Origin: Bacteroidota bacterium
Lineage (GTDB): Bacteria; Bacteroidota; Bacteroidia; UKL13-3
Assembly (NCBI GenBank): GCA_027487835.1
Contig: JAIYCU010000013.1
Location: 22,856-86,855, forward strand
Reading direction: 5' to 3'
DNA: 64,000 nt
Part shown: piece after piece, positions 1 through 64,000 of the stretch
How the letters are laid out: every line of letters starts with the position of its first letter
Numbering within the stretch: the first letter of the stretch is position 1
The notes under the pieces: model-generated
The model's input: only the letters and a program-made list of their open reading frames with translations
Told to the model about the DNA's origin: nothing
The model's database searches: none
Made by a program: the position numbers and the translations under genes

Positions 1-312
1 ACTTGCTGTAAGGATAATTCCGCCATTGGCATTTTCCATCACCACCGCCATTTCAACGGTTGGGGTAGTGCTCAATCCAAGGTCAATTACATCCACGCCC
101 ATGCCAATTAGTGTTCCGGTAACCAATCGGTTTACCATGTCGCCGCTCAAGCGCGCATCTCTACCTACGATGATTTTGCAGGTTTCTTTGTTTTGCTTCA
201 TTAAGTAAGCAAATGCAGCAGTGTATTTTACAACATCGCCCGGGGTAAGGGCGTCACCAGCTTTACCTCCAATGGTTCCTCTGATGCCGGAAATAGATTT
301 AATTAGTGTCAA
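1..312 (-). CDS. glmM: phosphoglucosamine mutase, N-terminal part (runs off window start)
   Basis: Not in ORF track. Reverse strand from TTG at 312 reads MTLIKSISGIRGTIGGKAGDALTPGDVVKYTAAFA...GRDAR...GLSTTPTVEMAV, typical of the Bacteroidota GlmM N-terminus. Confidence 0.85.
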   Translation of the reverse strand, partial: MTLIKSISGIRGTIGGKAGDALTPGDVVKYTAAFAYLMKQNKETCKIIVGRDARLSGDMVNRLVTGTLIGMGVDVIDLGLSTTPTVEMAVVMENANGGIILTAS

Positions 313-384
313 AATGAAATTAAAATTTTGGGATTCGAAAATAGGTTTTCCCTTTTAAATATTAGAAATGAGTGGATAAATAGA

Positions 385-2097
385 TTAGAAGTCGTACTGA
401 CGGTCGTTGATATTCAAGCGAATGCCAATCGTAAAATAAAAAGAATTCATTTCATTAATGGCCAAAACCGAGGTGATTTTTCTAAGGCCTGCCCGTGCCT
501 CTAAAAACAAATTGTGCTTTAACATATAGGCACCAATTAACTCACCCGTTAATAAATTAGTAGCTACTCCCTGACCAATGAAATTATTATATTCTTCGGA
601 AGTATGGGTTTCGTAGCTCTTTTTAGGGTCTTTTCCCCAATTGCTGCCATTAGAGTCGTTGCCATAGGTAGCAAAAATCAATTTCCCAGTTATGTACAAC
701 TTATTAAGGGGTTGATACCTAACAATCCCAATGTACTCATAAAAGTTTGCCCCCAAGGGGTGGGCAAGGTTCTGATTAAAATTACTAAGACTTTGGAAGG
801 TATTATAAGAGGCATATAAAAAAGGGCGTGCATAGTTAAACTCCGCTTGTAAATCTAAATTGTTAACCCCCACCGCATCAATCAATTTAAATCCCACTTG
901 CCCACCAAATTTATTATGCATCCAGCCATTTCTTGCCACTAATTCTTTAAACACAAATTCGGTTAAAACCACTTGTCCATAAAAGGAATAAGCCTTCAGG
1001 AAATTGTATTTAAAGGTAATCCCAATAATACTTTTATCTACACTGTTAAGTCCATTTTCTACCGACTTATAAAAAATAACTGGATTAAGGTAATTGGCCT
1101 CAAAACGAGGATTTACGCCGGTAGTATCTCTATTAAATAAGGTAGTTTCAAATAGGCCAAGGTTAAAATTCTTTCCAAGGTTTAAGCTTAGGATATGCGT
1201 GGCCATATAATGTCTTGGCTGTTGTGCTCTGCCAGATGCACTATATGGGGCCCTTGCCCTTAATTCGCCCCAAAGATTGGTGTAATTGAGCTTCCAAATT
1301 CTGGTATTCAACCGTAAATTTAAATACTCGGGGTGATTATTTCCCAAAACCATGCTTCTATATCCGTCACCTATAAAATTAGTAGTATGCCCAAATTGCA
1401 GGTCCATGTATGGATTTAGGTTTGCACTTATATAGGCATTGCTGATGTAATAGTCATATTGCTGTGTGGTAGGACTGGTTTTAAAAAAATTCACATAAGG
1501 GATGGTAAAATCTGGGAATACAATGGCCTTATCTACCCAACTATAATTTCGCACCAATTCTTCGCTCACTTGGGTGTAAAAGCCAATGTTTTTGCCCACA
1601 TTTCCCCTAATTTCTATTCCCCTGTTGTTGAGCATGGCAGGCTTTCCAACGGGATTCTTTTCATTAGAAGTTTGGTAATAAAAAACTGGGTTGACCACTA
1701 AATTAAAGTCTGGAATTTGCACACTGAATAAAGCTGCCTTTTTGGTGTAAAATCTATTTAAAAAGTTCCTTTTTGAAGTAGAAGAAGATTGATTGCTCCA
1801 TTCAAAATTATCATTGATAAGGTAGGCAAGATTTGAATAATCTTGCTGACTTAGTCCAATTTGATTGACAGGGAAACTATCAATATAATTGGCAACAGCC
1901 TTGCGACGATAGCTTTTAAGGGTGGTATGAAAGTAATCATTGGCAATCGCACCGCTCTTTATTTCAAATCTATCCAATAGATGATCTGTTAAACCGCCCG
2001 TTCTCACATAAGTATGTTGGGCATTGGCCCCTAGTGAGAAAAAAGAAAATAGGAGGAACAAATAAATACTGGCTTTTGCGATTAGGATGGGTTTCAT
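385..2097 (-). CDS. outer-membrane protein, Wzi/RemB-like beta-barrel
   Basis: 570 aa, signal peptide, motifs FIGDGYRSMVL, YLNPVIFY and LAHPLGANF seen in Wzi/RemB-like proteins, C-terminal aromatic residue (YDF). Confidence 0.6.
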   Translation of the reverse strand: MKPILIAKASIYLFLLFSFFSLGANAQHTYVRTGGLTDHLLDRFEIKSGAIANDYFHTTLKSYRRKAVANYIDSFPVNQIGLSQQDYSNLAYLINDNFEWSNQSSSTSKRNFLNRFYTKKAALFSVQIPDFNLVVNPVFYYQTSNEKNPVGKPAMLNNRGIEIRGNVGKNIGFYTQVSEELVRNYSWVDKAIVFPDFTIPYVNFFKTSPTTQQYDYYISNAYISANLNPYMDLQFGHTTNFIGDGYRSMVLGNNHPEYLNLRLNTRIWKLNYTNLWGELRARAPYSASGRAQQPRHYMATHILSLNLGKNFNLGLFETTLFNRDTTGVNPRFEANYLNPVIFYKSVENGLNSVDKSIIGITFKYNFLKAYSFYGQVVLTEFVFKELVARNGWMHNKFGGQVGFKLIDAVGVNNLDLQAEFNYARPFLYASYNTFQSLSNFNQNLAHPLGANFYEYIGIVRYQPLNKLYITGKLIFATYGNDSNGSNWGKDPKKSYETHTSEEYNNFIGQGVATNLLTGELIGAYMLKHNLFLEARAGLRKITSVLAINEMNSFYFTIGIRLNINDRQYDF

Positions 2098-2146
2098 GCT
2101 TCAAAAATGAGGATTGTTGTGCACATTATTGACATTTAAATAATAA

Positions 2147-4261
<2,115 letters not shown>

Positions 4262-4414
4262 AAATTAAGAATAGCTAAGTTATTATGATTTATGGCACTA
4301 AGTAAATTGCCTAACAATTGCTTAACATCCTAGAAATTTAAGCAAGCAAAAATTTGGAAATTATAGCCTTTAGAGATATTTTCCCATCAATTATCAATCC
4401 TCAATTATAAAACC

Positions 4415-7400
4415 ATGAAACAGTTTTTTGCAGCGCTTGTGCTGCTATTTGCCAACTTACTTGCCTTTGGACAAGAACCTATTGAACTTATTAACTCACA
4501 AAAAGTGGTGTTAAAAGCCTATGAATATTTTGAAAATGAAGAGTTTGAAAAGTCCATTAAGGAATACAGAAAAGTGCCGCAAGGCGATACTAACTATTTT
4601 GTAGCGCAATATGAAGTTACCTATGCGCTCTACCTGCAAGAAAAGTATGAAGAATCGATAAAAGAATCGCGCCGACTCATTTATGAAGGTACCGACCAAA
4701 TGAGCCAATATAATATTTTAGGCTCTGCATTAGATGAGTTAAAGCAATATGATGAAGCCATTGCAGTTTATAATATGGCGATAAAAAGATTTCCGTATAG
4801 CACGAATTTAATTTTAAACAAAGGGATTGTTTATGAACGCAAAGGGGATGTAAAATCTGCTTGGGACACTTACATGGAGCTTCTCAAGATATCACCAAGC
4901 TTTCCTTCGGCACATTTGCGTTTGGCCAAACTAGCCGAAAGCGAAGGCAAACTTACCCAAGCCATAATGGCCTATTCTATATTTTTAATGTTAGAGCCAA
5001 CTTCTAAAAGAAGCTTAGCGGTTGTTTCTGATTTCAACAAATTATGTGATGCCAGTTCAACCATTATTAATACTGCCAAAAACCCAATTTTAAAGAATGA
5101 GTTTGAAGACCTCGACTTTTTAGTTAACAACCAAATTGCGCTAAACGATAAGTATAAAATACCGGGCAAAATGCAATTTCCCCTCAATAAGCAATTGCAT
5201 TTGGTAATGGATAAAGCCGCTACTTCAATCAAGGAAGAAGGCTTTTATGTACAATTTTATTTGCCCTTTTTTAAAGACTTTTTAAAGTCAGAAGACTTTG
5301 TAAATTTCAACCTCTTATTACTTGCTAGTAGCGATAATGAACGCATTTCTAAAGAAGTAAAGGCCAAGATTGATGGCATTAAAAAGACTAGAGAAAGTTG
5401 TTTAAAAAGATTTCAAGACTTACACGGGAAAAGAAGTTTTGATTGGAATGGTCAAAACTTAACTCTTACCTATTTCTATTATGATAAATTTAACCCAGAA
5501 GCATATGGTAATTTAAATGCAGCTGGCAAAACCATGGGTACTTTTATCTATTTTGATGAGGAAGGTTATATAGATGTTATTGGCAACTTCGACAATATGG
5601 GCAGCCGCGAAGGCAAATGGTATTATTTTGATAGCAAAGGCGATACCTTGCGCATGCTTAGCTATAAAGCAGGTAAACTCAATGGCCCTTATCGTTTTTT
5701 TAGAAATGGCCATTTGAGCGAAATTGGGGAATACATTAATGAATTGGTAGAAGGAGAAGTAATTGCTTTTTATGCCGATGGTTCTATCTCTAACAAGCAA
5801 ATTTTTAAGAATGACCTAAGAGAAGGTAAATCTTTAGAATACTATCCTAGTGGTGGAATTAAAAGTGATTACAACTACGTAAAGGGAGAAATTGATGGTG
5901 TGGCCAAAGATTATTATGCCCATGGATTATTGAAGGAAGACGCTACCTATAAAAATGGAAAAATTGTGGGCGTTTACAAGGAATACTATGAAAACAAAAA
6001 CCTTAAAAAGGAATGTAATTTTGTGGATGGAACCTTAGAAGGCCCTTATAAAACTTATTATATCAACGGACAACTAGAGCAAGAAGGCATTGCTGCCAAA
6101 GGCCAAATGTCTGGCAATTGGACAAAATACTATAGCAATGGTAAATTAAAGGAAAAATCTAACCTCGATGAAAACGGCAAGGTAAATGGAGACGAAATCA
6201 CCTTTGACTATGAAGGCAGGCAATTGAGGTTTGATACCTACGCCAAAGGAGAATGGAAATCGGTGAAGTTTTATGACAAATACGGAAAGGTATATTATGA
6301 AACCAAAGTGTCTAAATCAGGAACCCTTGTAACCCTTTACAATCAGTTTAGAGATAAAACAGCAGAAGGTTTGTTTAAAGATGATAATCGCCAAGGAGAA
6401 TGGAAATTTTATAATCCAAATGGGATTGTCAATTCAATTGAAATGTATGAGAAAGGCAAGTTAGATGGCCTTATTAAAAACTTTATTGATAAAGACCTCC
6501 TTAGTTCTGCTATCAATTATAGCAAAGGTGAGTATGATGGCTTATTTACAAGTTATCATCAAAATGGCAAGATAAAAACACAAGGGCATTACATGGATGG
6601 AAACAGATATGGCACTTGGATAAATTATGAAAGCAATGGCGCCATAGAAAACCAATATTTCTATTTCGACGACCGTAAAAAAGACTGGGGTTATGAATAC
6701 TTATCTAATGGTAATTTTTATAAAAAGTATAAATATGTAAGAGGCATTTTAAGAGAAATTCACCATTGCGATACCAACGGCATTAGCATCGATTCAGTAA
6801 GCATTCCAACTGGCACTGCCAGGTTTAGCTTAAAAGGAATGAGCGGCAAAAAAGTATATGAAGGCGGATTCTTAAACGGATATGCACATGGCAAAGCTAC
6901 TTGGTATTACCCTAACGGAAAAGTAAGTGAGCAAGGCGAATACTTTGAAGGCGATCAAAATGGCGATTGGAATACTTATTTTCCAAATGGAAAGGTTAAA
7001 AAGAAGTACTTCAAATATTATGGATATAGCACTGGTACTTGGGAAGAGTATAATTATTTTGGCGAACCCATTGGAAAATTTGATTACAAGAATGGAGATA
7101 GTCATGGAAAAAATATTTGGTTATACCTAGATGGCAAAGTAGAATCTGACATCAGTTTTTACGAAGATGAAAAACATGGAGAATCTAAATACTATGCGCC
7201 AAGCGGAGAACTTAGAGAATTACGTTATTTTAAGAATGGAAGACTCATTGGCTATACCTATATGGATAAAACCAATAAACTTAAAGACACTATTTTTATG
7301 CCTACAGGCGATGGTCAAATAAAAGCTTATTATGCCAATGGCGCTATGAGTACAAGTTATGAACTTTATAATAATAGGTATCATAACGAGTATAAAATTT

Positions 7401-7687
7401 TCTATCCAAATGGCACCTTACAAGAAGAACGTTTTTATGCGCATGGCAACGAAATAAAACCAACCAAAAGTTATTTTAGCAATGGCAAATTGATGCGCCT
7501 AGAGCCCTATCTAATGGGTGAGCTACATGGCGAAGTATTGGAATACCACAGCAATGGAAATCCAAAAATGAAAGAGAATTATGTAAACGGATACAAAGAA
7601 GGCCTTTGCGAATATTTTGATATGACGGGCAAACGCATTGGCGCCTATCTTTATGTGCATGGAGAAATTATTAGCATCCTTCAATAA
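4415..7687 (+). CDS. exported TPR + MORN-variant (YwqK-like) repeat protein
   Basis: Signal peptide, N-terminal TPR helices, many G-x-W/Y-x-x-Y-Y-x-N-G repeats. Confidence 0.8.
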   Translation: MKQFFAALVLLFANLLAFGQEPIELINSQKVVLKAYEYFENEEFEKSIKEYRKVPQGDTNYFVAQYEVTYALYLQEKYEESIKESRRLIYEGTDQMSQYNILGSALDELKQYDEAIAVYNMAIKRFPYSTNLILNKGIVYERKGDVKSAWDTYMELLKISPSFPSAHLRLAKLAESEGKLTQAIMAYSIFLMLEPTSKRSLAVVSDFNKLCDASSTIINTAKNPILKNEFEDLDFLVNNQIALNDKYKIPGKMQFPLNKQLHLVMDKAATSIKEEGFYVQFYLPFFKDFLKSEDFVNFNLLLLASSDNERISKEVKAKIDGIKKTRESCLKRFQDLHGKRSFDWNGQNLTLTYFYYDKFNPEAYGNLNAAGKTMGTFIYFDEEGYIDVIGNFDNMGSREGKWYYFDSKGDTLRMLSYKAGKLNGPYRFFRNGHLSEIGEYINELVEGEVIAFYADGSISNKQIFKNDLREGKSLEYYPSGGIKSDYNYVKGEIDGVAKDYYAHGLLKEDATYKNGKIVGVYKEYYENKNLKKECNFVDGTLEGPYKTYYINGQLEQEGIAAKGQMSGNWTKYYSNGKLKEKSNLDENGKVNGDEITFDYEGRQLRFDTYAKGEWKSVKFYDKYGKVYYETKVSKSGTLVTLYNQFRDKTAEGLFKDDNRQGEWKFYNPNGIVNSIEMYEKGKLDGLIKNFIDKDLLSSAINYSKGEYDGLFTSYHQNGKIKTQGHYMDGNRYGTWINYESNGAIENQYFYFDDRKKDWGYEYLSNGNFYKKYKYVRGILREIHHCDTNGISIDSVSIPTGTARFSLKGMSGKKVYEGGFLNGYAHGKATWYYPNGKVSEQGEYFEGDQNGDWNTYFPNGKVKKKYFKYYGYSTGTWEEYNYFGEPIGKFDYKNGDSHGKNIWLYLDGKVESDISFYEDEKHGESKYYAPSGELRELRYFKNGRLIGYTYMDKTNKLKDTIFMPTGDGQIKAYYANGAMSTSYELYNNRYHNEYKIFYPNGTLQEERFYAHGNEIKPTKSYFSNGKLMRLEPYLMGELHGEVLEYHSNGNPKMKENYVNGYKEGLCEYFDMTGKRIGAYLYVHGEIISILQ

Positions 7688-7693
7688 TATAGC

Positions 7694-9622
7694 ATGACCA
7701 AAATCAAAGTTCTTTTATCTGTTTGCTTAGCCTTTAGTTTTTTCGGTTTGAACCTAAAGGCGCAGGCGCTAGCAGAGTATACCCGATTAAAAGAAAAGTA
7801 TCCAAACGCCAAGGTAATATGCACAGACCATACTGCCGAAGTGAGCCTAAAAATGGAAAAAGGAACGCCCAAAGTTTATTACTCAACGCGCGAAGAGTTT
7901 TTCTATTTAGACGATAATAATAGCGGCTACGCCAAAAGGTCTATTCACTTCTCTGGCTTTTATGCCTTGGTTGATTACAAAGCGTTTATTTATATGCCCA
8001 ATGGAAAAGGATATAAAAAAGAAGAAATAAAAGACTTTAAGGTAAATGATTTTGTAAACAATAACATCTTTCACGACGATTCAAAAGAACTGAGCTTTAG
8101 GTTTCCCCTCATAGAAAAAGGTGCCAAAACGGTGATTGAAACTACTTATGAAATCAAAGACCTTCACATGATGCCAAAGTTTTCTGTTTCGCCGTATTTC
8201 GACTATGAGCACGTGCTGTTTAAGGTTAGCTATCCACAGAGTTTTGCGGTGGCAGTAGATACCTTTAGGTTGCAGTTTTTACCACATCAATTTCAAAATA
8301 CTGTCAGCGGAAGCAACACCCAATTAAAATGGGAAGGCAGTTCTGCTAAAAGGTTAGAGTTTGAAGGCAACGGACCAGAATCTGAATACCTATCCGCACA
8401 ATTGCATACACGCATTAAATGGTATGAAGGGGCCAATGGAAAAACAATGGTACTTTCTAATTTAGATGATTTGTATCGCTGGAATTGTGGCTTTTTAAAA
8501 GAAACATTTGAGTCTGCCGAACGCTATAAGAACCTAAGCGATTCGATTGTTGGAAAAGAAACTGATACGCTAAAAAAGGTGGCCGCCATCTTTGCCTGGG
8601 TGCAAGGAAATATTAGGTACATTGCTTTAGAAGAAGGCTATGCCGGACTAATCCCTGCCAAAGCGAGTGTGGTGTTGCAAGAGCGTTATGGCGATTGTAA
8701 AGGCATGTCGAACATGCTGTATAACCTATTGCGGAGTCAGCAAATTCCCGCGCACTTGGTTTGGATTGGCAGCAGAGATTTGCCTTATAAATACTCCGAA
8801 TTGCCTACGCCAAATGTAGATAATCACATGATTTGTGCGGTGAAACACCAAGGTAAATTTATCTTTTTAGATGCTACCTCAAACAACCTCCCTTTTGGAA
8901 TGCCTTCTGGTTTTACACAAGGCAAAGAGGCAATGATTGGGCTAGACGATTGCGAACATTACGTAATCGAAACCGTGCCTGAGGTGCCTGCCATAGAAAA
9001 CCTCACGTACGACTCCTGCTACATCAAATTAAATGGGAAAAGCATCTCTGGCTCGGGCCGAGCTACTTTAACTGGCTATAAGCGTGTCAATTTTATCGAC
9101 CGTTTAAGCGAACGTAATTATAACTTTTTGTTAAAGCAATGCCGCGGCTATTTATTAAAAGGCAGCAATTCCTTTACCATAGATACCGTTTGGTTAGAGA
9201 ACCTAGAGGATAAGAACAAACCCTTATATATTTACTATTCTTTTAAATTACCTGAGTATGGGGTGCTTGCCGATAAAGAACTTTTTATCAATTTAAACTT
9301 AGAACGTGTGGGGCAAAATTCTAAAATAGAAGCCAAAAGAAATGTGCCCTTAGAGTTCAATTATAAACGCAGAAATGAGTACGTTGTTTGCATAGAGATT
9401 GAACCCAATTGGCAAGTGAGTTATGTTCCTAAAAATACCAAGTGGGAACAAGATTTCTTGCAATATGAAGTGAATTATGTGCAACAAAACAAACTGCTTA
9501 TTCGCCGCGAAATACAACAAGAAAGCACGCTTATGTTATATCCAACGCAATTTGCAACGTATAATACAATGATAGAAACCATTCAAAAATCTTATTCAGA
9601 ACAAACTATTATTAAACAATAA
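7694..9622 (+). CDS. DUF3857 + transglutaminase-like domain protein (catalytic triad present)
   Basis: WVQGNIRYIA, GDCKG (Cys), DNHMI (His), LDAT (Asp); signal peptide. Confidence 0.85.
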   Translation: MTKIKVLLSVCLAFSFFGLNLKAQALAEYTRLKEKYPNAKVICTDHTAEVSLKMEKGTPKVYYSTREEFFYLDDNNSGYAKRSIHFSGFYALVDYKAFIYMPNGKGYKKEEIKDFKVNDFVNNNIFHDDSKELSFRFPLIEKGAKTVIETTYEIKDLHMMPKFSVSPYFDYEHVLFKVSYPQSFAVAVDTFRLQFLPHQFQNTVSGSNTQLKWEGSSAKRLEFEGNGPESEYLSAQLHTRIKWYEGANGKTMVLSNLDDLYRWNCGFLKETFESAERYKNLSDSIVGKETDTLKKVAAIFAWVQGNIRYIALEEGYAGLIPAKASVVLQERYGDCKGMSNMLYNLLRSQQIPAHLVWIGSRDLPYKYSELPTPNVDNHMICAVKHQGKFIFLDATSNNLPFGMPSGFTQGKEAMIGLDDCEHYVIETVPEVPAIENLTYDSCYIKLNGKSISGSGRATLTGYKRVNFIDRLSERNYNFLLKQCRGYLLKGSNSFTIDTVWLENLEDKNKPLYIYYSFKLPEYGVLADKELFINLNLERVGQNSKIEAKRNVPLEFNYKRRNEYVVCIEIEPNWQVSYVPKNTKWEQDFLQYEVNYVQQNKLLIRREIQQESTLMLYPTQFATYNTMIETIQKSYSEQTIIKQ

Positions 9623-9626
9623 ACCT

Positions 9627-11591
9627 ATGAAACGCATCATAAACCTAAGTGTTTTTTTACTCCTATATATTAGTTCACAAGCGCAATTCTCGCTTAGTTA
9701 TCAACTAGAAGCCAATCCAGATTTTGCAAAATATTGCAAGGGATACGACCTTAAAACGACAGACGAATTAGAAGTTATAGACGACCGTGTGGTTGAGTTT
9801 GCCTATGATAAAGAAGGCAACTTGTTTGAATATTTTTACATTCATGGTGTGCGCTATGTAAACAGCGACGACGCCATTGATAGAAACAATAAAATCTATG
9901 TTTCTTTTGCCCGTGCTTTTGAATTGGTAAGTTATGATGCCCGCGTTATTTCTGCTGCAGGCACCATCCAAACCCTTGGCAAAGATGCCCTAAAAGAAGG
10001 CACCAGAGAAGACGAAACCAAAGTGCAATACTTTGCTATTTCTGGGGCAGAAAAAGGTAGCTTTATCGAATACTACTATTTGGTTAAAAGGAGTCCGAGC
10101 TATACCGGAACCTGGTTTAGCATGCAAGGCAATGCCCCTGTTGCCAAAGCAGTCATTAAAATTATTAGTCCAGAAAACTTAGTATTTATTAGCAAATCTT
10201 TTGGTGGCTTTACAGAGTTGTATACCGACTCCAGTTTAAGTGAACGCAATATGTTGGTGGGCATTCAAGAAAATATTTCAGCCATTCCAGAAGAGCCATT
10301 TTCTAATGCAGGCGGTAATAAAATGAAAGTAATGTATCAATTGTATTACAACAAGGCAAAAGGCAAAAAGAACCCCTACAACTACGGAATTGTGAGTCAG
10401 AATGTATTTGACAATATGGGCGGCAAACTAGAAAAAGAAGAACAGAAAGCCCTTGATAAAATTATCAAAAACTGCAATATCAAATTTGCACCCGATGAGG
10501 AAAGTAAGATTAGACAGGTAGAAAATTATATTAAAAAGAACTTTGCCTTTGTAGACAATTCGGATGATGCCTACGAAAACATAGCTTCTATCCTAAAATC
10601 TGGTGCCTTGAACGAAACGGGTGCCACGCGCATATTCTACCATATATTTGAAAGCCTTGGCATTGAGCAAGAAATTGTAGTTACCACCAATCGTTACAGC
10701 ATTCGCTTTGACAAGGAGTTTGAATCTTATTCTTTCTTAACAGATTTCTTATTGTACTTCCCTAAACTCAAAACCTATATGGCGCCCTACGCACAATTAT
10801 ATAGGTTGGGTTTAATTCCTGGATCCTACATAGAAAACTATGGTTTATTTATTAGAAAAATTAGCATAGGCGACCTCAATACAGGTGCAGGTAAAGTTCA
10901 ATACATCCCCGCCTACCCTGGCAAACACACACAGCATAACATGTTTATTACTGCAAGTTTAGACAATACAACAGATAGTTTAAACATTGACTACAAGCAA
11001 GAATACACAGGCTATTATGCCCAAAACTTCCAACCTATTTTTGATTTTATTGAAAAAGATAAACTCAAAGAATTTGAAGAGACGATTGTAAAAAGTTTAA
11101 ACGAAGACATCACCATCAAAAGCATTAAAATAGAAAACAAAGGAGGCGAGAACCTAATGGTAAAACCTCTTATTGTAAATAGTAAGTTGAGTTCTAAGCA
11201 CTTTATTGAAAAAGCAGGCGATAAAATCCTCTTAAAATTTGGTGATCTAATTGGCCCTCAATCGGAGATGTACCAAGAAAAGCAAAGGGTATTGCCAATT
11301 GAAAACGACTATAACAGAGAATACCATAGAATCATTACTTTTATGATTCCTGCAGGGTACCAAATCAAAAATTTAGAGCAACTTAATCTTTCGGTTCAAC
11401 CCTTTAAAGCTAAAAATGATGCAGCCGGATTTGTTGCCACCTATAAGTTAGAAGGCGATAAATTAACCGTAACTTGTGATGAGTATTACAACCAAATTAA
11501 TTTCCCTTTGGCAGAGGCAGAGCTTTACAGAACAGTGATCAATGCCGCGGCTAATTACAATAAAATTGTTTTGGTACTAGAGAAAAAATAA
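9627..11591 (+). CDS. DUF3857 domain protein (transglutaminase-like, catalytic Cys not evident)
   Basis: Paralogous layout to the upstream gene (GSFIEYYY, IPAGYQI); no GDC motif. Confidence 0.7.
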   Translation: MKRIINLSVFLLLYISSQAQFSLSYQLEANPDFAKYCKGYDLKTTDELEVIDDRVVEFAYDKEGNLFEYFYIHGVRYVNSDDAIDRNNKIYVSFARAFELVSYDARVISAAGTIQTLGKDALKEGTREDETKVQYFAISGAEKGSFIEYYYLVKRSPSYTGTWFSMQGNAPVAKAVIKIISPENLVFISKSFGGFTELYTDSSLSERNMLVGIQENISAIPEEPFSNAGGNKMKVMYQLYYNKAKGKKNPYNYGIVSQNVFDNMGGKLEKEEQKALDKIIKNCNIKFAPDEESKIRQVENYIKKNFAFVDNSDDAYENIASILKSGALNETGATRIFYHIFESLGIEQEIVVTTNRYSIRFDKEFESYSFLTDFLLYFPKLKTYMAPYAQLYRLGLIPGSYIENYGLFIRKISIGDLNTGAGKVQYIPAYPGKHTQHNMFITASLDNTTDSLNIDYKQEYTGYYAQNFQPIFDFIEKDKLKEFEETIVKSLNEDITIKSIKIENKGGENLMVKPLIVNSKLSSKHFIEKAGDKILLKFGDLIGPQSEMYQEKQRVLPIENDYNREYHRIITFMIPAGYQIKNLEQLNLSVQPFKAKNDAAGFVATYKLEGDKLTVTCDEYYNQINFPLAEAELYRTVINAAANYNKIVLVLEKK

Positions 11592-11593
11592 AC

Positions 11594-12532
11594 ATGAAAG
11601 TTAACATTCCCCATCTGCTTTTATTTTGCGTCTTTTTGGGTTTCGGTTTGAACCAAACCTTACACGCCCAAACCTTAAAACAAATTGAAGCCTTGGCCCA
11701 AAAAGAAAAGCCACAAAAGGTATTAGTTCTAATAAATAAACATATTAAAGACAGCGGCTTAACGGCAGAGAACCTTTCTTTGCGCAGCATGATATTGATG
11801 AACATCAATACCGTGGAATGCTGGGAAAGTGTGCAAGAAGGGATTAGTAAATTTCCGAATGAGGCAGTGGTTTACTATACCCGTTCGCAGTTTTTTTATG
11901 AGGTAAGAGATATAAACAATGCCTTAAAAGACCTTGATAAAGCGCTTGAACTTGCCAAAGAAGACACCCTTAGGTACCGCATTTATATAAGCAGAGGGGG
12001 CATGAATCATTTTGGTGGCCACGAGATTCAATCCATTGAAGACAGCAAAAAAGCATTGGCCATCAGACCCGAAAGCAAAGATGCACTCAACAATTTGGCA
12101 GGTGCCTTATTTGACAATGGAGAAACAGCAGCAGCCAAGGAAACCTTGCTCAAACTAAAAGCAATCGACCCAAATTATGTGGGGGTATATGTAAACCTTG
12201 GCTATCAATTGCAAAAAATGGAACAATTTGACGAGGCCGCCAAATACCTTGAAGAAGGCTTAAAGATTGCCCCAGAAGAACCATTTTTATGGAACAATTT
12301 AGGCTATGTACAATTTAAATTAGGCAAGGTAGAGGATGGCATTAAATCGATTCAAAAGTCGATTAAAATTTACCCAGGCAATTCTTATTGCTACCGAAAC
12401 CTTGCCTTGATTTACCTTTCACAAAAAGACAAAGCAAAGGCCTGCGAGCAAATCAATAAATCTTTGGCTTATAAGTTTACAGAAATGTATGGCGAAGAAG
12501 TGCTCGACCTTAAAAAGCAACATTGTTTATAG
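11594..12532 (+). CDS. tetratricopeptide repeat protein
   Basis: Repeated NNLG/NLG...A TPR motifs; signal peptide. Confidence 0.85.
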   Translation: MKVNIPHLLLFCVFLGFGLNQTLHAQTLKQIEALAQKEKPQKVLVLINKHIKDSGLTAENLSLRSMILMNINTVECWESVQEGISKFPNEAVVYYTRSQFFYEVRDINNALKDLDKALELAKEDTLRYRIYISRGGMNHFGGHEIQSIEDSKKALAIRPESKDALNNLAGALFDNGETAAAKETLLKLKAIDPNYVGVYVNLGYQLQKMEQFDEAAKYLEEGLKIAPEEPFLWNNLGYVQFKLGKVEDGIKSIQKSIKIYPGNSYCYRNLALIYLSQKDKAKACEQINKSLAYKFTEMYGEEVLDLKKQHCL

Positions 12533-12648
12533 TGAAGGAAATTGCTTAATTGAACCCTCCTTGTCTTTAGAACTAAAAGTTAAAGTAACATTTACTTAGC
12601 TTTTTCTTAACATATCTATGGGATTTTCGCAGTTCATTTTCAAAAACT

Positions 12649-15600
12649 ATGCGACAATTCTCTAGACTTTTACCTCTATTCTTTATCCTTTTGGGAAGAG
12701 AAGGAATGAGCCAAACCTTGCTTCATTACTGGCATTTCAACAATTTTGTTGGGATACCTGCCGCTACCAATCCAGACAACTTGGTTCCTTATAGGGCCGA
12801 CTTCTCCTTGATGGATACCAGCGTAGTAAAAACCATTTACAAGAAATTGCCAGGCACCTCAAATGCCTTTACCTCTTTTTGGGATGGATCTACCACTGGT
12901 GATACCACTAATTTAAGGTTGGGTCAAACCGCTGGACAATACTTACGTTTACGCAACCCAAGTGACAGCATGCAATTGCAGTTTTTTATCCCTTCAACAG
13001 GATATCAAAACATCACTTTTAAATATACCATTCAACGCTCAAGTGCTGCAAATGGAGCAACTGTAAATAGGTTTCAATACAGCATAGACAGTGGTGCAAC
13101 TTGGATTTCGACAGGCTTATCCATTGATACTTTTGCTACTTCAGCCACTTGGACAACAACACCAGTTACCGTAAGCATCAACAACCCTGCGGCTAACAAT
13201 AACCCAAGATTGGCTTTTAGAATCTTGTTTCAAGGCATTCAAAACACCGGAACAGGCGGCAATAACCGCATAGACAATGTTTCTATTGAAGGAAACCCTT
13301 TTGTGGTTCCTCAACAAGTGGTATTGCATTATTGGCATTTTAATAATTTTGTTAGTGGCTTAACTACTGCAGTTAACCCAAATACCATTGCACCTTACCG
13401 TGCAGATACATCTAGAATTGATACCAATACTGCCAGGGTTGCTTTTAGAACCCTTGCAGGAACTTCTCCTTTATATGCTACCTATTGGGACAATGTAACA
13501 GGTGATACCTCCGCTTCTGTAGCTGGATACCCTGCTGGTTTAGGTTTACGTCCGCGTAACCCAACAGACAGCATGCAATTGTTATGGTATATTCCATCAA
13601 CTGGGTTCTTTAGTCCAGAAATTAGATTTGCTTGCCAACGCTCGAGTGCTTCAAATGGCGCAGCAGTTTTAAGATTTGCCTATAGCTTAGACAGTGGCGC
13701 TACGTGGATGAGCAGCGGACTTTCGCAAGATACTTTTGCCACATCAGCAACTTGGACCTCCACCCCTACCATAAGAATTACAAATCCACTTGCTGAAAAC
13801 AACAGCAGATTAGTGTTTAGAATCATTTTTGGCGCACCAGGAACAAGTGGAACAAGCGGAAATATCCGTTTTGATAATTTTAGTGTAAGGGCTAACACTT
13901 CGCCAAGCGCGGGCGGACCAACTCTAGATGTTACGCCACCCACAGTGGCTTTTAATCCAAGTAATGGAGCTACTTTAATCGCACGCAACACCAAGCCAAC
14001 TTTAACCTTTAATGAGAATGTAAGGTTAACCAACAACTTAGCATTAGATTCAATTAATGTAGATACGATTGTTGAACTAAGGTTAAACAACGCGGCAGGT
14101 TCGCTAATTCCTTTCAATGCGCAACTCTCTGCCAACAGCAGGATGATTACTATTTTTCCTGATACCTTATTAGGATTTGGAACTACTTATTATGTTGCCT
14201 TAAAAGGTAATAGGGTAAAAGATTCAAGCAATAATGTGCAAAGCAATACACTAGCAGCAAGTTTTACCATTGAAACAATTCAAACTATTTTTACAGCAGG
14301 CGATTTATTACCGCTAGCTTATAGAACCAATGCCATTGCAACACCTGATGAAATTGCCTTACTTACTTTTGTAAATATCCTACCAGGCACGCGCATCAAC
14401 TTTACCGATGCAAAGTATACAAGCAACATCCCAGCACAATGTACAGGAGGCTTCACTTGGACAGCTCCTGCTTCTGGCGTTCCTGCTGGAGCAACCTTAA
14501 TCATCAGCACAGATAATGGTACTGCCAATGTAGGTAGTATTACCGGTGCCACTTTTGGATTGAGTTCTAGTGGCGATCAAGTAATTATCTATACAGGTTC
14601 AAACACCAGCCCAAGCTATGTTACAGCCTTAAGTTCTATTGCCTGGGCCACTGCCAATATAAGTTGTACAGGAAGTTTATCATTAATTCCTGCCGGATTA
14701 AACAATACCAATTCATTTAACTTGAGTCAAGTAAATGCCTATTATAATGGTACCCAAACTGGCAGCATTGCTCAATTAAAAGCAGCAATCCTAGACACTA
14801 CAAATTGGATTGGTGCAGCAGGAAGCACAGCTCCTCAAGTTTGGCCAACCTATACCTTTTTTGGACCACCAACTGTAAGAAGTGCAAGGGTTGTAAATGC
14901 AACCACATTGGAAATCGCATACAGTTCTAATATGGATAGCACCTCGGCTGTTGCCCTTGCAAATTATACTGGTATTGCGGGTATTAATAATATTACAATC
15001 TCTAACAATGGACTTTTAGCAGATACCGTAAGGATAACTTATAATACTGCGTTCATTGGTGGTTCAACCAATACCTTAACCATTTCAAATGTAAAAGATG
15101 ATTTAAATAGAAGCATCTTTACTCCTTTTGTTTATACCTTCACTTATAATACTAGCATTGCCTTTGATAGAGCATTTATATCTGTTAAAGAGGATACAGG
15201 TTCTGTAAACATCCGTTTAAACCTTAACAACCCATCTGCATGTTCTATCCGATTAAACTTGAAGTCGGCACCATGGACCAACGCAGATTCTACCAATGAT
15301 TTCACTTTTGCTTCACAAACTTTAACCTTTACGGGTTCAAGCAATTCAATTCAAAACATTGCCCTTCCTGTAAACAATGATGTTATTAAAGAACAAGATG
15401 AATATTTGGTAATTGAGATGCAAGTAATTTCAGGTGCAAGCATTGTAGGTAGCAATCTAATTACCGTGTTTATTAGAGATAACGACAATTTAGCTCCTGT
15501 AGAAACTAAAGAAATTGAATTGGTTCATAAATATAGTTTTGATCCAAACCCTGCTGGAAGCACCACAGAAGTTATCACTTTTGATGCCGCTAGCAAACGA

Positions 15601-17970
15601 TTATTTACGAGCAGTGCCATTCAAAATAGAGTGGATATCATAGATTTTTCAAATCCGGATAGTGCGGTAAGGGTAAGTTCTATAGACATGGCACCTTATG
15701 GTGGTTTAACAAGTGTTGCTGCCCAAAACGGAATATTAGCAGTAGCTTCTCCAAATGCTAACCCACAATTAAATGGTTCAGTTGTATTTTTTAATACCAA
15801 CGGTACTTTCATTAAGCAGGTAACAGTAGGTGCATTGCCAGATATGATTACGTTTACACCAGATGGTAAAAAAGTATTAACAGGAGATGAAGGTCAGCCA
15901 AATGACCAATACACGGTTGACCCAGAAGGCTCGGTAAGTGTAATTGATATTTCTGGTGGTGTAGCCAATTTAACCCAAGCAAATGTTAAAACTTTATACT
16001 TTACCCGCTTCAATACAAATGAGGCAGCGCTTATTGCTTCAGGTGTGCGCAAAGCAAAAGCCACTAGCACTTTATCACAAGATTTAGAACCAGAGTACAT
16101 TACTGTTTCAGAAGATAATTCTAAAGCTTGGGTAACCTTGCAAGAAAACAATTCAATGGCAGAAATAAGCTTAACTACCGATAGTATTCTTAGCATTTGG
16201 CCTTTAGGCACAAAGGACATGAATGCAGTTGGAAATGGCTTTGACGCATCGGATAACAGCACAATTGTTCATTTATCTAATTGGCCAGTTAAAGCCTTTT
16301 ACATGCCTGATGCCATTGCCAATTACAAAGTTGGAAACGACCAGTTTTTGGTAACTGCTAATGAAGGAGATGAAAAAGAATATGCAGGATTAAATGATAG
16401 AACAACCGTTGGAAATGTTTTAACAAGATTAGATTCAACAGTTTTCCCTCACGCAGCTTGGTTAAAGCAAACCTTTAACTTAGGCCGTTTCCGCATTACA
16501 AATTTAAATGGGGATACCGACAAAGACGGCGATTATGATGAATTATATACCGTTGGGGCTCGTTCGTTTAGTATTTTTAATGCCACCACCAAACAATTGG
16601 TTTACGATAGCAAAGGTGATTTTGAATTAATTACCTCGCAACATCCAAAAAGCAAAACAATCTTTAATGCCAACCATGAAGACAATGCCTTTAAAGGAAG
16701 AAGTCATTCTAAAGGACCAGAACCTGAAGCTATCACTATTGGCAATATCTGGGGCAAGCAATATGCCTTTATAGGTTTAGAACGTGTAGGAGGTGTAATG
16801 GTGTATGACATTACCAACCCACAAGCAACCGTATTTGTTGATTATAACAATACCAGAAACTTAAGTGCTTATGGCGGCGATAATGGACCAGAAATTACCT
16901 TGTACATAGCGCCAGAGAATAGTCCTAATGGAAAACCGTATGTGTTGGTGTCTAATGAAATTAGCGGAACTGTAACTGTTTTTGAAGTGAAGAATAATAG
17001 AACGCCTTCCGCTGTTAGCTTTAACCAAACCACTAGTATTGCAAATGAAAATGCTGGAACTGTAAGTGTAAGATTAAACATTTCACCAAAAGCACAAACC
17101 AATGGCAAAGTGATTTTGAAAAGGGTGAATGGCGCCAATACCAACGCGACAGATTATACCACAAACCCTGCTTTTGTGAATGATAGCTTAAGCTTTAATA
17201 TCAACCAAAATGATTCGGTTCTAAGTTTTAACCTTAACATTTTAGAAGATGTTTTGGATGAAAACAATGAAACCATAACGTTTCAAGTGCTTACAGTTAC
17301 TAATGGATTAAGCATTGCCACGCCAAGTACTTTGGTATTTACCATTCTTGATAATGACACTACACTTCCAAGCAATTTTGTGAATTTTGCGCAAGCAAGC
17401 CAAACGGCTAAGGAAGATGCAGGTAGCATTAATGTTAAACTCAACTTGACTTACGGCCTCAATGGAAACGGACAAATTGTGTTAAAAGCCAATAAAGGAA
17501 TTGCTTTAACCAATGCCGACTTTACCACTACACCAGCTTTAACAGCAAATGATTCTCTTGTGTTAAACCTAAACAATGGCGCTACAGAAGCTTCTTTCAA
17601 TATTGTTATTGTAAATGATACAGTGGTTGAAAATGATGAAACCCTTAGCTTTAGCTTGGTGAGAACTTCACCTAATATTACCATTGGTGCTGCCACTCAG
17701 TATGCCTTAACAATTTCAGATAATGATACCTTATCAAATAGTGTAAATGAAACTATTGGAAAAGCTAATTTGATCACTGTTTATCCAAATCCAAATAATA
17801 TTGGAATGGTATATTTCAATAAAACAGTTGATGTTGAAGTGCTAGATATGCAAGGAAAAAGTTTAGCAAGTGCTGTTAAAGTAAGCGAGCTGAATATTTC
17901 ACAATTTGCAAAAGGAGTTTATCTTCTTAGAATAGAAGGAAGCCTTACCCGTAAATTGATTATTGAATAA
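12649..17970 (+). CDS. T9SS-secreted choice-of-anchor I (alkaline-phosphatase-associated beta-propeller) protein with Ig-like and Calx-beta domains
   Basis: GALPDMITFTPDG, EPEYI, TLQENN, TANEGD, GARSFSI and KGPEPE motifs; two duplicated N-terminal LHYWHFN modules; VYPNP...GVYLLRI C-terminal sorting domain. Confidence 0.85.
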   Translation: MRQFSRLLPLFFILLGREGMSQTLLHYWHFNNFVGIPAATNPDNLVPYRADFSLMDTSVVKTIYKKLPGTSNAFTSFWDGSTTGDTTNLRLGQTAGQYLRLRNPSDSMQLQFFIPSTGYQNITFKYTIQRSSAANGATVNRFQYSIDSGATWISTGLSIDTFATSATWTTTPVTVSINNPAANNNPRLAFRILFQGIQNTGTGGNNRIDNVSIEGNPFVVPQQVVLHYWHFNNFVSGLTTAVNPNTIAPYRADTSRIDTNTARVAFRTLAGTSPLYATYWDNVTGDTSASVAGYPAGLGLRPRNPTDSMQLLWYIPSTGFFSPEIRFACQRSSASNGAAVLRFAYSLDSGATWMSSGLSQDTFATSATWTSTPTIRITNPLAENNSRLVFRIIFGAPGTSGTSGNIRFDNFSVRANTSPSAGGPTLDVTPPTVAFNPSNGATLIARNTKPTLTFNENVRLTNNLALDSINVDTIVELRLNNAAGSLIPFNAQLSANSRMITIFPDTLLGFGTTYYVALKGNRVKDSSNNVQSNTLAASFTIETIQTIFTAGDLLPLAYRTNAIATPDEIALLTFVNILPGTRINFTDAKYTSNIPAQCTGGFTWTAPASGVPAGATLIISTDNGTANVGSITGATFGLSSSGDQVIIYTGSNTSPSYVTALSSIAWATANISCTGSLSLIPAGLNNTNSFNLSQVNAYYNGTQTGSIAQLKAAILDTTNWIGAAGSTAPQVWPTYTFFGPPTVRSARVVNATTLEIAYSSNMDSTSAVALANYTGIAGINNITISNNGLLADTVRITYNTAFIGGSTNTLTISNVKDDLNRSIFTPFVYTFTYNTSIAFDRAFISVKEDTGSVNIRLNLNNPSACSIRLNLKSAPWTNADSTNDFTFASQTLTFTGSSNSIQNIALPVNNDVIKEQDEYLVIEMQVISGASIVGSNLITVFIRDNDNLAPVETKEIELVHKYSFDPNPAGSTTEVITFDAASKRLFTSSAIQNRVDIIDFSNPDSAVRVSSIDMAPYGGLTSVAAQNGILAVASPNANPQLNGSVVFFNTNGTFIKQVTVGALPDMITFTPDGKKVLTGDEGQPNDQYTVDPEGSVSVIDISGGVANLTQANVKTLYFTRFNTNEAALIASGVRKAKATSTLSQDLEPEYITVSEDNSKAWVTLQENNSMAEISLTTDSILSIWPLGTKDMNAVGNGFDASDNSTIVHLSNWPVKAFYMPDAIANYKVGNDQFLVTANEGDEKEYAGLNDRTTVGNVLTRLDSTVFPHAAWLKQTFNLGRFRITNLNGDTDKDGDYDELYTVGARSFSIFNATTKQLVYDSKGDFELITSQHPKSKTIFNANHEDNAFKGRSHSKGPEPEAITIGNIWGKQYAFIGLERVGGVMVYDITNPQATVFVDYNNTRNLSAYGGDNGPEITLYIAPENSPNGKPYVLVSNEISGTVTVFEVKNNRTPSAVSFNQTTSIANENAGTVSVRLNISPKAQTNGKVILKRVNGANTNATDYTTNPAFVNDSLSFNINQNDSVLSFNLNILEDVLDENNETITFQVLTVTNGLSIATPSTLVFTILDNDTTLPSNFVNFAQASQTAKEDAGSINVKLNLTYGLNGNGQIVLKANKGIALTNADFTTTPALTANDSLVLNLNNGATEASFNIVIVNDTVVENDETLSFSLVRTSPNITIGAATQYALTISDNDTLSNSVNETIGKANLITVYPNPNNIGMVYFNKTVDVEVLDMQGKSLASAVKVSELNISQFAKGVYLLRIEGSLTRKLIIE

Positions 17971-17994
17971 ACAACTAATTTTAGATTGTCTTTT

Positions 17995-18033
17995 AAAAAA
18001 GTTGCCGTTAGTATTAACGGCAACTTTTTTTTT
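17995..18033. terminator. bidirectional intrinsic terminator
   Basis: AAAAAAGTTGCCGTTA-gtat-TAACGGCAACTTTTTT hairpin with A/T tails between convergent genes. Confidence 0.9.
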
Positions 18034-18039
18034 ACTTGA

Positions 18040-18387
18040 CTAAGGCAATCTATAAGACAAAAAAGTCATGATGCTTTGAAAGCTTTCATCATCTAAGCCT
18101 TGCGCAACCGCATGATTTTCCTTATCTGACCTTATAAAGGCTGCATTGTAATTATGCAATTGGATGTTTGTAAAGTTTGGGGCATCCGTATTTCCGGGTC
18201 CAAATATGCCATGACATGAGGCACAATACTTCTTGTATAGTACTTCGCCGCGCGTAAATTCCTTTTTAATATACGTTTGGTACTCTTCTGAAGAACCAGC
18301 TAATGATTTTATTTTGGAGCTTGGTTGTGCGGCGCAGGCAACAATAAAAACTGCAAAAATTAAATAAACGTATTTTCCTTTCATCAA
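18040..18387 (-). CDS. monoheme cytochrome c lipoprotein
   Basis: Lipobox-like IVAC; CASCH heme motif. Confidence 0.8.
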   Translation of the reverse strand: MMKGKYVYLIFAVFIVACAAQPSSKIKSLAGSSEEYQTYIKKEFTRGEVLYKKYCASCHGIFGPGNTDAPNFTNIQLHNYNAAFIRSDKENHAVAQGLDDESFQSIMTFLSYRLP

Positions 18388-20285
18388 TATTCACCTCCTG
18401 GCTTGCGCGAATTTAATACCTTCTTAGAAGATATTGGCAAACTAGCAGGAATGGGGTCAATGCTTATTTCCTCATCCAATGATTTCATAAAGGCGATGAT
18501 AGCAACAAGCTCTTCCTTTGAAAGACCTATGGAATCTGAACTTAGCGTTTGATTAGGGACAAGTAACCCATGGCCCACTCCTCCTCCATTGTTGTAAAAC
18601 GCCATTACCTGATTTAGATCCTTAAAAACCCCATTGTGCATATAGGGTGCCGTTTTAGAAATATTGCGCAAAGTAGGGGTTCTAAAGGCATGTAAACTTT
18701 GTGGAGATGCATAGATGGCATACCTCCCAGAATCTGCGCTGATAGACGTGTACAAAGTATCTGCGGGTGTTCCTAAAACTTCAAATTCACTATTGGTATA
18801 AGGAGGCTTTACCCCATTAAAAATTGGCAAGAAATGGCAAGTAGCACATTGAGACTTCGACATAAATAAATTAAAGCCCTTCACCACCAAAGCATCTTCG
18901 GCAAGCTTTTGGTTCATCATGTTATCAAAGCTAGAAACCGCCTTATTATGTTTGCTATAATACAAAGTGATGGCAGCGGCCACATGCTGAAATCCAGGTT
19001 TGGGGTAAGCTGGGGTTTGCTTAGCGGCAAAGGCAAGTTCTTTTTTATAGTCACTTACACTTTGTAGGTATTTTAAAATCATCTCCTTATCGCCATTCAT
19101 TTCTAGTGGGTTGGCGCTTACCTCTTCAACTTGCTTTTGTAAAGAGATTATGTGCCCATCCATCATGGCCAAATGATTGTAAGAAACATTGAGTAAGCTG
19201 GGTGCATTTCTGGGTAAAACCCCATTAAAATTAAACTGCAATGCAGTAGCTACCGTATTATCTGTAAATGCCATGGCAGGCGAATGACAAGAAGCGCAAG
19301 AACGCTTTAGATTTCCACTCAAAATTGGGTCAAAAAATAAACGCTCTCCAAGCGCCGTTAAGCGATTAAGTGTAGCAGTGTCACGTACGGGTTGAAATAC
19401 ACCTTTTGGTGACAGCCCATTATACAAGTTTTTAGAAAAAATACTGGTTGCCTCAAGGTTCAGTGAATAATCCTGAAGGTTTTTGCTAATCAATTTATAC
19501 ATCCTAATCTGCTCTTGTTGCAAGGCAAATAGCGGATTGACAAAATCTTTAATCCAAACAAAGCTATTAAAATCCTCGTAGTCTTTTTGCAAAGCCACAT
19601 ATTGAATGGCCTTTTGGTATAGCGATAAATACTGCGGTGTAAAACCTTGTTGCGGGAATTGATTGTTGAACACTACATAATAGGCTTGTTGTCTTAATAA
19701 GGTTTGCAACAACTCTGGCAGGATGAAGGATGTGTTAGGGTTTTCAAACCCTGTGGTGTAAATGGAGGCTAGGTTCAACAAAAACAAACGATTGCTAAAA
19801 TGGCCAACCCATGGTTTTGATTGGGTTAACACAAATGAATCACTTTTAAAATTGGTAATTCCTTTTAAGGCTAATTGTAGGTACTCGGCTAATTTTTGCT
19901 GGCTTGCTTGGTCTTCTAACAATTCTATTTGCATTAAAGTTAAGCCCCCACCGATTCTTTTATAAGGGGGTTCCCATTTTTCAAAAACCTCTGTTTCCCA
20001 TTCCACAGGCAGGGGTCCATTAAGCAGTTTATAAGATATTGGATCCAAGTACCTAAGCATTGGGTCTATGGCTTTTAGTTTCATTCGGGCTGAACCTAAT
20101 TGCGCCTCGTTTAATTGGTTTGAAGCTAAGGATTGGTTTAATTGTAGCAATTCATTTTCAAGCTCCAAAACCCTTGTTTGGTATAGGTCTTGAAGCGCAT
20201 TTTTACCATCATTTACCAAGGTAAACGCCATGGCACCAAAGGCGAAAAAACAAATGAAAAATAGATAAGTTTTTGGAATTCTCAT
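18384..20285 (-). CDS. di-heme cytochrome c peroxidase (MauG/bCcP superfamily) with long N-terminal extension
   Basis: LGERLFFDPILS, CASCH, RNAPSL, CATCH, FRTPTLRNISKTAPYMHNG. Start moved to ATG 20285 because the longer ORF start lies inside a terminator hairpin. Confidence 0.9.
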   Translation of the reverse strand: MRIPKTYLFFICFFAFGAMAFTLVNDGKNALQDLYQTRVLELENELLQLNQSLASNQLNEAQLGSARMKLKAIDPMLRYLDPISYKLLNGPLPVEWETEVFEKWEPPYKRIGGGLTLMQIELLEDQASQQKLAEYLQLALKGITNFKSDSFVLTQSKPWVGHFSNRLFLLNLASIYTTGFENPNTSFILPELLQTLLRQQAYYVVFNNQFPQQGFTPQYLSLYQKAIQYVALQKDYEDFNSFVWIKDFVNPLFALQQEQIRMYKLISKNLQDYSLNLEATSIFSKNLYNGLSPKGVFQPVRDTATLNRLTALGERLFFDPILSGNLKRSCASCHSPAMAFTDNTVATALQFNFNGVLPRNAPSLLNVSYNHLAMMDGHIISLQKQVEEVSANPLEMNGDKEMILKYLQSVSDYKKELAFAAKQTPAYPKPGFQHVAAAITLYYSKHNKAVSSFDNMMNQKLAEDALVVKGFNLFMSKSQCATCHFLPIFNGVKPPYTNSEFEVLGTPADTLYTSISADSGRYAIYASPQSLHAFRTPTLRNISKTAPYMHNGVFKDLNQVMAFYNNGGGVGHGLLVPNQTLSSDSIGLSKEELVAIIAFMKSLDEEISIDPIPASLPISSKKVLNSRKPGGEY

Positions 20286-20290
20286 AAAAC

Positions 20291-20320
20291 AAAAAAGCCT
20301 CGTGGGATATCCCACGAGGC
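20291..20320 (-). terminator. intrinsic terminator between phoX and the peroxidase gene
   Basis: GCCTCGTGGGA-ta-TCCCACGAGGC perfect stem followed by a T-tract on the minus strand. Confidence 0.8.
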
Positions 20321-20337
20321 CTAATTAGGCTTAATTA

Positions 20338-23300
20338 TTAACGGTTAATTTTCATCAATCTCTCAACCACAGTTTGATTTTTAGTATCAGTAATTTTTAC
20401 AAAATAAGTACCTTCTGAAAGGTTACTTAAATCAAATGAACTTTTATTACCTGCTGGTTTAACCAACTGCGTAAGTTCTTTTCCATTGATATCATAAATT
20501 ACTATGCTAATTTCTAAATCAGATTCAAAAACCAATTGCGCTGCAAATGGATTAGGATATACTTTTAATCCCTCAATGGCAGAAATTTCATTTATACCAA
20601 CCGCAGAAAGTGTTACCAATAAAGTTGCAGTATCACCTACACATGCATTGGCATCAGTTTGTTGTACCTTAACCGAACCCGCTACTCCAGTAGCCGCCCA
20701 CTGCACGCCAATGGCATTTGTAGTAGAACCTGAAGTTTGTGTTCCATTGTTAATCCACCATTGGTAAGTAGATCCAGCAGTGCTGGTAACTGAATAACTT
20801 TGGGTGCTATTATTTTGAGCTGTGGCAGGTCCAGTAACTGTAATTGCGGCAGGCTTTGCATAAACCGACATGTTTTTTGAAACAGAATCCACACATCCAT
20901 TAATATTACTTGAAGCCACTAAGCTTACTTTATAATTACCAGCAGTAGCATAAGTAGCCTGACCATTCTGTGTGCTGGCGCTGCTGCCATTTCCATAATT
21001 CCAATTGTATGCACTTGCATTTACTGAAGTGTTGTTAAAGTTGAATGAATTATTGTTGATACACTGAGTTGAATCATTCACTGTATAAGCAGCAGTTGGA
21101 CCTTTAGCAAAGGTTGGGTCTAAGGCAATTACAATGGTAGTTGCTTTGTTAAATACTACATTGTTACCCGCAGCATCCTTTTGAACTGTAGTATTAGATG
21201 GTGAAGGACCTTGAATAGACAAGAACATGAATTTTTCATCCGGTGTAAGGGTCATACCTGTTGGCTCTGACTCCTTAGGCGTAGTCATGAAAATTTCAAG
21301 CTTTGGATTTGCTTGCGTATGACCCGCTTTTACTAACCAAATATGGTCGCGACTACCATCTTGCAATACGTATAAGTTACCTCTGCTATCAAAAGTTAGG
21401 TTGTCATTACCACCACCCCAATCTTCAGAAACAATACCTTCTGCTGTGGTGATACGGTAAGATTTGCCACCTACATAGGTTTCAAATTCACTAACCGTGC
21501 TGCCATTGTCTTTAAATCTATAGGTTCTGTTATTTCCTTTAGCAGTAAAATAAATTTTATTATCAACTGGATTGATTTCAACATCTTCTACGCCACTGAA
21601 TGGTGTTGCTCCAAGTGATGCAGCAATGCCTCTTGTAGTATTTCTTTCTGTTTGCGTTGTGTTAGGAACTTGCACCCATACACCCACAGTTGAACGTGGT
21701 TCGAAGTTTTGCAAGGTGCTATCTAATTTTAACACATAAATAGTACCAGAAGATAAATCCATTTTGTTGTTAGCCACAAACTTGTAAACATTACCGCTAC
21801 CAGCATCTTCGCCATAATAAGAAGTTAAACTATCATTTTTAAAGCAAACATTTTCATGCGACATGCGTCCCATAGCCCAAAGCTTTTGCGCTTTACCATT
21901 GGCTTGTTGCTTAATCTTTTTAGTTCTAGGATCAATTTCTACCATCCATCCTAAATCGTTGTACCCATCGCTATTTGCATCACTAACTGTATAAGTCTCT
22001 TCGCAAGTTACTGAAGTTTCCCAAGGAGTAATACCACCAGAACAATTGGCAGCCGTTAATACTACGTCTGTAAAGTCGATGGCTCTAGAACTATCAACTA
22101 CCCAAATACCTAATTTACAATCGAAACGTAAATCTAATAAAGATACTGAACCAGGGCCCGTTTCATGGTTAATGGCTAACCAACCTGATAAGCTGCTTCC
22201 TCTGTTTGGAATGTATCCAGTAAAGTCATTTGAACCTAAAGCCACACCAGAACCTATTGTATAAGGTTGACCTTGTTCGAATATTTTTTGGAAGGCATGT
22301 ACCGATGGGAAACCAACTGAATCTACTTTTTCGATTGGTAAAATTGAACCAAAGCAGCTAATGTATGAATCGTTAGGTCCATTGCAACCCAATGCTGGTG
22401 CATTTGCACGCATAGTTCTGTTCACGATTTCGATGTCAAAACTCATGTCGTTTGCATTTGAACCATTGTGAAGTTCTATAGCAATTACATTCTTACCATT
22501 TCTAAAAGCAGTTTTAGGAATATCAAATGAATATTTAACCATTTCTTTCATTCCTTCTACATTGGCAGTTGCCAAAGTATTGCTATCTACGTTAGTAGCT
22601 GGCAAGTTTCTTCTTAATACTTCTATCCCATTTACAAAAACCAAAGCTCCGTCATCACAAGTTAGGTTTAATTCTAAAGTATCTGCTAAGCTTGAAACAT
22701 TGTTTATATTGATCACTTTTCTAAACCAAGCGGTTGTTAGGTTTGTATCTGTCTTTGTGGCAACAAATGCATCGCCATATCCCAATGGAGCAGCACCACT
22801 TTTCCAAGTGGAATCTACATTTAAGGTATCTTTCCAAAGGTTAGATGGCTTCATTTTTTTATCCCAGAAATACCAAGCTTGTTTGTTAGCCACAGGGAAA
22901 TTAGTAACTGCTAATGGGGTAAAATTACCACCACCGCCGCCGCCACCGCTCGTAGTTCCACCTAGGTAGTTAATCACTAGCATAGGCGCTTTTGGGGCAT
23001 CCCCATCAAATGATTCTACCTCACGTGTTCCTGTACCTTTTATATAAAATGCCATGGCATTTCCTGGTGCCCAACCTCCTCTGTTTACGGTGTTTTGAAC
23101 CAACTTGGTAAGGTCTGCAGTTCTTTGATCTACACCTGCTGTTCCTACCACATTCCAACCTGTTCCACCAACAGCCCAATAAACTGAATCCATTGATTTG
23201 CTTCTATTGCTTAAAAAGAATTTTGCAGTATCAAACGGACTTGCATTATCGCTTGGTTCTGTTCTGATAACTACATTACAAGGATCTGAATTCTTGCTGG

Positions 23301-24765
23301 TAGCATCTACCGTAAATTGAATGTATGCACTTTGAATTTGTGCACCATTAGGAATTTGTAAACCTGTAAATCTTAATCCCACTAATTGAGGATCTACCGT
23401 GGTGCTTTCCCAACCAAATTCTAAGTCAGAGCTATTATAATCTATATCTCCTAATCCTTTAGTTTGCGTAGGTGGACCCGCAATCCATTCTTCTAAGTCA
23501 TCAAACATGGCGTCTATGCGCTTGCTCACTGCTGTTACTGGAATATATTCAATTACCAATTGTGCAGCTTTAGGTGCATCTCCATCAAAAGATTCTACTT
23601 CTCTTGTTCCCGTTCCATTTAAAAAGAAGGCCATGGCATTTCCACTGTTCCAACCATTGCGGTTAACTATTTGTTGAACCAAATTAGCCAAGTTTGGCGT
23701 GCGTTGATCAACACCAGCAGAACCAACGGTTGTCCAACCAGTACCTCCTACTGCCCAATACACAGAATCTGTTGATTTTGCTCTATTGGTTAAATGAAAC
23801 GCATTACTATCAAAAGTACTTGGATTATCAGAAGGTTGGTAACGAATTACCACATTACAAGGATCTGAATTTTTTGAAGTTGCATCCACAGTAAATTGGA
23901 TATATGCATTTTTAATCACAGAACCTTTAGGGATGTTAATGCTTTGAAACCTTAAGCCTACCAATTGAGGATCTGTTGTGGTGCTTTCCCATCCAAATTC
24001 TAGGTCAGAACTATTCCAGTCAATGCCACCCACTGTTTTAGTTTGGGTTGGCGGACCTGCAATCCATTCTTCAATATCATCAAAGGCTGCACTAACCCTA
24101 GTAGAAAATACCACCGGTTGAATGTATTCTATTACCAATTGAGGCGCTTTTGGTGCATCTCCATCAAATGATTCTACCTCTCTTGTACCTGTTCCACTAA
24201 GGAAAAATGCCATGGCGTTTCCGCTGCTCCAACCATTACGGTTAACCAATTGTTGAACCAAAGAAGCCAAGTTTGGCGTGCGTTGGTCTACTCCCGCAGA
24301 ACCTACTACGTTCCATCCTGTGCCACCCACAGCCCAATAAACTGAATCAGTTGATTTGGTTCTGTTGGTTAAATGAAAGGCATTGCTATCAAAAACGATT
24401 GGATTATCGCTCGGTTCAACACGAATTGAAACATTACATGGATCTGAATTTTTTGAAGTTGCATCTACTGTAAACTGAATGTAAGCTTTGGTAATAATGG
24501 CTCCTTTTGGAATGGTAATATTAGTAAAGCGTAATCCAACCAATTGTGGATCTACGGTAGTACTTTCCCATCCAAATTCTAAGTCAGAGCTATTCCAATC
24601 TATGGCTCCTACTTGTTTAGTTTGTGTAGGTGGACCAGCAACCCACTCTTCCATGTCGTTGAAGGCCGAGTTAATTCTGGTTGAGAAAACTGTTTGTGCA
24701 TTGGTCTCTAAATTTAATCCAACTAAAACAGCAAACATTAATAAAAGTAAAAATCCTTTTTTCAT
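20338..24765 (-). CDS. phoX: T9SS-secreted PhoX-family alkaline phosphatase with three N-terminal repeat modules and a PKD domain
   Basis: INHE, NCSGGITPW...TCEE, GRMSHEN, DNL and EPTG PhoX motifs; PKD-like WNYGNG; VYPNP sorting domain. Probable start MKKGFLL at 24765 (signal peptide). Confidence 0.85.
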   Translation of the reverse strand: MKKGFLLLLMFAVLVGLNLETNAQTVFSTRINSAFNDMEEWVAGPPTQTKQVGAIDWNSSDLEFGWESTTVDPQLVGLRFTNITIPKGAIITKAYIQFTVDATSKNSDPCNVSIRVEPSDNPIVFDSNAFHLTNRTKSTDSVYWAVGGTGWNVVGSAGVDQRTPNLASLVQQLVNRNGWSSGNAMAFFLSGTGTREVESFDGDAPKAPQLVIEYIQPVVFSTRVSAAFDDIEEWIAGPPTQTKTVGGIDWNSSDLEFGWESTTTDPQLVGLRFQSINIPKGSVIKNAYIQFTVDATSKNSDPCNVVIRYQPSDNPSTFDSNAFHLTNRAKSTDSVYWAVGGTGWTTVGSAGVDQRTPNLANLVQQIVNRNGWNSGNAMAFFLNGTGTREVESFDGDAPKAAQLVIEYIPVTAVSKRIDAMFDDLEEWIAGPPTQTKGLGDIDYNSSDLEFGWESTTVDPQLVGLRFTGLQIPNGAQIQSAYIQFTVDATSKNSDPCNVVIRTEPSDNASPFDTAKFFLSNRSKSMDSVYWAVGGTGWNVVGTAGVDQRTADLTKLVQNTVNRGGWAPGNAMAFYIKGTGTREVESFDGDAPKAPMLVINYLGGTTSGGGGGGGNFTPLAVTNFPVANKQAWYFWDKKMKPSNLWKDTLNVDSTWKSGAAPLGYGDAFVATKTDTNLTTAWFRKVININNVSSLADTLELNLTCDDGALVFVNGIEVLRRNLPATNVDSNTLATANVEGMKEMVKYSFDIPKTAFRNGKNVIAIELHNGSNANDMSFDIEIVNRTMRANAPALGCNGPNDSYISCFGSILPIEKVDSVGFPSVHAFQKIFEQGQPYTIGSGVALGSNDFTGYIPNRGSSLSGWLAINHETGPGSVSLLDLRFDCKLGIWVVDSSRAIDFTDVVLTAANCSGGITPWETSVTCEETYTVSDANSDGYNDLGWMVEIDPRTKKIKQQANGKAQKLWAMGRMSHENVCFKNDSLTSYYGEDAGSGNVYKFVANNKMDLSSGTIYVLKLDSTLQNFEPRSTVGVWVQVPNTTQTERNTTRGIAASLGATPFSGVEDVEINPVDNKIYFTAKGNNRTYRFKDNGSTVSEFETYVGGKSYRITTAEGIVSEDWGGGNDNLTFDSRGNLYVLQDGSRDHIWLVKAGHTQANPKLEIFMTTPKESEPTGMTLTPDEKFMFLSIQGPSPSNTTVQKDAAGNNVVFNKATTIVIALDPTFAKGPTAAYTVNDSTQCINNNSFNFNNTSVNASAYNWNYGNGSSASTQNGQATYATAGNYKVSLVASSNINGCVDSVSKNMSVYAKPAAITVTGPATAQNNSTQSYSVTSTAGSTYQWWINNGTQTSGSTTNAIGVQWAATGVAGSVKVQQTDANACVGDTATLLVTLSAVGINEISAIEGLKVYPNPFAAQLVFESDLEISIVIYDINGKELTQLVKPAGNKSSFDLSNLSEGTYFVKITDTKNQTVVERLMKINR
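22975..24690 (-). repeat. three ~585-bp intragenic tandem domain repeats in phoX
   Basis: EEWxAGPPTQTK...SSDLEFGWESTT...TREVESFDGDAPKA occurs three times; similarity is visible at DNA level. Ends approximate. Confidence 0.9.
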
Positions 24766-24903
24766 AATTTTTGGTTTGATACAAAGAAACCTATGAATAT
24801 TTCCCTCAAGGTAAATCAAACAATAAATTAACATTACCAAATCTTCTCTTAATTATAACCTAAAAATTAACTACATATTAATTGAACGGCTAGCATTTTT
24901 AAA

Positions 24904-24911
24904 TACCTTTG
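24904..24911 (+). promoter_or_regulatory. Bacteroidota -7 promoter element upstream of mnmE
   Basis: TACCTTTG matches TAnnTTTG, 7 bp before the TTG start. Confidence 0.5.
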
Positions 24912-24918
24912 AAGCACT

Positions 24919-26301
24919 TTGAACCCAAATTCTTACCAACCCAACGATACCATTTGTGCTTTGGCAACCCCTGCCGGACTTGGCGCCATTGGCGTAATCC
25001 GCTTAAGTGGAACCAAGGCCATTGCCATTGCAAACCAATGTTTTATAGGCAAGGACCTAACTCAAGTAGCCTCGCATACGGCTCATTTTGGACGCTTGGT
25101 TCAAACCGAAACCATTATTGACGAGGTATTAGCTACCGTTTTTGTTGAACCCAAAAGCTATACAGGCGAAAATACCGTTGAAATTAGCTGCCATGGCTCT
25201 CCGTATATTCAACAGAAAATTCTTGAAACACTGGTTGAAAGGGGCGCACGCTTGGCCCAACCCGGAGAGTTTACCTTAAGGGCTTTCTTAAATGGGAAAT
25301 TAGACCTTACCCAGGCAGAAGCGGTGGCAGATTTAATTGCTTCCGACTCAGAGATGAGTCATAAAACGGCCATGAACCAAATGCGGGGCGGCTTCTCTAA
25401 AGAAATTGCATTGCTCCGCGAAAAGCTCATCAACTTTGCGTCGCTCATTGAATTGGAACTCGACTTTAGCGAAGAAGATGTGGAGTTTGCCAGCCGACCA
25501 GAACTACATACCTTGGTGAGTAACTTGCATGTTATGCTGCGCAACTTGGCAGATAGTTTTAAAACCGGAAATGCCATTAAAAATGGCGTACCTACCGTGA
25601 TTGCTGGCAAACCCAATGCTGGAAAATCTACCTTGCTCAATGCCCTCATCAAAGAAGACAGGGCCATTGTAAGCGATATTGCTGGCACCACCAGAGATAC
25701 CATTGAAGAAGTATTTAGCATTGGCGGAATCAACTTTAGGCTCATAGATACAGCGGGTATCAGAACCCATACTGCTGATTTAATTGAAAGCATTGGCATT
25801 GAAAAAACCTACGAGAAAATTAGGCTGGCAAGTATTGTGGTGTATTTATTTGATGCCATTACCACCAGCCCAGAAAGTTTAGCAAACGAGTTGGCAGAAT
25901 TTAAAACCTTGGATGCCATTGTTATTCCTGTTGCCAACAAAATTGATTTGGCCGAGACAAATGCGCTACAACAAAAGTTTGCAGCCTTTGAGAACCTTAT
26001 TCTGTTAAGTTCTAAAACGCAAGATGGTTTGAACCAATTGTATGAACGCTTGCGAGCAGTGGTAGAAACAGAGGCGGGCAGAGATGATGTCATCATCACC
26101 AATATCAGGCATTTTAAAGCCTTGAGCGATGCCGCGCAATCCTTGGCGCAAGTATTAGAAAGCATGCAGATCAACCGCACAGGCGAGCTCTTGGCCTTCG
26201 ACATTCGCAAGGCCATCTTTCACCTAGGAGAAGTAACTGGGGAAATCACCAATGATGATTTATTAGCGAATATCTTTAGTAAGTTTTGTATTGGGAAATA
26301 G
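24919..26301 (+). CDS. mnmE: tRNA modification GTPase MnmE (TrmE)
   Basis: DTICALAT, SYTGE, GKPNAGKS, DTAG, NKID and C-terminal FCIGK. Confidence 0.98.
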   Translation: MNPNSYQPNDTICALATPAGLGAIGVIRLSGTKAIAIANQCFIGKDLTQVASHTAHFGRLVQTETIIDEVLATVFVEPKSYTGENTVEISCHGSPYIQQKILETLVERGARLAQPGEFTLRAFLNGKLDLTQAEAVADLIASDSEMSHKTAMNQMRGGFSKEIALLREKLINFASLIELELDFSEEDVEFASRPELHTLVSNLHVMLRNLADSFKTGNAIKNGVPTVIAGKPNAGKSTLLNALIKEDRAIVSDIAGTTRDTIEEVFSIGGINFRLIDTAGIRTHTADLIESIGIEKTYEKIRLASIVVYLFDAITTSPESLANELAEFKTLDAIVIPVANKIDLAETNALQQKFAAFENLILLSSKTQDGLNQLYERLRAVVETEAGRDDVIITNIRHFKALSDAAQSLAQVLESMQINRTGELLAFDIRKAIFHLGEVTGEITNDDLLANIFSKFCIGK

Positions 26302-26392
26302 CCATGGACGATTGTCCATGGTTGATGGACGATGGTCCATGGTTGATGGACGATGGTCCATGGTCGATGGTCCATGGTCCATGGTCCATAGT
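26302..26392 (+). repeat. heptamer tandem array (ATGGTCC/ATGGTCG/ATGGACG), ~13 units
   Basis: Starts immediately after the mnmE stop codon; directly visible. Confidence 0.9.
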
Positions 26393-26397
26393 AACAG

Positions 26398-26425
26398 CCG
26401 GTCGCCGAGCCTTAGCCGAGGCGCC
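26398..26425. repeat. short GC-rich REP-like element
   Basis: CCGGTCGCCGAGCCTTAGCCGAGGCGCC resembles Bacteroidota REP-type repeats as I recall them; single copy in this window. Confidence 0.35.
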
Positions 26426-26448
26426 ATGCAGTATTTAGAATCTAACCA

Positions 26449-26522
26449 TACACCCTATTATAGGTATTTAATGTAAGCCGTGGATTGGGCATGTTTGAAT
26501 AAAAACAAATCAAACAAACCGG
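26449..26522 (+). repeat. palindrome module, copy 1 (variant ending AAACAAATCAAACAAACCGG)
   Basis: TACACCCTATTATAGGTATTTAATGTAAGCCGTGGATTGGGCATGTTTG; similar to copies 2-4. Confidence 0.8.
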
Positions 26523-26720
26523 GACGGTAGGGTGCGGCTGGGATCCAACGGAAGAGCGAACTTGAAAGATTCCGGCATGAGCGGCGTTGGGCTGTGCGAC
26601 AAGGAATCTTTTAAGTTGGTTCCGTTGGGGGCCTTTTTTGGTTACTTTTTTGGCCAAACAAAAAAGTAACAAGAGCAAAAGAGCTAAGCCAATGTATGAA
26701 GCAAAATTTCGATAGTAAAA
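26523..26720. other. ~200-bp GC-rich structured insertion (MITE-like or ncRNA)
   Basis: Stems CCAACGGAA/TTCCGTTGG and AACTTGAAAGATTCC/GGAATCTTTTAAGTT, plus hairpin GTTACTTTTTTG-gccaaa-CAAAAAAGTAAC. Absent between the paralogous copies 3 and 4. Confidence 0.55.
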
Positions 26721-26736
26721 TGATTGTGCAACAATT

Positions 26737-26825
26737 ACACCCACTTATAGGTATTTAATGTAAGCGGTGGATTGGCTATGTTTGTTTTAATAAGCGATAT
26801 AGTTTAGGGTATTGAATGGTTATGC
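26737..26825 (+). repeat. palindrome/promoter/attI-like module, copy 2
   Basis: ACACCCACTTATAGGTAT, TATGTTTG at 26777, ends GGGTATTGAATG|GTTATGC with GTT at 26819. Confidence 0.85.
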
Positions 26826-26919
26826 GAAACCCTTAGTCGACATAGGAACTTCAAACATTGTATCTTTGAACGATCAGTTAAAAAAAAATAAATTAATCTA
26901 ATTTTAAAATTCAAACAAA

Positions 26920-27792
26920 ATGAATAAACAACTACTAAAAATAATGTATGCTTTCATCGTTACAGCAATGATGTATACTTCAAGTGCAATTGCACAAATT
27001 GTTTACACGGATGTGAATCCTGATTCAACTTTGTACTGTAGCAATTGTACTTTAAACTATAATCTAGATTTAAATAATGACACAAATAACGATTTCATTT
27101 TAACAACATTTCACTATGCACCTCCCCAAAAAGGTATAAGTAAACAAAGCCAAGTAACTGCCAGTCCATTAAATGGCAATGCTATAAAAGATACTTTGGT
27201 TAATTCCATTAATGTTTCAATTCCTTTACAATTTAATACTGTAATTGACAACAACTTGTTATTAAACCAATCCTGGCAAACATCGGGACCACAAATTTTG
27301 AAAAATGGTGTATTCGACGGGGGCTCTGATGATGTAGTTTGGGGACTATGGGACAGTTTAACAGATTATTATTTAGGATTAAGAATATTGCAATCAGGGC
27401 AAGCATACTATGGTTGGGTGAGATTGAGGGTTGATATATCAATTTATTATGCCTCTGTTATTATAAAGGATTATGCTTTCAACTCCATTCCCAACCAACC
27501 CATTCTTGCAGGGCAAACAGTTGCAACAGGAATAATCGAAAATTCATTTGCTTCATCAATGAATCTTTTCCCTAATCCAGCCTCAAATCATCTCACCATC
27601 GATTTAGGTAGCAACAACAAAAAGTTTCAAGTAACTATTGCAGATATTACTGGAAAAGTCATGTACACTACCATGGCAACAGAAACACAAAAAGTAGAAG
27701 TGAACACAAACGATTTTGCAGAGGGAATTTATGTTGTGCAAATTCAATCAGAAGAATTTATTGAGAAGAAGAAATTTATCATAAAAAAATAA
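26920..27792 (+). CDS. T9SS type A sorting domain protein (cassette 1)
   Basis: Signal peptide, QIVYTDVNPD, YGWVRL, LFPNPA...GIYVVQI sorting domain; has its own TATCTTTG motif at 26861. Confidence 0.85.
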   Translation: MNKQLLKIMYAFIVTAMMYTSSAIAQIVYTDVNPDSTLYCSNCTLNYNLDLNNDTNNDFILTTFHYAPPQKGISKQSQVTASPLNGNAIKDTLVNSINVSIPLQFNTVIDNNLLLNQSWQTSGPQILKNGVFDGGSDDVVWGLWDSLTDYYLGLRILQSGQAYYGWVRLRVDISIYYASVIIKDYAFNSIPNQPILAGQTVATGIIENSFASSMNLFPNPASNHLTIDLGSNNKKFQVTIADITGKVMYTTMATETQKVEVNTNDFAEGIYVVQIQSEEFIEKKKFIIKK

Positions 27793-27834
27793 AGTATTAG
27801 CGCAATTTAAACACGCGAATCTTTGCTTTCGGTC

Positions 27835-27929
27835 GGGTATTCGCATAAAAGCACCTACCCAAAAGGCAGGGTTTCGAGTTCCAAAGACAGTTTTGTGGTA
27901 ACAGAAGAATCAGTTCACCCAAGTTAATT
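27835..27929 (+). other. truncated attC-like site closing cassette 1
   Basis: GGGTATTCGCATAA(A) complements the cassette start GTTATGCGAAACCC; followed by AGCACCTACCCAAAAG; the right arm appears deleted. Confidence 0.6.
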
Positions 27930-28076
27930 TACACCTATCCCCTATTTTAAATTTACCCACTTACAGGTATTTAATGAAAGTAGTAGATTTAGCATGTTTA
28001 AATGAAAACAAATCAAACAAACCGGATTTTGCACCAATGACACCCACTTATAGGTATTTGATGAAAGCCATGGATT
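27923..28076 (+). repeat. palindrome modules, copies 3 and 4 (tandem)
   Basis: GTTAATTTACACC...TACCCACTTACAGGTAT...AAACAAATCAAACAAACCGG, then CACCCACTTATAGGTATTTGATGAAAGCCATGGATT. Confidence 0.8.
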
Positions 28077-28137
28077 AAAAATTGGAAACCTAACTAATTT
28101 TTATTTCTTTCGAACTAACCATAAAACCAAAATAGTT

Positions 28138-28650
28138 ATGAAAGATCAAATCACCTTAGACCGCATTAAATTAATGCACCCCTTACTTAGGGCAGAAGTT
28201 ACAGAAATGTACCACGAAATATCCCTAGCCTTAACTGGCAGAGCCATTTGTAGGTTTGCCTATACCCTAAGAACTTTTAAAGAACAAGATGAGTTATTTG
28301 CCATTGGCCGAACCAAGCCAGGCAAGAAAGTTACCAATGCCAAAGGTGGCCAAAGCTACCATAACTATGGCTTGGCCTTTGACATTGTATTATTGGTGGA
28401 TAGCAAAGGCACGGGCAAGTTTGACAAAGCCAGCTGGGAAACCAATGTCGACTTTGACCGTGATGGCCGTGCAGATTGGCATGAGGTGGTAAGCATTTGC
28501 AAACGCTATGGCTGGGAATGGGGCGGCGACTGGAAATTCACCGACCTCCCCCACTTCCAAAAAACCATGGGTAAATCTGTCATGCAATTGAAGCAGTTGG
28601 TAGCGGCTGGTAAAGTGGCCCTCAAAAACACACCTTATCCTTTATTATAG
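28138..28650 (+). CDS. M15-family peptidoglycan peptidase (CwlK/endolysin-like)
   Basis: LRT..EQ..L...GRT, VTNAKGGQSYHNYGLAFD, WGGDW...DLPHFQ. Confidence 0.9.
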   Translation: MKDQITLDRIKLMHPLLRAEVTEMYHEISLALTGRAICRFAYTLRTFKEQDELFAIGRTKPGKKVTNAKGGQSYHNYGLAFDIVLLVDSKGTGKFDKASWETNVDFDRDGRADWHEVVSICKRYGWEWGGDWKFTDLPHFQKTMGKSVMQLKQLVAAGKVALKNTPYPLL

Positions 28651-28740
28651 TTCAATATATAAATGCCTAGGGTTCGGTTTGAACGCAAGGCATTTTTTTA
28701 AACTAATATTTTTCAACACCTTTATAAAAAAATAAACAAC

Positions 28741-29070
28741 ATGGGAAAATTTGTAATCACTAAAAGAGCCAATGGCGAGTACCAGTTTAACTTGAAAGCC
28801 GGCAATGGACAAACTATTTTAAGCAGCGAAGGCTATACCACTAAAGCTGGCTGCGAAAACGGCATTGAATCGGTAAGGGTAAACGCACAAGCAGATGAGC
28901 GCTTTGAGCGCAAAACCTCCACCAACGATAAGCCTTACTTTAACCTAAAAGCCAGCAATGGGCAGGTAATAGGCAAAAGCGAACTCTACGAAAGCGAAGC
29001 CGCCCGCGACAATGGCATCGAATCAGTACAGAAGAATGCAGTGGATGCTAGCATAGAAGAAATTAGCTAA
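28741..29070 (+). CDS. YegP/DUF1508 family protein
   Basis: Two tandem FNLKAxNGQxI..SExY...NGIESV repeats. Confidence 0.9.
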   Translation: MGKFVITKRANGEYQFNLKAGNGQTILSSEGYTTKAGCENGIESVRVNAQADERFERKTSTNDKPYFNLKASNGQVIGKSELYESEAARDNGIESVQKNAVDASIEEIS

Positions 29071-29127
29071 AACAAAGCTTTAAAAAGCGCCTTAAAAGGC
29101 TATTTCCTCAGGCACAAAAGCCAAACC

Positions 29128-29254
29128 TTAATTATTTAACAACCCAATTCTCTTTTTCCAAAAAATACCCATTTATGGGTATAGGATGGGAAATGGGATT
29201 GGGTATTTTTGATTTAATAACCGATAGAAAGTTTCGGGTTTTAAATAGTTATAA
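29128..29254 (+). repeat. palindrome/promoter/attI-like module, copy 5
   Basis: ATACCCATTTATGGGTAT (29165-29182), TATTTTTG at 29204, CCGATAGAAAGTTTCGGG, GTT at 29248. Confidence 0.85.
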
Positions 29255-29275
29255 GCAACCTCAAAAACATTAAAA

Positions 29276-30031
29276 ATGGAATACAATTTAAAGGAACATG
29301 GTGACCATTTAGAAAGAAATTATAATGACTTTATTAGAAAATATTTCAATAATTATGAAGACGTTTGGAAAATATTCATAGGAAATAAAGGAAATGACAC
29401 AAAAGCGGAAATAGTTGGGATTTCAATAGATTTAGACAACAAACGACAAAATTTTTCTGAGCATACTTATACAATATTGCAATCACTGATTCTTATACAC
29501 AGATTAATTGAAAAAGGAGAATTTACTAAGACCATTAGCAATACAACGGAGGACATTTTAGACTTACAAAATAATTTGCTTTTGTTTTTTACACATTTGG
29601 GACGAATTAACGATAACGTAGAATCCGCCACCCATTTTATAGACCTGAAATCCTCTGAAACAACAGAATTACTAAAAGAGTATTATCATCAACGACATAT
29701 TTTAGTGCATGGGAAAATGGTTCCAATTATATTTAAGCAAAATGGAGAAATTCTTTTACCTGAATTGAGCAAAAATGGAACAGACATTACAGGCTGGTAT
29801 CATAAGGAGCATTCTTGGAAGGACATAAATGAGCTGCCGAAATCAGTACTTGAACAAACAGCTATAAAACTATATTATGAACTAATACCAAAACTCAATG
29901 AAATATTTGGAGTATTCAAAAAGAAAATTGAAAACGATCTAAAATGTAAAGGTTTACAAATTAAATTCAAGCAAGAAAACTATCATGAAATTCACAGACA
30001 TGGCAGCGGTTCTTTTGACAATTCACCTTAG
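29276..30031 (+). CDS. hypothetical protein with HEPN-like Rx4H motif (cassette 2)
   Basis: Helical 251-aa protein containing RHILVH. Confidence 0.5.
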   Translation: MEYNLKEHGDHLERNYNDFIRKYFNNYEDVWKIFIGNKGNDTKAEIVGISIDLDNKRQNFSEHTYTILQSLILIHRLIEKGEFTKTISNTTEDILDLQNNLLLFFTHLGRINDNVESATHFIDLKSSETTELLKEYYHQRHILVHGKMVPIIFKQNGEILLPELSKNGTDITGWYHKEHSWKDINELPKSVLEQTAIKLYYELIPKLNEIFGVFKKKIENDLKCKGLQIKFKQENYHEIHRHGSGSFDNSP

Positions 30032-30094
30032 AAACCAATAAGTGTATATGGACTTGATAAAACTGACATAAAGAAATGGGGAAAATGAGGCAGC

Positions 30095-30226
30095 TTATAA
30101 CAGCACCTAAAAGAAATAGGTGGTTTTGTGTTACGCAGAAACATTTTTGGTGCATGGAAATTAGTGTCTTCGCAACTATATTCGTGCTGAAAGGCACCAA
30201 CTTCTTGTAGCTGCAAATCGTTATGC
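30095..30226 (+). other. intact attC-like site
   Basis: TTATAAC...GTTATGC ends; inner arms GCACCTAAAAGAAATAGGTG / CACCAACTTCTTGTAGCTGC pair at 16 of 20 positions. Confidence 0.75.
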
Positions 30227-30235
30227 CTAATTTAT

Positions 30236-31216
30236 ATGAACCGAAAGAGTTTATTTAATCAACTTGAATTAGCATATGCGCCTTTGACTGCATATGAGTT
30301 TGCTGTTAACAGGGACGACAAAATGATAGAAAGAGCCCTTAAAAATGCAAGTCTATATATAATTGGACAACGACCTGTGATTACCTTTGAAAAAGTAATA
30401 CCTGATTATGATCAATATCAACTACATTTTGAAATACATCAAAAGAACAATGAAAATATTTTATCATGTAAACTTCCCTTAATCCAACCAATCGTTGGAT
30501 CCAATGTTGATGATACTATTTATGTTGCATTCAATTATCTTAACAAAACGCTTCGTCAGAATACTCCACCATTTAATAATATTCATGGATTTTCACTTTC
30601 AAATCACACGGAGATAGGGAATGATTTTTTGATTTGGTTTTCACCTGAAAAGCTTTTGCAAAATTGGTGGAAAGGACATATTAACTGTGAAATCAAAGGA
30701 GATTTTAAATCATTTTTAAAATATAAAGTTCACTATGTTGGCAAAGCTACCAAGCAAGGAATTTTAAAACGGTTGACAGGTCATTCCACATTTCAGGATA
30801 TTCTATCATTGGAATCCCCAGTTACTAAGAAGCAATTACCAGCAAATGAAATTGTAATTCTTCCATTTGGCTTTCAAGACAACTTATTTATAGAAGAATT
30901 TGGATTGAAATCGACCAAAAAAGGTATGGTAGCTGCAATGCAAGGTGAAAATTTCCCTGACCAAGAAAAAATATTCCTTGATGCAGAAAAAGCTCTTATA
31001 AAGGCCATTCAGCCGACCTATAATAAAGAAATGTTTAATAGCTACCCTGAAAGCAAAGATGGACTTTATAATGAAAAGTTAAATGTAATTTCATATACTT
31101 TTATGGACCCAATATCATTGAATTATGCAAAAGGAGAAATTAATGGAGGCTTGACTCCAATTGGCGGCGATACAATATTGATTATTGAAAATATAGAATT
31201 TAAGCTTGTAAAATAA
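30236..31216 (+). CDS. hypothetical protein, possible divergent GIY-YIG-like nuclease (cassette 3)
   Basis: HYVGKA...KRLTGH...AEKALI...PTYN pattern. Confidence 0.45.
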   Translation: MNRKSLFNQLELAYAPLTAYEFAVNRDDKMIERALKNASLYIIGQRPVITFEKVIPDYDQYQLHFEIHQKNNENILSCKLPLIQPIVGSNVDDTIYVAFNYLNKTLRQNTPPFNNIHGFSLSNHTEIGNDFLIWFSPEKLLQNWWKGHINCEIKGDFKSFLKYKVHYVGKATKQGILKRLTGHSTFQDILSLESPVTKKQLPANEIVILPFGFQDNLFIEEFGLKSTKKGMVAAMQGENFPDQEKIFLDAEKALIKAIQPTYNKEMFNSYPESKDGLYNEKLNVISYTFMDPISLNYAKGEINGGLTPIGGDTILIIENIEFKLVK

Positions 31217-31227
31217 GGAAAAACTAG

Positions 31228-31355
31228 GCATAACAGCACCCAAAAGAAAATTTCTTCTCGTGGTCCACTGGGAAAAATTTTCTATATTTGATATGCAGGT
31301 TTCACTTACGTTATTCAAATACGGGCTAACTGCGGTTAGATGCTAATCGTTACAA
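31228..31355 (+). other. attC-like site (degenerate or chimeric)
   Basis: GCATAAC-AGCACC...GATGCTAATC-GTTACAA. Confidence 0.6.
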
Positions 31356-31400
31356 ATAATTGTAGTACTACCCTTCATCTATCAACCAAGCAGACAAAAA

Positions 31401-32204
31401 ATGATAACCATTCAAGAACTACTTTTTAATCGCAAGCTTGACAAAGCTGCAAAAATCAAACTCGTAAGACACAAACAAGTTGGTCGAGACTTATACAATC
31501 TTTATCGGACTAACAGACCCGAGTTTTTAGCTTATCAAAACTCACAAACAAAGGATATTTTTAATGGGGTTGACTACATCGTTTCATTTATTGGCGAAGA
31601 AGGTTTGTTATCTAGGTTTATTGGCGTTTACAAACTAACAGACAGAAAAAAATTAGCTGAGGACCATTTTGAATATCAAATGGAAGAAGTGAAGGAATTT
31701 TTTGACGACTTAAAAGAAAGAGTCATTATCAAATGGGAAAATGCAATTTCTTGGCATCAATGGATAAAGAATGAAATGGAAGTGTTAGAAATTCACCCTG
31801 GTCTTCATTACAAACAATTCACAGACTACTCTGACTTCATTCTCAACTTTCACGAACTCAAAGAAATTGTAAGCAAACAATATGGTGACTGGAAAAAAAT
31901 GCTTTCAGTAACCAAAGGCATTTACCTAATCAGCGATACTAAGACCGGTAAACTTTATGTTGGTTCGGCATACGGAGAGGAAGGCATTTGGGGACGTTGG
32001 ACTAATTACGTTTTAACAAACGGACATGGGGACAATAAAACCTTAAAGGAACTTATCACTGACGACCCAAGCCACGGAAATAATTTTCAATTCTCAATTT
32101 TAATGTTGTTACCTCGAACAATTACGGCAGACGAAGCCATTAAAAAAGAACGCCTTTTTAAAAATAAATTAGGCACAAACTCATTCGGACTTAACAACAA
32201 CTAA
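31401..32204 (+). CDS. GIY-YIG nuclease family protein (cassette 4)
   Basis: GIYLISD...LYVGSAYG...GRW..Y, KE..FK..LG.....LN.N. Confidence 0.9.
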   Translation: MITIQELLFNRKLDKAAKIKLVRHKQVGRDLYNLYRTNRPEFLAYQNSQTKDIFNGVDYIVSFIGEEGLLSRFIGVYKLTDRKKLAEDHFEYQMEEVKEFFDDLKERVIIKWENAISWHQWIKNEMEVLEIHPGLHYKQFTDYSDFILNFHELKEIVSKQYGDWKKMLSVTKGIYLISDTKTGKLYVGSAYGEEGIWGRWTNYVLTNGHGDNKTLKELITDDPSHGNNFQFSILMLLPRTITADEAIKKERLFKNKLGTNSFGLNNN

Positions 32205-32240
32205 AATAACAACTAGGCTGAAAGGACGAAGAAAAACTAA

Positions 32241-32310
32241 TATTAACAAGCGTTTGGGGCAATAAGTGTCAACCATTCCCCTACTTCCCTAAGCACTAAA
32301 AACGTTAATT
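32241..32310 (+). other. short (70-bp) attC-like site
   Basis: TATTAAC...GTTAATT with imperfect inner arms; its GTT is the first triplet of module copy 6. Confidence 0.65.
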
Positions 32311-32415
32311 TATAGCCACCCCTTTTTTAAAATATACCCACTTATGGGTATTTTATGAGTGACATGGATTGGGTATGTTTGTTTTAATAGCCGATGTGAA
32401 GTTTCGGGTATTGAA
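32304..32415 (+). repeat. palindrome/promoter/attI-like module, copy 6
   Basis: ATACCCACTTATGGGTAT (32334-32351), TATGTTTG at 32374, CCGATGTGAAGTTTCGGGTATTGAA; the terminal GTT is missing. Confidence 0.85.
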
Positions 32416-32466
32416 AAACTGTGAATAAGCTTATAGAATCGTTACTAACAGACAGAAATTATAAAA

Positions 32467-33342
32467 ATGAAATTAGTTAAACCAGAAAAATTAAATCTCT
32501 TAACACACAAAGAACTTAATGAAAGTTGGGTGCAACAAGTTATTGCCGACGATCCAACAATTTTAGGACTTGGCGACCTAATTTTAAAAGATAAAGAAAG
32601 AATACACCCAAAAGCAGGTCGCCTTGATATTTTACTTCAAGATGCAGAAAGTAAAAGAAGATATGAAGTTGAAATCCAACTTGGGAAAGTGGACGAAAGC
32701 CATATAATTAGAACTATTGAATATTGGGATATTGAAAGAAAACGTTATCCTCAATATGACCATTGTGCCGTTATTATTGCTGAAGACATTACAAGCAGGT
32801 TTTTAAATGTAATTGGGTTATTTAATGGATATATACCATTAATAGCAATTCAAATGTCTGCTTATCAATTAAATGATAATGAAGTTTCTTTGATATTCAC
32901 AACTGTTCTTGATGAACTCAATTTAGGACTCGTGGAAGAAGATGAAGAAACAAAAGAAGTCACTGACAGAAATTATTGGGAAACTAATAAAGGAACAAAA
33001 CAAACGGTTGCATTAGCTGACCAACTTTTGGAAATCGTAAAAGAATTTAGTCCAAATTTAGAATTGAAATACAATAAGTATTACATAGGACTTGCGAAAA
33101 ATGGACAACCAAATAACTTTGCAATTTTCAGAGCCAAGAAAAGTAGTTTGTTACTAGAAATTAGACTAAAACAATCACCTGAAATCCAAGACAAACTAGA
33201 TGAAGCAAAACTTGACACAATGGATTATGAAAACAAATGGGGACGTTATAGAATTAGAGTAGATAAAAACGATATTACAAAACATAAAGAACTTTTAAAG
33301 AACTTAATGAAACAATCATATGGAATGGTAACTGACGAATAA
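32467..33342 (+). CDS. NucS/EndoMS-like PD-(D/E)XK nuclease + DUF5655-like domain (cassette 5)
   Basis: GRLDILL...YEVEIQLG..DESHIIRTIEYW; C-terminal LKYNKYYIG. Confidence 0.7.
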   Translation: MKLVKPEKLNLLTHKELNESWVQQVIADDPTILGLGDLILKDKERIHPKAGRLDILLQDAESKRRYEVEIQLGKVDESHIIRTIEYWDIERKRYPQYDHCAVIIAEDITSRFLNVIGLFNGYIPLIAIQMSAYQLNDNEVSLIFTTVLDELNLGLVEEDEETKEVTDRNYWETNKGTKQTVALADQLLEIVKEFSPNLELKYNKYYIGLAKNGQPNNFAIFRAKKSSLLLEIRLKQSPEIQDKLDEAKLDTMDYENKWGRYRIRVDKNDITKHKELLKNLMKQSYGMVTDE

Positions 33343-33354
33343 AAAAAGCAGAAA

Positions 33355-33487
33355 GCACAACAACAGTTACACGAGATTTGGGTTTTAGGTAAACTATAAA
33401 TTTGGTTTTGTACTTAAAAGTTAAGGCATAAATCGAAGAGTTAAGGCATGCTTTTTCCAAACCTTGGGAAGCTGCAAACAGTGATGT
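33355..33487 (+). other. degenerate attC-like site
   Basis: GCACAAC...CCAAACCTTGGGAAGCTGCAAACA-GTGATGT; same GCTGCAAA right arm as the 30095-30226 site, with GTT mutated to GTG. Confidence 0.55.
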
Positions 33488-33521
33488 AATATTTTAGAAA
33501 ACCTGACAGATAACAAGAACT

Positions 33522-35351
33522 ATGGCAATATTAAGTCCGACATTTGAGGCAATAAAAAGGCAAAAGGTACAGCCGACAGAAGGCGAATGGACTTTATTAA
33601 ATTTCTTGTTGGACAACTTGGACGACACTTATCAAATTTGTTATCAACCATATCTTAATGGCGATAATCCCGACTTTGCAATTATGCGAAAAGAAAGCGG
33701 CGTTTTACTCATCGAAGTTAAAGACTGGAATTTAAATCAATATTATGTTGATGAAAAAACAAAATGGAGATTACAAAAGGACAACACGCCAATTAAATCA
33801 CCACTTAATCAAGTTGAGAAATATAAATCAAATTTATTTCATTTACATATAGAAGAACTTTTCAAAAAAAGTGTAAAAAGCAAAAATCATTGGGCAACTG
33901 TAAATTGTGCAGTCTATTTCCACAATGCAACTGAACAAAATTTAACAAGTTTCTTACTTGACGGTTTTGATAAACAAGAAGATGAGTCATATAGAAAATT
34001 TGTTAGTTATTTTGGGTTATTAGGCTATAACTCTCTTACCAAAGACAAACTAAATTCGCTTCTAACAAGATTTTGGCTAAACAAAACATCATATTACTTT
34101 GATGAAACACTTTACAACAGCTTTCAACGGTATTTAAAACCTCCAATTCATCAATTAGAAGAAGGGATAAATATAATTTATTCAAAAGAACAGCAAGAAC
34201 TAATCAGAAGTGAAGTACGACCAAGAAGAAAAATAAAAGGAGTTGCCGGAAGTGGGAAGACTTTGGTATTAGCAAAACGAGCAGTAAATGCTTACAAAAG
34301 AACTGATGATCAAATTTTAGTTTTAACCTATAATCTATCACTTAAAAATTATATTCACGACAGAATTAGTGATGTTAGAGAAGAATTTAATTGGACTAAT
34401 TTTTACATAACAAATTACCATCAATTTTTCAAAACACAAGCAAACAATTACAATTTAGAAATTCAAAATCTTGGTGCCTGGCAGGATACTTCTTTCTTTG
34501 AAAGTGTAAAAAAAAACATAAAAAAATATGATGTAGTTCTAATAGATGAAATTCAAGATTATATGCAATCTTGGATAGACATTATTACAACTTACTTCAC
34601 TCATTCAGAAACAGAGTTTGTCGTTTTTGGAGACGAAAAACAAAATATATACGAAAGAGAACTTGACGAAAACAATGAAATTATTGTTCGACAAATTCCT
34701 GCACGTTGGAACAAATCTTTAAATGTGTCGCATCGTTTTGCGAGTAATATTGGAAACATTGCAATAAAATTTCAAAAAAAAATATTTGGACTTAAATATG
34801 GTGCAGACGAATTAAAGGTAATGTCTCAATTTGATTTTGAAAAACGGATAATCGAATACCACTTTTTCCATGCATTTACAGCAGATCTTTTATTTGAAAA
34901 GGTTTACAATGTTTTGGAACGTAATCAAATTCACTCTTCTGATGCAGGAATCTTATGCTCAAAAGTTGAAATTTTAAGAGCTATTGACTTTTCTATACGA
35001 ACAATAAAACACGAAAACACTTCAACTACATTTGAAAGTCAAGAAGAATATTTAGAATACAAAGACAATAATTCCAATATTGAAGAAATTAGAAGATTAA
35101 GAAAGAATCATTTTTATATGAAAACTGGAACTGTCAAACTTTCAACTATTCATAGTTTTAAAGGTTGGGAAATAGACACTCTATTTTTATTCATTGAAAA
35201 AGAAGAAAACGAAAAGGAATTTGTAAATGCCGAACTAATTTATACTGGACTTACAAGAGCAAGAAAAAATTTAATTATTTTCAATTTAGATAACAGAAAG
35301 TATGACGAATTTTTTAAAGCTGAAATTGAAATAAAATTTGAACACAAATAA
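33522..35351 (+). CDS. NERD nuclease + SF1 (UvrD-like) helicase (cassette 6)
   Basis: PDF...LIEVKDW nuclease motif, Walker A GVAGSGKT, DEIQD, FGDEKQNIY, TIHSFKGWE, YTGLTRA. Confidence 0.9.
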   Translation: MAILSPTFEAIKRQKVQPTEGEWTLLNFLLDNLDDTYQICYQPYLNGDNPDFAIMRKESGVLLIEVKDWNLNQYYVDEKTKWRLQKDNTPIKSPLNQVEKYKSNLFHLHIEELFKKSVKSKNHWATVNCAVYFHNATEQNLTSFLLDGFDKQEDESYRKFVSYFGLLGYNSLTKDKLNSLLTRFWLNKTSYYFDETLYNSFQRYLKPPIHQLEEGINIIYSKEQQELIRSEVRPRRKIKGVAGSGKTLVLAKRAVNAYKRTDDQILVLTYNLSLKNYIHDRISDVREEFNWTNFYITNYHQFFKTQANNYNLEIQNLGAWQDTSFFESVKKNIKKYDVVLIDEIQDYMQSWIDIITTYFTHSETEFVVFGDEKQNIYERELDENNEIIVRQIPARWNKSLNVSHRFASNIGNIAIKFQKKIFGLKYGADELKVMSQFDFEKRIIEYHFFHAFTADLLFEKVYNVLERNQIHSSDAGILCSKVEILRAIDFSIRTIKHENTSTTFESQEEYLEYKDNNSNIEEIRRLRKNHFYMKTGTVKLSTIHSFKGWEIDTLFLFIEKEENEKEFVNAELIYTGLTRARKNLIIFNLDNRKYDEFFKAEIEIKFEHK

Positions 35352-35360
35352 AAAAAACAA

Positions 35361-35515
35361 CACATAAGACGAGTTTTACATAAGAGGCGATTCAGCGCTC
35401 ATAATCAGTTTTGACTTTAATTAAATATTTAGTTTTCAAAAAAAAACATTAGTACTAAAATGAAAGTAAGCGCTACAAAATCCGCTTCTTCACCAAGCGC
35501 CAAAAATCGATAATT
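35361..35515 (+). other. degenerate attC-like site
   Basis: CACATAA(G)...AAGAGGCG / CGCTTCTT...CAAGCGCCAAAAATC-GATAATT; runs directly into module copy 7. Confidence 0.45.
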
Positions 35516-35630
35516 TATAGCTAACCCCTATTTTTAAATATACCCACTTATGGGTATTTTTTGAGTGAGGGGGATTGGGTATGTTTGTTTTAATAACCGA
35601 GGTGAAGTTTTGATTATTGAATGGTTATGC
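35509..35630 (+). repeat. palindrome/promoter/attI-like module, copy 7
   Basis: ATACCCACTTATGGGTAT (35540-35557), TATGTTTG at 35580, ATTGAATG|GTTATGC with GTT at 35624. Confidence 0.85.
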
Positions 35631-35687
35631 TTAATTCATTAGTAATAGTTAAATTTCTAGAAAACAAATATAAAACTTGAAATAATT

Positions 35688-36653
35688 ATGGGAGCTGTTG
35701 TATTTCCAATTCAAAAATTTTACGACCAGACTTCTGAGTTAGTTGGTATAAAGTCAGGACTTCTTTTAAGTGACACAGATATAAACAGCATCTTAAAAGA
35801 GAAATTTGAGGACACCTTTCTTGACAATCAAAGCAAAGATCAAATTATCAGATTAAGATCTGAGGCGATTGAATTAATGATAAAATATATAAGGATTAGG
35901 ATAGGTAATATCCCATCTGCTCCCAAAGTGAACTACTACAAAATATTAGCAAAGTATCTTAAAGACATAGAAGATTTTAAAATTCACGGTTTATATCTTG
36001 GTTATGCCATAAATCAAACCAATTTAGGTCTAGAAATGACGTATGAATCTCTAAAGAAGGAAATTTCCAAAAACAAAAAGTTAAATGATGAATTAATCGA
36101 TGCTCTAACGTTTACTATTATGGAACAAATTGACGATGGAATTACCTTTCCTCCTTCATATAATCTTGACGGTGCAGCTCCTCTACAATCTTTATTTGAA
36201 CTCGAAGTATTCCCTATGTCTGACAATACATTCATTGATCAAAAGTTCATTGACTACTTAGCAGTTAATGGAAATGAAATTGAAGAAATCCATTGGAGAA
36301 ACTTTGAGCGATTTGTCGCTGAATATTTCCAGAGACAAGGACTGACGGTGGTTTTAGGCTCTGGACAAAATGATGGAGGTGTTGATATTCGAGTATTCAA
36401 CGAAAAGAATACAAAAGATCCCCTGATATTAATTCAATGCAAAAGATATAAGTCTGAAAATAAAGTATCAATTGAGACCGTTAAAGCTTTCCACTCGGAT
36501 GTTGTCTATGAAAATGCGAAACTAGGATTAATAGCAACGACAAGTAGAGTTGCGACTGGAGGGAAGAAAGTTGTTAATGCCCGGAACTACAACATTTCCG
36601 TAGCAGAGAAGGAAAATGTCAAAAAGTGGGCCACAACAATGTGGAATAAATGA
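35688..36653 (+). CDS. Mrr-family restriction endonuclease (cassette 7)
   Basis: WRNFERFVAEYF...DGGVDI...IQCKRY...IATTS (Mrr_cat). Confidence 0.9.
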   Translation: MGAVVFPIQKFYDQTSELVGIKSGLLLSDTDINSILKEKFEDTFLDNQSKDQIIRLRSEAIELMIKYIRIRIGNIPSAPKVNYYKILAKYLKDIEDFKIHGLYLGYAINQTNLGLEMTYESLKKEISKNKKLNDELIDALTFTIMEQIDDGITFPPSYNLDGAAPLQSLFELEVFPMSDNTFIDQKFIDYLAVNGNEIEEIHWRNFERFVAEYFQRQGLTVVLGSGQNDGGVDIRVFNEKNTKDPLILIQCKRYKSENKVSIETVKAFHSDVVYENAKLGLIATTSRVATGGKKVVNARNYNISVAEKENVKKWATTMWNK

Positions 36654-37007
36654 GCAAAAAACTAACGGTTTTATGCTCTTGAAGACTTGAATGCTAATTT
36701 GAAATCACACCCACTTTATAGAAAAGTGGAACGACCTCCTAACAGCCAAAGTTTCGCTGTGCCTGCAAGCCAAGCCATGAATTGAAAATCATCGAATACC
36801 TATAAAACAATTAACCTAATGTGATAAACTCTAGTTGAAAGCAGATTGCTTTGGATAGTACTAACATAGACCAACATGATTGTACTAACTATTTTCTCCA
36901 ATTCCTGAATTTCATTTAACTAATTTCTTTAAATTCGAAACGATCTAAAAGACATTTTGCTCCTTGCATTTGAAAGGTTTGAGATAGGACGCAATTTTTA
37001 TTAAATT

Positions 37008-37436
37008 ATGGAAATAGGTGATTATGATTTATATGAAGGTGGGAAAATAACCTTTAAAGCGACTGTAGGTAAAGTTATCTATAGGATAAAAAGGGCTCCT
37101 AAAAATATTATGCAGTCAGGTGATGACTCATTCTTAACCAATTTTTGGGATGAGGTTTGTGTTCAAGTGCAAGATGAATATTGGACTTGCTGGAGCTTAT
37201 ATGAGTATTATATTGAACAAACAATTTTGAGTATTATAGATGCTTTAACTTACAACAAAAGGAGAGCGTTGTCTTATTTTTTGTATTGGGAAAAAGAATT
37301 TGAAGAGCCTCATGAAGATTTAGGATATTACCCAGACTTGTGCCAAGAGATGTTACTAAACGAGATTTTGGAATTGGCATTAAATTATAGAAACTTAAAG
37401 ATTCAAAAATATTTGGATAGTCGTTATTTAGATTAA
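37008..37436 (+). CDS. hypothetical protein
   Basis: 142-aa ORF with an AT-rich leader; no recognisable motif. Confidence 0.55.
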   Translation: MEIGDYDLYEGGKITFKATVGKVIYRIKRAPKNIMQSGDDSFLTNFWDEVCVQVQDEYWTCWSLYEYYIEQTILSIIDALTYNKRRALSYFLYWEKEFEEPHEDLGYYPDLCQEMLLNEILELALNYRNLKIQKYLDSRYLD

Positions 37437-37453
37437 TGCAAGTTTGAAATCTA

Positions 37454-37912
37454 ATGGAATTTGAAAATTTATATAATAAAAGTCTAGTTAAAGAGCTTAA
37501 AAAACTTCTCAATATGATAGACGATACATTTTCACACCTAAAAGAAAATGGTCATGATGTTTCCTTGTTTGAAATGGGAGAAAGGAAAAGTAAACAAAAC
37601 AAGATGGATTGGAGTGATTATGGCTTCTATCTTTACAGTAGGGATGAGAAAACAATTATTTTTATTGGAATGTGGCTAAGCTATTGGGCGCAAACTGGTA
37701 ACCCACTTACCTTATTCTTATACTCCTATGTTGACAATAAAGATAGGAAACTAAAGCATGAAAGGTTAAACTCATACATTACCAAACGTAAGGAAATTTT
37801 CAATGACCTTGATGAATTTCAAGAATATCTAAATATTAGCATTAATAAGCCCTTATTCAATAATTTTAATGATTATATTAGTCTTATTCAAAGGGTTTAT
37901 GGTTTTACCTAG
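37454..37912 (+). CDS. hypothetical protein
   Basis: 152-aa ORF, co-directional, 17 bp after the previous gene. Confidence 0.55.
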   Translation: MEFENLYNKSLVKELKKLLNMIDDTFSHLKENGHDVSLFEMGERKSKQNKMDWSDYGFYLYSRDEKTIIFIGMWLSYWAQTGNPLTLFLYSYVDNKDRKLKHERLNSYITKRKEIFNDLDEFQEYLNISINKPLFNNFNDYISLIQRVYGFT

Positions 37913-37967
37913 GCAATTAGCATGAAAGTATAATGTTAATCAAAAAATTTAACTTTAAATTACCCTA

Positions 37968-38978
37968 ATGGCGACAAACAAACATGCAACCATCCGTTAC
38001 CTTGCTTTAGATAGATGCTTTAGCAATTTCGGCAAAAGGTTTTTTATTGAAAATTTGATAGAGGCATGTAACCAAGCCATATACGACTATTCTGGCATCA
38101 ATGACGGAATCAAGCGTAGACAAATTTTTGATGATATCGCCTATATGGAGAGTAGCAGTGGTTGGGAAATTCCATTAGAAAGACATAAAGATGGAAGAAG
38201 GGTATATTATAGATATTCTGATAAATCATTTTCCATCAAAAGCCAAGGAATTAATCAAGCTGAGGCGGAACAATTAAAAGAGACCTTGAATATTTTGACT
38301 CGATTCAAAGGAATGCCTCAATTTGAATGGATAGAAGAAATGCGAGTAAGGCTTGAAGAAACATTTAAGTTAAAAGGGAATGCCCAATCGACAGTTGGGT
38401 TTGAACAGAACCCTTATCTAAAAGGATTAAGCCACTTCACTGGGTTGTTTAACGCGATTCAAAATGAAGTAGCTCTTCAAATACGTTATCAGGGATTTAA
38501 GCAAAGTAAGCCTTCACATGTTATTTTACATCCTTGGTATTTAAAACAATATAATAATCGATGGTTTCTATTCGGACTAAATGATGAATTTAAAACTATC
38601 ACAAACTTTGCACTTGACAGAATTATTGAGTTTGAGGATTCAAAAGTGAAGTTTTATAAAAATGAGGAGCTAAACTTCGATGAATATTTTGAGGATGTAG
38701 TGGGTGTAACTGTTAAGAAAGATGCTCCAATAGAAACGCTTTTGATAAAAGTAAATAAAGAAATTTGGCCATATATTGAGAGTAAACCATTACATGGTTC
38801 TCAAAAAGTAAAAAATAAAACAGAAGCAGAAGTTATTATTGAACTCAGTATGCAGGTTAATCATGAACTGCTAGCATTGTTGTTTTCCTATATGGATCAA
38901 CTTGAATTAGTGGAGCCCGACTCGGTTAGACAATCGATTAAACATGTTTCTAATTCCATATATAAAAAGTATTTTTAA
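37968..38978 (+). CDS. WYL-domain transcriptional regulator (wHTH-WYL-WCX)
   Basis: N-terminal RY..LDRC...RRQIFDDI..M wHTH; HPWYLKQYNNRWFLFG, ALDRI, KPLHGSQ, VEPDSVR. Confidence 0.92.
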   Translation: MATNKHATIRYLALDRCFSNFGKRFFIENLIEACNQAIYDYSGINDGIKRRQIFDDIAYMESSSGWEIPLERHKDGRRVYYRYSDKSFSIKSQGINQAEAEQLKETLNILTRFKGMPQFEWIEEMRVRLEETFKLKGNAQSTVGFEQNPYLKGLSHFTGLFNAIQNEVALQIRYQGFKQSKPSHVILHPWYLKQYNNRWFLFGLNDEFKTITNFALDRIIEFEDSKVKFYKNEELNFDEYFEDVVGVTVKKDAPIETLLIKVNKEIWPYIESKPLHGSQKVKNKTEAEVIIELSMQVNHELLALLFSYMDQLELVEPDSVRQSIKHVSNSIYKKYF

Positions 38979-38980
38979 CT

Positions 38981-39016
38981 ATGCACTTGCACTGCACAAT
39001 AAGATATAACCTTTGT
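38981..39016 (+). promoter_or_regulatory. candidate WYL operator plus near-consensus -7 element
   Basis: TGCA-N7-TGCA (ATGCACTTGCACTGCACA) followed by ATAACCTTTG, in the 58-bp gap before the MTase-HK gene. Confidence 0.4.
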
Positions 39017-39036
39017 TGAACATTAAATGAGATGCT

Positions 39037-41673
39037 ATGAGAGAGGTTAATTATCACAATCAGATAGATTTTTTAGTATTTAATATTTACAGCTATTTAG
39101 ATGTTTTTAGAAGTTCTGAAGAGATTAGTTCTACTGAAGATCTCTTATCTGTAGGTATGTTATTATTATCACTGCAAAAAGATGGGTTACTAAAACAAGA
39201 TGACCTTAAAGACAGAGAAACTTTTGACGCCTTTTGCCAAAAAATAATGGATAATAGTAAGTTGGATAGTATTCCACTTACTTACCCAAAAATTTTCTCC
39301 GTTTTAGAGGATAAAATTTCGAAACTTGAAAATAGCCTCCTGCAGCAGATTTCATTTAAGCTGTTTGGGTTAAATGCAATTGATAAAGAAATCTTAACGA
39401 AAAATTTTGCCATTGTCTTTGATAAAATATTATATCAATACTTAAAAGCATATAAAAGGCCATTTGGAGAATTTATTCAACCCATTGAATTAACCAGATT
39501 GATGCTTGCTTTGCCAAATCTGAAAAAGGATGCAACCATATTTAATCCCTTTGCCGGATTGGCTTCTTTTGGCATTTCTTTGGATTCACAGCAGGTATAT
39601 TTTGGACAGGAGATTCATCCAAAAACTTGGGTTATTGGCGCCCTAAGATTATTGGCTTATGGAAAAAAGGACAGTGTAAATTATGTTTGTGATGATTCAT
39701 TGGTGAATTGGCCAAAGGAGGCTGAAAAGTTCGACTTCATTGTATCTAATCCTCCTTTTAGAATGAGGGTTGGAAATCTATCAGGAATACCTAACTCCCA
39801 GTTTAAAACCGTTGAGCAGTTTATTATATCAAAAGGCCTGCAATCACTAAATCAATCCGGAAAACTGGTAACGCTACTGCCAACAAGCTTCTTGAATAGC
39901 CAAATGTATCAAGAGCATAATTTGCGAAAATCTTTAGTAGATCAGGATTTAATTGATACTATTATTTCATTACCCGGAGGTATTCTTCCTCATACAGGAA
40001 TTCCAATTATTGTGCTTTTCCTCAATAAAAAGAAAGAAAGGCCCGGCTTGGTACGCTTTATTAAAGCCGATTCCTTTGTTGAATCTGATGGTTCGAAAAG
40101 AAAAGTTTTAAATGACCGAAAGTTATCTGCCCTGATCCTTCAACATGAAAAGGAGATTTTTGTTGATTCAGACCCTACCATTGTTTCTGAGCCAGCTGCT
40201 GAATATCATTCTTCTTATAAAAAACTAAAGAATGAGGATATTGAACGAACTGTAAAATTAAAGGAATTAAAGGAATCAAATTACGATATTCATGTTCCTA
40301 AGTATTTCCAGAAACCAATTGATTTTTTGGAAAATGAAAAGCTGGTAAAGCTTGGTGATATTCTCAAGTTAATTGAAGTTCAAAAGGATAGCATAGATAC
40401 AAGAGGTAAATTTGTTCGGATACGAGATTTAAAGAACGATAAAGTTGATTACATACTTGAATCTTCCAGACTTGAGGAATCAGAACTTAAAAGACCAGTC
40501 GCATTTCAGGTAACCGAATCTTGTTTGTTGCTAACTCTTCGCTGGCAAACATTAAAACCTACATTTTTTAATTTCAAAGGTGAAAAAATCTATAGAAATC
40601 AAGATGTTGTATCTTTCAAGGTAGATGAATCTCGAGTTGAAATCGCTTATTTAATCAATGCACTGCATGCTGATTATGTAATTGAACAACTTAATTCTAT
40701 TCGTATAAGTGGATCTGTAATTCCATTTATACGAAAGGATGATTTGATGAAGGTTCTTATAAAATTACCTTCCATGAATGAACAAAGGGCAAAAATTGCC
40801 GGAATTAATGAAGTATACACTGATATAAGATTAAGTGAAAGCAAGGTAAAGGAAGAGAACCAGATAGTTTTTAATGACGTTACTGAACAAAATAACTTCT
40901 TACGTCATTCCATTGCAGGTAACCTGGCCAATCTGAGAGGTTCTTTTAAAAAAGTGAAACAAATTTTTGAAAGTCAGATAAAACTAACTCATCCTGAAAT
41001 ACTTGATATGAAAGAGAACAATAGATCTCAACTGACACTCGCAAATTTATTGCACTCAATGGAGCGAGATATTGAAAAAGTCTCTTTAGACACGCAAAGA
41101 AACACCTTAGGTGGTTCATATATACAAAGCGCTATTATGGAATCCATTGAAATTATTCCATTCATTTCAGAATTGGTAAATGAAATCATTAGCAACCCAA
41201 ATCGTAATTTTGAAATTACCTTTACGCCTGCCAAAAATGACTTTGTAGATGCAGAAGGCAATGAGGTTAGAGTATACATTAATGGTAACAAAAATCTAAT
41301 AAAGGATATGTTTAATAATATTATCGAGAATGCCATTGAACATGCTTTTGAATCTGACTTTAGAGAAAATAACTTAATTAGTATAGATTGCTTTGGAAAC
41401 AATATTTATGAACCAAGGTTTAGTATCAGTATTTCTAATAATGGTAAAAGACTTCCTGAAGATTTTACACAAGAAATGTTCGTTCGAAAAGGTAGTAAAG
41501 CTGGACCTAAAGCTGGTAATGGCTACGGTGGTTGGTTAATTAATCAGATTATTCATAAACATAATGGCACCCTTGAGATTGATGATGAACAAGGTCCACA
41601 AGGAATCGGAGGAATTTGGTCAACCAGTTTTGAAATCAATTTGCCAGTATTAAACTATGAAAAGTATGAATGA
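39037..41673 (+). CDS. fusion: N6-adenine DNA methyltransferase (HsdM-like) + HsdS/TRD-like domain + histidine kinase
   Basis: GEFIQP, motif I FNPFAG, motif IV NPPF, IISLP; TRD-like YLINAL...IPFIRKDDL..V.IKLPSMNEQ; H-box LRHS, N-box FNNIIENAIEHAF, ISNNG, GNGYGG. Confidence 0.85.
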   Translation: MREVNYHNQIDFLVFNIYSYLDVFRSSEEISSTEDLLSVGMLLLSLQKDGLLKQDDLKDRETFDAFCQKIMDNSKLDSIPLTYPKIFSVLEDKISKLENSLLQQISFKLFGLNAIDKEILTKNFAIVFDKILYQYLKAYKRPFGEFIQPIELTRLMLALPNLKKDATIFNPFAGLASFGISLDSQQVYFGQEIHPKTWVIGALRLLAYGKKDSVNYVCDDSLVNWPKEAEKFDFIVSNPPFRMRVGNLSGIPNSQFKTVEQFIISKGLQSLNQSGKLVTLLPTSFLNSQMYQEHNLRKSLVDQDLIDTIISLPGGILPHTGIPIIVLFLNKKKERPGLVRFIKADSFVESDGSKRKVLNDRKLSALILQHEKEIFVDSDPTIVSEPAAEYHSSYKKLKNEDIERTVKLKELKESNYDIHVPKYFQKPIDFLENEKLVKLGDILKLIEVQKDSIDTRGKFVRIRDLKNDKVDYILESSRLEESELKRPVAFQVTESCLLLTLRWQTLKPTFFNFKGEKIYRNQDVVSFKVDESRVEIAYLINALHADYVIEQLNSIRISGSVIPFIRKDDLMKVLIKLPSMNEQRAKIAGINEVYTDIRLSESKVKEENQIVFNDVTEQNNFLRHSIAGNLANLRGSFKKVKQIFESQIKLTHPEILDMKENNRSQLTLANLLHSMERDIEKVSLDTQRNTLGGSYIQSAIMESIEIIPFISELVNEIISNPNRNFEITFTPAKNDFVDAEGNEVRVYINGNKNLIKDMFNNIIENAIEHAFESDFRENNLISIDCFGNNIYEPRFSISISNNGKRLPEDFTQEMFVRKGSKAGPKAGNGYGGWLINQIIHKHNGTLEIDDEQGPQGIGGIWSTSFEINLPVLNYEKYE

Positions 41674-42823
41674 ATATAAGGTACTTTGGTTTGACGATGA
41701 GCATGAATCTTTTGAATCACTCAAGGATGATGCGAATCAGAAAGGAATAAAACTTATAGGTTATACCAATGCAGAAGAGGGTATTGCCGAACTGGAATCA
41801 AACCTGATTTCTTTTGATGCCGTTATAGTGGATGGTAAGTTCTATAAAAATGCCAGCGCAACAGGTGATGCTGTGAATGATGGTGCATTATTTAACGTGG
41901 CAAGATTTCTGGACAAAAGAGAAGGTATCAAGAAAATCCCCTGGTTTATTTTTTCTGGTCAGCCAGATTTCCTAAACTCATCAAACCCTATTGCGGCTGA
42001 ATACAAAGGAAACAAAGTTTATAATAAGAACTTTGATGCAGATATTGAACAGTTATGGATGGATATTAAAAAGGAAGCCGACCAACAGCCAGATACGCAA
42101 ATTCGCCATAAGTACCATCGAGTTTTTGAAGTCTGCACAGAAAAGTATATTGGTGAACTTGCCTACCACGATTTACTCTCAATGTTAAAAAAAGAAAATT
42201 CCGAAAAAGCCTTTACAGATCCTAATCTTTATTTCAATCCATTAAGAAAAATAATGGATGATTTGTTTATGGCAAGTAATAAATACGGATTAATGCCCGA
42301 TGTGTTTGTAAAACCATCAGTTGCATTAAATGAATCAAGCAAGTTTCTTTCAGGTATTGTTGAGAAAGGATATAAATTAGATACTCCTGTTTTTCCAAAA
42401 GTTGTTTCCGATCATGTTCGCTGCATATTGGCAGTTTGTCAACCTGCTTCACACCGCTCCGAATTAGATAGCTTTATATCTCAAGTAAATACTCCTTACC
42501 TTTTAATGAGCGTAACCTACCAATTATTGGATGTATTGCTTTGGTTTAAAGACTTTATAGATGCCAATACCGATATAGTATTCAATAAGACTAAATATAT
42601 GCTTGTAGACACAAGTAGTTCTTCATGTGCAATTACAGGAACTATCGAACAAGATAGAAGTAAAAATTATCACTGTGGCGAAATAATAATTAATTACACT
42701 CAATTTAATAAAAACGGATTTAAAATAGGTGACACCATAAGAATTTTAAAAGTTGCTAATAATACCAACGAAAAAACAATGCATCAATATCCCAAAAATG
42801 CAGTGCAAACAGAGAAAATTTAA
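41657..42823 (+). CDS. receiver (REC) domain protein with uncharacterised C-terminal output
   Basis: KVLWFDDE, FDAVIVD (phosphoacceptor), FIFSG, YNK; overlaps the kinase stop by 17 bp (alternative ATG at 41666). Confidence 0.8.
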   Translation: MKSMNEYKVLWFDDEHESFESLKDDANQKGIKLIGYTNAEEGIAELESNLISFDAVIVDGKFYKNASATGDAVNDGALFNVARFLDKREGIKKIPWFIFSGQPDFLNSSNPIAAEYKGNKVYNKNFDADIEQLWMDIKKEADQQPDTQIRHKYHRVFEVCTEKYIGELAYHDLLSMLKKENSEKAFTDPNLYFNPLRKIMDDLFMASNKYGLMPDVFVKPSVALNESSKFLSGIVEKGYKLDTPVFPKVVSDHVRCILAVCQPASHRSELDSFISQVNTPYLLMSVTYQLLDVLLWFKDFIDANTDIVFNKTKYMLVDTSSSSCAITGTIEQDRSKNYHCGEIIINYTQFNKNGFKIGDTIRILKVANNTNEKTMHQYPKNAVQTEKI

Positions 42824-42835
42824 TTAGATAATATT

Positions 42836-45202
42836 ATGAACCAAGCAGTACACAATAAATCAATATCCTTCATTTGGTCAATAGCAGATGATTGTTTGCG
42901 TGATGTTTATGTGAGAGGAAAATACCGTGATGTAATTTTACCTATGGTGGTGCTTCGCAGGCTGGATGCTTTGCTTGAACCAACCAAGGCAGCCGTATTG
43001 GAAGAATTGGTTTTTCAAAAAGAAGAAGCCAAGTTTACCGAATGGGACGAAAACGGACTAAGACAAGCCAGTGGTTATGTGTTTTACAATACCAGCGAAT
43101 GGACCTTGCAACGCTTACACGATACTGCTACTAATAACCAACAAATTCTTCAAGCCAATTTTGAAGATTACTTGAATGGCTTTAGCGGAAACGTAAAAGA
43201 GATTATTGAAAAATTCAAACTTAAAAGCCAGGTAAGACACATGGCATCGAAAGATGTTTTGTTGAATGTCCTAGAGAAATTCACTTCTCCTTATATCAAC
43301 CTCACGCCTTTTGAAAAGAACGATCCTGACGGCCGTAAATTACCGCCTTTAACGAACTTGGGAATGGGTTATGTGTTTGAGGAATTGATTCGCAAATTTA
43401 ACGAAGACAATAACGAAGAAGCTGGGGAACACTTTACGCCTCGTGAGGTAATTGACCTCATGACCCACATTATTTTTGAACCAGTAAAAGACAAACTTCC
43501 TCCTGTAATGACCATTTACGACCCTGCATGTGGTAGTGGTGGTATGCTCACCGAATCTCAGAATTTTGTAAAGGATGAAGAGGGTGAAATAAAAGCAAAA
43601 GGCGATGTTTATTTGTATGGTAAAGAAATCAATGATGAAACGTATGCCATTTGCAAATCGGATATGATGATAAAGGGTAATAACCCAGAAAATATCAAGG
43701 TTGGCTCCACACTTTCAACAAATGAATTTTCTGGACATACTTTCGATTTTATGCTCTCCAATCCACCTTATGGTAAGTCATGGGCAAGTGAGCAAAAGTT
43801 TATCAAAGATGGCAAAGATATTATTGACCCTCGTTTTCAAATTAAACTGAAAAACTATTGGGGTATTGAGGAAGATGCGGACGCAACGCCTCGTTCTTCC
43901 GATGGCCAATTGCTGTTCCTGATGGAAATGGCGAACAAAATGAAACCATTAACTCAAAGTCCTTTGGGTTCTAGAATAGCTTCGGTGCATAATGGTAGTA
44001 GTTTATTTACTGGTGATGCTGGGGGTGGCGAAAGCAATATTCGCAGGTATATTATTGAAAACGATTGGCTGGAAGCCATTGTGCAAATGCCCAATAACTT
44101 GTTTTACAATACCGGTATTACCACCTATATCTGGATATTGAGCAACAACAAAGCAGCAAACCGCAAAGGCAAAGTGCAATTAATAGATGCAGGTTTATTG
44201 TTCCGTAAACTGCGTAAGAACTTAGGCAATAAAAACTGTGAATTTGCACCTGAACATATTCGTGAAATTGTTTCGGTATATGAAAAGATGCAATCTGTTG
44301 ACCGAGTAATTAATAGCGAAACTAAAGAAGAACAAGGAATAGCTTCAAAACTATTTGACAATACCGATTTTGGTTATTACAAAGTTACCATTGAACGACC
44401 TAAGCGATTAAAAGCACAATTTACTGCTGAACGAATTGCTGAATTACGTTTTGATAAAACCCTACGTGAACCAATGGCTTGGGCTTACGAAACCTTTGGC
44501 GAAAAAGTATATTCTGAAATAGCCAAACATGAAAAAGAAATTACTGAATGGTGTGAAAAAAACGAGTTAAACCTCAATGCCAAGCTAAGCAAAGCATTGG
44601 TAAGCGAAGCCCTTTGGACGAAACAATTGGAATTACTCAAAACCGCAACTGAATTAATGCAGGCCATTGGCAACGATGAATACAACGATTTTAATTTGTT
44701 CAGGGAAAAAGTAGATGAGGTATTGAAAGTTACGAAAACCAAACTCGCTGCTTCTGAAAAAAATGCCATTTTAAATGCAGTGAGCTGGTACGATGCCTCT
44801 GCTGAAAAGGTTATTAAAGGCACAACTAAATTAACCGGCGACAAACTGCAGCAACTGCTGGAGCACCTGTCCTGCAAAGAAACTGATTTAGCCAACTATG
44901 GCTATTTTGCTACCGATAAAAAGGGCGAATACATTGAATACGAAACCGAAAGCGATTTGCGTGATACCGAAAATGTGCCACTCAAAGAAAATATTTACGC
45001 TTACTTTTTGCGAGAAGTAAAACCCCATGTAGCCGAAGCCTGGATAAACTTAGATGCCACCAAAATTGGTTACGAAATAAGTTTCAATAAATACTTTTAC
45101 CGCCACAAACCTTTGCGTGCCATTGAAGAAGTAACCAACGATATTTTGAAACTAGAAGAATTGAGTGATGGTTTAATTCGTGAAATTTTAAATCTAGCTT
45201 AA
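42836..45202 (+). CDS. hsdM: type I RM methyltransferase subunit
   Basis: FIWSIADD, GEHFTPREV, YDPACGSGGML, NPPYG, FYNTGI, KIGYEISFNKYFY. Confidence 0.95.
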   Translation: MNQAVHNKSISFIWSIADDCLRDVYVRGKYRDVILPMVVLRRLDALLEPTKAAVLEELVFQKEEAKFTEWDENGLRQASGYVFYNTSEWTLQRLHDTATNNQQILQANFEDYLNGFSGNVKEIIEKFKLKSQVRHMASKDVLLNVLEKFTSPYINLTPFEKNDPDGRKLPPLTNLGMGYVFEELIRKFNEDNNEEAGEHFTPREVIDLMTHIIFEPVKDKLPPVMTIYDPACGSGGMLTESQNFVKDEEGEIKAKGDVYLYGKEINDETYAICKSDMMIKGNNPENIKVGSTLSTNEFSGHTFDFMLSNPPYGKSWASEQKFIKDGKDIIDPRFQIKLKNYWGIEEDADATPRSSDGQLLFLMEMANKMKPLTQSPLGSRIASVHNGSSLFTGDAGGGESNIRRYIIENDWLEAIVQMPNNLFYNTGITTYIWILSNNKAANRKGKVQLIDAGLLFRKLRKNLGNKNCEFAPEHIREIVSVYEKMQSVDRVINSETKEEQGIASKLFDNTDFGYYKVTIERPKRLKAQFTAERIAELRFDKTLREPMAWAYETFGEKVYSEIAKHEKEITEWCEKNELNLNAKLSKALVSEALWTKQLELLKTATELMQAIGNDEYNDFNLFREKVDEVLKVTKTKLAASEKNAILNAVSWYDASAEKVIKGTTKLTGDKLQQLLEHLSCKETDLANYGYFATDKKGEYIEYETESDLRDTENVPLKENIYAYFLREVKPHVAEAWINLDATKIGYEISFNKYFYRHKPLRAIEEVTNDILKLEELSDGLIREILNLA

Positions 45203-46506
45203 TGGGAACGGTAATAGATAATACTACTATTAAAAAATATCCAGCTTATAAAGATTCAGGAGTGGAATGGATTGAAGATGTTCCTTCTCATTGGGAAGTA
45301 AAAAAGTTTAAACGAGTTTTCTATGAAATAAAGAAACGTAGTAATCCTGAATTGAATTGCGGTTCGATAAGTTTTGGAAAAGTAGTTTACAAGGATGATG
45401 AAAAAATCCCTGAATCAACAAAGAGATCATATCAAGTTGTACAGAAAGGAGACTTTTTAGTAAACCCACTGAATCTAAATTATGACTTAATAAGCTTGAG
45501 AATTGCTTTATCAGATATTGATGTTGTTGTAAGTTCAGGTTATATTGTATTGAGCAATAGTGTTAAACTTGATAAAACATTTTATAAGTATTTTCTACAT
45601 CGATTTGATGTTGCATTTATGAAATTATTGGGTTCAGGTGTTAGGCAAACACTTAATTGGAATGACATTGCTAATTGTGATTTAATTTTTCCACCCCTTT
45701 CTGAACAAACCGCCATTGCAGCCTTTCTCGACCGCAAAACAGCCTTGATAGATCAAGCCATTGACATCAAACAAAAACAAATAGAACTACTCAAAGAACG
45801 TAGGCAAATACTCATTCACAAAGCCGTTACCCGTGGACTAAACCCCAATGTAAAACTAAAAGATAGCGGAGTGGAATGGATTGGGGAGATACCGGAGGGT
45901 TGGGGTATTTGTAAAATTAAACTTTTAATAGAGATTAAAGATGGCACACATGATACACCAGCATATGTCAATCCGGGTTTAGACACTTATCCTCTTGCTA
46001 CAACAAAACATGTCACAACCGGAGTTTTAAATTTAGAAGATGCTTCACACATAAGCTCAAATGATTATTTTGAAATAATTAAACGGTCAAATGTAGAAAA
46101 CGGTGATATTGTCATGCCAATGATAGGCACGATTGGCTCTCCTATTATTATAGTTACGGCAGATAAATTTGCTATTAAAAACTTAGCATTATTTAAAACG
46201 GCTAATTCAGAAAAGCTAAACAATCGTTTTTTGTATTACTTATTGCAATGTGATTTAATAAAAATACAATTTGAGTTAGTCTCAAATGGCGGAGTACTTG
46301 GCTTTATGTCATTAGGACAGCTAAGAAATCTAATTATTCCTAAACTTTCCTTAGATGAACAAATCGAAATTGTTAAAGAAATAGATAGTGCTGGCATAAA
46401 AATCACCACTGCAATTTCCCTCAAAGAGCAAGAAATAGAAAAGCTAAAAGAATACAAAGCCACCTTAATTAATAGTGCGGTAACGGGTAAAATAAAAGTT
46501 TGTTAG
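45202..46506 (+). CDS. hsdS: type I RM specificity subunit
   Basis: Two KDSGVEWI conserved regions, two TRDs, PPLSEQ, C-terminal AVTGKI. Confidence 0.95.
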   Translation: MGTVIDNTTIKKYPAYKDSGVEWIEDVPSHWEVKKFKRVFYEIKKRSNPELNCGSISFGKVVYKDDEKIPESTKRSYQVVQKGDFLVNPLNLNYDLISLRIALSDIDVVVSSGYIVLSNSVKLDKTFYKYFLHRFDVAFMKLLGSGVRQTLNWNDIANCDLIFPPLSEQTAIAAFLDRKTALIDQAIDIKQKQIELLKERRQILIHKAVTRGLNPNVKLKDSGVEWIGEIPEGWGICKIKLLIEIKDGTHDTPAYVNPGLDTYPLATTKHVTTGVLNLEDASHISSNDYFEIIKRSNVENGDIVMPMIGTIGSPIIIVTADKFAIKNLALFKTANSEKLNNRFLYYLLQCDLIKIQFELVSNGGVLGFMSLGQLRNLIIPKLSLDEQIEIVKEIDSAGIKITTAISLKEQEIEKLKEYKATLINSAVTGKIKVC

Positions 46507-46508
46507 GT

Positions 46509-46997
46509 ATGAAAGAAAACATGTTAGATAAACTAAAAACAGAAATTAAGAGTTTACAAAATTCTGTTTTAAAGCTTAAGGAGCATTTCCCTGCAAAGAA
46601 AAGTGGTTTTACCCTTGATGGTAGATTGGTTGGAGATATTGGAGAAATAGTAGCTCAAGAACTATTTCAAATTAAACTATATGAAAAGGTAGTTAAGTAT
46701 TATGATGCAGAAACAACCTATGAACCAAAGCTAAAGATTCAAATTAAAGCTACTTTTAAAGAAAGTTTGACTTATAACCATGAGCCTGATTATTATATTG
46801 GAATTAAACTTTTTGAAGATGGAAATTTTAAAGTAATTTATAATGGCCCAGGAAAATACATTTACCAAAATTATCAACACAGAAAGGGAATTGGAGAGCA
46901 GCTTTTGTTATTCCCAATAAAAAAATTGGAGGAAATTTCTTCCCGGATTAATGATAATGAGCGCATTTTGATAAAAGATGATTTGAATAATGAGTAA
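46509..46997 (+). CDS. DUF6998-like PD-(D/E)XK nuclease
   Basis: FTLDGRLVGDIGE...YDA...QIKAT; ATG 46509 preferred to TTG 46500. Confidence 0.65.
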   Translation: MKENMLDKLKTEIKSLQNSVLKLKEHFPAKKSGFTLDGRLVGDIGEIVAQELFQIKLYEKVVKYYDAETTYEPKLKIQIKATFKESLTYNHEPDYYIGIKLFEDGNFKVIYNGPGKYIYQNYQHRKGIGEQLLLFPIKKLEEISSRINDNERILIKDDLNNE

Positions 46998-47604
46998 TAA
47001 TTTTAATTGTATGACATCAATAGAAACAATAATCAAAGCAATAAATGCAACAACAAAAACTGTAAATCAGCATGAGGCGTATTCAAATAAGCCAGGACTT
47101 TATGCTTTTGTATTGGCCCCAAATTCTAATCTTAAAAGTTTTGGAAGCGGCAATCAAATTATTTATGTGGGTAAAGCAGAAGATAGTTTAAGGCAACGTG
47201 ACCTAAATACACACTTTAAGGATGGAAGAACTGGGCAATCAACTTTGAGGCGCTCAATTGGTGCTGTATTAAAAAATGAACTTAAAGCAGTCGCATTTAG
47301 CAGAAATGGAACACTAAATAGCCCCAATATTGACAATTATAAATTTGATTCCAAGGCTGAGAAACAACTTTCTATTTGGATGAAAGATAACTTACTAATT
47401 GGGTATTGGGAATATGATACTTCAAAAGAAAATAAGTCTCTGCGTGAAATTGAGGAACAGTTAATCATACATCTAAAACCAACCTTGGACCTAGATAAAA
47501 GAACTAAGGGATTCAATGTTTGTGCTGAGTTATTAACTCAATTGCGTCAAAAGTGCAAAGATGAAGCAAAGAAAAATGTTTTGGGTTATGTTGGGTATTT
47601 TTAA
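46990..47604 (+). CDS. GIY-YIG nuclease family protein
   Basis: PGLYAF...IYVGKA..LRQR...H...STLRRSIG, IEEQLI...KP. Confidence 0.75.
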   Translation: MSNNFNCMTSIETIIKAINATTKTVNQHEAYSNKPGLYAFVLAPNSNLKSFGSGNQIIYVGKAEDSLRQRDLNTHFKDGRTGQSTLRRSIGAVLKNELKAVAFSRNGTLNSPNIDNYKFDSKAEKQLSIWMKDNLLIGYWEYDTSKENKSLREIEEQLIIHLKPTLDLDKRTKGFNVCAELLTQLRQKCKDEAKKNVLGYVGYF

Positions 47605-47663
47605 GCATTAGAATTGTGGCTAATAAATAAAGTTGAACTAATTATATTTGAAAAAAAAAGATA

Positions 47664-49055
47664 ATGATAATTGAATTTAATACAATTGACGGTAAAAATC
47701 TGATTTTAGCACCATACAAAGTAGATGGAATTATAAATGGCGAAATTAAATATCAGTTGAGAGATGAGTTAGGTAAAATCTGGATGGAAGTTAAATTTGA
47801 GAATTCGACCTTTATTGTTGTAGATAAAAACGATACTATTTCAGATGATGATGATTTAATACAACTCAAATTAAATAAAGTTGCACTAGAAGTAATAGAG
47901 CAAGAGCAATCTGGCACAGGTTATACAGAAAGTATTATTGTAGAAGAGATAAGTCCTTATGACCCAGAAAAGATAAAAATCCACTCTAAGGCATTCAATT
48001 TGCGCTTAATTTCTGATATGATTGATGACGGAGATATTGATTTAGCTCCAGATTTTCAAAGAAACTTTGTTTGGAATAGTTTACAAAAATCTAGTCTAAT
48101 AGAATCTATATTGTTAAGAATTCCATTACCAATGTTTTACTTTTCGGAAGACGAAGAGGGAAGAATTACCGTTGTTGATGGATTACAAAGATTAACAACT
48201 ATAAAGGATTTTATGGAAAATAAGTTTCCACTTAAAGGCTTAGAATATTTAAAAAACTGTGAAGGAAAATTTTATTCTAATGTAGATAAGAATGGAAATT
48301 CTAATAGCAAAATTGCTATCGATTCAAAATATCAAAGATGGTTCAATCAAACACAATTTTCTGTTAATGTAATTGACCCATCCTCACCTCCTAAAGTAAA
48401 GTATGATATATTTAGACGTATTAATACAGGCGGGAAACCACTAAATAATCAAGAAATCAGAAATTGCCTAGCTGGTAAAGGATTAAGAGAGTTATTGCAA
48501 AAGATGGTAGAATTACAAGAATTTAAAACAGCTACCGACTATAGCATAAAGCCAACTAGAATGGATGACCAAGAGGTTGCTTTAAGGTTTGTCCTTTTTA
48601 GAAATTTAATTGGAGAAGATAATAACATTTCCAATTACACTGGATATATGGACTCAGAATTGGATGATTTAACTGAAGATTTGGTAAAATCTAGATTTGA
48701 AGACCTCGAGTTTCTTTTGGAAGAATTTTCATGGGCAATGGTAAATGCTGAATATTTATTTGGAAGGCGCTTCGCCTTTAGAAAAATAATCGTAAAAGAT
48801 ACACTGCCAACTTCCTACAAACAACTTATTAATAAAGCACTATTTGTGGCCTGTTCAGTTTTACTTTCCAAATTTAACCCTATTGAATTAAGGTCAAAAA
48901 ATGAAGCAAACAAATTACTTTTACCACTTGCTACTTTAATAGAAACAGACAGAACCTTATTAAATTACCTTTCTTATGGAACAAATGGCAAGGCTAACCT
49001 TAATTATGTGTTTAAGGCTATTGATAATTTGATTACAGACCAATTAAACTTATAA
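47664..49055 (+). CDS. DUF262 (ParB-like) protein, Menshen NsnA-like
   Basis: PDFQRNFVW, LIESILLRIP, VDGLQRLTT, IFRRINTGG.PLNNQEIRN. Confidence 0.85.
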   Translation: MIIEFNTIDGKNLILAPYKVDGIINGEIKYQLRDELGKIWMEVKFENSTFIVVDKNDTISDDDDLIQLKLNKVALEVIEQEQSGTGYTESIIVEEISPYDPEKIKIHSKAFNLRLISDMIDDGDIDLAPDFQRNFVWNSLQKSSLIESILLRIPLPMFYFSEDEEGRITVVDGLQRLTTIKDFMENKFPLKGLEYLKNCEGKFYSNVDKNGNSNSKIAIDSKYQRWFNQTQFSVNVIDPSSPPKVKYDIFRRINTGGKPLNNQEIRNCLAGKGLRELLQKMVELQEFKTATDYSIKPTRMDDQEVALRFVLFRNLIGEDNNISNYTGYMDSELDDLTEDLVKSRFEDLEFLLEEFSWAMVNAEYLFGRRFAFRKIIVKDTLPTSYKQLINKALFVACSVLLSKFNPIELRSKNEANKLLLPLATLIETDRTLLNYLSYGTNGKANLNYVFKAIDNLITDQLNL

Positions 49056-49056
49056 A

Positions 49057-50202
49057 ATGAGTCATTTAGAACTTGAAAATTTCAAATGCTTTACGAATAA
49101 AACTATTCCTTTAAATAAACTTACCATTTTAGCTGGTGCTAACGGAGGTGGAAAGAGTACAGTAATTCAAGCACTTCTTTTTTTAAGAAGAACTATTGAG
49201 CATTGTGCAAAATGGGAAGGAGATAATAAAAACCGCTATTATTATCTTGAAACGAACGGACTTAATGTTGAACTTAATGGTTCTTATTGTTTAGCATTAG
49301 GTACTAGTGACTTGATAATACCTAAAGAAAATCCCTCAGCAGACTTTTGTTCAATTAGTTTTGCGAACTATTCGGAATCTTTTCAGGTAGTTTATGAAAT
49401 TTCTGAAGAAACAAATCTATGGTTAAAACCCATTGAAGTGCATAACATGATGGTTCAAAATGAAATGCTATTTATTCAGGAGTTCTACTATTTAAATGCA
49501 GAAAGATTAGGACCACGAATTACACAAAGTGTCAAGTTTTTTGACTATCCAAATGCAGGGTATCAAGGGGAGTTTGTAGCACAATTAATTTCAGATACTG
49601 AGTCGAATTATAAATTTGAGGTAGATGAAAAAAGAAGAAATGGAAACTCAAAAAGTAAAAGGCTTGAACAACAAGTTAATGCTTGGTTAAATGAATTAAT
49701 GCCTGGAGTTTCAATAACAGCAAATTATGATAAAGCTACTCATTCTGCACAAATAAGAGTTTACAACTATTATACTAAAGGAGATACTACAATATCCACA
49801 AATATTGGCTTTGGAATTAGTTATGTTTTACCAATCATTGTAACAGGTCTGATAGCAAGGAGGGGTAGCTTAATGATAGTTGAAAATCCAGAGGCGCATT
49901 TACATCCATCCGCACAGTCTAAAATTGGACAATTTTTGGCCAAAATTGCGAATGCAGGCGTAAACATAATTGTTGAAACTCATAGTGACCATTTTGTAAA
50001 TGGAATACAAATTACTTGTGCAAAAAAAGAAATATCAAATGAGGATGTAACGATTAATTTTTTCAGTCAAAAAGAAGGAAATAAACAGCCAGAGATAGAA
50101 ACTATTTCAATCACTGAAAAGGGAGAATTAAGTAGTTGGCCAAAGGGATTTTTTGATCAAAGTCAAAAAGATTTTGCAGAACTATTTAAATTTAGAAAGT
50201 AA
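49057..50202 (+). CDS. ABC/AAA ATPase with DUF3696, Menshen NsnB-like
   Basis: NFKCF, GANGGGKS, GFGISYVLP, IVENPEAHLHP, ETHSDH, WPKGFFDQ. Confidence 0.9.
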   Translation: MSHLELENFKCFTNKTIPLNKLTILAGANGGGKSTVIQALLFLRRTIEHCAKWEGDNKNRYYYLETNGLNVELNGSYCLALGTSDLIIPKENPSADFCSISFANYSESFQVVYEISEETNLWLKPIEVHNMMVQNEMLFIQEFYYLNAERLGPRITQSVKFFDYPNAGYQGEFVAQLISDTESNYKFEVDEKRRNGNSKSKRLEQQVNAWLNELMPGVSITANYDKATHSAQIRVYNYYTKGDTTISTNIGFGISYVLPIIVTGLIARRGSLMIVENPEAHLHPSAQSKIGQFLAKIANAGVNIIVETHSDHFVNGIQITCAKKEISNEDVTINFFSQKEGNKQPEIETISITEKGELSSWPKGFFDQSQKDFAELFKFRK

Positions 50203-50939
50203 TGAGTAAATTATTTTTAGTAAATTCAACTATCGATCTAAAAAACTATGATGACTTCAAGCAAGGTATGCAAAATTTAGTTGCTATTGAGCAACGAGAA
50301 AATGACACTTTTTATAAAAATGAACGAATTTATGAAGTACCAATATTAAGTGATCTATACTCAAATTTCGGATATGCAGAACAAGAAATATCAAGATTTA
50401 TCGAACAAAATTTACAAAATTGCAAGCAAATTATTGAAGATGTAGTAACTGCCAAAAATTACTGCGATACAATTAATTTCGCCTTTTTAGGAATAAATTT
50501 TTCTAATTCGAATTTAATTGCTAGCTTACAAATAACTAATAATGACAGGTATATTTGGTGGTCTAATTCAAATCTAACGAATTTTGAAAAATTTAATATT
50601 CTTATACCCAATTCTATTTACCCAAAGAGTTTTGAAGCAGACTTTGAATTCTTATCGAATGAAACACAAAAAGCAATATTAGAAAAGCTAGAAACTTTAA
50701 AATCTCGAAATCTGGAGTCAATTTTTACACCTGGTTTTCAACTATTAAAAAACGTTACACAAGATAATTTTCGTTTTCAATTGCATGAGTTTAGACTATC
50801 ATCTCCAGTTGCTTTGCGTATTTATTTTAGTGTTTTAAAAGGGGTTGTCTTTTTTGGTTCTATAGAAAATAAATCTAACTCAAACCAAAATCAAGATATA
50901 AAATCTGCATATGAAATAATAAAAAAGCTTATTGGATAA
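50202..50939 (+). CDS. hypothetical protein with C-terminal RelE/ParE-like fold (NsnC position)
   Basis: LHEFRL...ALRIYF...KSNSNQNQDIKSA resembles RelE-like RNases; translationally coupled to the ATPase gene. Confidence 0.5.
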   Translation: MSKLFLVNSTIDLKNYDDFKQGMQNLVAIEQRENDTFYKNERIYEVPILSDLYSNFGYAEQEISRFIEQNLQNCKQIIEDVVTAKNYCDTINFAFLGINFSNSNLIASLQITNNDRYIWWSNSNLTNFEKFNILIPNSIYPKSFEADFEFLSNETQKAILEKLETLKSRNLESIFTPGFQLLKNVTQDNFRFQLHEFRLSSPVALRIYFSVLKGVVFFGSIENKSNSNQNQDIKSAYEIIKKLIG

Positions 50940-50941
50940 AT

Positions 50942-53900
50942 ATGCTATCAAAAACTAATGAACAGGCTTTAGAGTCTACCGTAGAAAAACGCCTTACAGG
51001 TACATGCCTAGAAGAGTTGAAGGAGCAAAATATTGCTTTAAACACCGTAAACGAAAGATCAGAATTGTATCGTTCTGGTAATGGCTATTATATTGGCGTT
51101 CCCGAAGATTTTAATGCAAAGTATGCTATAGACGAACATCGCTTTTGGAGTTTTTTACAAATAACCCAAAAGGATCAACTAGCAAAGATTCAAAAACAAG
51201 GTGATTGGAAATTAAAGATTCTTGAACGTTTGGATCGGATGATTAAAAAATACGGCATCCTGCGTTTGTTCCGTAAAGGTTTAGATGTAGATGATGCCCA
51301 TTTCACTTTGTTGTATCCGTTGCCACTAGCAAGCAGTAGCGAAACGGTGAAGGAAAACTTTGAAAGCAATCAATTTAGCTCTACCCGCCAACTTCGATAT
51401 TCTTTAACCAATACTGGCGAAGAAATAGATATGGTACTTTTTGTGAATGGTTTGCCATATGCCACTATGGAATTAAAAAATCATTGGACAGGACAGAACG
51501 CAAAATTACATGGCCAAAATCAATACAAATTCAAAAGAGATATTACCCAGCCTTTATTAAACTTTGGAAGATGCATTGTGCACTTTGCCGTTGATACTGA
51601 TGAAGTGTATATGACAACCAAATTGGATGGAAAGGATACTTTCTTTTTACCTTTTAATTTAGGGCAGCGCGAACCCTTATTTGGCAAAGGAAATCCCCCT
51701 AACCCCTTTGGCCATAAAACAGCTTATTTATGGGAAGATATCTTTAAAAGAAAAAGCATTGCAAATATTATCCAACATTTTGTTCGATTTGATGGAAAAG
51801 ACACAGTCCCATTAAATAAAAAAGCATTGTATTTTCCGCGCTATCACCAACTAGATGTCGTAAGAAAAATCATTGCAGATGCGAGTAAAAAAGGTGTTGG
51901 TCAAACTTATTTAATTCAACATTCAGCGGGCTCAGGAAAATCAAATTCCATTACTTGGGCTGCCTATCAGCTAATAGAAACCTATCCAGAAAATGATACC
52001 ATTCCGGGCAGTAAGGGCATTTCTAATCCTTTATTTGATTCAGTGATTGTTGTAACTGATAGAAGATTGTTAGACAAACAACTTCGTGAAAATATAAAAG
52101 AATTTTCGGAAGTAAAAAATATCGTTGCCCCTGCCCTTTCATCTTCTGACTTAAAGCTAGCTTTGGAAACTGGTAAAAAAATCATCATTACCACCATCCA
52201 AAAATTTCCATTTATTGTGGATGGCATTGCAGATTTAAGCGATAAAAGATTCGCTGTAATTATTGACGAAGCACACAGTAGTCAAAGTGGAACTGCCGCT
52301 GGTAAAATGAATCAGGCCATGGGAAATTCTTTTGAGGAATCAGAAGAAGAGGAAGACCCACAAGACAAAATATTGGAAGCCATGCGCACTCGCAAAATGC
52401 GGGGTAACGCATCCTATTTGGCATTTACGGCTACACCGAAGAACAATACACTGGAACGTTTTGGCGTACAACAAGCCGATGGAAAGTTCAAGCCATTTCA
52501 TTTGTATTCCATGAAACAAGCCATTGAGGAAGGTTTCATATTAGATGTACTTGCGAATTACACAACTTATAAAAGTTATTACGAAATTGAAAAGTCAATT
52601 CAAGAAAACCCATTGTTTGATACAGTAAAAGCACAGAAGAAATTAAGGACCTACGTTGAACAGAACAAACAAACCATTGCCACCAAGGCTGACATCATGC
52701 TTGAACACTTTGTAACAAAATTGGTAAATACTAAAAAGTTAAAAGGAAAAGCAAAAGCAATAGTGGCATCACAAAGCATTGAATCTGCCATCAATTACTA
52801 TTTCGCATTAAAAACATTATTACAAGAAAGAGGCAATCCATTTAGAATAGCAATTGCTTTTTCGGGTTCAAAAAAAATAAAAGGTATTGAATATACAGAA
52901 GACAGCCTTAATGATTTTCCTTCAAATTTAGATACAGCAAAACCATCAGACCCAGGCTATATCAGCGACAAAATTGCCCGTTATTTTGATATGGACGAAT
53001 ACCGTATTTTAGTAGTGGCAAATAAATATCTGACAGGTTATGACCAACCTAAATTAACCGCTATGTATGTTGATAAAAAACTACAAGGTGTAATTGCGGT
53101 TCAGGCCCTATCAAGGTTAAATCGTTCATCCGATAAACTCGGGAAGAAAACCGAAGATTTATTCATTCTTGATTTTTACAACACTACTGAAGACATTAAA
53201 AAATCATTCGACCCATTTTATACTGCAACCTCATTAAGCAAAGCTACCGACATCAATGTGCTTCATGACTTAAAATCCAATTTGGATGATGCTGGTGTTT
53301 ATGAATGGAGCGAAGTGGAAGATTTCGTAGAGAAATATTTCAAAGGTGTAAATGCCCAAGAATTAAGTCCAATTATTGATATTGCTGCTGAACGATTTAA
53401 TTTGACTTTAGCCTTAGAAGACAAGGCAAAGGCAGACTATAAAATTAAAGCAAAGCACTTTGTAAAAATTTACGGTCAGATGGCTTCAATCATGCCTTAT
53501 GAAGTGGCTGCTTGGGAGAAGTTATTTTGGTTTTTGAAATTCTTAATTCCAAAATTAATCATCATAGATAATGAAAAAGATGCTTTAGATGGCTTATTAA
53601 ATTCCGTTGACCTTTCGACCTATGGTTTAGAAAGAGTTAAACTAAATACAAGTATTGCCCTCGATGCCAACGAAACAGAAGTTGATCCTCAGAATCCAAA
53701 TCCAAGAGGCGCACATGGGGGAGAATCCGAAAAAGACGAGTTAGATTTAATTATTAAGAGCTTTAACGAACGCTGGTTTCAAGGATGGGAAGCCACACCT
53801 GATGAACAACGAGCAAAATTTGTGAATCTAGCTCAGAAAATGAAAGAGCACAGCGACTTTAAAGAAAAGTATGCAGACAATTCCGATATACAAAATAGAG

Positions 53901-54040
53901 AAATTGCTTTCAGTAAAATATTTGATGAGGTAATGGGAAAACAACGTAAGATTGAACTTGACCTTTATAGATTAGTTTCCCAAGATGAAGGATTTAAAAT
54001 AGCAATGCAGGATACTATTAAAAGAATGTTGAGACCTTAA
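50942..54040 (+). CDS. hsdR: type I RM restriction subunit
   Basis: DMVLFVNGLP..TMELKN, QHSAGSGKS, DEAH, FTATP, TGYDQP, QALSRLNR. Confidence 0.95.
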   Translation: MLSKTNEQALESTVEKRLTGTCLEELKEQNIALNTVNERSELYRSGNGYYIGVPEDFNAKYAIDEHRFWSFLQITQKDQLAKIQKQGDWKLKILERLDRMIKKYGILRLFRKGLDVDDAHFTLLYPLPLASSSETVKENFESNQFSSTRQLRYSLTNTGEEIDMVLFVNGLPYATMELKNHWTGQNAKLHGQNQYKFKRDITQPLLNFGRCIVHFAVDTDEVYMTTKLDGKDTFFLPFNLGQREPLFGKGNPPNPFGHKTAYLWEDIFKRKSIANIIQHFVRFDGKDTVPLNKKALYFPRYHQLDVVRKIIADASKKGVGQTYLIQHSAGSGKSNSITWAAYQLIETYPENDTIPGSKGISNPLFDSVIVVTDRRLLDKQLRENIKEFSEVKNIVAPALSSSDLKLALETGKKIIITTIQKFPFIVDGIADLSDKRFAVIIDEAHSSQSGTAAGKMNQAMGNSFEESEEEEDPQDKILEAMRTRKMRGNASYLAFTATPKNNTLERFGVQQADGKFKPFHLYSMKQAIEEGFILDVLANYTTYKSYYEIEKSIQENPLFDTVKAQKKLRTYVEQNKQTIATKADIMLEHFVTKLVNTKKLKGKAKAIVASQSIESAINYYFALKTLLQERGNPFRIAIAFSGSKKIKGIEYTEDSLNDFPSNLDTAKPSDPGYISDKIARYFDMDEYRILVVANKYLTGYDQPKLTAMYVDKKLQGVIAVQALSRLNRSSDKLGKKTEDLFILDFYNTTEDIKKSFDPFYTATSLSKATDINVLHDLKSNLDDAGVYEWSEVEDFVEKYFKGVNAQELSPIIDIAAERFNLTLALEDKAKADYKIKAKHFVKIYGQMASIMPYEVAAWEKLFWFLKFLIPKLIIIDNEKDALDGLLNSVDLSTYGLERVKLNTSIALDANETEVDPQNPNPRGAHGGESEKDELDLIIKSFNERWFQGWEATPDEQRAKFVNLAQKMKEHSDFKEKYADNSDIQNREIAFSKIFDEVMGKQRKIELDLYRLVSQDEGFKIAMQDTIKRMLRP

Positions 54041-54215
54041 ATCCCAAACTATTCAAACCCAATAGCGAAAATTTCACAACAACTTTTATGAAGCCTTCCG
54101 TCAAACGCAGACTATGTATTAAAACCAATTTTAAATCTATGCAGATGTTTTGTGAGAGGCTTACATTCTAGTAGCTACCTTACTTTCTCTATTTTAATTT
54201 CTTTTTTTATTGATT

Positions 54216-55112
54216 TCAAGTTAGGTTTTTCTGAGAAACAAAAGAAACAAACCAATCCTTAAAATTCTCGAATTTTCGATTATCACCCAACTCAGAAATA
54301 GGAATAGTCCATAATACTCCGTGTCTGGCGAAGTATAACCCTAAATTTTCAATTGGCTTGTTTAGTTTATCATTATTAACACCTCCAATTAGTGATAAAA
54401 TGTAATAGCCTAAAACTTGGTTAAAATACACTCTTTCAAGTTTTAAATGCTTGGTAGCTTTAATATCAATAAGAGTGTTATCAATAATTAGATCGGCATC
54501 TGCACCACCAACTAAAATTGACCCTTTACCAAAAGTTGGATTAAGGTAACATTTCTCTTTTGCTGTAAATTTTTTACGCTCTACTAAGGATATTAATGAA
54601 GTAATATCCTTAACGTCGTTAGGATCATTGTAATCAAATGAGTTATCAATAATTCCTTTTCTAAAATATAAATCCAATTTAGCAAGAAATAATGTACTAG
54701 AAACTAATTCTTCAGTTATCCTTCCATTTAAAATGTAATTATCGTAATTGATTTTCGCTTGACTGTATTGTTCAATTAAAAGATAAAGAAGGTTTTTTGT
54801 ATTAAATATCTTGTCCTTTCGGAATCCTGTTTTTATTTCCTTTTTTGACGACTGTCCAAGTATCTTAATTAAGGAATCATAAGCAGAATCAGCAATCCAG
54901 TCAGATTTTTGATTAATAATAATATTATTATGATACTGCAAATAAAATCGCATTAAATAGTCAAATGCAGTCCCAACAATTCCAGAATTATTGGTAAGAG
55001 GAGGTGCTTGTAAGTCAGAATTCAAATTGAGTTTAGGTATTGGAAAATCAGTTTTGAACTTATCCCTTAGCTCTTGATTATTTATGTCTGTAATTATTGA
55101 TGTTAAGCTCAT
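54216..55112 (-). CDS. PD-(D/E)XK nuclease-like protein
   Basis: GTAFDY, PTFG...GADADLIIDNTLIDIK...NQVLGY. Confidence 0.65.
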   Translation of the reverse strand: MSLTSIITDINNQELRDKFKTDFPIPKLNLNSDLQAPPLTNNSGIVGTAFDYLMRFYLQYHNNIIINQKSDWIADSAYDSLIKILGQSSKKEIKTGFRKDKIFNTKNLLYLLIEQYSQAKINYDNYILNGRITEELVSSTLFLAKLDLYFRKGIIDNSFDYNDPNDVKDITSLISLVERKKFTAKEKCYLNPTFGKGSILVGGADADLIIDNTLIDIKATKHLKLERVYFNQVLGYYILSLIGGVNNDKLNKPIENLGLYFARHGVLWTIPISELGDNRKFENFKDWFVSFVSQKNLT

Positions 55113-55199
55113 GATTTATCGGGGTTTCTTGAAACTAATTTGTTTGAGAGGCATTTATTCTTCTACTCCCCCCCACAAACCTCCCACATTCCCACCAAT

Positions 55200-55235
55200 A
55201 AAAAAATACCCATAAATAGGTATATTTTGAAATGG
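55200..55235 (-). repeat. inverted partial copy of the palindrome module
   Basis: Minus strand reads TTTCAAAATATACCTATTTATGGGTATTTTTT, compared with TTTTAAAATATACCCACTTATGGGTATTTT in copy 6; it lies upstream of the minus-strand nuclease gene. Confidence 0.65.
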
Positions 55236-55240
55236 TTGAA

Positions 55241-55324
55241 GGTCGATAGTCCATAGTCGATGGACGATAGTGTTCGAGGTAAGGCAAAATTCAACTATGG
55301 TCGATGGTCCATCGACTATGGTCT
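55241..55324. repeat. heptamer repeats arranged as inverted arms
   Basis: GGTCGATAGTCCATAGTCGATGGACGATAGT ... ACTATGGTCGATGGTCCATCGACTATGG. Confidence 0.8.
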
Positions 55325-55333
55325 AAAAAGAAA

Positions 55334-55685
55334 CGCTCCATGTTGAATCATGCAGCATTCCATGTTGAAGCATGCATCACTCCATGTTCGAGCATGCAGC
55401 TCCCCAATATTGAGCATGCAACGTTCCATGTTGAAGCATGCAACGCTCCATGTTGAAGCATGCAACGCTCCAATGCTGAGGATGCAGCGCCCCAATGTTG
55501 AGCATTCAGCGTTCCATGTTGAAGCATGCAGCGCCCCAATGTTGAGGATGCAGCGCTCAATGTTGGAGGATGCAGCGCCCCAATGTTGAGGATGCAACGT
55601 TCCATATTGGAGCATGCAGCGCTGCAATGTTGAGGATGCAACGCTCCATGTTGGAGGATGGAATGCTCCATGGTTGGGATAGGAA
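55334..55685. repeat. 22-bp tandem repeat array, 16 units plus a degenerate 17th to ~55707
   Basis: Consensus CGCTCCATGTTGAAGCATGCA(A/G) with variant CGCCCCAATGTTGAGGATGCAG; every unit is exactly 22 bp. Confidence 0.92.
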
Positions 55686-55744
55686 CGCTTCTAGGGAACG
55701 ATAGGAAGCTTTGCGTGTAAGTATACTGTTAATCAGTTTTTTAC

Positions 55745-55779
55745 AAAAAAAAATGGGCGTGCAATTGCACACCCATTTT
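55745..55779 (-). terminator. intrinsic terminator of the 159-aa gene
   Basis: Minus strand AAAATGGGTGTGCA-at-TGCACGCCCATTTTTTTTT. Confidence 0.8.
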
Positions 55780-55821
55780 GAACCTTGCTTACAGTGCTAT
55801 GTAATCAACATAGCAATACTT

Positions 55822-56301
55822 TTAGGCTTTTGGCGCTTCGTTAGCCTTTGGCGCTATGACTTTTCTTTCGAACATGTCCTTTAGCTCGTCATAGGCCGTT
55901 TTGGCACCATCAACGCCTTTTTTAGTGCCCCTTTTGGTGCCGCTGTAAACTTCCAATGCAGCCATGTACGCTTCACTGCCTGCCTGGTCGCGGGTGTCGT
56001 GCAGGCGCTTTAAAAGCCTTTCTACTTGGCCAATGATTACATCTAGGCTTTGGGTAAGACTGATGTCGTTCTCATAATTGACCATCTCAAAAAACATGGG
56101 CTGAATTTTGGGATTGCTTTGTGCCAAAAATAAGGCCCTTCGCACAAAATCAACCCTTCCGGCATCCATGTTCATGAGGCGCCTCGACTCGGCTGCACTC
56201 AATTCAATTAAAAAGGGTAAGTCGGTAAAAATGCTCTGAATGGCAGCTTCTACCTTGGTTTGCGTGGCAGCATCTATGGCTGCGTTTACTTTATTATCCA
56301 T
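55822..56301 (-). CDS. conserved-type alpha-helical hypothetical protein
   Basis: LPFLIELS..E.R.L..M.....FV..AL..A..NP...DT...AGSEAY.AAL.VY resembles a widespread uncharacterised family (recalled, not searched); has its own terminator. Confidence 0.75.
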   Translation of the reverse strand: MDNKVNAAIDAATQTKVEAAIQSIFTDLPFLIELSAAESRRLMNMDAGRVDFVRRALFLAQSNPKIQPMFFEMVNYENDISLTQSLDVIIGQVERLLKRLHDTRDQAGSEAYMAALEVYSGTKRGTKKGVDGAKTAYDELKDMFERKVIAPKANEAPKA

Positions 56302-56373
56302 AATGAACGCAAACCTATCTATCCGGAAAAAGAAGATTCATAGAATTAGTTCGAAAAAATTGAGAATTAGTTG

Positions 56374-56620
56374 GAAGTCCATGGTAAGAAGTCCATGGTC
56401 GATAGTCGATGGTCCATGGTAAGAAGTCCATGGTCGATAGTCGATGGTCCATAGTAAGAAGTCCATGGTCGATAGACGATGGTCCATGGTAAGAAGTCCA
56501 TGGTCGATAGTCGATGGTCCATGGTAAGAGGTCCATGGTCGATGGTCGATGGTCCGTGGTAGCAGTAGTTCAACTATGGTCTATGGACTATCGTCTATGG
56601 ACTATGGTCTATGGACTATG
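56374..56620. repeat. heptamer-based 35-bp higher-order array (~5 units) with an inverted heptamer arm
   Basis: (ATGGTAAGAAGTCC ATGGTCG ATAGTCG ATGGTCC)n, a short spacer, then ACTATGGTCTATGGACTATCG... in opposite orientation. Confidence 0.9.
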
Positions 56621-56712
56621 GAACTTCTAAAGAAATGGAAATAAAATTAAAAATAACTAATTTAAAAACACCTTTCCCAAAATTCCTCCAAATTTCTTAA
56701 CTTGCCAATACC

Positions 56713-58317
56713 ATGAAATTGCAAAGAATCATCCCCCTCCTATTGTTGTTTTTTATTAGCCTTGGTGCCGCGGCACAAAAAAACACCTTGCAACGCAGCC
56801 TCTATTTTGAATCTGGTAGTTATACTTTGCAATCTCAAAACCTTGCAGTTTTGCAAGGCTTATTAGACAGTCTAAAAAACTATCAAGCTTTTAGCATTCA
56901 ACTTAAAGGCTATACAGATGATGTTGGGGATAGCGCTTACAACATGAGCCTGTCTCAAAAAAGAGTGGAAATTAGCAGGGCATTTTTTATTTCCAATGGC
57001 ATTGATACTAGCAAAATAATTACTGCCGCTTATGGCAAAAACAAGCCCCTTGCAGACAACCTTAGCGAGGAAGGAAAACAAAAAAACAGAAGGGTAGATA
57101 TTCTAATTAAATACAAAAGAAAACCCATCATAGACAGCAGCCTCCTCTTGCCTTCTATCAAAGAACTCTACAAAAAAATAGAAAGAAAACCACAGGAATT
57201 TCTAATTCAATCCGACCGTGATACGGTCATTCGCGGACAAATGGGAACCGTATTGTACATCAAAGCCAACTCCTTTAAGGGCATCCCTGCCACTGCGAGT
57301 GAAATGGTTACCATAAAGTTGAAAGAGGCCTATTTGCTTTCTGAAATGATACAGGATAACCTCATTACCACCTCCAACAACCGAATGATTGAAACCCAAG
57401 GGATGATTTCCATTGAAGCCTTTACGGCCAAGGGCAAACAAACCGACCTACAAGCGGGTAAAAACATAACGGTATTTATGCCAACGGATACGGTGAGAGC
57501 AGATGTCCAAGTTTTTAATAGCAGGTCGCCACAACATGATGGGGGAATGAACTGGATCATCAATAATAACACGGCCTTGTCTGGTTTTAGTTTGGCCGAC
57601 CTTAATACCTGCGCGTCGCACCTAAGTGGGGGTTCTGGCAATGATTGTAAATTGTTTTTTTGCAAGATTAGAAAGGCAGTTAGAAGCGTGTTTAAAAGGA
57701 AGTCGAACAATGCCCCAAACAACTTACCCATGCTAAGCAAAAGTCTGATTCCTACCTGCAAACAACTTCAAGAACTATATGAAAAGTATGGGGTAAAAAA
57801 CTTAAACGACCTTGCCCTGGCCATCAACAAACCCCTGCTGGATAGTTTTGGGGTAAAAACCATTGAAGCACTAAGAGATACCCTCGCTAAAGTTAACCTT
57901 CAAAGGATAGAGCTGGCGTATCAAAATGGTTCAATATCTTATAACGACTTAAAGTACTATGTATTCAATACCACAAAACTTGGGTTTATTAATATTGATG
58001 CCTTCGCCAAATTAAAACCTGGTAGTTTGGTAGACCTCACCATTAAATTTACCCCAGAAAGGAATACTGAATGTAAACTGGTCTTCAAAGAACGACGCGC
58101 AGTTTTGCCTGGCGCTAACCTTGGGAAAAACTATGAATTTAATAAAATCCCCAAGAACGAAACAGTATATATTGTAGCCATAAAATACCTCAATGGGCAA
58201 GCCCTATTGGCCATAGAGGAAATTAAAACCGCACAAAAAACCATTGAACCCAATTTCCAAACCTATACCTTAGAAGAACTAAAGGAGCAATTAAAGAAAC
58301 TAGACGATAGGGAGTAG
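56713..58317 (+). CDS. OmpA-family peptidoglycan-binding domain protein
   Basis: GYTDDVG...YNMSLSQKR, YG...P...N....G.QKNRRVDI at the N-terminus; signal peptide. Confidence 0.85.
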   Translation: MKLQRIIPLLLLFFISLGAAAQKNTLQRSLYFESGSYTLQSQNLAVLQGLLDSLKNYQAFSIQLKGYTDDVGDSAYNMSLSQKRVEISRAFFISNGIDTSKIITAAYGKNKPLADNLSEEGKQKNRRVDILIKYKRKPIIDSSLLLPSIKELYKKIERKPQEFLIQSDRDTVIRGQMGTVLYIKANSFKGIPATASEMVTIKLKEAYLLSEMIQDNLITTSNNRMIETQGMISIEAFTAKGKQTDLQAGKNITVFMPTDTVRADVQVFNSRSPQHDGGMNWIINNNTALSGFSLADLNTCASHLSGGSGNDCKLFFCKIRKAVRSVFKRKSNNAPNNLPMLSKSLIPTCKQLQELYEKYGVKNLNDLALAINKPLLDSFGVKTIEALRDTLAKVNLQRIELAYQNGSISYNDLKYYVFNTTKLGFINIDAFAKLKPGSLVDLTIKFTPERNTECKLVFKERRAVLPGANLGKNYEFNKIPKNETVYIVAIKYLNGQALLAIEEIKTAQKTIEPNFQTYTLEELKEQLKKLDDRE

Positions 58318-58370
58318 AAACAATTGCATCTAAATTAATTTATTATATATTCCATGTAAATTTAAACTAC

Positions 58371-60119
58371 ATGGAAAAAGTAATTATTCTAGGTGGCGGC
58401 ATTGCGGGCATGAGTGCTGCACATGAACTTATTGAAAGAGGCTTTGCAGTTGAAATATTTGAAAGAAACCCAATTTACATGGGTGGAAAAGCCAGAAGCA
58501 TAGATTATAACCACGACCATGAATACCAAAACCCATTGCCTGGCGAGCATGGATTTAGGTTCTTCCCCGGGTTTTATAAGCACATTATTGATACCATGAA
58601 ACGGATTCCGTTTGAGGTGAATGGTAAGAAACAAACGGTTTTTAATAACCTTACCGCTACTTCCAGAATCATGTTGGCAAGGCAAGGAAAAGCCCCTATT
58701 GTAACGCCGGCTTCCTTTCCAAAAAGTTTATCAGACATTAAACTTATCATAAAAGATTTACATGGCATTGATAGTGGCCTAACAAGCGAAGAGGTGCACT
58801 TTTTTGCCGAAAGAGTTTGGCAACTGATGACAAGCTCCAAAACCAGAAGAGAAAATGACTATGAAAGACTGGGTTGGTGGGAATATTTGCAAGCTGATAG
58901 GTTTTCTGTTAACTACCAGCATTTGTTGGTGGAAGGCCTCACAAGAACATTGGTGGCTGCCAAGGCCGAATTAGCCAGCACAAAAACGGGTGGAGATATC
59001 TTTTTACAACTCTTTTATTGCTCAACCGACCCAAGCGTAAATACCGACCGCGTATTAAATGGACCCACGAATGATAAATTCTTAACCGCTTGGAAAGACT
59101 ATTTAATTTCAAAAAATGTAGTCATCCATCAAGGCACTTCTGCCACCCATGTTAACCTAAACAAAGACAATACGGTTAAATCTATCAGCATTTCCCACCA
59201 CCATGGCGAAACAAAAGAAGTTTCGGGGGATTATTATATCATGGCCATGCCGGTGGAAAGGGCTGCAAAATTGATCTCTAAGGAATTGATTAATGCCGAC
59301 TCCACCTTACAATATATTCAACAACTTTCCACCAGTGTTAGTTGGATGAATGGGTTGCAATATTACCTTTCGGAAGATGTTATCATCAATAAGGGCCATG
59401 TGATTTGCAGTGATTCTGAATGGGCATTAACTTGTATTAGTCAGGTGCAGTTTTGGGAAGGCTACGACATCACCACCAAAGGCAACCAAAAGGTAAAAGG
59501 GGTATTGAGTGTAGATATCAGTGATTGGTTTACCCCTGGCACATATACCACAAAAAAACCAGCCAATGAATGTACCCGAGAGGAAGTAGAAAAAGAAGTA
59601 AGGGCTCAGCTTAAGGCGAGCTTAAATTTTGAAAAAGAAATCCTTAGGGATGACATGATTATTGACTTTTACCTAGACCGAGATATAAGGGAAAAGCCCA
59701 CTTCTGAGTTTAGCAAAAAAGAGTTAGATGACATTGAACCTTTATTGGTAAATTCAATTAATACCTGGGGACTAAGGCCAACGGCAGATTGCTATATTCC
59801 TAACTTATTTTTTGCAAGTGATTATGTTCGAACCAATACTGACTTAGCCACCATGGAGGGCGCAAACGAAGCGGCAAGGCGTGCGGTTAATTGTATTTTA
59901 CAAAAATCTGGAAGCACAGCTGAATCTTGTGAAATCTGGCAACTTGAAGAGCCTTTTTGCTTTGATTTAATGAAATGGCATGATAAACAAAGGTATAAAA
60001 AAGGACTTCCTTGGAGTGCGGATTTTCCCTTTTGGATAAAAGGACTTACCGTAATAATGGCCATTGTTTATTTTTTGGGTGCCATGCTTAAAGCCCTCCT
60101 ATTTGGTAGAAGTAAATAA
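58371..60119 (+). CDS. FAD-dependent oxidoreductase (amine oxidase / carotenoid-squalene desaturase-like)
   Basis: GGGIAGMSAA, GGKARS, GEHGFRFFPGFY, DYVRT..DLATMEGANE; C-terminal TM helix. Confidence 0.85.
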   Translation: MEKVIILGGGIAGMSAAHELIERGFAVEIFERNPIYMGGKARSIDYNHDHEYQNPLPGEHGFRFFPGFYKHIIDTMKRIPFEVNGKKQTVFNNLTATSRIMLARQGKAPIVTPASFPKSLSDIKLIIKDLHGIDSGLTSEEVHFFAERVWQLMTSSKTRRENDYERLGWWEYLQADRFSVNYQHLLVEGLTRTLVAAKAELASTKTGGDIFLQLFYCSTDPSVNTDRVLNGPTNDKFLTAWKDYLISKNVVIHQGTSATHVNLNKDNTVKSISISHHHGETKEVSGDYYIMAMPVERAAKLISKELINADSTLQYIQQLSTSVSWMNGLQYYLSEDVIINKGHVICSDSEWALTCISQVQFWEGYDITTKGNQKVKGVLSVDISDWFTPGTYTTKKPANECTREEVEKEVRAQLKASLNFEKEILRDDMIIDFYLDRDIREKPTSEFSKKELDDIEPLLVNSINTWGLRPTADCYIPNLFFASDYVRTNTDLATMEGANEAARRAVNCILQKSGSTAESCEIWQLEEPFCFDLMKWHDKQRYKKGLPWSADFPFWIKGLTVIMAIVYFLGAMLKALLFGRSK

Positions 60120-60127
60120 GTTATACT

Positions 60128-60808
60128 ATGACAATCTGGGAATACATACAAGAACCGCATCCGTGGTTTGATACCACCAATTATACGCCTTTGCAAATTG
60201 GCCTCTTTACCACCGGCGCCTTGCTTTGGATTTTGGCCTATGTGGTGGTTATCCGCTATGCGATTAAGTACAAAACAGTCCTTATACCCGCAGTAGCAGT
60301 GGTGTGCAATTATGGGAACGAGGTTGGCGGTGCCATTTTTTGGGTACCCGATATGGGTAAAGCGCTGGTGCTTGCCTATTGGGGATGGTTTGTGCTCGAT
60401 ACGTTTATCGTTTACAAACTCTTAAAATATGGATACAAACAATATACAACGCCCTTTTTTAAAGACAACCTAAAATGGCTGGTATTGGCGGGCCTTTGCG
60501 GCAGCATACCCCTCTCCTGTTTATTTATGGTGCAATATGATTTACCCATGGGTGTGATTGATGCCTATATTGTCAATATTGTAATGAGTGTGGCGTTTTT
60601 AAGCCTGCTATTTGTTCCAAACTTTCCAGAGCACAGCACACTTTTGGCTTGGAGTAAATTTTTGGGCACAGGCATTATTAGCGTAATGTTTAGCACCAAA
60701 TACCCAGAAAATAATTTTCTATGGTTCATTTACTTTGTAGTAGCCGCTATTGATATTGCCTTTATAATTTTAATGTACCGTAAACGCAAGCAACTACAAA
60801 CAGCATGA
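60128..60808 (+). CDS. PaxB/Pyr4-like transmembrane terpene-cyclase family protein
   Basis: About 7 TM helices; W..AY...I.....K....P..A...N..nE and W..LD..I....LKYG patterns. Confidence 0.6.
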   Translation: MTIWEYIQEPHPWFDTTNYTPLQIGLFTTGALLWILAYVVVIRYAIKYKTVLIPAVAVVCNYGNEVGGAIFWVPDMGKALVLAYWGWFVLDTFIVYKLLKYGYKQYTTPFFKDNLKWLVLAGLCGSIPLSCLFMVQYDLPMGVIDAYIVNIVMSVAFLSLLFVPNFPEHSTLLAWSKFLGTGIISVMFSTKYPENNFLWFIYFVVAAIDIAFIILMYRKRKQLQTA

Positions 60809-62040
60809 ACAAAGTCTTCAGGAAAATTTACGACCTAAGCCTTCCTGCCCTGCCAGAAAGCGATGTTGATTTGCTGAGAAAGCATAAACTATTCATAAAC
60901 ACCTGCCTTTTTACCTCCATTTTTGGCGCAGGGTATGGTGTAATGAGCTACTTTATTGGGTTTAGCACAGGGGTATGGACAATGGCCGTAAGTGTTGCAT
61001 TTTTTGTTTCCTGCATTTGCCTGCTTCGTTTTATAAACATTAAAGTGTTGGGCTTTGTGGTAGGCATTTATACCATATGGCTAAATGCGGTATTGGTGTA
61101 TTATTCTGGAGGATTATTTACCTCTCCAACTTCACCTTGGATAACCCTAACCACCCCAATTGTATTATTGTTAACGAATAGAAAAACAGCCTATGTCATA
61201 TTAGCCATTTGTGTAGCCTTTGTAATTGGGTATACTTTGGTAATTAGCAGTGGCTATGTTTTTCCTTTTACCTATGACAAAGAACAGTATCACTTACCTT
61301 TTTTAACCTTATCCTTTGGTGGTTTGGTGGTGATTTTCTTTTTGATCACAAACGCCTTTGAAAGCTTAAAACAGCAGGCCTTAGACAGTTTGATGCTAAA
61401 GCAAGCAGAACTAGAAGCTGAGCAAAAACGCTCGCAAGACTTGCTATTAAATATGTTGCCAGCAGATATTGCCGAAGAGTTAAAAGTTACGGGTGGAGCC
61501 ATTGCCAAACAATACAAAAATGTATCTGTCCTGTTTACCGATTTTGTGAATTTTACGGGCATCAGCGAAAGCTTAACACCAACTGAATTGGTAGAAGAAA
61601 TCCATCAAAACTTTACCGCCTTTGATGCCATCATGGAAAAGCATGGCATAGAGAAAATTAAGACCATTGGCGATGCCTATTTAGCGGTGTGTGGCTTGCC
61701 CAATGAAGTTGCTGATCATGCGCAGCGCATCACCAAAGCAGCCTTAGAAATTCAAGCATTCATGCTCACAAATGGTGGTAAATTTCAAGTAAGAATTGGC
61801 ATACATTCTGGCCAGGTAGTGGCTGGCATCGTAGGGGTAAAAAAGTTTGCCTATGATATTTGGGGCGATACCGTAAACATGGCAAACCGCATGGAATCTA
61901 ATAGCGAACCAGGAAAAATAAATATTAGTCAGGCTACTTATGAACTAATCAAAGAGGAGTTTGCGTGTGAGCATAGAGGAAAGATTAATGCCAAAGGGAA
62001 AGGGGAGATTGATATGTGGTTTGTGAATAGAAAATTGTAA
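60805..62040 (+). CDS. membrane-bound class III adenylate/guanylate cyclase
   Basis: About 6 TM helices, LLLNMLP, FTDFVNFT, EKIKTIGDAY, YDIWGDTVNMANRMES; K/D residues suggest ATP specificity. Confidence 0.92.
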   Translation: MNKVFRKIYDLSLPALPESDVDLLRKHKLFINTCLFTSIFGAGYGVMSYFIGFSTGVWTMAVSVAFFVSCICLLRFINIKVLGFVVGIYTIWLNAVLVYYSGGLFTSPTSPWITLTTPIVLLLTNRKTAYVILAICVAFVIGYTLVISSGYVFPFTYDKEQYHLPFLTLSFGGLVVIFFLITNAFESLKQQALDSLMLKQAELEAEQKRSQDLLLNMLPADIAEELKVTGGAIAKQYKNVSVLFTDFVNFTGISESLTPTELVEEIHQNFTAFDAIMEKHGIEKIKTIGDAYLAVCGLPNEVADHAQRITKAALEIQAFMLTNGGKFQVRIGIHSGQVVAGIVGVKKFAYDIWGDTVNMANRMESNSEPGKINISQATYELIKEEFACEHRGKINAKGKGEIDMWFVNRKL

Positions 62041-62134
62041 ACTCACACTTATCTTCATTGGGGTACCTTCTTTATTTATCCTATTGTGAAGATATAATTC
62101 TAAATTATTAAATTGTATCAGATTTACCTTTGAA

Positions 62135-63154
62135 ATGAAAAACGAACTTTTATTACTTTGTCTAACAATTTTCTCCTTCATTAATATAAAGGCCCAGAAC
62201 AATTGTAACAATTATATGGATCAAGCCAAATCCTTCTATCAAGTCGGAAAATTTGATCAAGTTATAAATACTATAAAAACATGCTCAAACACTGAATCCG
62301 ACCCTGTGAATCAATGGCAATCTTCACGTCTTTTAGCTCAAGCTTATTTAGGTCTTAATGATTCAAAAAATGCAAAATCCGCTGCAGAAGATATGTTGGA
62401 AAAGAACCCATTGTACAAAACCAGCTTGATTGAAGACAGCAAGGAGTTTGTGGCTTTAATCAATTCAGTTTCCGTAGTTCCGCGTTTTTCGCTTAGCCTC
62501 TCTGCAGCTGCCGGGGTAAATATTAGTTATCCGAATGTGATTAACAGTTACGGAATTACTGCTAATAAAAAATACTATGAGAAAGGCAAAGCTAAACAAT
62601 TCGGACTCTATACCGGATATAGCTTTTCCAAGAGATTAAGTGCCCATACAGGTGTAATCTATGCCGAAAATAATTATTCTTTAATCTATGCTGTTCAAAA
62701 TTTGAATTTTAAGTACAATGAAACTTTAAACTATCTCCAGGTGCCATTGTTTGCGAGGTTTCAAATAAAACCTAAAGGAAACTTTAAAGTTTTTGCTCAG
62801 GCTGGCGGCATAGCCGGTTTTTTAACAAAAGCAATATATGATATGGAAAAAACATCCTCCTCCATGGAAGTTACCAAGCTAAAAAGTTTCGATGTAACCG
62901 ACAGTAGAACGAAAGCAATTTACGGAGCTATCATGGGGATTGGTGCCAGTTATAAATTGAAAGAAGGCCATGTGTTTGGAGAAATTAATTATCAATATTC
63001 TTTTACAAATATTAACAAGGAGAACACACGCTTAAACAATGACAATTTGGTTAATAATTATTTCTATATTGATGATGATTTGCGGTTGAATAACCTCATT
63101 TTCTCCATAGGTTATACTTTTTATCTTAGTTATTTTGTTCAACGCGGTAAATAG
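62135..63154 (+). CDS. TPR-like N-terminus + outer-membrane beta-barrel (porin family) protein
   Basis: Signal peptide, helical N-domain, YLQVPL and alternating beta strands ending in SIGYTF. Confidence 0.7.
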   Translation: MKNELLLLCLTIFSFINIKAQNNCNNYMDQAKSFYQVGKFDQVINTIKTCSNTESDPVNQWQSSRLLAQAYLGLNDSKNAKSAAEDMLEKNPLYKTSLIEDSKEFVALINSVSVVPRFSLSLSAAAGVNISYPNVINSYGITANKKYYEKGKAKQFGLYTGYSFSKRLSAHTGVIYAENNYSLIYAVQNLNFKYNETLNYLQVPLFARFQIKPKGNFKVFAQAGGIAGFLTKAIYDMEKTSSSMEVTKLKSFDVTDSRTKAIYGAIMGIGASYKLKEGHVFGEINYQYSFTNINKENTRLNNDNLVNNYFYIDDDLRLNNLIFSIGYTFYLSYFVQRGK

Positions 63155-63162
63155 AACATTTG

Positions 63163-64000
63163 ATGAAAACTAAAATTCTCACAATTTTTGTAATTTACCT
63201 TCTCATTTTTTCAAAAGGATGGGCGCAGACTGCTGATAAAACGGCTTGCATAAATAATCTAACAGCTGCAAACACCCTTTATGAGAAAGCTCAATTTGCT
63301 GAAGCTATTTCTCTTTTGGAGCCCTGCATACAATCCGGTCAAATGAAAAAAAACGAAGCTGATGCCTACCGTATTTTAGGCTTATGTTATCTTCAAATGA
63401 ATAATGAAGCGAAAACAAACGACGCTATTGCTCACCTGTTAAAGGCTAATAACAATTACCAACAATTCCCATTCAATGATCCAAAAGAATTTACCAAAAT
63501 TGTAAATTCATTTACCGTTCAATCAAAACTTACCCTTGGCATAAAAACAGGATTCAACTTCAGTTTTCCCAATATCACTCAAGCATACAGTATTAAACCA
63601 GCCACCCTCGAAACTCAAAGTGGAAGAGGCCAGTTTCTTGGAATAACTGGAGATTATTTTTTTAAGCAGAAAACTTTTGGTATCAATGCTTGGACTGCGG
63701 CAAGCACCTTGGTGTTTACCGAAAATGTTATTTTTAATGATATTGAAAAAATTAACTTCAAAGAGGAATTGAAATATGTAGATATAGGTTTAGAATTCAA
63801 GTATTTTCCAATGAAAAAGGCAAGAATACAGCCATACCTCGGACTTGGAGTTAATATGTTAATCCTCAGAAGCGCCATATCCAATGTTGTTTATACCAAT
63901 AGTTACCTCGGCACCAAAAATGAAAGTAGTCGAGATATGGAGGTAGAGGGCTTTGTTAGTTCAATAGTTTATAATGGCATTGTAGATTTTGGAATCAATG
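63163..64000 (+). CDS. paralogous TPR-like + beta-barrel protein (runs off window end)
   Basis: Not in ORF track. ATG 63163 reads MKTKILTIFVIYLLIFSKGWAQ...AYRILGLCYL...LGIKTGFNFSFP, the same layout as the upstream gene. Confidence 0.7.
   Translation, partial: MKTKILTIFVIYLLIFSKGWAQTADKTACINNLTAANTLYEKAQFAEAISLLEPCIQSGQMKKNEADAYRILGLCYLQMNNEAKTNDAIAHLLKANNNYQQFPFNDPKEFTKIVNSFTVQSKLTLGIKTGFNFSFPNITQAYSIKPATLETQSGRGQFLGITGDYFFKQKTFGINAWTAASTLVFTENVIFNDIEKINFKEELKYVDIGLEFKYFPMKKARIQPYLGLGVNMLILRSAISNVVYTNSYLGTKNESSRDMEVEGFVSSIVYNGIVDFGIN

Follow-up and report, generated by a model that had tools for sequence, protein, structure and literature searches.

A CALIN-like cassette array and its putative recombinase family in Bacteroidota

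Here we describe a cassette array at 26.8–37.9 kb of the window (the whole analysed stretch of 64,000 nucleotides), located behind mnmE in a freshwater Bacteroidota bacterium. We read it as a set of integron-type cassettes without an integrase, namely a CALIN, belonging to an integron-like system widespread in Bacteroidota; this reading, which includes the loss of the integrase, the decay of the sites and a stockpile of defence genes, has in our estimate a probability of about 0.8. A CALIN is a cluster of attC sites without an integron integrase (IntegronFinder definitions, Cury et al. 2016, PMC4889954). In the window, three sites at E ≤ 1e-3 by our own covariance model (R1) lie within 3.4 kb, and a profile search of the whole genome placed all four of its PF00589 (tyrosine recombinase) matches outside the window, none of them at the integron-integrase cut-off. 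These results bear out the CALIN-like array proposed in an earlier note on this DNA. The co-directionality described there holds as well, given that every gene-like ORF of at least 100 aa between 26920 and 54040 is on the + strand. The window itself contains no attI-type site next to an integrase, and seven Rfam matches in 24000–40000 all fall far under the gathering scores. The array adjoins a larger defence island.

Cassette sites and their complementary ends

The array comprises seven cassettes, six spacers and several copies of a ~90-nt repeat, termed REP (Table 1). By R1, two spacers are strong, one is moderate and three are decayed, and three of the six pass E ≤ 1e-3. Among the five attC-like spacers of the earlier note, those at 30095 and 31228 proved strong and that at 33355 moderate, and those at 35361 and 32241 gave weak model matches. 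The decay it had noticed is evident at the crossover bases, with GTT changed to GTG (33481) and to GAT (35509) and AAC changed to AAA at the end of cassette 1 (27847–27849, the altered base being 27849); three of the six spacers are weak by the model. The remnant behind cassette 1 keeps an intact 5' half (GCATAAA-AGCACCTACCCAAAAGGCAGGG...) and a decayed R' (AATCAGTTCA), with the L' arm and the middle gone.

Table 1. Features of the array and its left flank, in window coordinates
Feature	Position	Strand	Evidence
mnmE, tRNA modification GTPase, conserved left flank	24919..26301	+	Pfam MnmE_helical, TrmE_N, MMR_HSR1; 85% identical in G009 and G013
REP A, partial (5' half), then inserted hairpin element	26452..26522	+	Repeat search; nhmmer E 6.7e-7 (C27:49307)
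REP B, full ~90-nt copy, -7-like TATGTTTG box, ends at junction G26819	26739..26826	+	nhmmer E 2.6e-20, alignment
Cassette 1: 290-aa T9SS-sorted protein (26920-27792)	26819..27849	+	Por_Secre_tail; start complements own end with one indel
attC remnant	27835..27920	+	Comparison with C27:2506-2631; weak model match 27869-27940, 11.5 bits
REP C and REP D, two partial copies	27955..28100	+	nhmmer E 0.015 and 0.0012
M15 peptidase (28138-28650) and DUF1508 protein (28741-29070)	28138..29070	+	Pfam
REP E, full copy, ends at junction G29248	29167..29256	+	nhmmer E 5.7e-19
Cassette 2: 251-aa protein (29276-30031)	29248..30101	+	Own-end complementarity 14/16
attC site, well preserved	30090..30231	+	R1 134 bits, E 9e-33; one of 8 training sites
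Cassette 3: 326-aa protein, no family match (30236-31216)	30220..31234	+	Own-end complementarity 13/14
attC site, well preserved	31223..31360	+	R1 95.7 bits, E 7e-23; one of 8 training sites
Cassette 4: UzuA (Uzume defence, GIY-YIG; 31401-32204) and short degenerate site (32236-32315)	31349..32315	+	PADLOC 9.7e-92; site 8.9 bits, E 2.1
REP F with 5' extension (GTTAATTTATAGCC...), junction G32441	32304..32440	+	nhmmer E 5.8e-23; repeat search
Cassette 5: DUF5655 / PDC-S18-like protein (32467-33342)	32441..33363	+	Pfam; PADLOC 4.9e-13
attC site, moderately decayed, R' = GTG (33481)	33352..33490	+	25 bits, E 1.4e-4
Cassette 6: NERD nuclease and UvrD-type helicase (33522-35351)	33481..35389	+	PADLOC C3a187 NERD+UvrD 4.2e-59; Pfam
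attC site, strongly decayed, R' = GAT (35509)	35382..35521	+	13.5 bits, E 0.13
REP G with 5' extension, full TTTG-N16-TATGTTTG promoter-like motif, junction G35624	35509..35631	+	nhmmer E 8.1e-22; motif search
Cassette 7: Mrr-like restriction endonuclease (35688-36653)	35624..36668	+	Mrr_cat 4e-21; PADLOC
End of variable part: REP-like fragments (36706-36721, 36766-36784) and 2 ORFs without family (37008-37436, 37454-37912)	36654..37967	+	

The earlier note had claimed that each cassette start complements its own end. Two pairs are exactly as described: GTTATAAGCAACCTCA (29248) matches TGAGGCAGCTTATAAC (30086) at 14 of 16 complementary bases, and GTTATGCCTAATTT (30220) matches AAACTAGGCATAAC (31221) at 13 of 14; in both cases the observed place is unique at that score among the ~63,985 + strand positions of the window. 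The third pair, 26819/27835, is imperfect, reaching 6 of 14 in the register first given and pairing once the register is moved by 1 base and a single indel is allowed (TTATGCGAA-ACCC against TTATGCGAATACCC). The later cassettes (31349, 32441, 33481 and 35624) show no clear match of this kind. We then compared positions 5–16 of each cassette start with the reverse complement of its own end, for cassettes bounded by two model matches in this and other genomes. Across 51 cassettes, own ends scored a mean of 8.3 out of 12, against 4.0 out of 12 in 2550 non-own pairings, and a score of at least 9 was reached by 34 of the 51 own pairs as opposed to 36 of the 2550 non-own pairs. Own-end complementarity is thus in excess of chance.

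R1 was built from eight sites of this genome, including 30090–30231 and 31223–31360, whose alignment has 142 columns and 20 stem pairs, 11 of them covarying. In the genome it returns 27 rows, corresponding to ~26 sites on nine contigs. In a wider set of 85 sites, drawn from 46 sources, pairing covers 91.0% of the cells, compared with 64.8% in shuffles and 31–39% with the partner slid; both sides have changed in 440 cells (146 in shuffles), with compensatory change in 20 of 24 pairs, all of these counts leaning towards the modelled structure because R1 was trained on the genome itself and the alignment (A5) was fitted to the structure. The family therefore consists of attC-type sites, namely imperfect inverted repeats (R''/R') whose pairing is kept despite sequence change. 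Sites were found in 50 of 61 relatives and in 59 of 151 genomes of the phylum, related genomes among them not being independent samples. TAAC and GTTA are near-invariant, but conservation does not extend to positions 5–7 of GTTRRRY. Site length hardly departs from 126 nt, the L-box (AGCACCTAC...GTAGCTGC) is conserved, and an A·C mismatch is kept in 84 of the 85 sites. No clear single-base bulges were seen among them, conserved mismatches being present instead. The bottom strand, putatively the one recombined, gives the more stable fold in 64 of 82 cases (mean −23.8 vs −21.3 kcal/mol). Within the window, the folds of five spacers on both strands (ten folds) are no more stable than shuffles (z −2.8 to +0.9); the two best sites gave z of −1.1/−1.1 and −2.8/−1.9, the single significant fold being 31221–31362 on the + strand (z −2.8). 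The case for a hairpin accordingly comes from the family and not from the window by itself.

The cognate recombinase family

In relatives, the sites lie directly behind an IntI/XerA-like recombinase without the IntI-specific additional domain, in line at the family level with the non-canonical recombinase suspected in the earlier note. Among 80 loci of this recombinase, all 66 + site matches are downstream of the gene (186.6 kb of sequence) and co-directional with it, and none is upstream (398 kb). Where at least 1.5 kb of sequence follows the gene (43 loci), 32 loci have a site. Furthermore, an attI-type junction, ...ATA(C)AA|GTTA, occurs 20–85 nt behind the stop codon in the relatives and at the recombinase pseudogene locus of the genome itself, and there the start of the first cassette complements its own R''. 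The family is large, at least 7995 clusters matching at E ≤ 1e-30 among 8000 candidates scored, and its locus was found in cultured Flavobacterium, Pedobacter (for example P. cryotolerans) and Paenimyroides (for example P. aquimaris).

The recombinase is most similar to the integron integrase VchIntIA. Its predicted structure (pLDDT 83) has 2a3v, the VchIntIA structure, as the best fold match (E 2e-17) and XerA as the second. Alignment to 2a3v falls into two blocks, separated by ~20 residues where 2a3v has 62, and no helix is predicted at residues 298–314. Consistently, the TIGR02249 profile gives 193–210 bits, below its cut-off of 265, and aligns only at profile positions 2–180 and 238–315; the best NCBIfam model is NF040815 (202–233 bits, cut-off 220). 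The family thus lacks the additional domain near patch III by which IntegronFinder and Messier & Roy recognise the integrase of a complete integron. It has an extra N-terminal alpha/beta domain and, in common with VchIntIA, a C-terminal SPFD/SPLD motif. Its chemistry may differ from that of integrons, given the lack of a domain described as necessary for integron function.

Taken together, these features suggest the following model of cassette movement. A cassette would exist as a transient circle carrying one imperfect palindrome of ~126 nt, arranged as R''(TAAC)–stem–variable loop–stem–R'(GTTA). The array would be headed by the gene of a dedicated tyrosine recombinase, co-directional with the cassettes, and this enzyme would recombine the folded site at G|TT; the partner would be either a second cassette site or the attI that closely follows the recombinase gene. 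Such recombination would split the palindromic site, as a result of which the initial bases of the integrated cassette would complement its own end.

The only cognate gene in the genome, C27:4080–4972, lies 45 kb upstream of the array and has a five-site array of its own. It is a pseudogene; in comparison with the orthologue in the relative G009, ~67 aa are missing with a frameshift, together with 13 aa including the GKGKKD hairpin. The service in trans envisaged in the earlier note may therefore have applied in the past, and probably no longer does. Since the sole recombinase copy is a pseudogene and half of the window sites are decayed, the array is probably frozen. An array that is still active, moved in trans by XerC/XerD, by an integrase of 430 aa located at the C7 contig edge or by one that an incoming element brings along, appears improbable. 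Two window sites are intact (134 and 96 bits), ~26 sites persist on nine contigs despite the broken integrase, 11 of the 50 site-bearing relatives show no cognate recombinase at E ≤ 1e-25, and the assembly is in 46 contigs, so that a recombinase copy could sit in a gap. Half of the window sites are nevertheless decayed at the crossover bases, no link of the Xer proteins or of the C7 integrase to the sites was found, and in the 80 loci every site match stands behind the dedicated recombinase. Contigs from four metagenome runs show the array (26000–38500) unchanged; coming as contigs from a single study, they are weak evidence and cannot count either way. A contig joint 30231→31223 was considered as an excision and not counted, since its shorter side, 27 bases at 90% likeness, derives from other site copies.

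It is also very unlikely that the array is the relic of a canonical integron, whose IntI with the additional domain was lost, and that the domain-less recombinase adjoins such arrays by chance. The origin of CALINs by loss of intI is well known, as a passage of PMC8618304 has it, and the relative G017 has a TIGR02249 match above the cut-off (307 bits). Such an IntI occurs in only one of the 61 genomes, however, and that of G017 is in a 6-kb locus without an R1 site, its gene appearing split. In contrast, the sites of the domain-less recombinase (32 of 43 loci) are always downstream and co-directional, with the junction 20–85 nt behind the gene.

The REP repeat, cargo and turnover between strains

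Four sub-arrays are headed by REP, which ends at the cassette junction. The earlier note did not mention REP, though REP supplies two of its three listed junctions. Using nhmmer, we found 17 copies at E ≤ 1e-3 in the genome, on contigs that also hold arrays, and each mapped copy is followed by a co-directional ORF with the exception of one partial copy near a contig end. The motif TTTG-N14-21-TAnnTTTG is present in 12 of the 17, against an expectation of ~0.007 per 110 nt, and a −7 box was counted by eye in 15. In its core REP resembles a sigma-A promoter of the Bacteroidetes type, and the 3' end appears to mimic the L'–R' arm of the cassette site. REP might hence be a portable promoter-plus-landing-site that drives otherwise promoterless cassettes in this lineage only; among 61 genomes, it occurs in this one and its two closest relatives. 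It is often located behind a truncated site. Own-end complementarity backs only two REP junctions (26819 and 29248), and on other contigs several groups of genes headed by REP lack a site match. Two other assignments of REP were rejected. As the attI of the lineage, it is absent beside the integrase in G009, G005, G033, G025 and G039; as an ordinary cassette site, it would need an R'' that pairs with its 5' end (GTTAATTTATAGCC), and none was seen.

The cargo appears largely anti-phage, judged by protein families: Uzume, a NERD–UvrD helicase-nuclease, an Mrr-like and a PDC-S18-like protein. The Uzume assignment relies on its UzuA protein, matched at full length (PADLOC PDLC03973, 9.7e-92). The 251-aa protein of cassette 2 has no family match in Pfam, PADLOC or NCBIfam. 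Homologues of the 326-aa protein of cassette 3 were found in four of 400 other genomes of the class, two of the four adjoining a site match; homologues L108 and L109 have none. GC content is 31.8% over the cassettes at 29248–36653 vs 36.4% for the genome. The M15 peptidase–DUF1508 pair has a GC content of 45%, unlike the other cassettes, with no site behind it, and the peptidase is largely deleted at the corresponding place in G009. A check of gene order across strains, suggested in the earlier note, showed differences in content: G009 is 96% identical over 37969–43189, synteny returning at 37969, and has different genes between REP and the WYL gene. The 20 kb that follow mnmE in G009 gave no site match. 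In G033, an identical cassette is present in tandem, duplicated at site boundaries.

A further account, without any cassette mobility, takes the palindromes and REPs for ordinary intergenic repeats (terminators, promoters or MITE-like elements) spread within the defence island, for which speak the terminator-like place of the sites just 3' of stop codons, the resemblance of REP to a dispersed promoter repeat, a MITE-like hairpin element in the region and the lack of significant stability of the window's own sites, but it is highly improbable, because repeats spreading as units would not yield complementarity confined to a cassette's own start and end (8.3 vs 4.0 of 12; 34/51 vs 36/2550), and it leaves unexplained both the strict linkage and orientation to one recombinase family and the tandem copy of an entire cassette, bounded by the sites.

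Significance and comparison with known systems

Integrons have been regarded as nearly absent from Bacteroidota. The IntegronFinder 2.0 paper lists one complete Bacteroidota integron, in Salinibacter ruber, earlier finds being only In0 elements, and IntI is described in part of the literature as defined by the additional domain, which is held necessary for activity. We found no description of the present system in the literature; the supplements to the IntegronFinder 2.0 paper may list Bacteroidota CALINs. A wider proposal, which we put forward tentatively at slightly less than even odds, is that Bacteroidota own a very common integron class, with an integrase lacking the IntI domain, conserved 126-nt hairpins whose stem extends past the crossover and sites in ~40% of the sampled genomes, to which standard detection is probably blind. 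The window would then be a decaying, defence-stocked array of this class, and one lineage would have added a portable promoter-plus-landing-site repeat that expresses sub-arrays far from the integrase. If this is true, cassettes can recombine without the additional domain, and gene capture of the integron type is a major, so far unrecognised way in which genes spread and defences turn over in a highly abundant phylum; the same genetic logic as in integrons would be carried out by a recombinase without that domain. Three questions become directly testable, namely by what means cassette sites are recognised when the I2 region is missing, what share of the Bacteroidota flexible genome and anti-phage repertoire travels in cassettes, and whether an entire class escapes present integron surveys.

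As in integrons and CALINs, the cassettes are short, co-directional and mostly single-gene, and integrase-less arrays are scattered over the genome. Integrons also share the imperfect-palindrome sites, the ...AAC and GTT... ends, the G|TT crossover and an attI beside a tyrosine recombinase, and sedentary chromosomal integrons share site families of homogeneous sequence. In contrast to integrons, the recombinase lacks the IntI-defining additional domain and carries an extra N-terminal one; the sites are near-constant at 126 nt, with a conserved L-box, an asymmetric internal R–L loop (1 nt on one side against 5 nt on the other) and conserved mismatches in place of clear bulges; only GTTA of GTTRRRY is conserved; and complementarity extends ~9–12 bases beyond the 7-bp core. 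Integrons whose integrase is co-directional with the array, with attI downstream, have a similar layout, whereas their integrases pass as IntI with the additional domain and the present family does not.

XerA/Xer proteins (NF040815; PDB 5hxy, 4a8e) resemble the recombinase in the best NCBIfam model, the second-best fold and the lack of an insertion in the catalytic domain. Unlike them, it is not a single-copy dif resolvase; it heads cassette arrays and has the extra N-terminal domain, the SPFD/SPLD motif and VchIntIA as its best fold match. REP and the Pc promoter plus attI of integron platforms alike place an outward promoter-like element directly upstream of the cassette joining point, but REP is dispersed (17 copies), does not lie beside the integrase and differs from the attI found in its lineage. 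Finally, Vibrio sedentary chromosomal integrons, described as anti-phage stores in a preprint (bioRxiv 10.1101/2024.07.02.601686), share with the present array the compact defence cassettes. The two differ in phylum and in integrase type, and the present array is small and decaying, its defence role being suggested by its genes.

Gene content and turnover of the array

The window spans positions 22856-86855 of contig C27 in a genome of 3.38 Mb (36.4% GC, 46 contigs), which its T9SS sorting domains assign to Bacteroidota. The array at 26.8-36.7 kb comprises nine genes, and all genes from mnmE to 54040 lie on the + strand. The cassettes at 29248-36653 have a GC content of 31.8%, compared with 38-39% for the flanks. 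In the defence island next to the array, genes for DUF6998, GIY_YIG_2, GmrSD and AAA_15/DUF3696 proteins are inserted between HsdS and HsdR. Tandem repeats also occur in the window: a 579-nt unit is present three times inside the gene for a 1500-aa PhoX/PKD/T9SS-sorted protein (22962-24663), and 14/21-nt repeats (ATGGACGATGGTCCATGGTTG) directly follow the mnmE stop codon (26290-26400), with similar repeats at 56382-56560 and a comparable tract 3' of mnmE in the related genome G013.

Features of the array and its surroundings (window positions, except for the recombinase gene on contig C27)
Feature	Position	Strand	Remark
Split recombinase gene	C27:4080-4972		then five co-directional sites of the same family
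mnmE	24919-26301		array lies downstream
REP, main copies	26739, 29167, 32336, 35542		about 90 nt
REP, partial copies	26452, 27955, 28042
T9SS-sorted protein	within 26.8-36.7 kb	+
M15 peptidase	within 26.8-36.7 kb	+
DUF1508 protein	within 26.8-36.7 kb	+
Two proteins, 251 and 326 aa	within 26.8-36.7 kb	+	no family match
UzuA, Uzume defence system	within 26.8-36.7 kb	+	PADLOC 9.7e-92
DUF5655/PDC-S18-like protein	within 26.8-36.7 kb	+
NERD-UvrD helicase-nuclease	within 26.8-36.7 kb	+	PADLOC 4.2e-59
Mrr-like endonuclease	within 26.8-36.7 kb	+
Weak site	27869		R1 11.5 bits
Site	30090-30231		R1 134 bits
Site	31223-31360		R1 95.7 bits
Weak site	32236		R1 8.9 bits
Site	33352-33490		R1 25 bits
Weak site	35382		R1 13.5 bits
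Adjoining defence island	37968-54040		WYL regulator; N6-methylase fused to HATPase_c domain; type I R-M
HsdM	42836
HsdS	45202
HsdR	50942

Comparison with the relative G009, 96% identical over 37969-43189, revealed turnover of the array. Between REP and the WYL gene, G009 has one different ORF and a decayed site, whereas our genome has six cassettes; REP B and the T9SS cassette are likewise missing from G009, as is most of the peptidase. Apart from sites and REPs, no stretch of 29276-36653 had a match in the 24 remaining genomes of the genus (E<=1e-10). Among 400 further genomes of the class, four encode a homologue of the 326-aa protein, in two cases adjoining a site match. In the single-contig relative G033, two identical 510-nt cassettes, each made up of a gene for a 114-aa membrane protein plus a site, lie in tandem (locus L013, 6378-7398), which amounts to duplication of an entire cassette at site boundaries.

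A structured family of cassette sites

The spacers at 30095 and 31228 share a near-identical architecture (...ATAAC-AGCACC...GCTGC-AAATC-GTTA), the TAAC-to-GTTA distance being 126 and 122 nt, respectively. Aligned with six further copies from the same genome, they form a 20-pair stem in which 11 pairs covary. A covariance model built from these eight sequences, R1, gave 27 matches on nine contigs of this genome. In an alignment of 85 sites (46 sources), 91% of cells pair, against 64.8% in shuffles and 31-39% with slid partners, the latter being the fairer comparison given that the alignment was fitted to the model and is thus biased to structure. Compensatory changes occur in 20 of the 24 pairs. 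The irregularities are also fixed: an A.C mismatch is present in 84 of the 85 sites, and the R and L boxes are separated by an asymmetric loop (1 nt versus 5 nt). In 64 of 82 sites the bottom strand, on which A.C mismatches become G.T, folds more stably. Folded singly, the window's own sites showed no significant stability.

The earlier note had claimed that each cassette start complements its own end, and all its sequence strings were located where it had placed them. Two of its three pairs (14/16 and 13/14) are just as it gave them, each being unique in the 64-kb + strand; the first (26819/27835) does not hold as written, for it aligns only after shifting by one base and allowing one indel, and AAA now stands in place of its AAC. 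We then compared starts with the reverse complements of ends in the 51 cassettes having a model match at both bounds. Start positions 5-16 matched their own end at 8.3 of 12 bases (n=51), versus 4.0 of 12 for non-own ends (n=2550), with a two-base mismatch recurring at positions 10-11. Own-end complementarity is predicted if crossover occurs between the G and the TT of a once-continuous hairpin, and it is hard to explain by repeat spread.

REP elements heading the sub-arrays

REP, a repeat of about 90 nt that the earlier note did not mention, has 17 copies (E<=1e-3) on four contigs (C27, C22, C14 and C9), and in the mapped loci a co-directional ORF follows every copy but a partial one near a contig end. 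Its best-conserved core, TTTG-N16/19-TA..TTTG, resembles the Bacteroidetes sigma-A consensus (-33 TTTG, -7 TAnnTTTG). Of the 17 copies, 12 have the full motif (expected number about 0.007 per 110 nt) and 15, counted by eye, have the -7 box. The REP 3' end (TTTCGGGTATTGAATG abutting GTTA) is similar to the L'-R' arm of the sites, the junctions 26819 and 29248 fall exactly at it, and a truncated site often precedes REP. We infer that REP is a portable promoter and landing site. Among 61 genomes it is limited to this one, G009 and G013, and is therefore a young, lineage-specific addition outside the general system.

Elsewhere in the genome (C9:1-12000, C14:47000-51000, C22:96000-99000; loci L005-L008), REP heads groups of one to four genes with cassette-like cargo: Pirin, cupins, GNAT, aldo-keto reductase, a PIN/DUF6364 toxin-antitoxin pair, DUF1016 nuclease, NACHT-Mrr, SIR2-like and AAA_13. 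A recognisable site is mostly absent from these groups. Between REP A and REP B lies an element of about 198 nt (26523-26720) with a long imperfect hairpin (CCAACGGAA...TTCCGTTGG) and a T-rich tail, absent from the equivalent REP C-REP D pair. Most genomes of the genus contain copies (about 80-96% identical) at numerous positions, and Rfam gave no match; the element is either MITE-like or a gene for a small RNA.

The partner recombinase and comparison with integrons

Of the four PF00589 matches in the genome, two are Xer-like, one is a 430-aa integrase located at the edge of a contig and one is a split gene; none reaches the integron-integrase cut-off. Relative to its G009 orthologue, the split gene is missing about 67 aa, with a frameshift, and another 13 aa including GKGKKD; it is a pseudogene. 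Upstream of it (C27:5100-5560, outside the window) are about eleven 22-nt direct repeats (GTACCCATGTTAATCCAAGGGG) and three 60-nt repeats, followed by a 282-aa ORF without family and, judged by eye, two putative tRNA genes. These 22-nt and 60-nt repeats may serve the extra N-terminal domain of the recombinase as arm-type binding sites. The 60-nt repeats apparently also occur in G009, to judge from a repeated pattern in a translated frame 5' of the integrase gene there; none comparable were seen upstream of the G033 gene.

In relatives, intact recombinase genes of 350-400 aa lie directly upstream of arrays, the junction of attI and cassette falling 20-85 nt past the stop codon. Their products match TIGR02249 at positions 2-180 and 238-315, skipping 181-237. 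Taking G033 as a worked example, the recombinase scores 193 bits with TIGR02249 (cut-off 265) and 202 bits with NF040815; compared with VchIntIA (2a3v), it has about 20 residues in place of IntI4's 62. Its predicted fold (pLDDT 83) best matches 2a3v (E 2e-17), with XerA second, and has a confident extra N-terminal alpha/beta domain. Canonical IntI occurs in only one of the 61 relatives (G017:C58:1388-2378; 307 bits, apparently split into two frames), with no R1-type site within 6 kb.

In 80 public recombinase loci, all 66 '+' (co-directional) site matches lie downstream of the gene; the upstream DNA, twice as long in total, has none. Where 1.5 kb or more of downstream sequence is available (43 loci), a site is found in 32. 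Record titles name Flavobacterium, Pedobacter, Paenimyroides, Chitinophagaceae, Sphingobacteriaceae, Crocinitomicaceae, Weeksellaceae and others. In 25 of the 80, the contig stops less than 500 nt downstream of the recombinase; repeated sites seem to break short-read assemblies, and if so, such arrays would be hidden in MAG surveys. Sites are present in 50 of the 61 relatives (E<=1e-4) and, in a sample of 151 genomes from across the phylum, in 59 (E<=1e-6). The recombinase family comprises at least 7995 clusters (E<=1e-30) among the 8000 candidates scored, with source names such as 'site-specific tyrosine recombinase/integron integrase', 'site-specific integrase' and 'XerD'.

Taken together, the finding is real, and the earlier reading of an integron-like array with a non-canonical recombinase was largely right. 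The window array is a decaying member of the system and is probably frozen; its interest lies in the system it reveals, Bacteroidota-wide integron-like cassettes with a non-canonical integrase. Full-text literature searches yielded no account of this system; subscription journals or supplements could hold one. Published surveys report integrons as very rare in Bacteroidota. By definition the window array is a CALIN, a cluster of attC sites without an integron integrase. The cassette-associated recombinase falls outside IntI by its defining test; the Bacteroidota cassette system follows the same logic as integrons.

Follow-up and report, generated by a model that had tools for sequence, protein, structure and literature searches.

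What does a gene-less, promoter-like sequence do when it recurs between the cassettes of an integron-type array? The question is raised by a window of 64,000 nt (the whole stretch of DNA analysed here) from a Bacteroidota bacterium (assembly GCA_027487835.1, contig JAIYCU010000013.1, positions 22,856-86,855 of the forward strand). The habitat of the source genome is freshwater. A sequence-only reading of the window had left two alternatives, either a set of docking sites, each with its own promoter and operator, or a mobile gene-less promoter cassette. We favour the docking sites because the unit has an attI-like end that is unfolded, a promoter-like box and cargo that varies between species. 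On balance, we are modestly inclined to regard the repeated unit as a composite non-coding module for expression and docking in an integron-like system. Three functions are read in its 115 bp, namely a NarL-type operator palindrome, a TAnnTTTG promoter and an integron-type insertion point at the 3' GTT end. Its repetition between gene cassettes and elsewhere suggests that captured genes may enter many switchable sockets and not a single one. We regard the unit as a variant form of the integron platform.

Gene cassettes and attC sites

The variable island begins right past the stop codon of mnmE (Table 1). Orthologues of mnmE in two sister species are 91-92% identical, and the DNA that follows them is different and also bears units. 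The first partial unit is directly followed by a structured non-coding stretch (26495-26680), whose RNA fold (-68 kcal/mol, z -5.8) was equalled by 0 of 200 shuffles; an Rfam search gave no match to it, and 26574-26697 is 96.8% identical to a sister-species locus.

Table 1. Features of the window, in order of position.
Position	Strand	Feature	Evidence
24919-26301	+	mnmE, tRNA modification GTPase	Pfam MnmE_helical, TrmE_N, MMR_HSR1
26448-26500	+	partial unit: degenerate palindrome, promoter-like box, alternative 3' part	nhmmer E 1.5e-5; core model E 6e-9
26495-26680	+	structured non-coding stretch between two units: long hairpin, terminator-like hairpin	RNA fold
26733-26824/26825	+	unit; 3' box GTTATGC at 26819 = next cassette start	nhmmer E 1e-14
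26920-27792	+	cassette gene, secreted protein with T9SS C-terminal sorting domain	Pfam Por_Secre_tail 5.5e-16
27838-27925	+	attC-type site, weak score; end = GTTAATT	model R1 24.3 bits, E 0.02
27923-27999	+	partial unit: left arm, palindrome, promoter-like box, alternative 3' part	nhmmer E 7e-6
28035-28076	+	partial unit: palindrome region only	nhmmer E 0.01; core model E 2e-5
28138-28650	+	M15 peptidase gene	Pfam
28741-29070	+	DUF1508 gene	Pfam
29133-29254	+	full unit; perfect palindrome TACCCATTTATGGGTA; 3' box at 29248 = next cassette start	nhmmer E 2e-28
29276-30031	+	cassette gene, 251 aa	ORF behind unit 29133-29254; no match in Pfam or PADLOC
30090-30231	+	attC-type site	model R1 131 bits; in alignment with 15/18 covarying pairs
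30236-31216	+	cassette gene, 326 aa, no unit before it	ORF; no family in Pfam or PADLOC search
31223-31360	+	attC-type site	model R1 87 bits
31401-32204	+	cassette gene, UzuA-like GIY-YIG protein (Uzume defence)	PADLOC UzuA 9.7e-92, full length
32236-32310	+	attC-type site, weak; end = GTTAATT	model R1 21.9 bits, E 0.06
32304-32424	+	full unit	nhmmer E 2e-33
32467-33342	+	gene behind unit, DUF5655 protein / PDC-S18 candidate defence protein	Pfam, PADLOC
33350-33492	+	attC-type site, weak	model R1 26.4 bits, E 0.008
33522-35351	+	cassette gene, NERD-UvrD helicase, candidate defence protein	Pfam NERD, UvrD; PADLOC NERD+UvrD 4e-59
35357-35510	+	attC-type site, weak; end = GATAATT	model R1 23.8 bits, E 0.02-0.03
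35509-35630	+	full unit; 3' box GTTATGC at 35624	nhmmer E 1e-32
35688-36653	+	gene behind unit, Mrr-like restriction endonuclease	Pfam Mrr_cat 4e-21
54216-55112	-	PD-(D/E)xK nuclease-like protein, PDC-S61 candidate defence protein, behind inverted unit	PADLOC PDC-S61 6e-11, RTasPDDEXK 3.6e-8
55188-55238	-	inverted partial unit: palindrome, T-rich stretch; upstream of minus-strand gene 54216-55112	nhmmer E 1e-4

The sites preceding the units had been called attC-like, and this description held. The sites are about 140 nt long, and 15 of the 18 pairs predicted from their alignment show compensatory changes. Each attC begins with the reverse complement of the sequence that opens its own cassette: cassette start and own R'' box were complementary at 74/90 informative positions, compared with 33/115 in the control using the next cassette's start. 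The R'' box TTCGCATAAA of the site at 27838, for example, matches its cassette start GTTATGCGAA, and cassette 30236-31216 starts with GTTATGCC opposite the R'' box GGCATAAC (5/5 informative positions). The sites flanking the units are genuine attC-type sites, and the array around the units is a real integron-type cassette array. Model R1 gave no attC match downstream of the Mrr-like gene, and there is no attC site after the M15 peptidase/DUF1508 pair, homologues of which adjoin units in one sister species and on contig C9. Several of the mobile cassette genes are phage-defence genes or candidates for such genes. The motif D..IDIK in the translation of 54216-55112 is, by our own reading, a putative nuclease motif.

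The repeated unit

The window contains seven forward copies of the unit, three of them partial, and one inverted partial copy (nhmmer E 2e-33 to 1e-4 overall), with the positions and fixed geometry given in the sequence-only reading. In the copy at 32304, GTTAATT is followed 30 nt on by ATACCCA (32334), and the promoter box TATGTTTG occupies 32374-32381, beginning 40 nt downstream of the first palindrome base; in the copy at 35509, GTTATGC at 35624 is 84 nt past 35540. With at most one mismatch, the 16-mer TACCCAnnnnTGGGTA occurs five times in the window (0.14 expected), a count reached by 0 of 100 shuffles. The palindrome of the inverted unit, at 55207-55222, has one mismatch. Units are 63-89% identical among themselves. 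The unit carries one inverted and three direct copies of GGGTAT. Those at 27923-27999 and 28035-28076 stand in tandem, with no gene between them.

The unit had been said to begin exactly where the preceding attC site ends. For two sites this agrees with a covariance model trained on attC sites elsewhere in the genome, which places the GTT box of their 3' ends at 32304 (match 32236-32315) and at 35509 (match 35357-35520). At 27923 the model alignment of the site starting at 27838 overruns, and the junction position was read by eye.

The proposed docking end

The 3' GTT box of the unit is a true cassette junction, as had been claimed. In seven pairs from three species it agreed with the R'' box of the next attC downstream at 24/35 informative positions; random pairing gave a mean of 11.0 (sd 2.9), and 0 of 20000 trials reached 24. 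The box at 26819 scored 5/5 informative positions against the R'' box of attC 27838, and the box GTTATAAGC at 29248 matched GCTTATAAC at 30093 in 9/9 positions (5/5 informative). One of the seven pairs scored 0/5, and two scored 3/5. Gene content at these junctions varies among relatives: three related units from three species are each followed by unrelated genes.

We mapped the first cassette start downstream of the recombinase gene in 8 further genomes of the genus, at a distance of 17-137 nt in six and of 212 and 751 nt in two; complementarity was 9/9 in seven and 8/9 in one. Scored with a weight matrix made from the left flanks of these attI sites, 12 of the 15 unit ends ranked within the top 5% (median 1.6%) when compared with 4813 non-coding GTT[AG] sites, and the other three scored like background; attC R' flanks scored at a median of 39% against all 53759 GTT[AG] sites. 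Judged by its sequence, the GTT end resembles genus attI sites and not attC. Attachment sites of the lineage itself (attI in G000, G009 and G006) lack the GGTAT motif; the likeness rests mainly on attI from genus members further removed. The unit does not fold like an attC: an alignment test for a conserved fold found 0 pairs in the leader, and a proposed 4-bp helix was paired in 63% of cells versus 60% after shuffling. In the mechanism we propose, the leader end CGGGTAT-N6-GTTA would be a double-stranded attI-like site, at which the lineage's IntI/Xer-like recombinase would have inserted attC-bearing cassettes at G|TT.

It is less probable that the unit is a mobile gene-less promoter cassette, which the recombinase would cut and paste at G|TT on both sides, ending in an attI-type, non-hairpin 3' end like the delta-attI cassettes of class 1/2 integrons, a reading compatible with the composite module. 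At 27923, 32304 and 35509 the homology between units sets in on, or just beside, the TT within the GTT box of the attC before it, which puts both ends at crossover points, and copies at other loci share the left arm TTAATTTA..CCCCTATTTT. Passages of PMC12901181 describe IntI1 excising and inserting cassettes bounded by partial attI sites, and gene-less Vibrio superintegron cassettes with promoter activity are reported in part of 10.1101/2023.11.21.568050. However, most copies have left flanks that differ from one another and do not correspond to attC ends, and for the units that head arrays in relatives (L062, L067) the fetched loci contain no attC model match to the left. Inspection by eye revealed no inverse-core box with complementarity to the start of the unit itself; a conserved hairpin was not found, nor was a pair of empty and filled sites, and four metagenome DNA runs showed a single arrangement.

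Distribution of the unit and the recombinase

A 3-copy seed returned 24 rows at E <= 1e-3 genome-wide, representing 22 distinct places, and the core model located the unit at 24 places in this genome and at 13 in loci of relatives. This spread had not been foreseen, and about half of the genome's units have no attC model match nearby (C9:1-8 kb, C9:51-55 kb, C14, C3, C28). Most units may therefore be plain promoters. Downstream of 21/24 core copies a co-oriented ATG-ORF of at least 60 aa starts within 200 nt, and the genes downstream of units are mutually unrelated. Only this species and the three relatives closest to it have units, and 20 of the 25 genus genomes searched have unit-free arrays, so units are not needed by the system. 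Some of the two dozen or so modules lie within attC arrays and others at ordinary loci; with modules spread in this way, under the composite-module reading, a captured gene would land behind a signal-controlled promoter and would not rely on a single Pc beside intI.

The window was correctly said to lack an integrase: no tyrosine recombinase lies in it, and a whole-genome search with PF00589 gave 4 matches, none in C27:22856-86855. The matching IntI/Xer-like gene lies outside the window; it is broken by two internal deletions in this genome and intact in a sister species. None of the genome's unit copies lies beside the recombinase gene.

We consider it unlikely that the unit is no more than the shared promoter and leader of a two-component regulon, with off-target insertion having brought cassettes in behind some of its copies, at any GTT of an AT-rich leader, where they were kept because they are expressed, the attI likeness being compositional. 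The units without nearby attC would fit, as would the attC-type repeat that occurs singly across the chromosome of a one-contig family member, so that off-target insertion seems common in the family. Such insertion is among the origins proposed for attC clusters without integrase in passages of PMC8618304, and genomic attG insertion is mentioned in part of PMC12901181. Against this, in 6/7 pairs across three species the junction lies at one and the same GTT box, whose distance from the promoter does not vary, and the weight-matrix ranking of its flanks used a background that controls for non-coding composition.

Proposed operator and promoter

The proposed operator is a 16-bp inverted repeat, TACCCAn-nn-nTGGGTA (7-2-7), in the 5' half of the unit. 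From its sequence it is most likely a NarL/LuxR-family response-regulator site and would be bound by such a regulator. With its centre some 31 nt before the promoter box, the operator would sit near -43, where activators typically bind; the box itself is overlapped by one more TGGGTAT copy. In the TAnnTTTG motif, already singled out from the sequence, TTTG is invariant in 22/22 aligned leaders. We read this box as a promoter-like element of the Bacteroidota type, which would read into whatever sequence sits downstream. We infer the transcription start, the binding of the regulator and the direction in which it acts, as well as recombination at the unit.

In 3/3 species examined, the same palindrome is found 45-60 nt before the first gene of an operon that ends with a HisKA_3 kinase and a Response_reg+GerE regulator (a NarL-family two-component system). 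Close orthologues of the regulator were found in the three nearest relatives only; as relatives share everything by descent, its co-occurrence with units is not independent evidence. This genome encodes 9 GerE-type regulators.

It is rather improbable that the palindrome and the repeated GGGTAT are recombinase-binding sites (arms ATACC/GGTAT, 8-bp spacer, accessory direct repeats as in attI1) and not a transcription-factor operator. GGTAT/GGATAT does precede GTTA by 6 nt in 5/8 genus attI sites, a weak palindrome-like stretch lies 12-35 nt upstream in two attI regions (best E 0.02 in a tiny search), and the inverted and direct GGGTAT copies of the unit would suit such a role. Yet a lone palindrome, with neither GTT box nor attC, precedes the two-component operon in three species, its position in the unit is fixed relative to the promoter box, and the 7-2-7 geometry fits NarL-type sites as described in part of PMC4549865. 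A response-regulator site, which the sequence-only reading had not foreseen, is more likely than an integrase site.

A miniature transposable element or insertion-sequence remnant aimed at attC sites is very improbable. The dispersed occurrence of this short, non-coding repeat and the contact of some copies with attC ends would fit, but no inverted pair joins its ends (the internal palindrome is the sole inverted repeat), target duplications were not seen by eye, orientation is tied to the downstream ORF, and copies are not near-identical.

Comparison with known systems

The attI/Pc platform of classical integrons (e.g. class 1) has, as proposed for the unit, a double-stranded GTT-crossover site directly after a promoter, where attC cassettes enter and from which they are expressed. 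Here, by contrast, there are many copies per genome, some inside arrays, each with its own palindromic operator, and the lineage's recombinase is co-oriented with the cassettes and lacks the IntI-specific insertion. In the delta-attI-type cassettes of class 1/2 integrons, as described in part of PMC12901181, a partial attI (an A-rich stretch, then GTTRRRY) within arrays acts as a recombination site in place of attC, as the unit end would; in those cassettes there is an ORF but neither promoter nor operator, whereas the unit is gene-less, regulatory and also found outside arrays.

Non-coding array segments that restart downstream transcription, as the unit may, are described for Vibrionaceae superintegrons (in part of 10.1101/2023.11.21.568050) and for ORF-less oral-metagenome cassettes (reference 16 in PMC8618304, in the passages drawn on here). 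Those appear to be ordinary cassettes with their own attC, unlike the unit, which is one repeated family with a shared operator and also occurs at non-array loci. Like CALIN (PMC8618304), the window array has attC sites and no integrase nearby, and single attC sites are scattered across the bacterial family; here a conserved module, promoter-bearing and attI-like, stands at the head of arrays or of array segments, a feature absent from the CALIN description in the passages drawn on.

Compared with the NarL sites of Escherichia coli, the unit belongs to a different phylum and another promoter type, its cognate regulator is inferred, and its extra half-site overlaps the promoter box. The inverted heptamers TACCCnn/nnGGGTA 2 bp apart are the same: in passages of PMC4549865, NarL favours this arrangement, e.g. 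the engineered TACCCCTAAAGGGGTA, to which the unit palindrome is identical at 11/16 positions, and activating sites lie at -40 to -49, a range that includes the predicted operator position.

Copies and geometry of the repeated unit

The studied genome comprises 3.38 Mb in 46 contigs, and the window corresponds to C27:22856-86855. T9SS sorting domains and the TAnnTTTG box indicate a Bacteroidota origin. A profile built from the three best copies of the repeated non-coding unit was run over the whole genome and retrieved the window copies listed in the table, with E-values ranging from 2e-33 to 1e-2. In the unit, GTTAATT/GATAATT precedes the start of the palindrome by 30-31 nt, TATGTTTG starts 40 nt after it, and GTTATGC follows at 84 nt. 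The 16-mer TACCCAnnnnTGGGTA, allowing at most one mismatch, occurred five times in the window against an expectation of 0.14. Sequence reading of 26500-36000, a repeat finder and the genome-wide profile agreed on the positions and distances that the sequence-only reading had given for the unit. There was no Rfam match at gathering scores across the whole window.

Coordinates of unit copies, recurrent neighbors and short hairpins, and agreement of unit GTT boxes with the following attC
Feature	Position	Strand	Remark
Unit copies	26448-26500, 26733-26824, 27923-27999, 28035-28076	+	profile search
Unit copies	29133-29252, 32305-32423, 35510-35629	+	profile search
Inverted unit copy	55238-55188	-	profile search
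M15-family peptidase gene directly upstream of a unit	window 28138-28650; C9:69440-69931; L066 (relative's locus) 3464-3976		
Short attC-like hairpin	window ~36760-36790; L036 6029-6080; L054 3060-3110		
Short attC-like hairpin	L064 5290-5390	-	
Unit end and following attC	window 26819		5/5 informative positions
Unit end and following attC	window 29248		5/5 informative positions
Unit end and following attC	C9		4/5 informative positions
Unit end and following attC	L067		4/5 informative positions
Unit end and following attC	L064		3/5 informative positions
Unit end and following attC	C29		3/5 informative positions
Unit end and following attC	window 32420		0/5 informative positions

The array between the units consists of integron-type cassettes

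Related copies of the window elements 30090-30231 and 31223-31360, which lie between genes, occur at other places in the genome. An alignment of 12 copies over about 142 nt gave 18 consensus pairs in RNAalifold, with compensatory changes in 15. The covariance model built from these 12 copies matched 24-31 sites in the studied genome (31 at E <= 1). Six of its matches lie in the window, all on the forward strand and each just 3' of an ORF; the scores of two are high (131 and 87 bits) and those of the other four low (22-26 bits, E 0.008-0.07). The ..AAC box with which an attC begins proved reverse-complementary to the GTT.. start of the cassette carrying that attC at 74 of 90 informative positions, whereas the control comparison with the start of the next cassette matched at 33 of 115. 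The array truly consists of integron-type cassettes, which are circularly permuted, and the sites that had been called attC-like are, by their covariation and own-start match, of attC type. Single-strand DNA folds of the six window candidates (z from -2.2 to +0.8) were uninformative alone, so that the comparative model was needed.

Matches to the model were present in 23 of 25 genus genomes and in 112 of 119 genomes of a family sample, covering all 17 of its 17 genera, a sign that an integron-type system is widespread throughout one Bacteroidota family. In G127, a family member assembled as one contig, high-scoring 142-nt attC-type repeats are single and scattered round the whole chromosome rather than gathered in one array, which suggests that cassettes are often inserted outside a platform in this family. 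The 142-nt model did not capture another attC-like hairpin type, which is short (..TAAC AGC .. loop with AAGCCAAGCC .. GTTGAAC) and often lies directly left of units.

An IntI-like recombinase outside the window

PF00589 matched four places in the whole genome, all outside the window, in agreement with the initial statement that the window holds no integrase. The 298-aa gene behind the inverted unit was ruled out as an integrase, its product being nuclease-like. One of the genes identified, at C27:4080-4972 and thus 18 kb before the window, scored best with the integron-integrase model and has five attC sites behind it in the same orientation. The first cassette begins 17 nt past the recombinase stop codon, both in the studied genome and in its sister species G009, and its start is complementary to its own attC (GTTACCTGC versus GCAGGTAAC, 9/9). 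An attI with a first cassette is therefore present beside the recombinase gene, and the attI crossover was also found in 8 further genus genomes (complementarity 9/9 in seven, 8/9 in one). Among 25 genus genomes, 20 contain recombinase homologues, and many of these share contig and strand with attC matches.

Compared with the G009 gene, to which it is 98.8% identical, the recombinase gene of the studied genome has two internal deletions, of about 199 bp and about 14-28 bp, and no functional recombinase was found alongside the array in this genome. The intact G009 protein, encoded at 1892-2950 of the recombinase locus L063, scored 222.9 bits with TIGR02249 (cut-off 265) and 212.9 with the XerA model. 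Its 353-aa frame aligned with VchIntIA (2a3v) in two pieces, residues 75-248 to chain 7-182 and residues 270-343 to chain 247-320, indicating that about 40 residues of the IntI-specific insertion are missing; an IntI-family recombinase carrying this insertion was not found. The C-terminal tail ..GGRTIQSPLAQL aligns with the IntI4 tail. Judged by model scores and the skipped insertion, the predicted recombinase of the lineage is IntI-like and Xer-like, lacks the IntI-specific insertion, and is co-oriented with the cassettes.

Upstream of the broken gene (4973-5560 in L031, the locus C27:1-12000) are three tandem repeats of about 60 bp and about nine repeats of about 22 bp (GGGTACCCCCTTGGTGTAACAT-like). 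The intact gene of the sister species is preceded by a related repeat tract (~1650-1900 in its recombinase locus, L063).

The unit as a probable genome-wide promoter module

The sequence-only reading had described the unit from the window; a genome-wide search with a core model spanning palindrome to promoter box located it at 24 places in the studied genome (contigs C27, C9, C14, C22, C29, C3 and C28), and at 13 in the loci fetched from relatives. For 21 of the 24, an ORF of 60 aa or more in the same orientation starts no more than 200 nt away. In the leader alignment, conservation peaks at the TTTG of the TAnnTTTG box, which does not vary in any of the 22 leaders. Housekeeping-type promoters of Bacteroidota, which differ from the sigma-70 type, consist of TTTG at -33 and TAnnTTTG at -7. 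We infer that the unit is a genome-wide promoter module.

The genes behind units are mutually unrelated and encode a pirin, a cupin, an aldo-keto reductase, a lipocalin-like protein, GNAT and DoxX proteins, hydrolases, a SIR2-like protein and a NACHT-Mrr protein. Those in the window include genes for a protein with a T9SS tail, a PDC-S18 candidate, an Mrr-like nuclease and a PD-(D/E)xK protein. About half of the units had no attC model match nearby (C9:1-8 kb, C9:51-55 kb, C14, C3 and C28).

The palindrome and a candidate regulator

The palindrome of the unit, TACCCAC-TT-ATGGGTA, has a 7-2-7 layout, and its center lies 31.5 nt before the promoter box. If this box is centered on -7, the palindrome would be placed at about -43. 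In the available part of a study of NarL (PMC4549865), this regulator prefers 7-2-7 sites (engineered site TACCCCTAAAGGGGTA), with activating sites at -40 to -49; the unit palindrome shares the inverted-heptamer layout. The palindrome alone was also found 45-60 nt upstream of an operon in the studied genome and in two sister species (3/3 examined). Besides two proteins that are membrane-bound or secreted, the operon encodes a HisKA_3 kinase and a Response_reg+GerE regulator, the latter at C28 10319-10930 in the studied genome. The palindrome thus has the sequence features of a putative NarL/LuxR-type 7-2-7 operator with a cognate regulator operon.

Regulator orthologues of at least 60% identity were found only in three species, which also carry units (next best 46%). 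These species are simply the closest relatives (mnmE 82-92% identical), so the co-occurrence is not independent evidence. The studied genome encodes 9 GerE-type proteins, one of them in another unit-driven operon. At C9:48443-51359, on the reverse strand, a unit is followed by a gene for a 560-aa protein of no known family and then by one for a 259-aa GerE/LuxR-type regulator, a candidate second regulator linked to the unit family.

A rival reading of the palindrome region rests on analogy with attI1, which carries the recombinase-binding sites DR1 and DR2: the GGGTAT copies in the unit may be recombinase-binding sites of this kind.

A cassette junction at the unit end, possibly attI-like

The GTT box of the unit matched the ..AAC box of the following attC at 24 of 35 informative positions in 7 pairs from three species. 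Random pairing gave a mean of 11.0 (sd 2.9), and none of 20000 pairings reached 24. On this complementarity, the 3' GTT box of the unit is a predicted cassette junction. The proposal that the unit ends at a GTT where the next cassette begins holds over the seven pairs taken together; one of them, at 32420 in the window, agreed at no position.

The left flanks of the genus attI sites read C.G(G/A)TAT-N6-GTTA in 5 of 8 cases (6 of 8 with the weaker CCATAT variant), and the unit ends read CGGGTAT-N6-GTTA. Using a weight matrix from the 8 attI left flanks and a background of 4813 non-coding GTT[AG] sites of the studied genome, 12 of 15 unit ends ranked in the top 5% (median 1.6%), the remaining three being like background. 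The attC R' flanks had a median of 39% against all 53759 GTT[AG] sites. The GGTAT motif common to units and other genus attI sites is absent from the lineage's own attI. The 3' end of the unit may be akin to the attI sites of the genus, with no significant unit homology in the 8 genus attI regions beyond the last ~14 nt (best E 0.02). A unit copy next to a tyrosine recombinase gene, which the sequence-only reading had envisaged, was not found at the recombinase locus of either the studied genome or G009.

RNAalifold returned 0 pairs for the 22 unit leaders, indicating that the unit end is not an attC, and the attC model had no match on the 3' part of the unit. A mini-attC in the leader (AATAAC .. 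CCGA/TCGG .. GTTAT) was likewise rejected, as it gave no consensus pairs and its helix was paired in 63.2% against 60.3% after shuffling. Unit and following gene as one cassette was weakly rejected, from a single case compared by eye (GTTAATTTA at 32304 versus the attC at 33350, 1/5).

Relatives, neighbors and mobility of the unit

A search of 41 genomes detected the unit in five: the studied genome, three sister species and one with a weak match. An exact-pattern scan for the unit core returned 0 stretches in metagenome_contigs and 3 stretches, in 2 MAG records, in genome_contigs. The sister species have different DNA downstream of mnmE, the gene directly left of the variable island, and this DNA also holds units. 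The units at window 29133 and at the relatives' loci L066 and L052 are homologous up to GTTA and then lead into unrelated genes (without blastp or blastn match), so that the gene content at the GTT junction does vary among relatives, as had been anticipated.

The M15 peptidase gene, a DUF1508 gene and a structured non-coding stretch recur beside units in varying order. At three loci, which belong to two species, the M15 gene lies right before a unit, as though gene and unit moved as a pair. The structured stretch (window 26495-26680) is GC-rich, lies between two units and contains a long and a terminator-like hairpin (z -5.8); its part 26574-26697 has 96.8% identity to a sister-species sequence, well beyond that of the flanking DNA, and the C9 copy is without the central hairpin. 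No Rfam family was found for it, with only chance-level matches at E <= 1 in 26250-29300. The stretch may be a small RNA driven by a unit promoter, or a palindromic insertion.

The main rival to units as docking sites is that the unit, with a crossover point on either side, is itself a gene-less cassette ending in an attI-type site; the two readings are compatible and both could hold. The available part of a report on class 1/2 integrons (PMC12901181) describes cassettes bounded by partial attI sites as known and mobile. Of the gene-less promoter cassette originally proposed, the right end stands, being a cassette crossover by the 24/35 agreement. On the left, 3 of the 8 window units begin at the preceding attC's GTT box, and their left arm recurs elsewhere, but the left flanks of most units are unrelated to attC, and units heading short arrays in relatives have no attC model match on their left. 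Presence/absence polymorphism of the unit was not found. Four DNA metagenome runs from one study, which may be the source of the window DNA, showed a single arrangement, with no cassette-level or unit-level variants, and the attC repeat accounts for the only long joint in their contigs (30231 to 31223). A miniature inverted-repeat transposable element was rejected, as no inverted pair joins the unit ends and no target duplications were seen by eye.

A decentralized integron as a tentative reading

An integron platform has one attI and one Pc. Cassettes distant from Pc are regarded as largely silent, and attC clusters without integrase are usually treated as debris. The most far-reaching reading of the units, which we offer tentatively and consider possible but rather unlikely, is a decentralized integron. 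An IntI-like recombinase without the IntI-specific domain would serve about two dozen orphan attI-like docking sites, chromosome-wide and inside arrays, each with a promoter under one two-component system. The cassettes, many of them single-gene phage-defence cassettes, would then make up a single regulon inducible by a signal, rather than a silent stock transcribed from one Pc. A unit in which an insertion point is coupled to a regulated promoter would let stockpiled cassettes be expressed on demand, would explain how integrase-less attC clusters stay useful, and would show a host regulatory circuit taking control of horizontally captured genes, most of them defence-related here.

Several elements of this arrangement are already known singly, according to the available parts of two papers: promoters inside arrays, gene-less promoter cassettes and attC clusters without integrase (PMC8618304), and partial attI sites inside arrays (PMC12901181). 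Here, one repeated family unites a putative operator, a putative promoter and an attI-like end. We found no published family of this kind at arrays and ordinary loci, and no published attC system so pervasive in a Bacteroidota family, although supplementary lists might hold either; nor did we find a published link of insertion-lacking recombinases to attC arrays, for which supplements might differ. The available part of the IntegronFinder 2.0 paper (PMC9024848) describes integrons as nearly absent from Bacteroidota. Detection tools require the insertion that this recombinase lacks, which may account for the gap in such surveys.

Defence genes and tandem arrays around the island

After the array, the window contains a defence island (37008-54040). 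It includes a WYL regulator (37968-38978), an N6-methylase fused to a HATPase domain (39037-41673) and the type I restriction-modification genes hsdM (42836-45202), hsdS (45202-46506) and hsdR (50942-54040). The hsd genes are interrupted by DUF6998, GIY-YIG, GmrSD-N (47664-49055) and AAA_15/DUF3696 ATPase (49057-50202) genes.

Tandem arrays of 7, 14 or 21 nt with the motif GGTCCATGG / TCGATGG (window 26290-26399, 55240-55320 and 56360-56620) flank the variable island on both ends and reappear at 56.4 kb. A separate tandem array of about 21 nt, GCATGCAACGCTCCATGTTGAA-like, is located at window 55331-55680.

Follow-up and report, generated by a model that had tools for sequence, protein, structure and literature searches.

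Genomic organization of the locus

The 64,000-nucleotide stretch of Bacteroidota DNA analysed here (hereafter the window) carries a type I restriction-modification (RM) operon headed by a WYL-type regulator gene, a gene fusing a DNA methyltransferase, a target-recognition domain (TRD) and a histidine kinase, and a response regulator gene. The relevant features are the following:

37968..38978, + strand: WYL/WCX-domain regulator of 336 aa, presumed transcription factor (Pfam, PADLOC)
38980..39015, + strand: putative operator-promoter, made of the palindrome TATGCA-N7-TGCACA (38980-38998), 15 nt, and TTTG (39012-39015)
39037..41673, + strand: methyltransferase-TRD-histidine kinase fusion of 878 aa, predicted sensor kinase (ORF, Pfam, PADLOC, model)
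39061..40143, + strand: in the fusion, N-terminal helical domain (residues 9-138) and SAM-binding Rossmann methyltransferase domain (residues 150-369) (model, Pfam)
40234..40773, + strand: in the fusion, single HsdS-type TRD (residues 400-579) (PADLOC Specificity_I, PDB HsdS chains)
40774..41136, + strand: in the fusion, helix 580-651 and return helix 668-690 forming a DHp-like hairpin with His624 (codon 40906-40908) (model)
41137..41661, + strand: in the fusion, HATPase_c catalytic ATP-binding domain (residues 701-875) (Pfam, NCBIfam, PDB match)
41657..42823, + strand: response regulator of 388 aa (ORF, model, conservation)
42836..45202, + strand: hsdM, 788 aa (Pfam HsdM_N and N6_Mtase; PADLOC MTase_I, E 3.6e-265)
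45202..46506, + strand: hsdS (Pfam Methylase_S; PADLOC Specificity_I, E 1.2e-102)
46500..50939, + strand: genes with DUF6998, GIY-YIG_2 and matches to NsnA, NsnB and NsnC (Pfam, PADLOC)
50942..54040, + strand: hsdR, 1032 aa, final gene of the operon (Pfam HSDR_N, SWI2_SNF2, ResIII, T1R_D3-like)

The ORF coordinates agree with the layout reported in a first-pass annotation of this DNA, with 58 bp separating the WYL gene from the fusion and 12 bp separating the regulator gene from hsdM. The end of the kinase gene shares 17 nt with the start of the receiver gene, and hsdR starts ~8 kb past hsdM. The genes at 46500..50939 appear as an insertion between hsdS and hsdR. No tRNA gene marking an island border is present in the window.

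The same annotation had described the 878-aa ORF as an HsdM-like methyltransferase joined to a single HsdS-type TRD and a kinase core. Pfam, PADLOC and PDB chains agree with this three-part architecture, and the motifs then named (FNPFAG, NPPF, LRHS, the N-box, NNG and GNGYGG) are all present and conserved. Likewise, structure prediction and HMM searches of both the fusion and the regulator gave folds and a domain make-up consistent with that description.

A methyltransferase module with a single conserved TRD

The fusion has the N6 adenine methylase fold with SAM-binding motifs. Pfam N6_Mtase matches residues 125-426 (E 7.8e-31), HsdM chains of the PDB match the methylase part by sequence (E 1.3e-13), and we located the motifs FNPFAG at 169-174 (NPFAG at 170-174), Glu192, Asp220, and NPPF at 238-241. 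Conservation was counted over 76 fusions and 68 regulators. The SAM-pocket residues Asn170, Pro171, Phe172, Gly174 and Glu192 are invariant (76/76).

The catalytic motif (D/N)PP(Y/F/W) is not kept family-wide, the window copy being NPPF. Motif IV is canonical, [ND]PP[FYW], in 45/76 fusions and non-canonical in 31/76, as compared to 64/64 canonical motifs found with the same regular expression in the neighbouring HsdM-like genes. Fusions that are 89.6% identical carry SPPL and NPPF (L021 and L005, respectively), and a pair at 81.9% identity carries TPPF and NPPY (L025 and L026). On a FastTree tree, the motif IV state changes at least 20 times, against 23-26 times in the five shuffles listed. 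The canonical NPP(F/Y) catalytic motif has been lost repeatedly in the fusion family. SPP(Y/F) is found in N4-cytosine methylases, and Ser or Thr at the first position of motif IV could support catalysis, so that part of this variation may represent changed chemistry rather than loss. Judging from its canonical NPPF, the window's own copy may be an active methylase.

In a Foldseek search with the input module, 7eew_A comes out as the closest structure (E 4.2e-21, 651 columns) and HsdM structures come next; the match to this Ocr-bound chain is evidence of a shared fold only.

Downstream of the methylase, PADLOC Specificity_I models (best E 6.6e-10) and the HsdS PDB chains 5ybb_D and 3okg_A (E 1.6e-5) match the TRD, and Pfam Methylase_S matches residues 437-603 under its cut-off (E 0.0035). 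The two variable TRDs that characterize HsdS are absent: there is a single TRD, fused to the methylase and conserved like the catalytic core, with a mean pairwise identity of 0.44 among fusions, against 0.45 for the methyltransferase core, 0.34 for the DHp and 0.37 for the catalytic ATP-binding domain. The comparison of the window with its relative L001 is illustrative, with 97% identity for the fusion, 96% for its TRD and 94% for HsdM, against 37% for HsdS. The sensor TRD is therefore conserved, whereas the true HsdS is swapped.

An atypical kinase core

In the model, the conserved helix of the TRD runs unbroken into the His-bearing helix of the fusion. His624, in the H-box LRHS, is present in 76/76 fusions and lies in a helical hairpin ahead of the ATPase domain. 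The latter is recognized by Pfam HATPase_c (residues 752-870, E 9.4e-10, 39.4 bits for a cut-off of 26.4), NCBIfam matches it partially, through histidine kinase models alone, and among PDB sequences the histidine kinase 9qq6_A scores best (E 0.0033).

The first-pass annotation had called this kinase core complete, which holds for His624, the N-box (Asn765, 76/76) and the G2 box (GNGYGG, 827-832, with Gly829 and Gly831 in 75/76 fusions), but not for the G1 box, nor is there any match to HisKA-type Pfam models at E <= 0.01. The G1 box is an atypical NNG (801-803, in the motif NNGKP), where Asn801, which aligns with the Asp of kinase PDB chains, replaces this Asp in 76/76 fusions. As the G1-box Asp binds adenine in GHKL ATPases, the use of ATP by the fusion is not assured. 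The H-box pattern HxLxxPLxxI resembles that of HisKA to the eye only.

Using the kinase region alone (residues 600-878) as query, we retrieved methylase-fused proteins in 13/13 cases, and at the sensitivity of this word-based search none of the relatives retrieved had another sensor.

A divergent response regulator and its output domain

The regulator is modelled as a receiver (residues 5-145), a helical domain (146-312) and a small beta-barrel (313-388). Its first 145 residues adopt a canonical receiver (beta/alpha)5 fold, and Asp13, Asp14, Asp59 (codon 41831-41833) and Lys124 are invariant in the 68 regulators, position 100 being Thr in 40/68 and Ser in 28/68. The modelled fold and the residue counts (68/68) thus bear out the earlier claim of a REC protein with intact phospho-acceptor residues overlapping the fusion. 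Pfam Response_reg matches 0/68 regulators at E <= 0.01, and does not match the window protein at E <= 1. Since fold and residues fit and the Response_reg model does not, we regard the regulator as a divergent member of the receiver family.

In the helical domain, Arg197 and His266 are invariant (68/68), Ser285 is kept, and Glu201 and Asp292 are nearly invariant. The domain occurs in 751 clusters (50% identity) at E <= 1e-10. When its profile was compared to PDB sequences no significant match was obtained, the best being tektin-5 (E 0.0065). For residues 146-388, Foldseek searches of PDB, VIA and BFVD with the full-length model as query gave lists taken up by receiver-domain matches. ESM Atlas gave a 0.76 match to a Bacteroidota cluster and no usable named match, and PADLOC no match to the regulator. 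The output domain is matched by S1CSD-TOTE-2 in 28/68 regulators and by OB_RNB in 22/68.

PF17878 (ssDBP) also recurs as a weak match in the middle domain of 14/56 members (best E 1e-5), a lead at most; the member P0199 reaches 19.6 bits for a cut-off of 27.

Docking of the kinase with the receiver gave a score of 0.43 (best of three controls 0.01; contacts agreeing by at least 66% between runs; partner pLDDT at least 75). The mark used is passed by 58/80 solved complexes and 2/110 mismatched pairs, but at scores of 0.60 or lower by just 7 of those 80 complexes and by both mismatches. Moreover, kinase and receiver are a textbook pair, so that the pass may reflect memory of solved complexes. 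The predicted docking thus weakly supports the pairing.

The WYL regulator and its putative operator

The protein encoded upstream of the fusion has WYL (Pfam E 3.8e-11; PADLOC E 1.8e-23) and WCX (Pfam E 7.1e-6) domains. Its 150 N-terminal residues have no Pfam match, and the whole protein has no match by sequence to a solved structure.

Between this gene and the fusion lies a palindrome with consensus TRTGCA-N7-TGCAYA, exactly 15 nt ahead of a TTTG promoter box, an arrangement that occurs once in the window. The pattern [TC]GC[AG]-N7-[TC]GC[AG] was found in 49/56 WYL-to-fusion gaps, compared to 142/22,030 background windows of 65 bp, and TTTG follows exactly 15 nt past the palindrome in 48 of these 49 gaps. 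Across 2.85 Mb of locus sequence the composite has 99 copies, and 67 lie at most 120 bp upstream of a fusion gene. The flanks of the operator are also palindromic. The WYL protein is the candidate for binding the palindrome, through which it would set promoter activity.

A second operator-promoter copy precedes downstream DUF2130/hsd genes in L038, L045, L058, L062, L065, L066 and L068. Separately, a second strict composite copy in the host genome (C1:121189) was rejected as a chance occurrence, as it lies inside an 853-aa ORF with no cassette genes nearby.

Distribution and linkage of the cassette

The fusion is represented by at least 72 full-length clusters and is intact in 77/80 independent genome loci, far more than chance would give, and it is not an assembly artefact. 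Carriers include isolates of Flavobacterium, Sphingobacterium, Chitinophaga and Chryseobacterium, other Bacteroidota genera, and MAGs.

The first-pass annotation had called for a survey of gene neighbourhoods, which revealed a conserved WYL, fusion and receiver order heading type I RM operons. The regulator gene comes next in 76/77 fusion loci, the remaining locus ending 533 bp past the fusion gene, and translational coupling of the kinase and regulator genes holds for almost every locus. In 57/70 loci, the gene immediately preceding the fusion is a WYL relative. The gene following the cassette is N6-MTase-like in 43/67 loci, and 20 unlabelled next genes on the + strand include seven DUF2130 and three HsdR-like genes. 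In 55/65 loci a type I gene occurs no farther than 8 kb downstream, two more loci have hsdM-hsdS just upstream, and none was found in the available flanks of the other 8/65.

The HsdM proteins of L004 and L041 are 90-91% identical to that of the window, their fusions 41% and 34%, respectively. The linkage of the cassette to several type I RM families is therefore tight yet modular.

A candidate sensor of attacks on restriction

These data suggest an undescribed way to sense or control restriction. We propose, with a little less than even confidence, a conserved Bacteroidota cassette of WYL/WCX factor, operator, methyltransferase-sensor kinase and coupled regulator, with the following mechanism. 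The cassette would be transcribed as the leading genes of type I RM operons, the WYL protein setting promoter activity via the operator. The fusion would be a soluble sensor kinase whose input comprises an HsdM N-domain, a SAM-binding Rossmann domain and one HsdS-type TRD, and would dimerise in an M2S1-like manner via the HsdS-type helix that continues into the His-bearing helix. Filling of the methylase-like clamp by DNA, a DNA-mimic protein and/or SAM would shift the coiled coil and gate the autophosphorylation of His624, from which the phosphoryl would pass to Asp59 of the regulator. The helical and OB-like output of the latter (S1/CSD-like or another small beta-barrel) would act on single-stranded nucleic acid, probably RNA.

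Methyl transfer would not be the conserved job of the input module, which would rather serve as a decoy-like sensor watching the targets of anti-restriction (DNA-binding clamp, SAM) or unmodified DNA, with the regulator giving a second-line response. The earlier suggestion that an RM-like M+S module was re-used as a sensor is thus supported in part: a sensor rather than an enzyme fits the conserved TRD, the relaxed catalytic motif, the invariant SAM pocket and the unbroken helix. It is possible, although on the unlikely side, that the decoy is specifically a guard, where phage attack on the clamp (Ocr/ArdA) or on SAM (SAM-degrading enzymes) would trigger the His-Asp relay and an RNA-acting regulator would stop the infected cell.

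A different role for the same relay, to which we also give well under an even chance, would be control of RM operon expression in a C-protein- or antiterminator-like manner, timing the distal genes and above all hsdR. Once phosphorylated, the regulator would attach to the nascent transcript by its S1/CSD-like barrel and alter termination, stability or translation, so that restriction would be delayed or tuned by the report of the methylase-like sensor. The operon always opens with the cassette, whose distances to the following genes run from -17 to about +20 nt, so that it would be made before and together with the RM genes; hsdR is the operon's last gene, in the window at the distance given above. 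The output is an OB/S1/CSD-like domain with no recognizable enzyme; CSD proteins act as RNA chaperones or antiterminators, and ANTAR regulators bind RNA. The second operator-promoter copies in seven loci show that transcriptional control of the island is layered. However, the sensor TRD is fixed while neighbouring HsdS specificities differ, and the sensor could not therefore read the same sites as the RM system that it would time. The loci with no type I gene nearby (8/65) also fit poorly, and Arg197, His266, Ser285, Glu201 and Asp292 are more suggestive of an active or ligand site than of a passive RNA surface.

Less probable still is that the fusion itself reads TRTGCA-N7-TGCAYA, its NPPF/Y members methylating it, and that the promoter site is an epigenetic or occupancy switch for kinase output and the operon. 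A homodimer of single-TRD M-S fusions is expected to recognize two short half-sites with a non-specific spacer, and the site does have half-sites of 4-6 bp around a 7-bp spacer, with about 8 bp between the adenines of the two strands, a bipartite geometry resembling type I targets. The conserved TRD (0.44, the best-kept part in several comparisons) also goes with a conserved site in most loci, but as both are nearly constant no co-variation can be scored. Against this possibility, a dimer of a WYL-type factor is an ordinary candidate for such an inverted repeat, and in L019 the site follows the WYL stop codon though the next gene is not the fusion. Moreover, the host genome shows no depletion of TGCA-N7-TGCA (82 copies versus 73-89 at neighbouring out-of-phase spacings); this lends no support to the idea that the site is sensed in this genome by a protein that does not methylate it, and it says nothing if the enzyme methylates the genome that encodes it.

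Finally, it is very improbable that there is no phosphorelay at all, and that the fusion is an auxiliary or orphan methyltransferase with a paraMORC-like GHKL ATPase clamp and the receiver fold is used otherwise than through Asp phosphorylation: the universal G1-box Asp to Asn change, the absence of HisKA and Response_reg Pfam matches and the published RM-linked GHKL ATPases and two-component-like pairs (in the accessible text of PMC8011034) would be compatible with it, but it is contradicted by the invariant His in a hairpin of two helices immediately ahead of the ATPase domain, by the matches of this domain to HATPase_c and histidine kinases only and not to HATPase_c_3, HEF_HK or Response_reg_2, by the five receiver active-site positions kept in 68/68 regulators, and by the translational coupling of kinase and regulator.

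Should the decoy sensor proposed above be real, it would constitute a novel type of anti-anti-restriction guard that can be carried from one type I RM family to another. The control of type I restriction outside enterobacteria, and how cells notice its disarming, are largely open questions, for which the cassette offers a widespread and compact handle, with one kinase, one regulator, one WYL factor and one operator. The fusion would be the first histidine kinase with a whole DNA methyltransferase-specificity module as input, and allows one to ask whether two-component systems read DNA, methylation state, SAM or DNA-mimic proteins. The invariant G1-box Asn raises the question of the nucleotide used by the kinase, and the regulator brings an output domain of unassigned fold with invariant Arg and His.

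Comparison with known systems

The first-pass annotation knew of no characterized system with this architecture. Our literature searches, which had supplementary tables and figures outside their scope, lead to the same view, with no published methyltransferase-TRD-kinase fusion accompanied by this regulator. A figure legend of PMC13092281 names 'HATPase' and 'REC' among the domains of predicted systems.

Detocs is a two-component defence against phage by His-to-Asp transfer in which the DNA-binding output is replaced, composed of the TPR-kinase DtcA, the stand-alone buffer receiver DtcB, and DtcC with a PNP ATP-nucleosidase effector, as described in the available text (10.1101/2023.01.24.525353). 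From that description, the cassette shares with Detocs a sensor kinase and a regulator with an output domain of non-DNA-binding type. It differs in having a type I-like methyltransferase and TRD as sensor, no third receiver gene and a helical and OB-like output, and in being joined to RM operons behind a WYL regulator. Consistently, the ORF list holds no stand-alone receiver gene between 39037 and 42836, and no Detocs model is among the 25 of 40 PADLOC families listed for the fusion, all of which are methylase or specificity models.

HEF_HK/Response_reg_2 (PF19191/PF19192) are kinase- and receiver-like genes enriched beside RM genes, and, in the accessible portion of the paper, the HEF_HK pairs have HATPase_c_3 (paraMORC-type) and accompany mainly type II RM and C5 methylases (PMC8011034). 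As far as that portion goes, they differ from the cassette, where the methyltransferase sits inside the kinase protein. The corresponding Pfam models match neither the fusion at E <= 0.01 nor the regulator at E <= 1.

The WYL gene recalls BrxR and CapW, WYL and WCX regulators lying, in the text available, immediately upstream of defence operons; BrxR homologues co-localise with type I restriction in 34/210 cases (PMC9122601). Here, in contrast, the gene is co-directional with the operon and the presumed operator lies past its stop codon. A further difference is that the WYL gene comes with a kinase/regulator pair, the word 'kinase' being absent from the accessible text of PMC9122601.

Closest in fold is 7eew, a single-chain 'intact MTase' from Vibrio vulnificus YJ016 whose entry title names a complex with the DNA mimic Ocr. 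Both 7eew and HsdM/HsdS are without a kinase module, whereas the fusion has a non-variable TRD, a relaxed catalytic motif, and an HsdS helix leading into a His-hairpin and ATPase.

At the level of function, the nearest parallels are PrrC (with EcoprrI) and PARIS (which senses Ocr), second-line modules in or beside hsd operons that answer phage anti-restriction. PrrC is an anticodon nuclease and PARIS an ATPase/TOPRIM pair, and neither is a phosphorelay; we found no sequence relation of either to the cassette. A comparable guard function of the cassette is hypothetical.

A methylase–kinase fusion heading a type I operon

The gene for the 878-aa fusion protein and that for its 388-aa receiver-domain partner (hereafter the regulator) form, with a WYL gene, a three-gene cassette at the head of a type I restriction-modification (RM) operon. 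In agreement with the first-pass annotation, the open reading frame (ORF) map places the pair between the WYL gene and hsdM, with gaps of 58 bp (WYL-fusion) and 12 bp (regulator-hsdM), and the fusion and regulator genes overlap by 17 nt. The downstream order, based on Pfam and PADLOC, is hsdM, hsdS, DUF6998, GIY-YIG_2, three genes matching PADLOC NsnA, NsnB and NsnC, and hsdR.

Genes of the cassette and its surroundings (window coordinates; strand where assigned)
31401-32204: GIY-YIG-like protein, upstream of the cassette
32467-33342: DUF5655 protein, upstream of the cassette
33522-35351: NERD-UvrD helicase, upstream of the cassette
35688-36653: Mrr_cat nuclease (Mrr-type), upstream of the cassette
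37968-38978, +: WYL + WCX protein, 336 aa (ORF, Pfam)
39037-41673, +: fusion, 878 aa (ORF)
41657-42823, +: regulator, 388 aa (ORF)
42836-45202, +: hsdM, 788 aa (ORF)
46500-50939: five genes between hsdS and hsdR, namely DUF6998, GIY-YIG_2 and NsnA/NsnB/NsnC-like (Pfam, PADLOC)

The genes nested between hsdS and hsdR constitute a second defence module within the type I operon (PADLOC E-values in 46500-50939: NsnA 5.6e-110, NsnB 5.3e-111, NsnC 9.6e-25). The upstream stretch 30000-37912 carries more defence-type genes, together with two ORFs (142 and 152 aa) that lack a Pfam match. G+C content is 0.29-0.36 across ~30-54 kb of the window, against ~0.38-0.41 in the surroundings.

That methylase, TRD-like and kinase domains are joined in a single ORF, as originally read from the sequence, is borne out by Pfam, PADLOC, NCBIfam and the predicted structure. 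Pfam identifies N6_Mtase at residues 125-426 (E 7.8e-31), HATPase_c at residues 752-870 (E 9.4e-10) and, weakly, Methylase_S at residues 437-603; the type I methylase and specificity models of PADLOC cover the same regions as these methylase and specificity matches, and the only partial matches of residues 712-857 in NCBIfam are to histidine kinases (NifL, CztS, EnvZ, PhoR, PmrB). In the PDB, sequence matches are to HsdM chains over residues 131-367 and to HsdS chains over residues 534-593.

Domains of the fusion in the predicted structure (pLDDT 81.8; residue numbers)
9-138: helical N-domain
150-369: Rossmann domain
371-397: disordered linker
400-577: beta-rich TRD
580-651: single unbroken helix bearing His624
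668-690: return helix
700-875: alpha/beta ATPase domain

The nearest Foldseek match to the first 650 residues is 7eew_A (E 4.2e-21, 651 columns), by its title a Vibrio vulnificus single-chain 'intact MTase' complexed with the DNA mimic Ocr, the likeness being one of fold to the input part of the fusion; PacII M1M2S, HsdM structures and CamA come next.

The cassette is conserved in Bacteroidota

A protein search recovered 72 full-length fusion relatives of 805-907 aa (28-97% identity), and a genome scan 117 stretches encoding one, the best 80 of which were retained as loci (L001 onwards). Almost all come from Bacteroidota, isolates of Flavobacterium, Sphingobacterium, Chitinophaga, Chryseobacterium and Leeuwenhoekiella included. 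The fusion ORF is intact in 77 of these best 80 loci, the other three being short contigs, which rules out an assembly artefact or a singleton, one of the first-pass annotation's own grounds for abandoning its proposal. The neighbourhood survey that it had called for recovers the same arrangement: a regulator relative lies next to the fusion in 76/77 loci, mostly at a spacing of -17 to +6 nt (the exception, L078, ends 533 bp past the fusion gene), a WYL gene lies immediately upstream in 57/70, and a same-strand type I gene is found within 8 kb downstream in 55/65.

The regulator family has 297 word-search matches. When its middle domain is used as a profile, 1234 representative clusters pass E ≤ 1e-3, and 751 of these also pass E ≤ 1e-10; the top 150 all have the ~380-400 aa regulator architecture or are fragments. 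Near-full-length regulators occur in 10 of 401 sampled genomes of the phylum, that of the window counted, a patchy spread that is typical of mobile defence genes. A protein-search relative of 928 aa (P0077), 24% identical, carries precomputed N6_Mtase, Eco57I, Methylase_S and HATPase_c matches plus PF05066, and may represent a second, more distant methylase-kinase-like fusion family.

Linkage to type I restriction

Type I linkage was scored with HMMs trained on the loci's own hsd genes, in the 65 loci whose downstream sequence extends for 7 kb or more. Two loci (L013 and L019) have hsdM-hsdS just upstream of the cassette, and no type I gene was found with these HMMs in the flanks of 8/65. In 43/67 loci the regulator is followed by an N6-methylase-like gene; the 20 other plus-strand next genes include seven for DUF2130 proteins and three for HsdR-like proteins. 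The DUF2130 gene is itself followed by a methylase-like one in, for example, L045, L058 and L062.

The partner HsdM proteins belong to different families (782-898 aa, ~490-530 aa and ~545 aa types). Moreover, the HsdM of L004 and L041 are 90-91% identical to that of the window, whereas their fusions are only 41% and 34% identical. Since HsdM and fusion thus have different histories, their pairing has either formed anew or survived recombination, and this speaks for a functional connection.

Five loci (L012, L018, L027, L032, L044) have two tandem HsdM-like genes between cassette and hsdS, reminiscent of the two-methylase PacII M1M2S, itself among the structural matches of the fusion. The gene next to the regulator in L013, L019, L020, L047, L063 and L068 encodes a product of 196-1003 aa that no Pfam model matches, and a search of the flanks of L020, L047 and L068 found no type I genes; these next genes may be partner systems of the cassette.

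A methylase module with a variable catalytic motif

Residues of the SAM pocket (Asn170, Pro171, Phe172, Gly174, Glu192) are invariant in the 76 fusions compared, whereas only 45 of them have a canonical catalytic tetrapeptide ([ND]PP[FYW]), the others having TPPx, SPPx, CPPF, HPPx, APPx, NPPL/I/M, NFPF or NPSY. Among cultured carriers, Sphingobacterium multivorum NCTC11343 (L019) and Leeuwenhoekiella blandensis MED217 (L080) have NPPF, and Flavobacterium daejeonense DSM 17708 (L025) has TPPF. Scored by the same regular expression, neighbouring HsdM-like genes are canonical in 64/64 cases. Motif changes are scattered over the family; at least 20 changes of state are required on a FastTree tree built with the motif columns left out (23-26 in the five shuffles listed). 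Close relatives may differ: L021 (SPPL) and L005 (NPPF) are 89.6% identical, and L025 (TPPF) and L026 (NPPY) 81.9%.

The TRD is normally the most variable part of type I-like methylases; in the 76 fusions it is kept as well as the catalytic core (mean pairwise identity 0.44 against 0.45) and better than the kinase half (0.34-0.37). Between the window and L001, genes are 90-98% identical and the sensor TRD 96%, with the exception of HsdS (45202-46506 in the window, 9920-11236 in L001), at 37%; it looks as if RM specificity had recently been swapped.

Ser or Thr at the first position of motif IV may still permit catalysis, as in N4-cytosine methylases, and the copy in the window itself has a canonical motif. 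Conservation across the 76 fusions nonetheless suggests that the module would act as a sensor rather than an enzyme. The initial proposal that an RM-like M+S module was repurposed as a two-component sensor is thereby well supported as far as anatomy and conservation go.

Kinase and receiver chemistry

The kinase core had been described as complete, which holds for His624, the N-box Asn765 and the G2 glycines, invariant or nearly so in the 76 fusions, but not for the G1 box, where the adenine-binding Asp is replaced by Asn in 76/76. The receiver active site is intact, as first noted: Asp13, Asp14, Asp59 and Lys124 are present in 68/68 regulators, with Thr or Ser at position 100 throughout. Docking of a kinase-half dimer with the receiver lends weak support, at a score of 0.43 (best of three controls 0.01): the mark was reached by 58/80 solved complexes and 2/110 mismatches, scores of 0.60 or less accounting for 7/80 and both mismatches. 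Kinase and receiver are also a textbook pair, so that a pass may owe something to complexes already solved. Phosphotransfer from fusion to regulator is likely, although shadowed by the atypical G1 box.

The 388-aa regulator has no match in Pfam, PADLOC or NCBIfam. In its helical domain, Arg197 and His266 are present in 68/68 regulators; Ser285 does not vary either, and Glu201 and Asp292 hardly do. The C-terminal barrel matches S1CSD-TOTE-2 in 28/68 regulators and OB_RNB in 22/68, and no Pfam model matches the variant of the window. Stand-alone proteins of ~85 aa with this barrel type are encoded in 14/401 sampled genomes (13 belonging to a single genus), where their genes adjoin unrelated housekeeping-like genes.

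Stand-alone barrel homologues (no Pfam match)
L081, 1977-2231, -: 84 aa
L082, 1977-2261, +: 94 aa

A conserved putative operator-promoter element

The WYL-to-fusion gap contains a palindrome followed by a TTTG box.

Elements of the WYL-to-fusion gap
38980-38998: palindrome TATGCACTTGCACTGCACA, directly after the WYL stop codon
39012-39015: TTTG box, 15 nt past the palindrome

The pattern [TC]GC[AG]-N7-[TC]GC[AG] is present in 49/56 such gaps (background 142/22,030 65-bp windows), its strict form TGCA-N7-TGCA in 37 of the 56, and TTTG follows exactly 15 nt after the palindrome in 48/49. Counting both strands, the 2.85 Mb of locus sequence contain 99 copies of the composite, of which 67 are at most 120 bp upstream of a fusion; the composite is also present in 10/13 loci where the adjacent gene is not WYL. 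Flanking positions are themselves palindromic (T at -2 in 50/72 sites, A/G at -1 in 72/72, C/T at +15 in 70/72, A at +16 in 66/72). An A lies three bases ahead of TTTG in 59/72, which presumably corresponds to the Bacteroidetes -7 box TAnnTTTG.

Seven loci (L038, L045, L058, L062, L065, L066, L068) have a second copy between the regulator and the next gene, ~3.6-3.8 kb from the fusion gene start and before DUF2130/hsd genes; the gene behind it encodes DUF2130 in several loci and a 1003-aa protein without a Pfam match in L068. L064 has four copies in 10 kb.

We infer that the element is the operon promoter and a candidate operator for a WYL dimer. By analogy, the fusion protein is an alternative candidate binder, the bipartite geometry resembling a type I target. 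In a site-avoidance test of the host genome, TGCA-N7-TGCA shows no depletion, with 82 copies against 73-89 at neighbouring out-of-phase spacings.

Possible roles and comparison with known systems

Of the roles considered, a decoy-like guard or second-line response ranks first, a preference that we hold tentatively. A controller of RM operon expression comes second and appears rather unlikely. An operator-reading epigenetic switch is improbable, and an ATPase-methylase acting outside any phosphorelay more doubtful still.

Two-component signalling can serve as a defence system, as in Detocs (10.1101/2023.01.24.525353), and HEF_HK/Response_reg_2 pairs are RM-linked two-component-like elements (PMC8011034), though of a different family from the pair described here. 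BrxR-type WYL regulators co-localise with type I systems in 34/210 cases (PMC9122601), and one figure of a further paper lists HATPase and REC domains (PMC13092281). As described in these sources, none of the Detocs, HEF_HK/Response_reg_2 or BrxR-type systems has a methyltransferase-TRD input or the cassette's regulator, and the cassette does not fit the Detocs or HEF_HK/Response_reg_2 models (Pfam, PADLOC). Our search of literature texts, as distinct from figures and supplementary tables, found no published description of the architecture, in line with the earlier statement that no characterised system shares it. The cassette combines two known kinds of system, two-component signalling and WYL-regulated, RM-associated defence; its unprecedented part, with respect to those texts, is the methyltransferase-TRD input domain.
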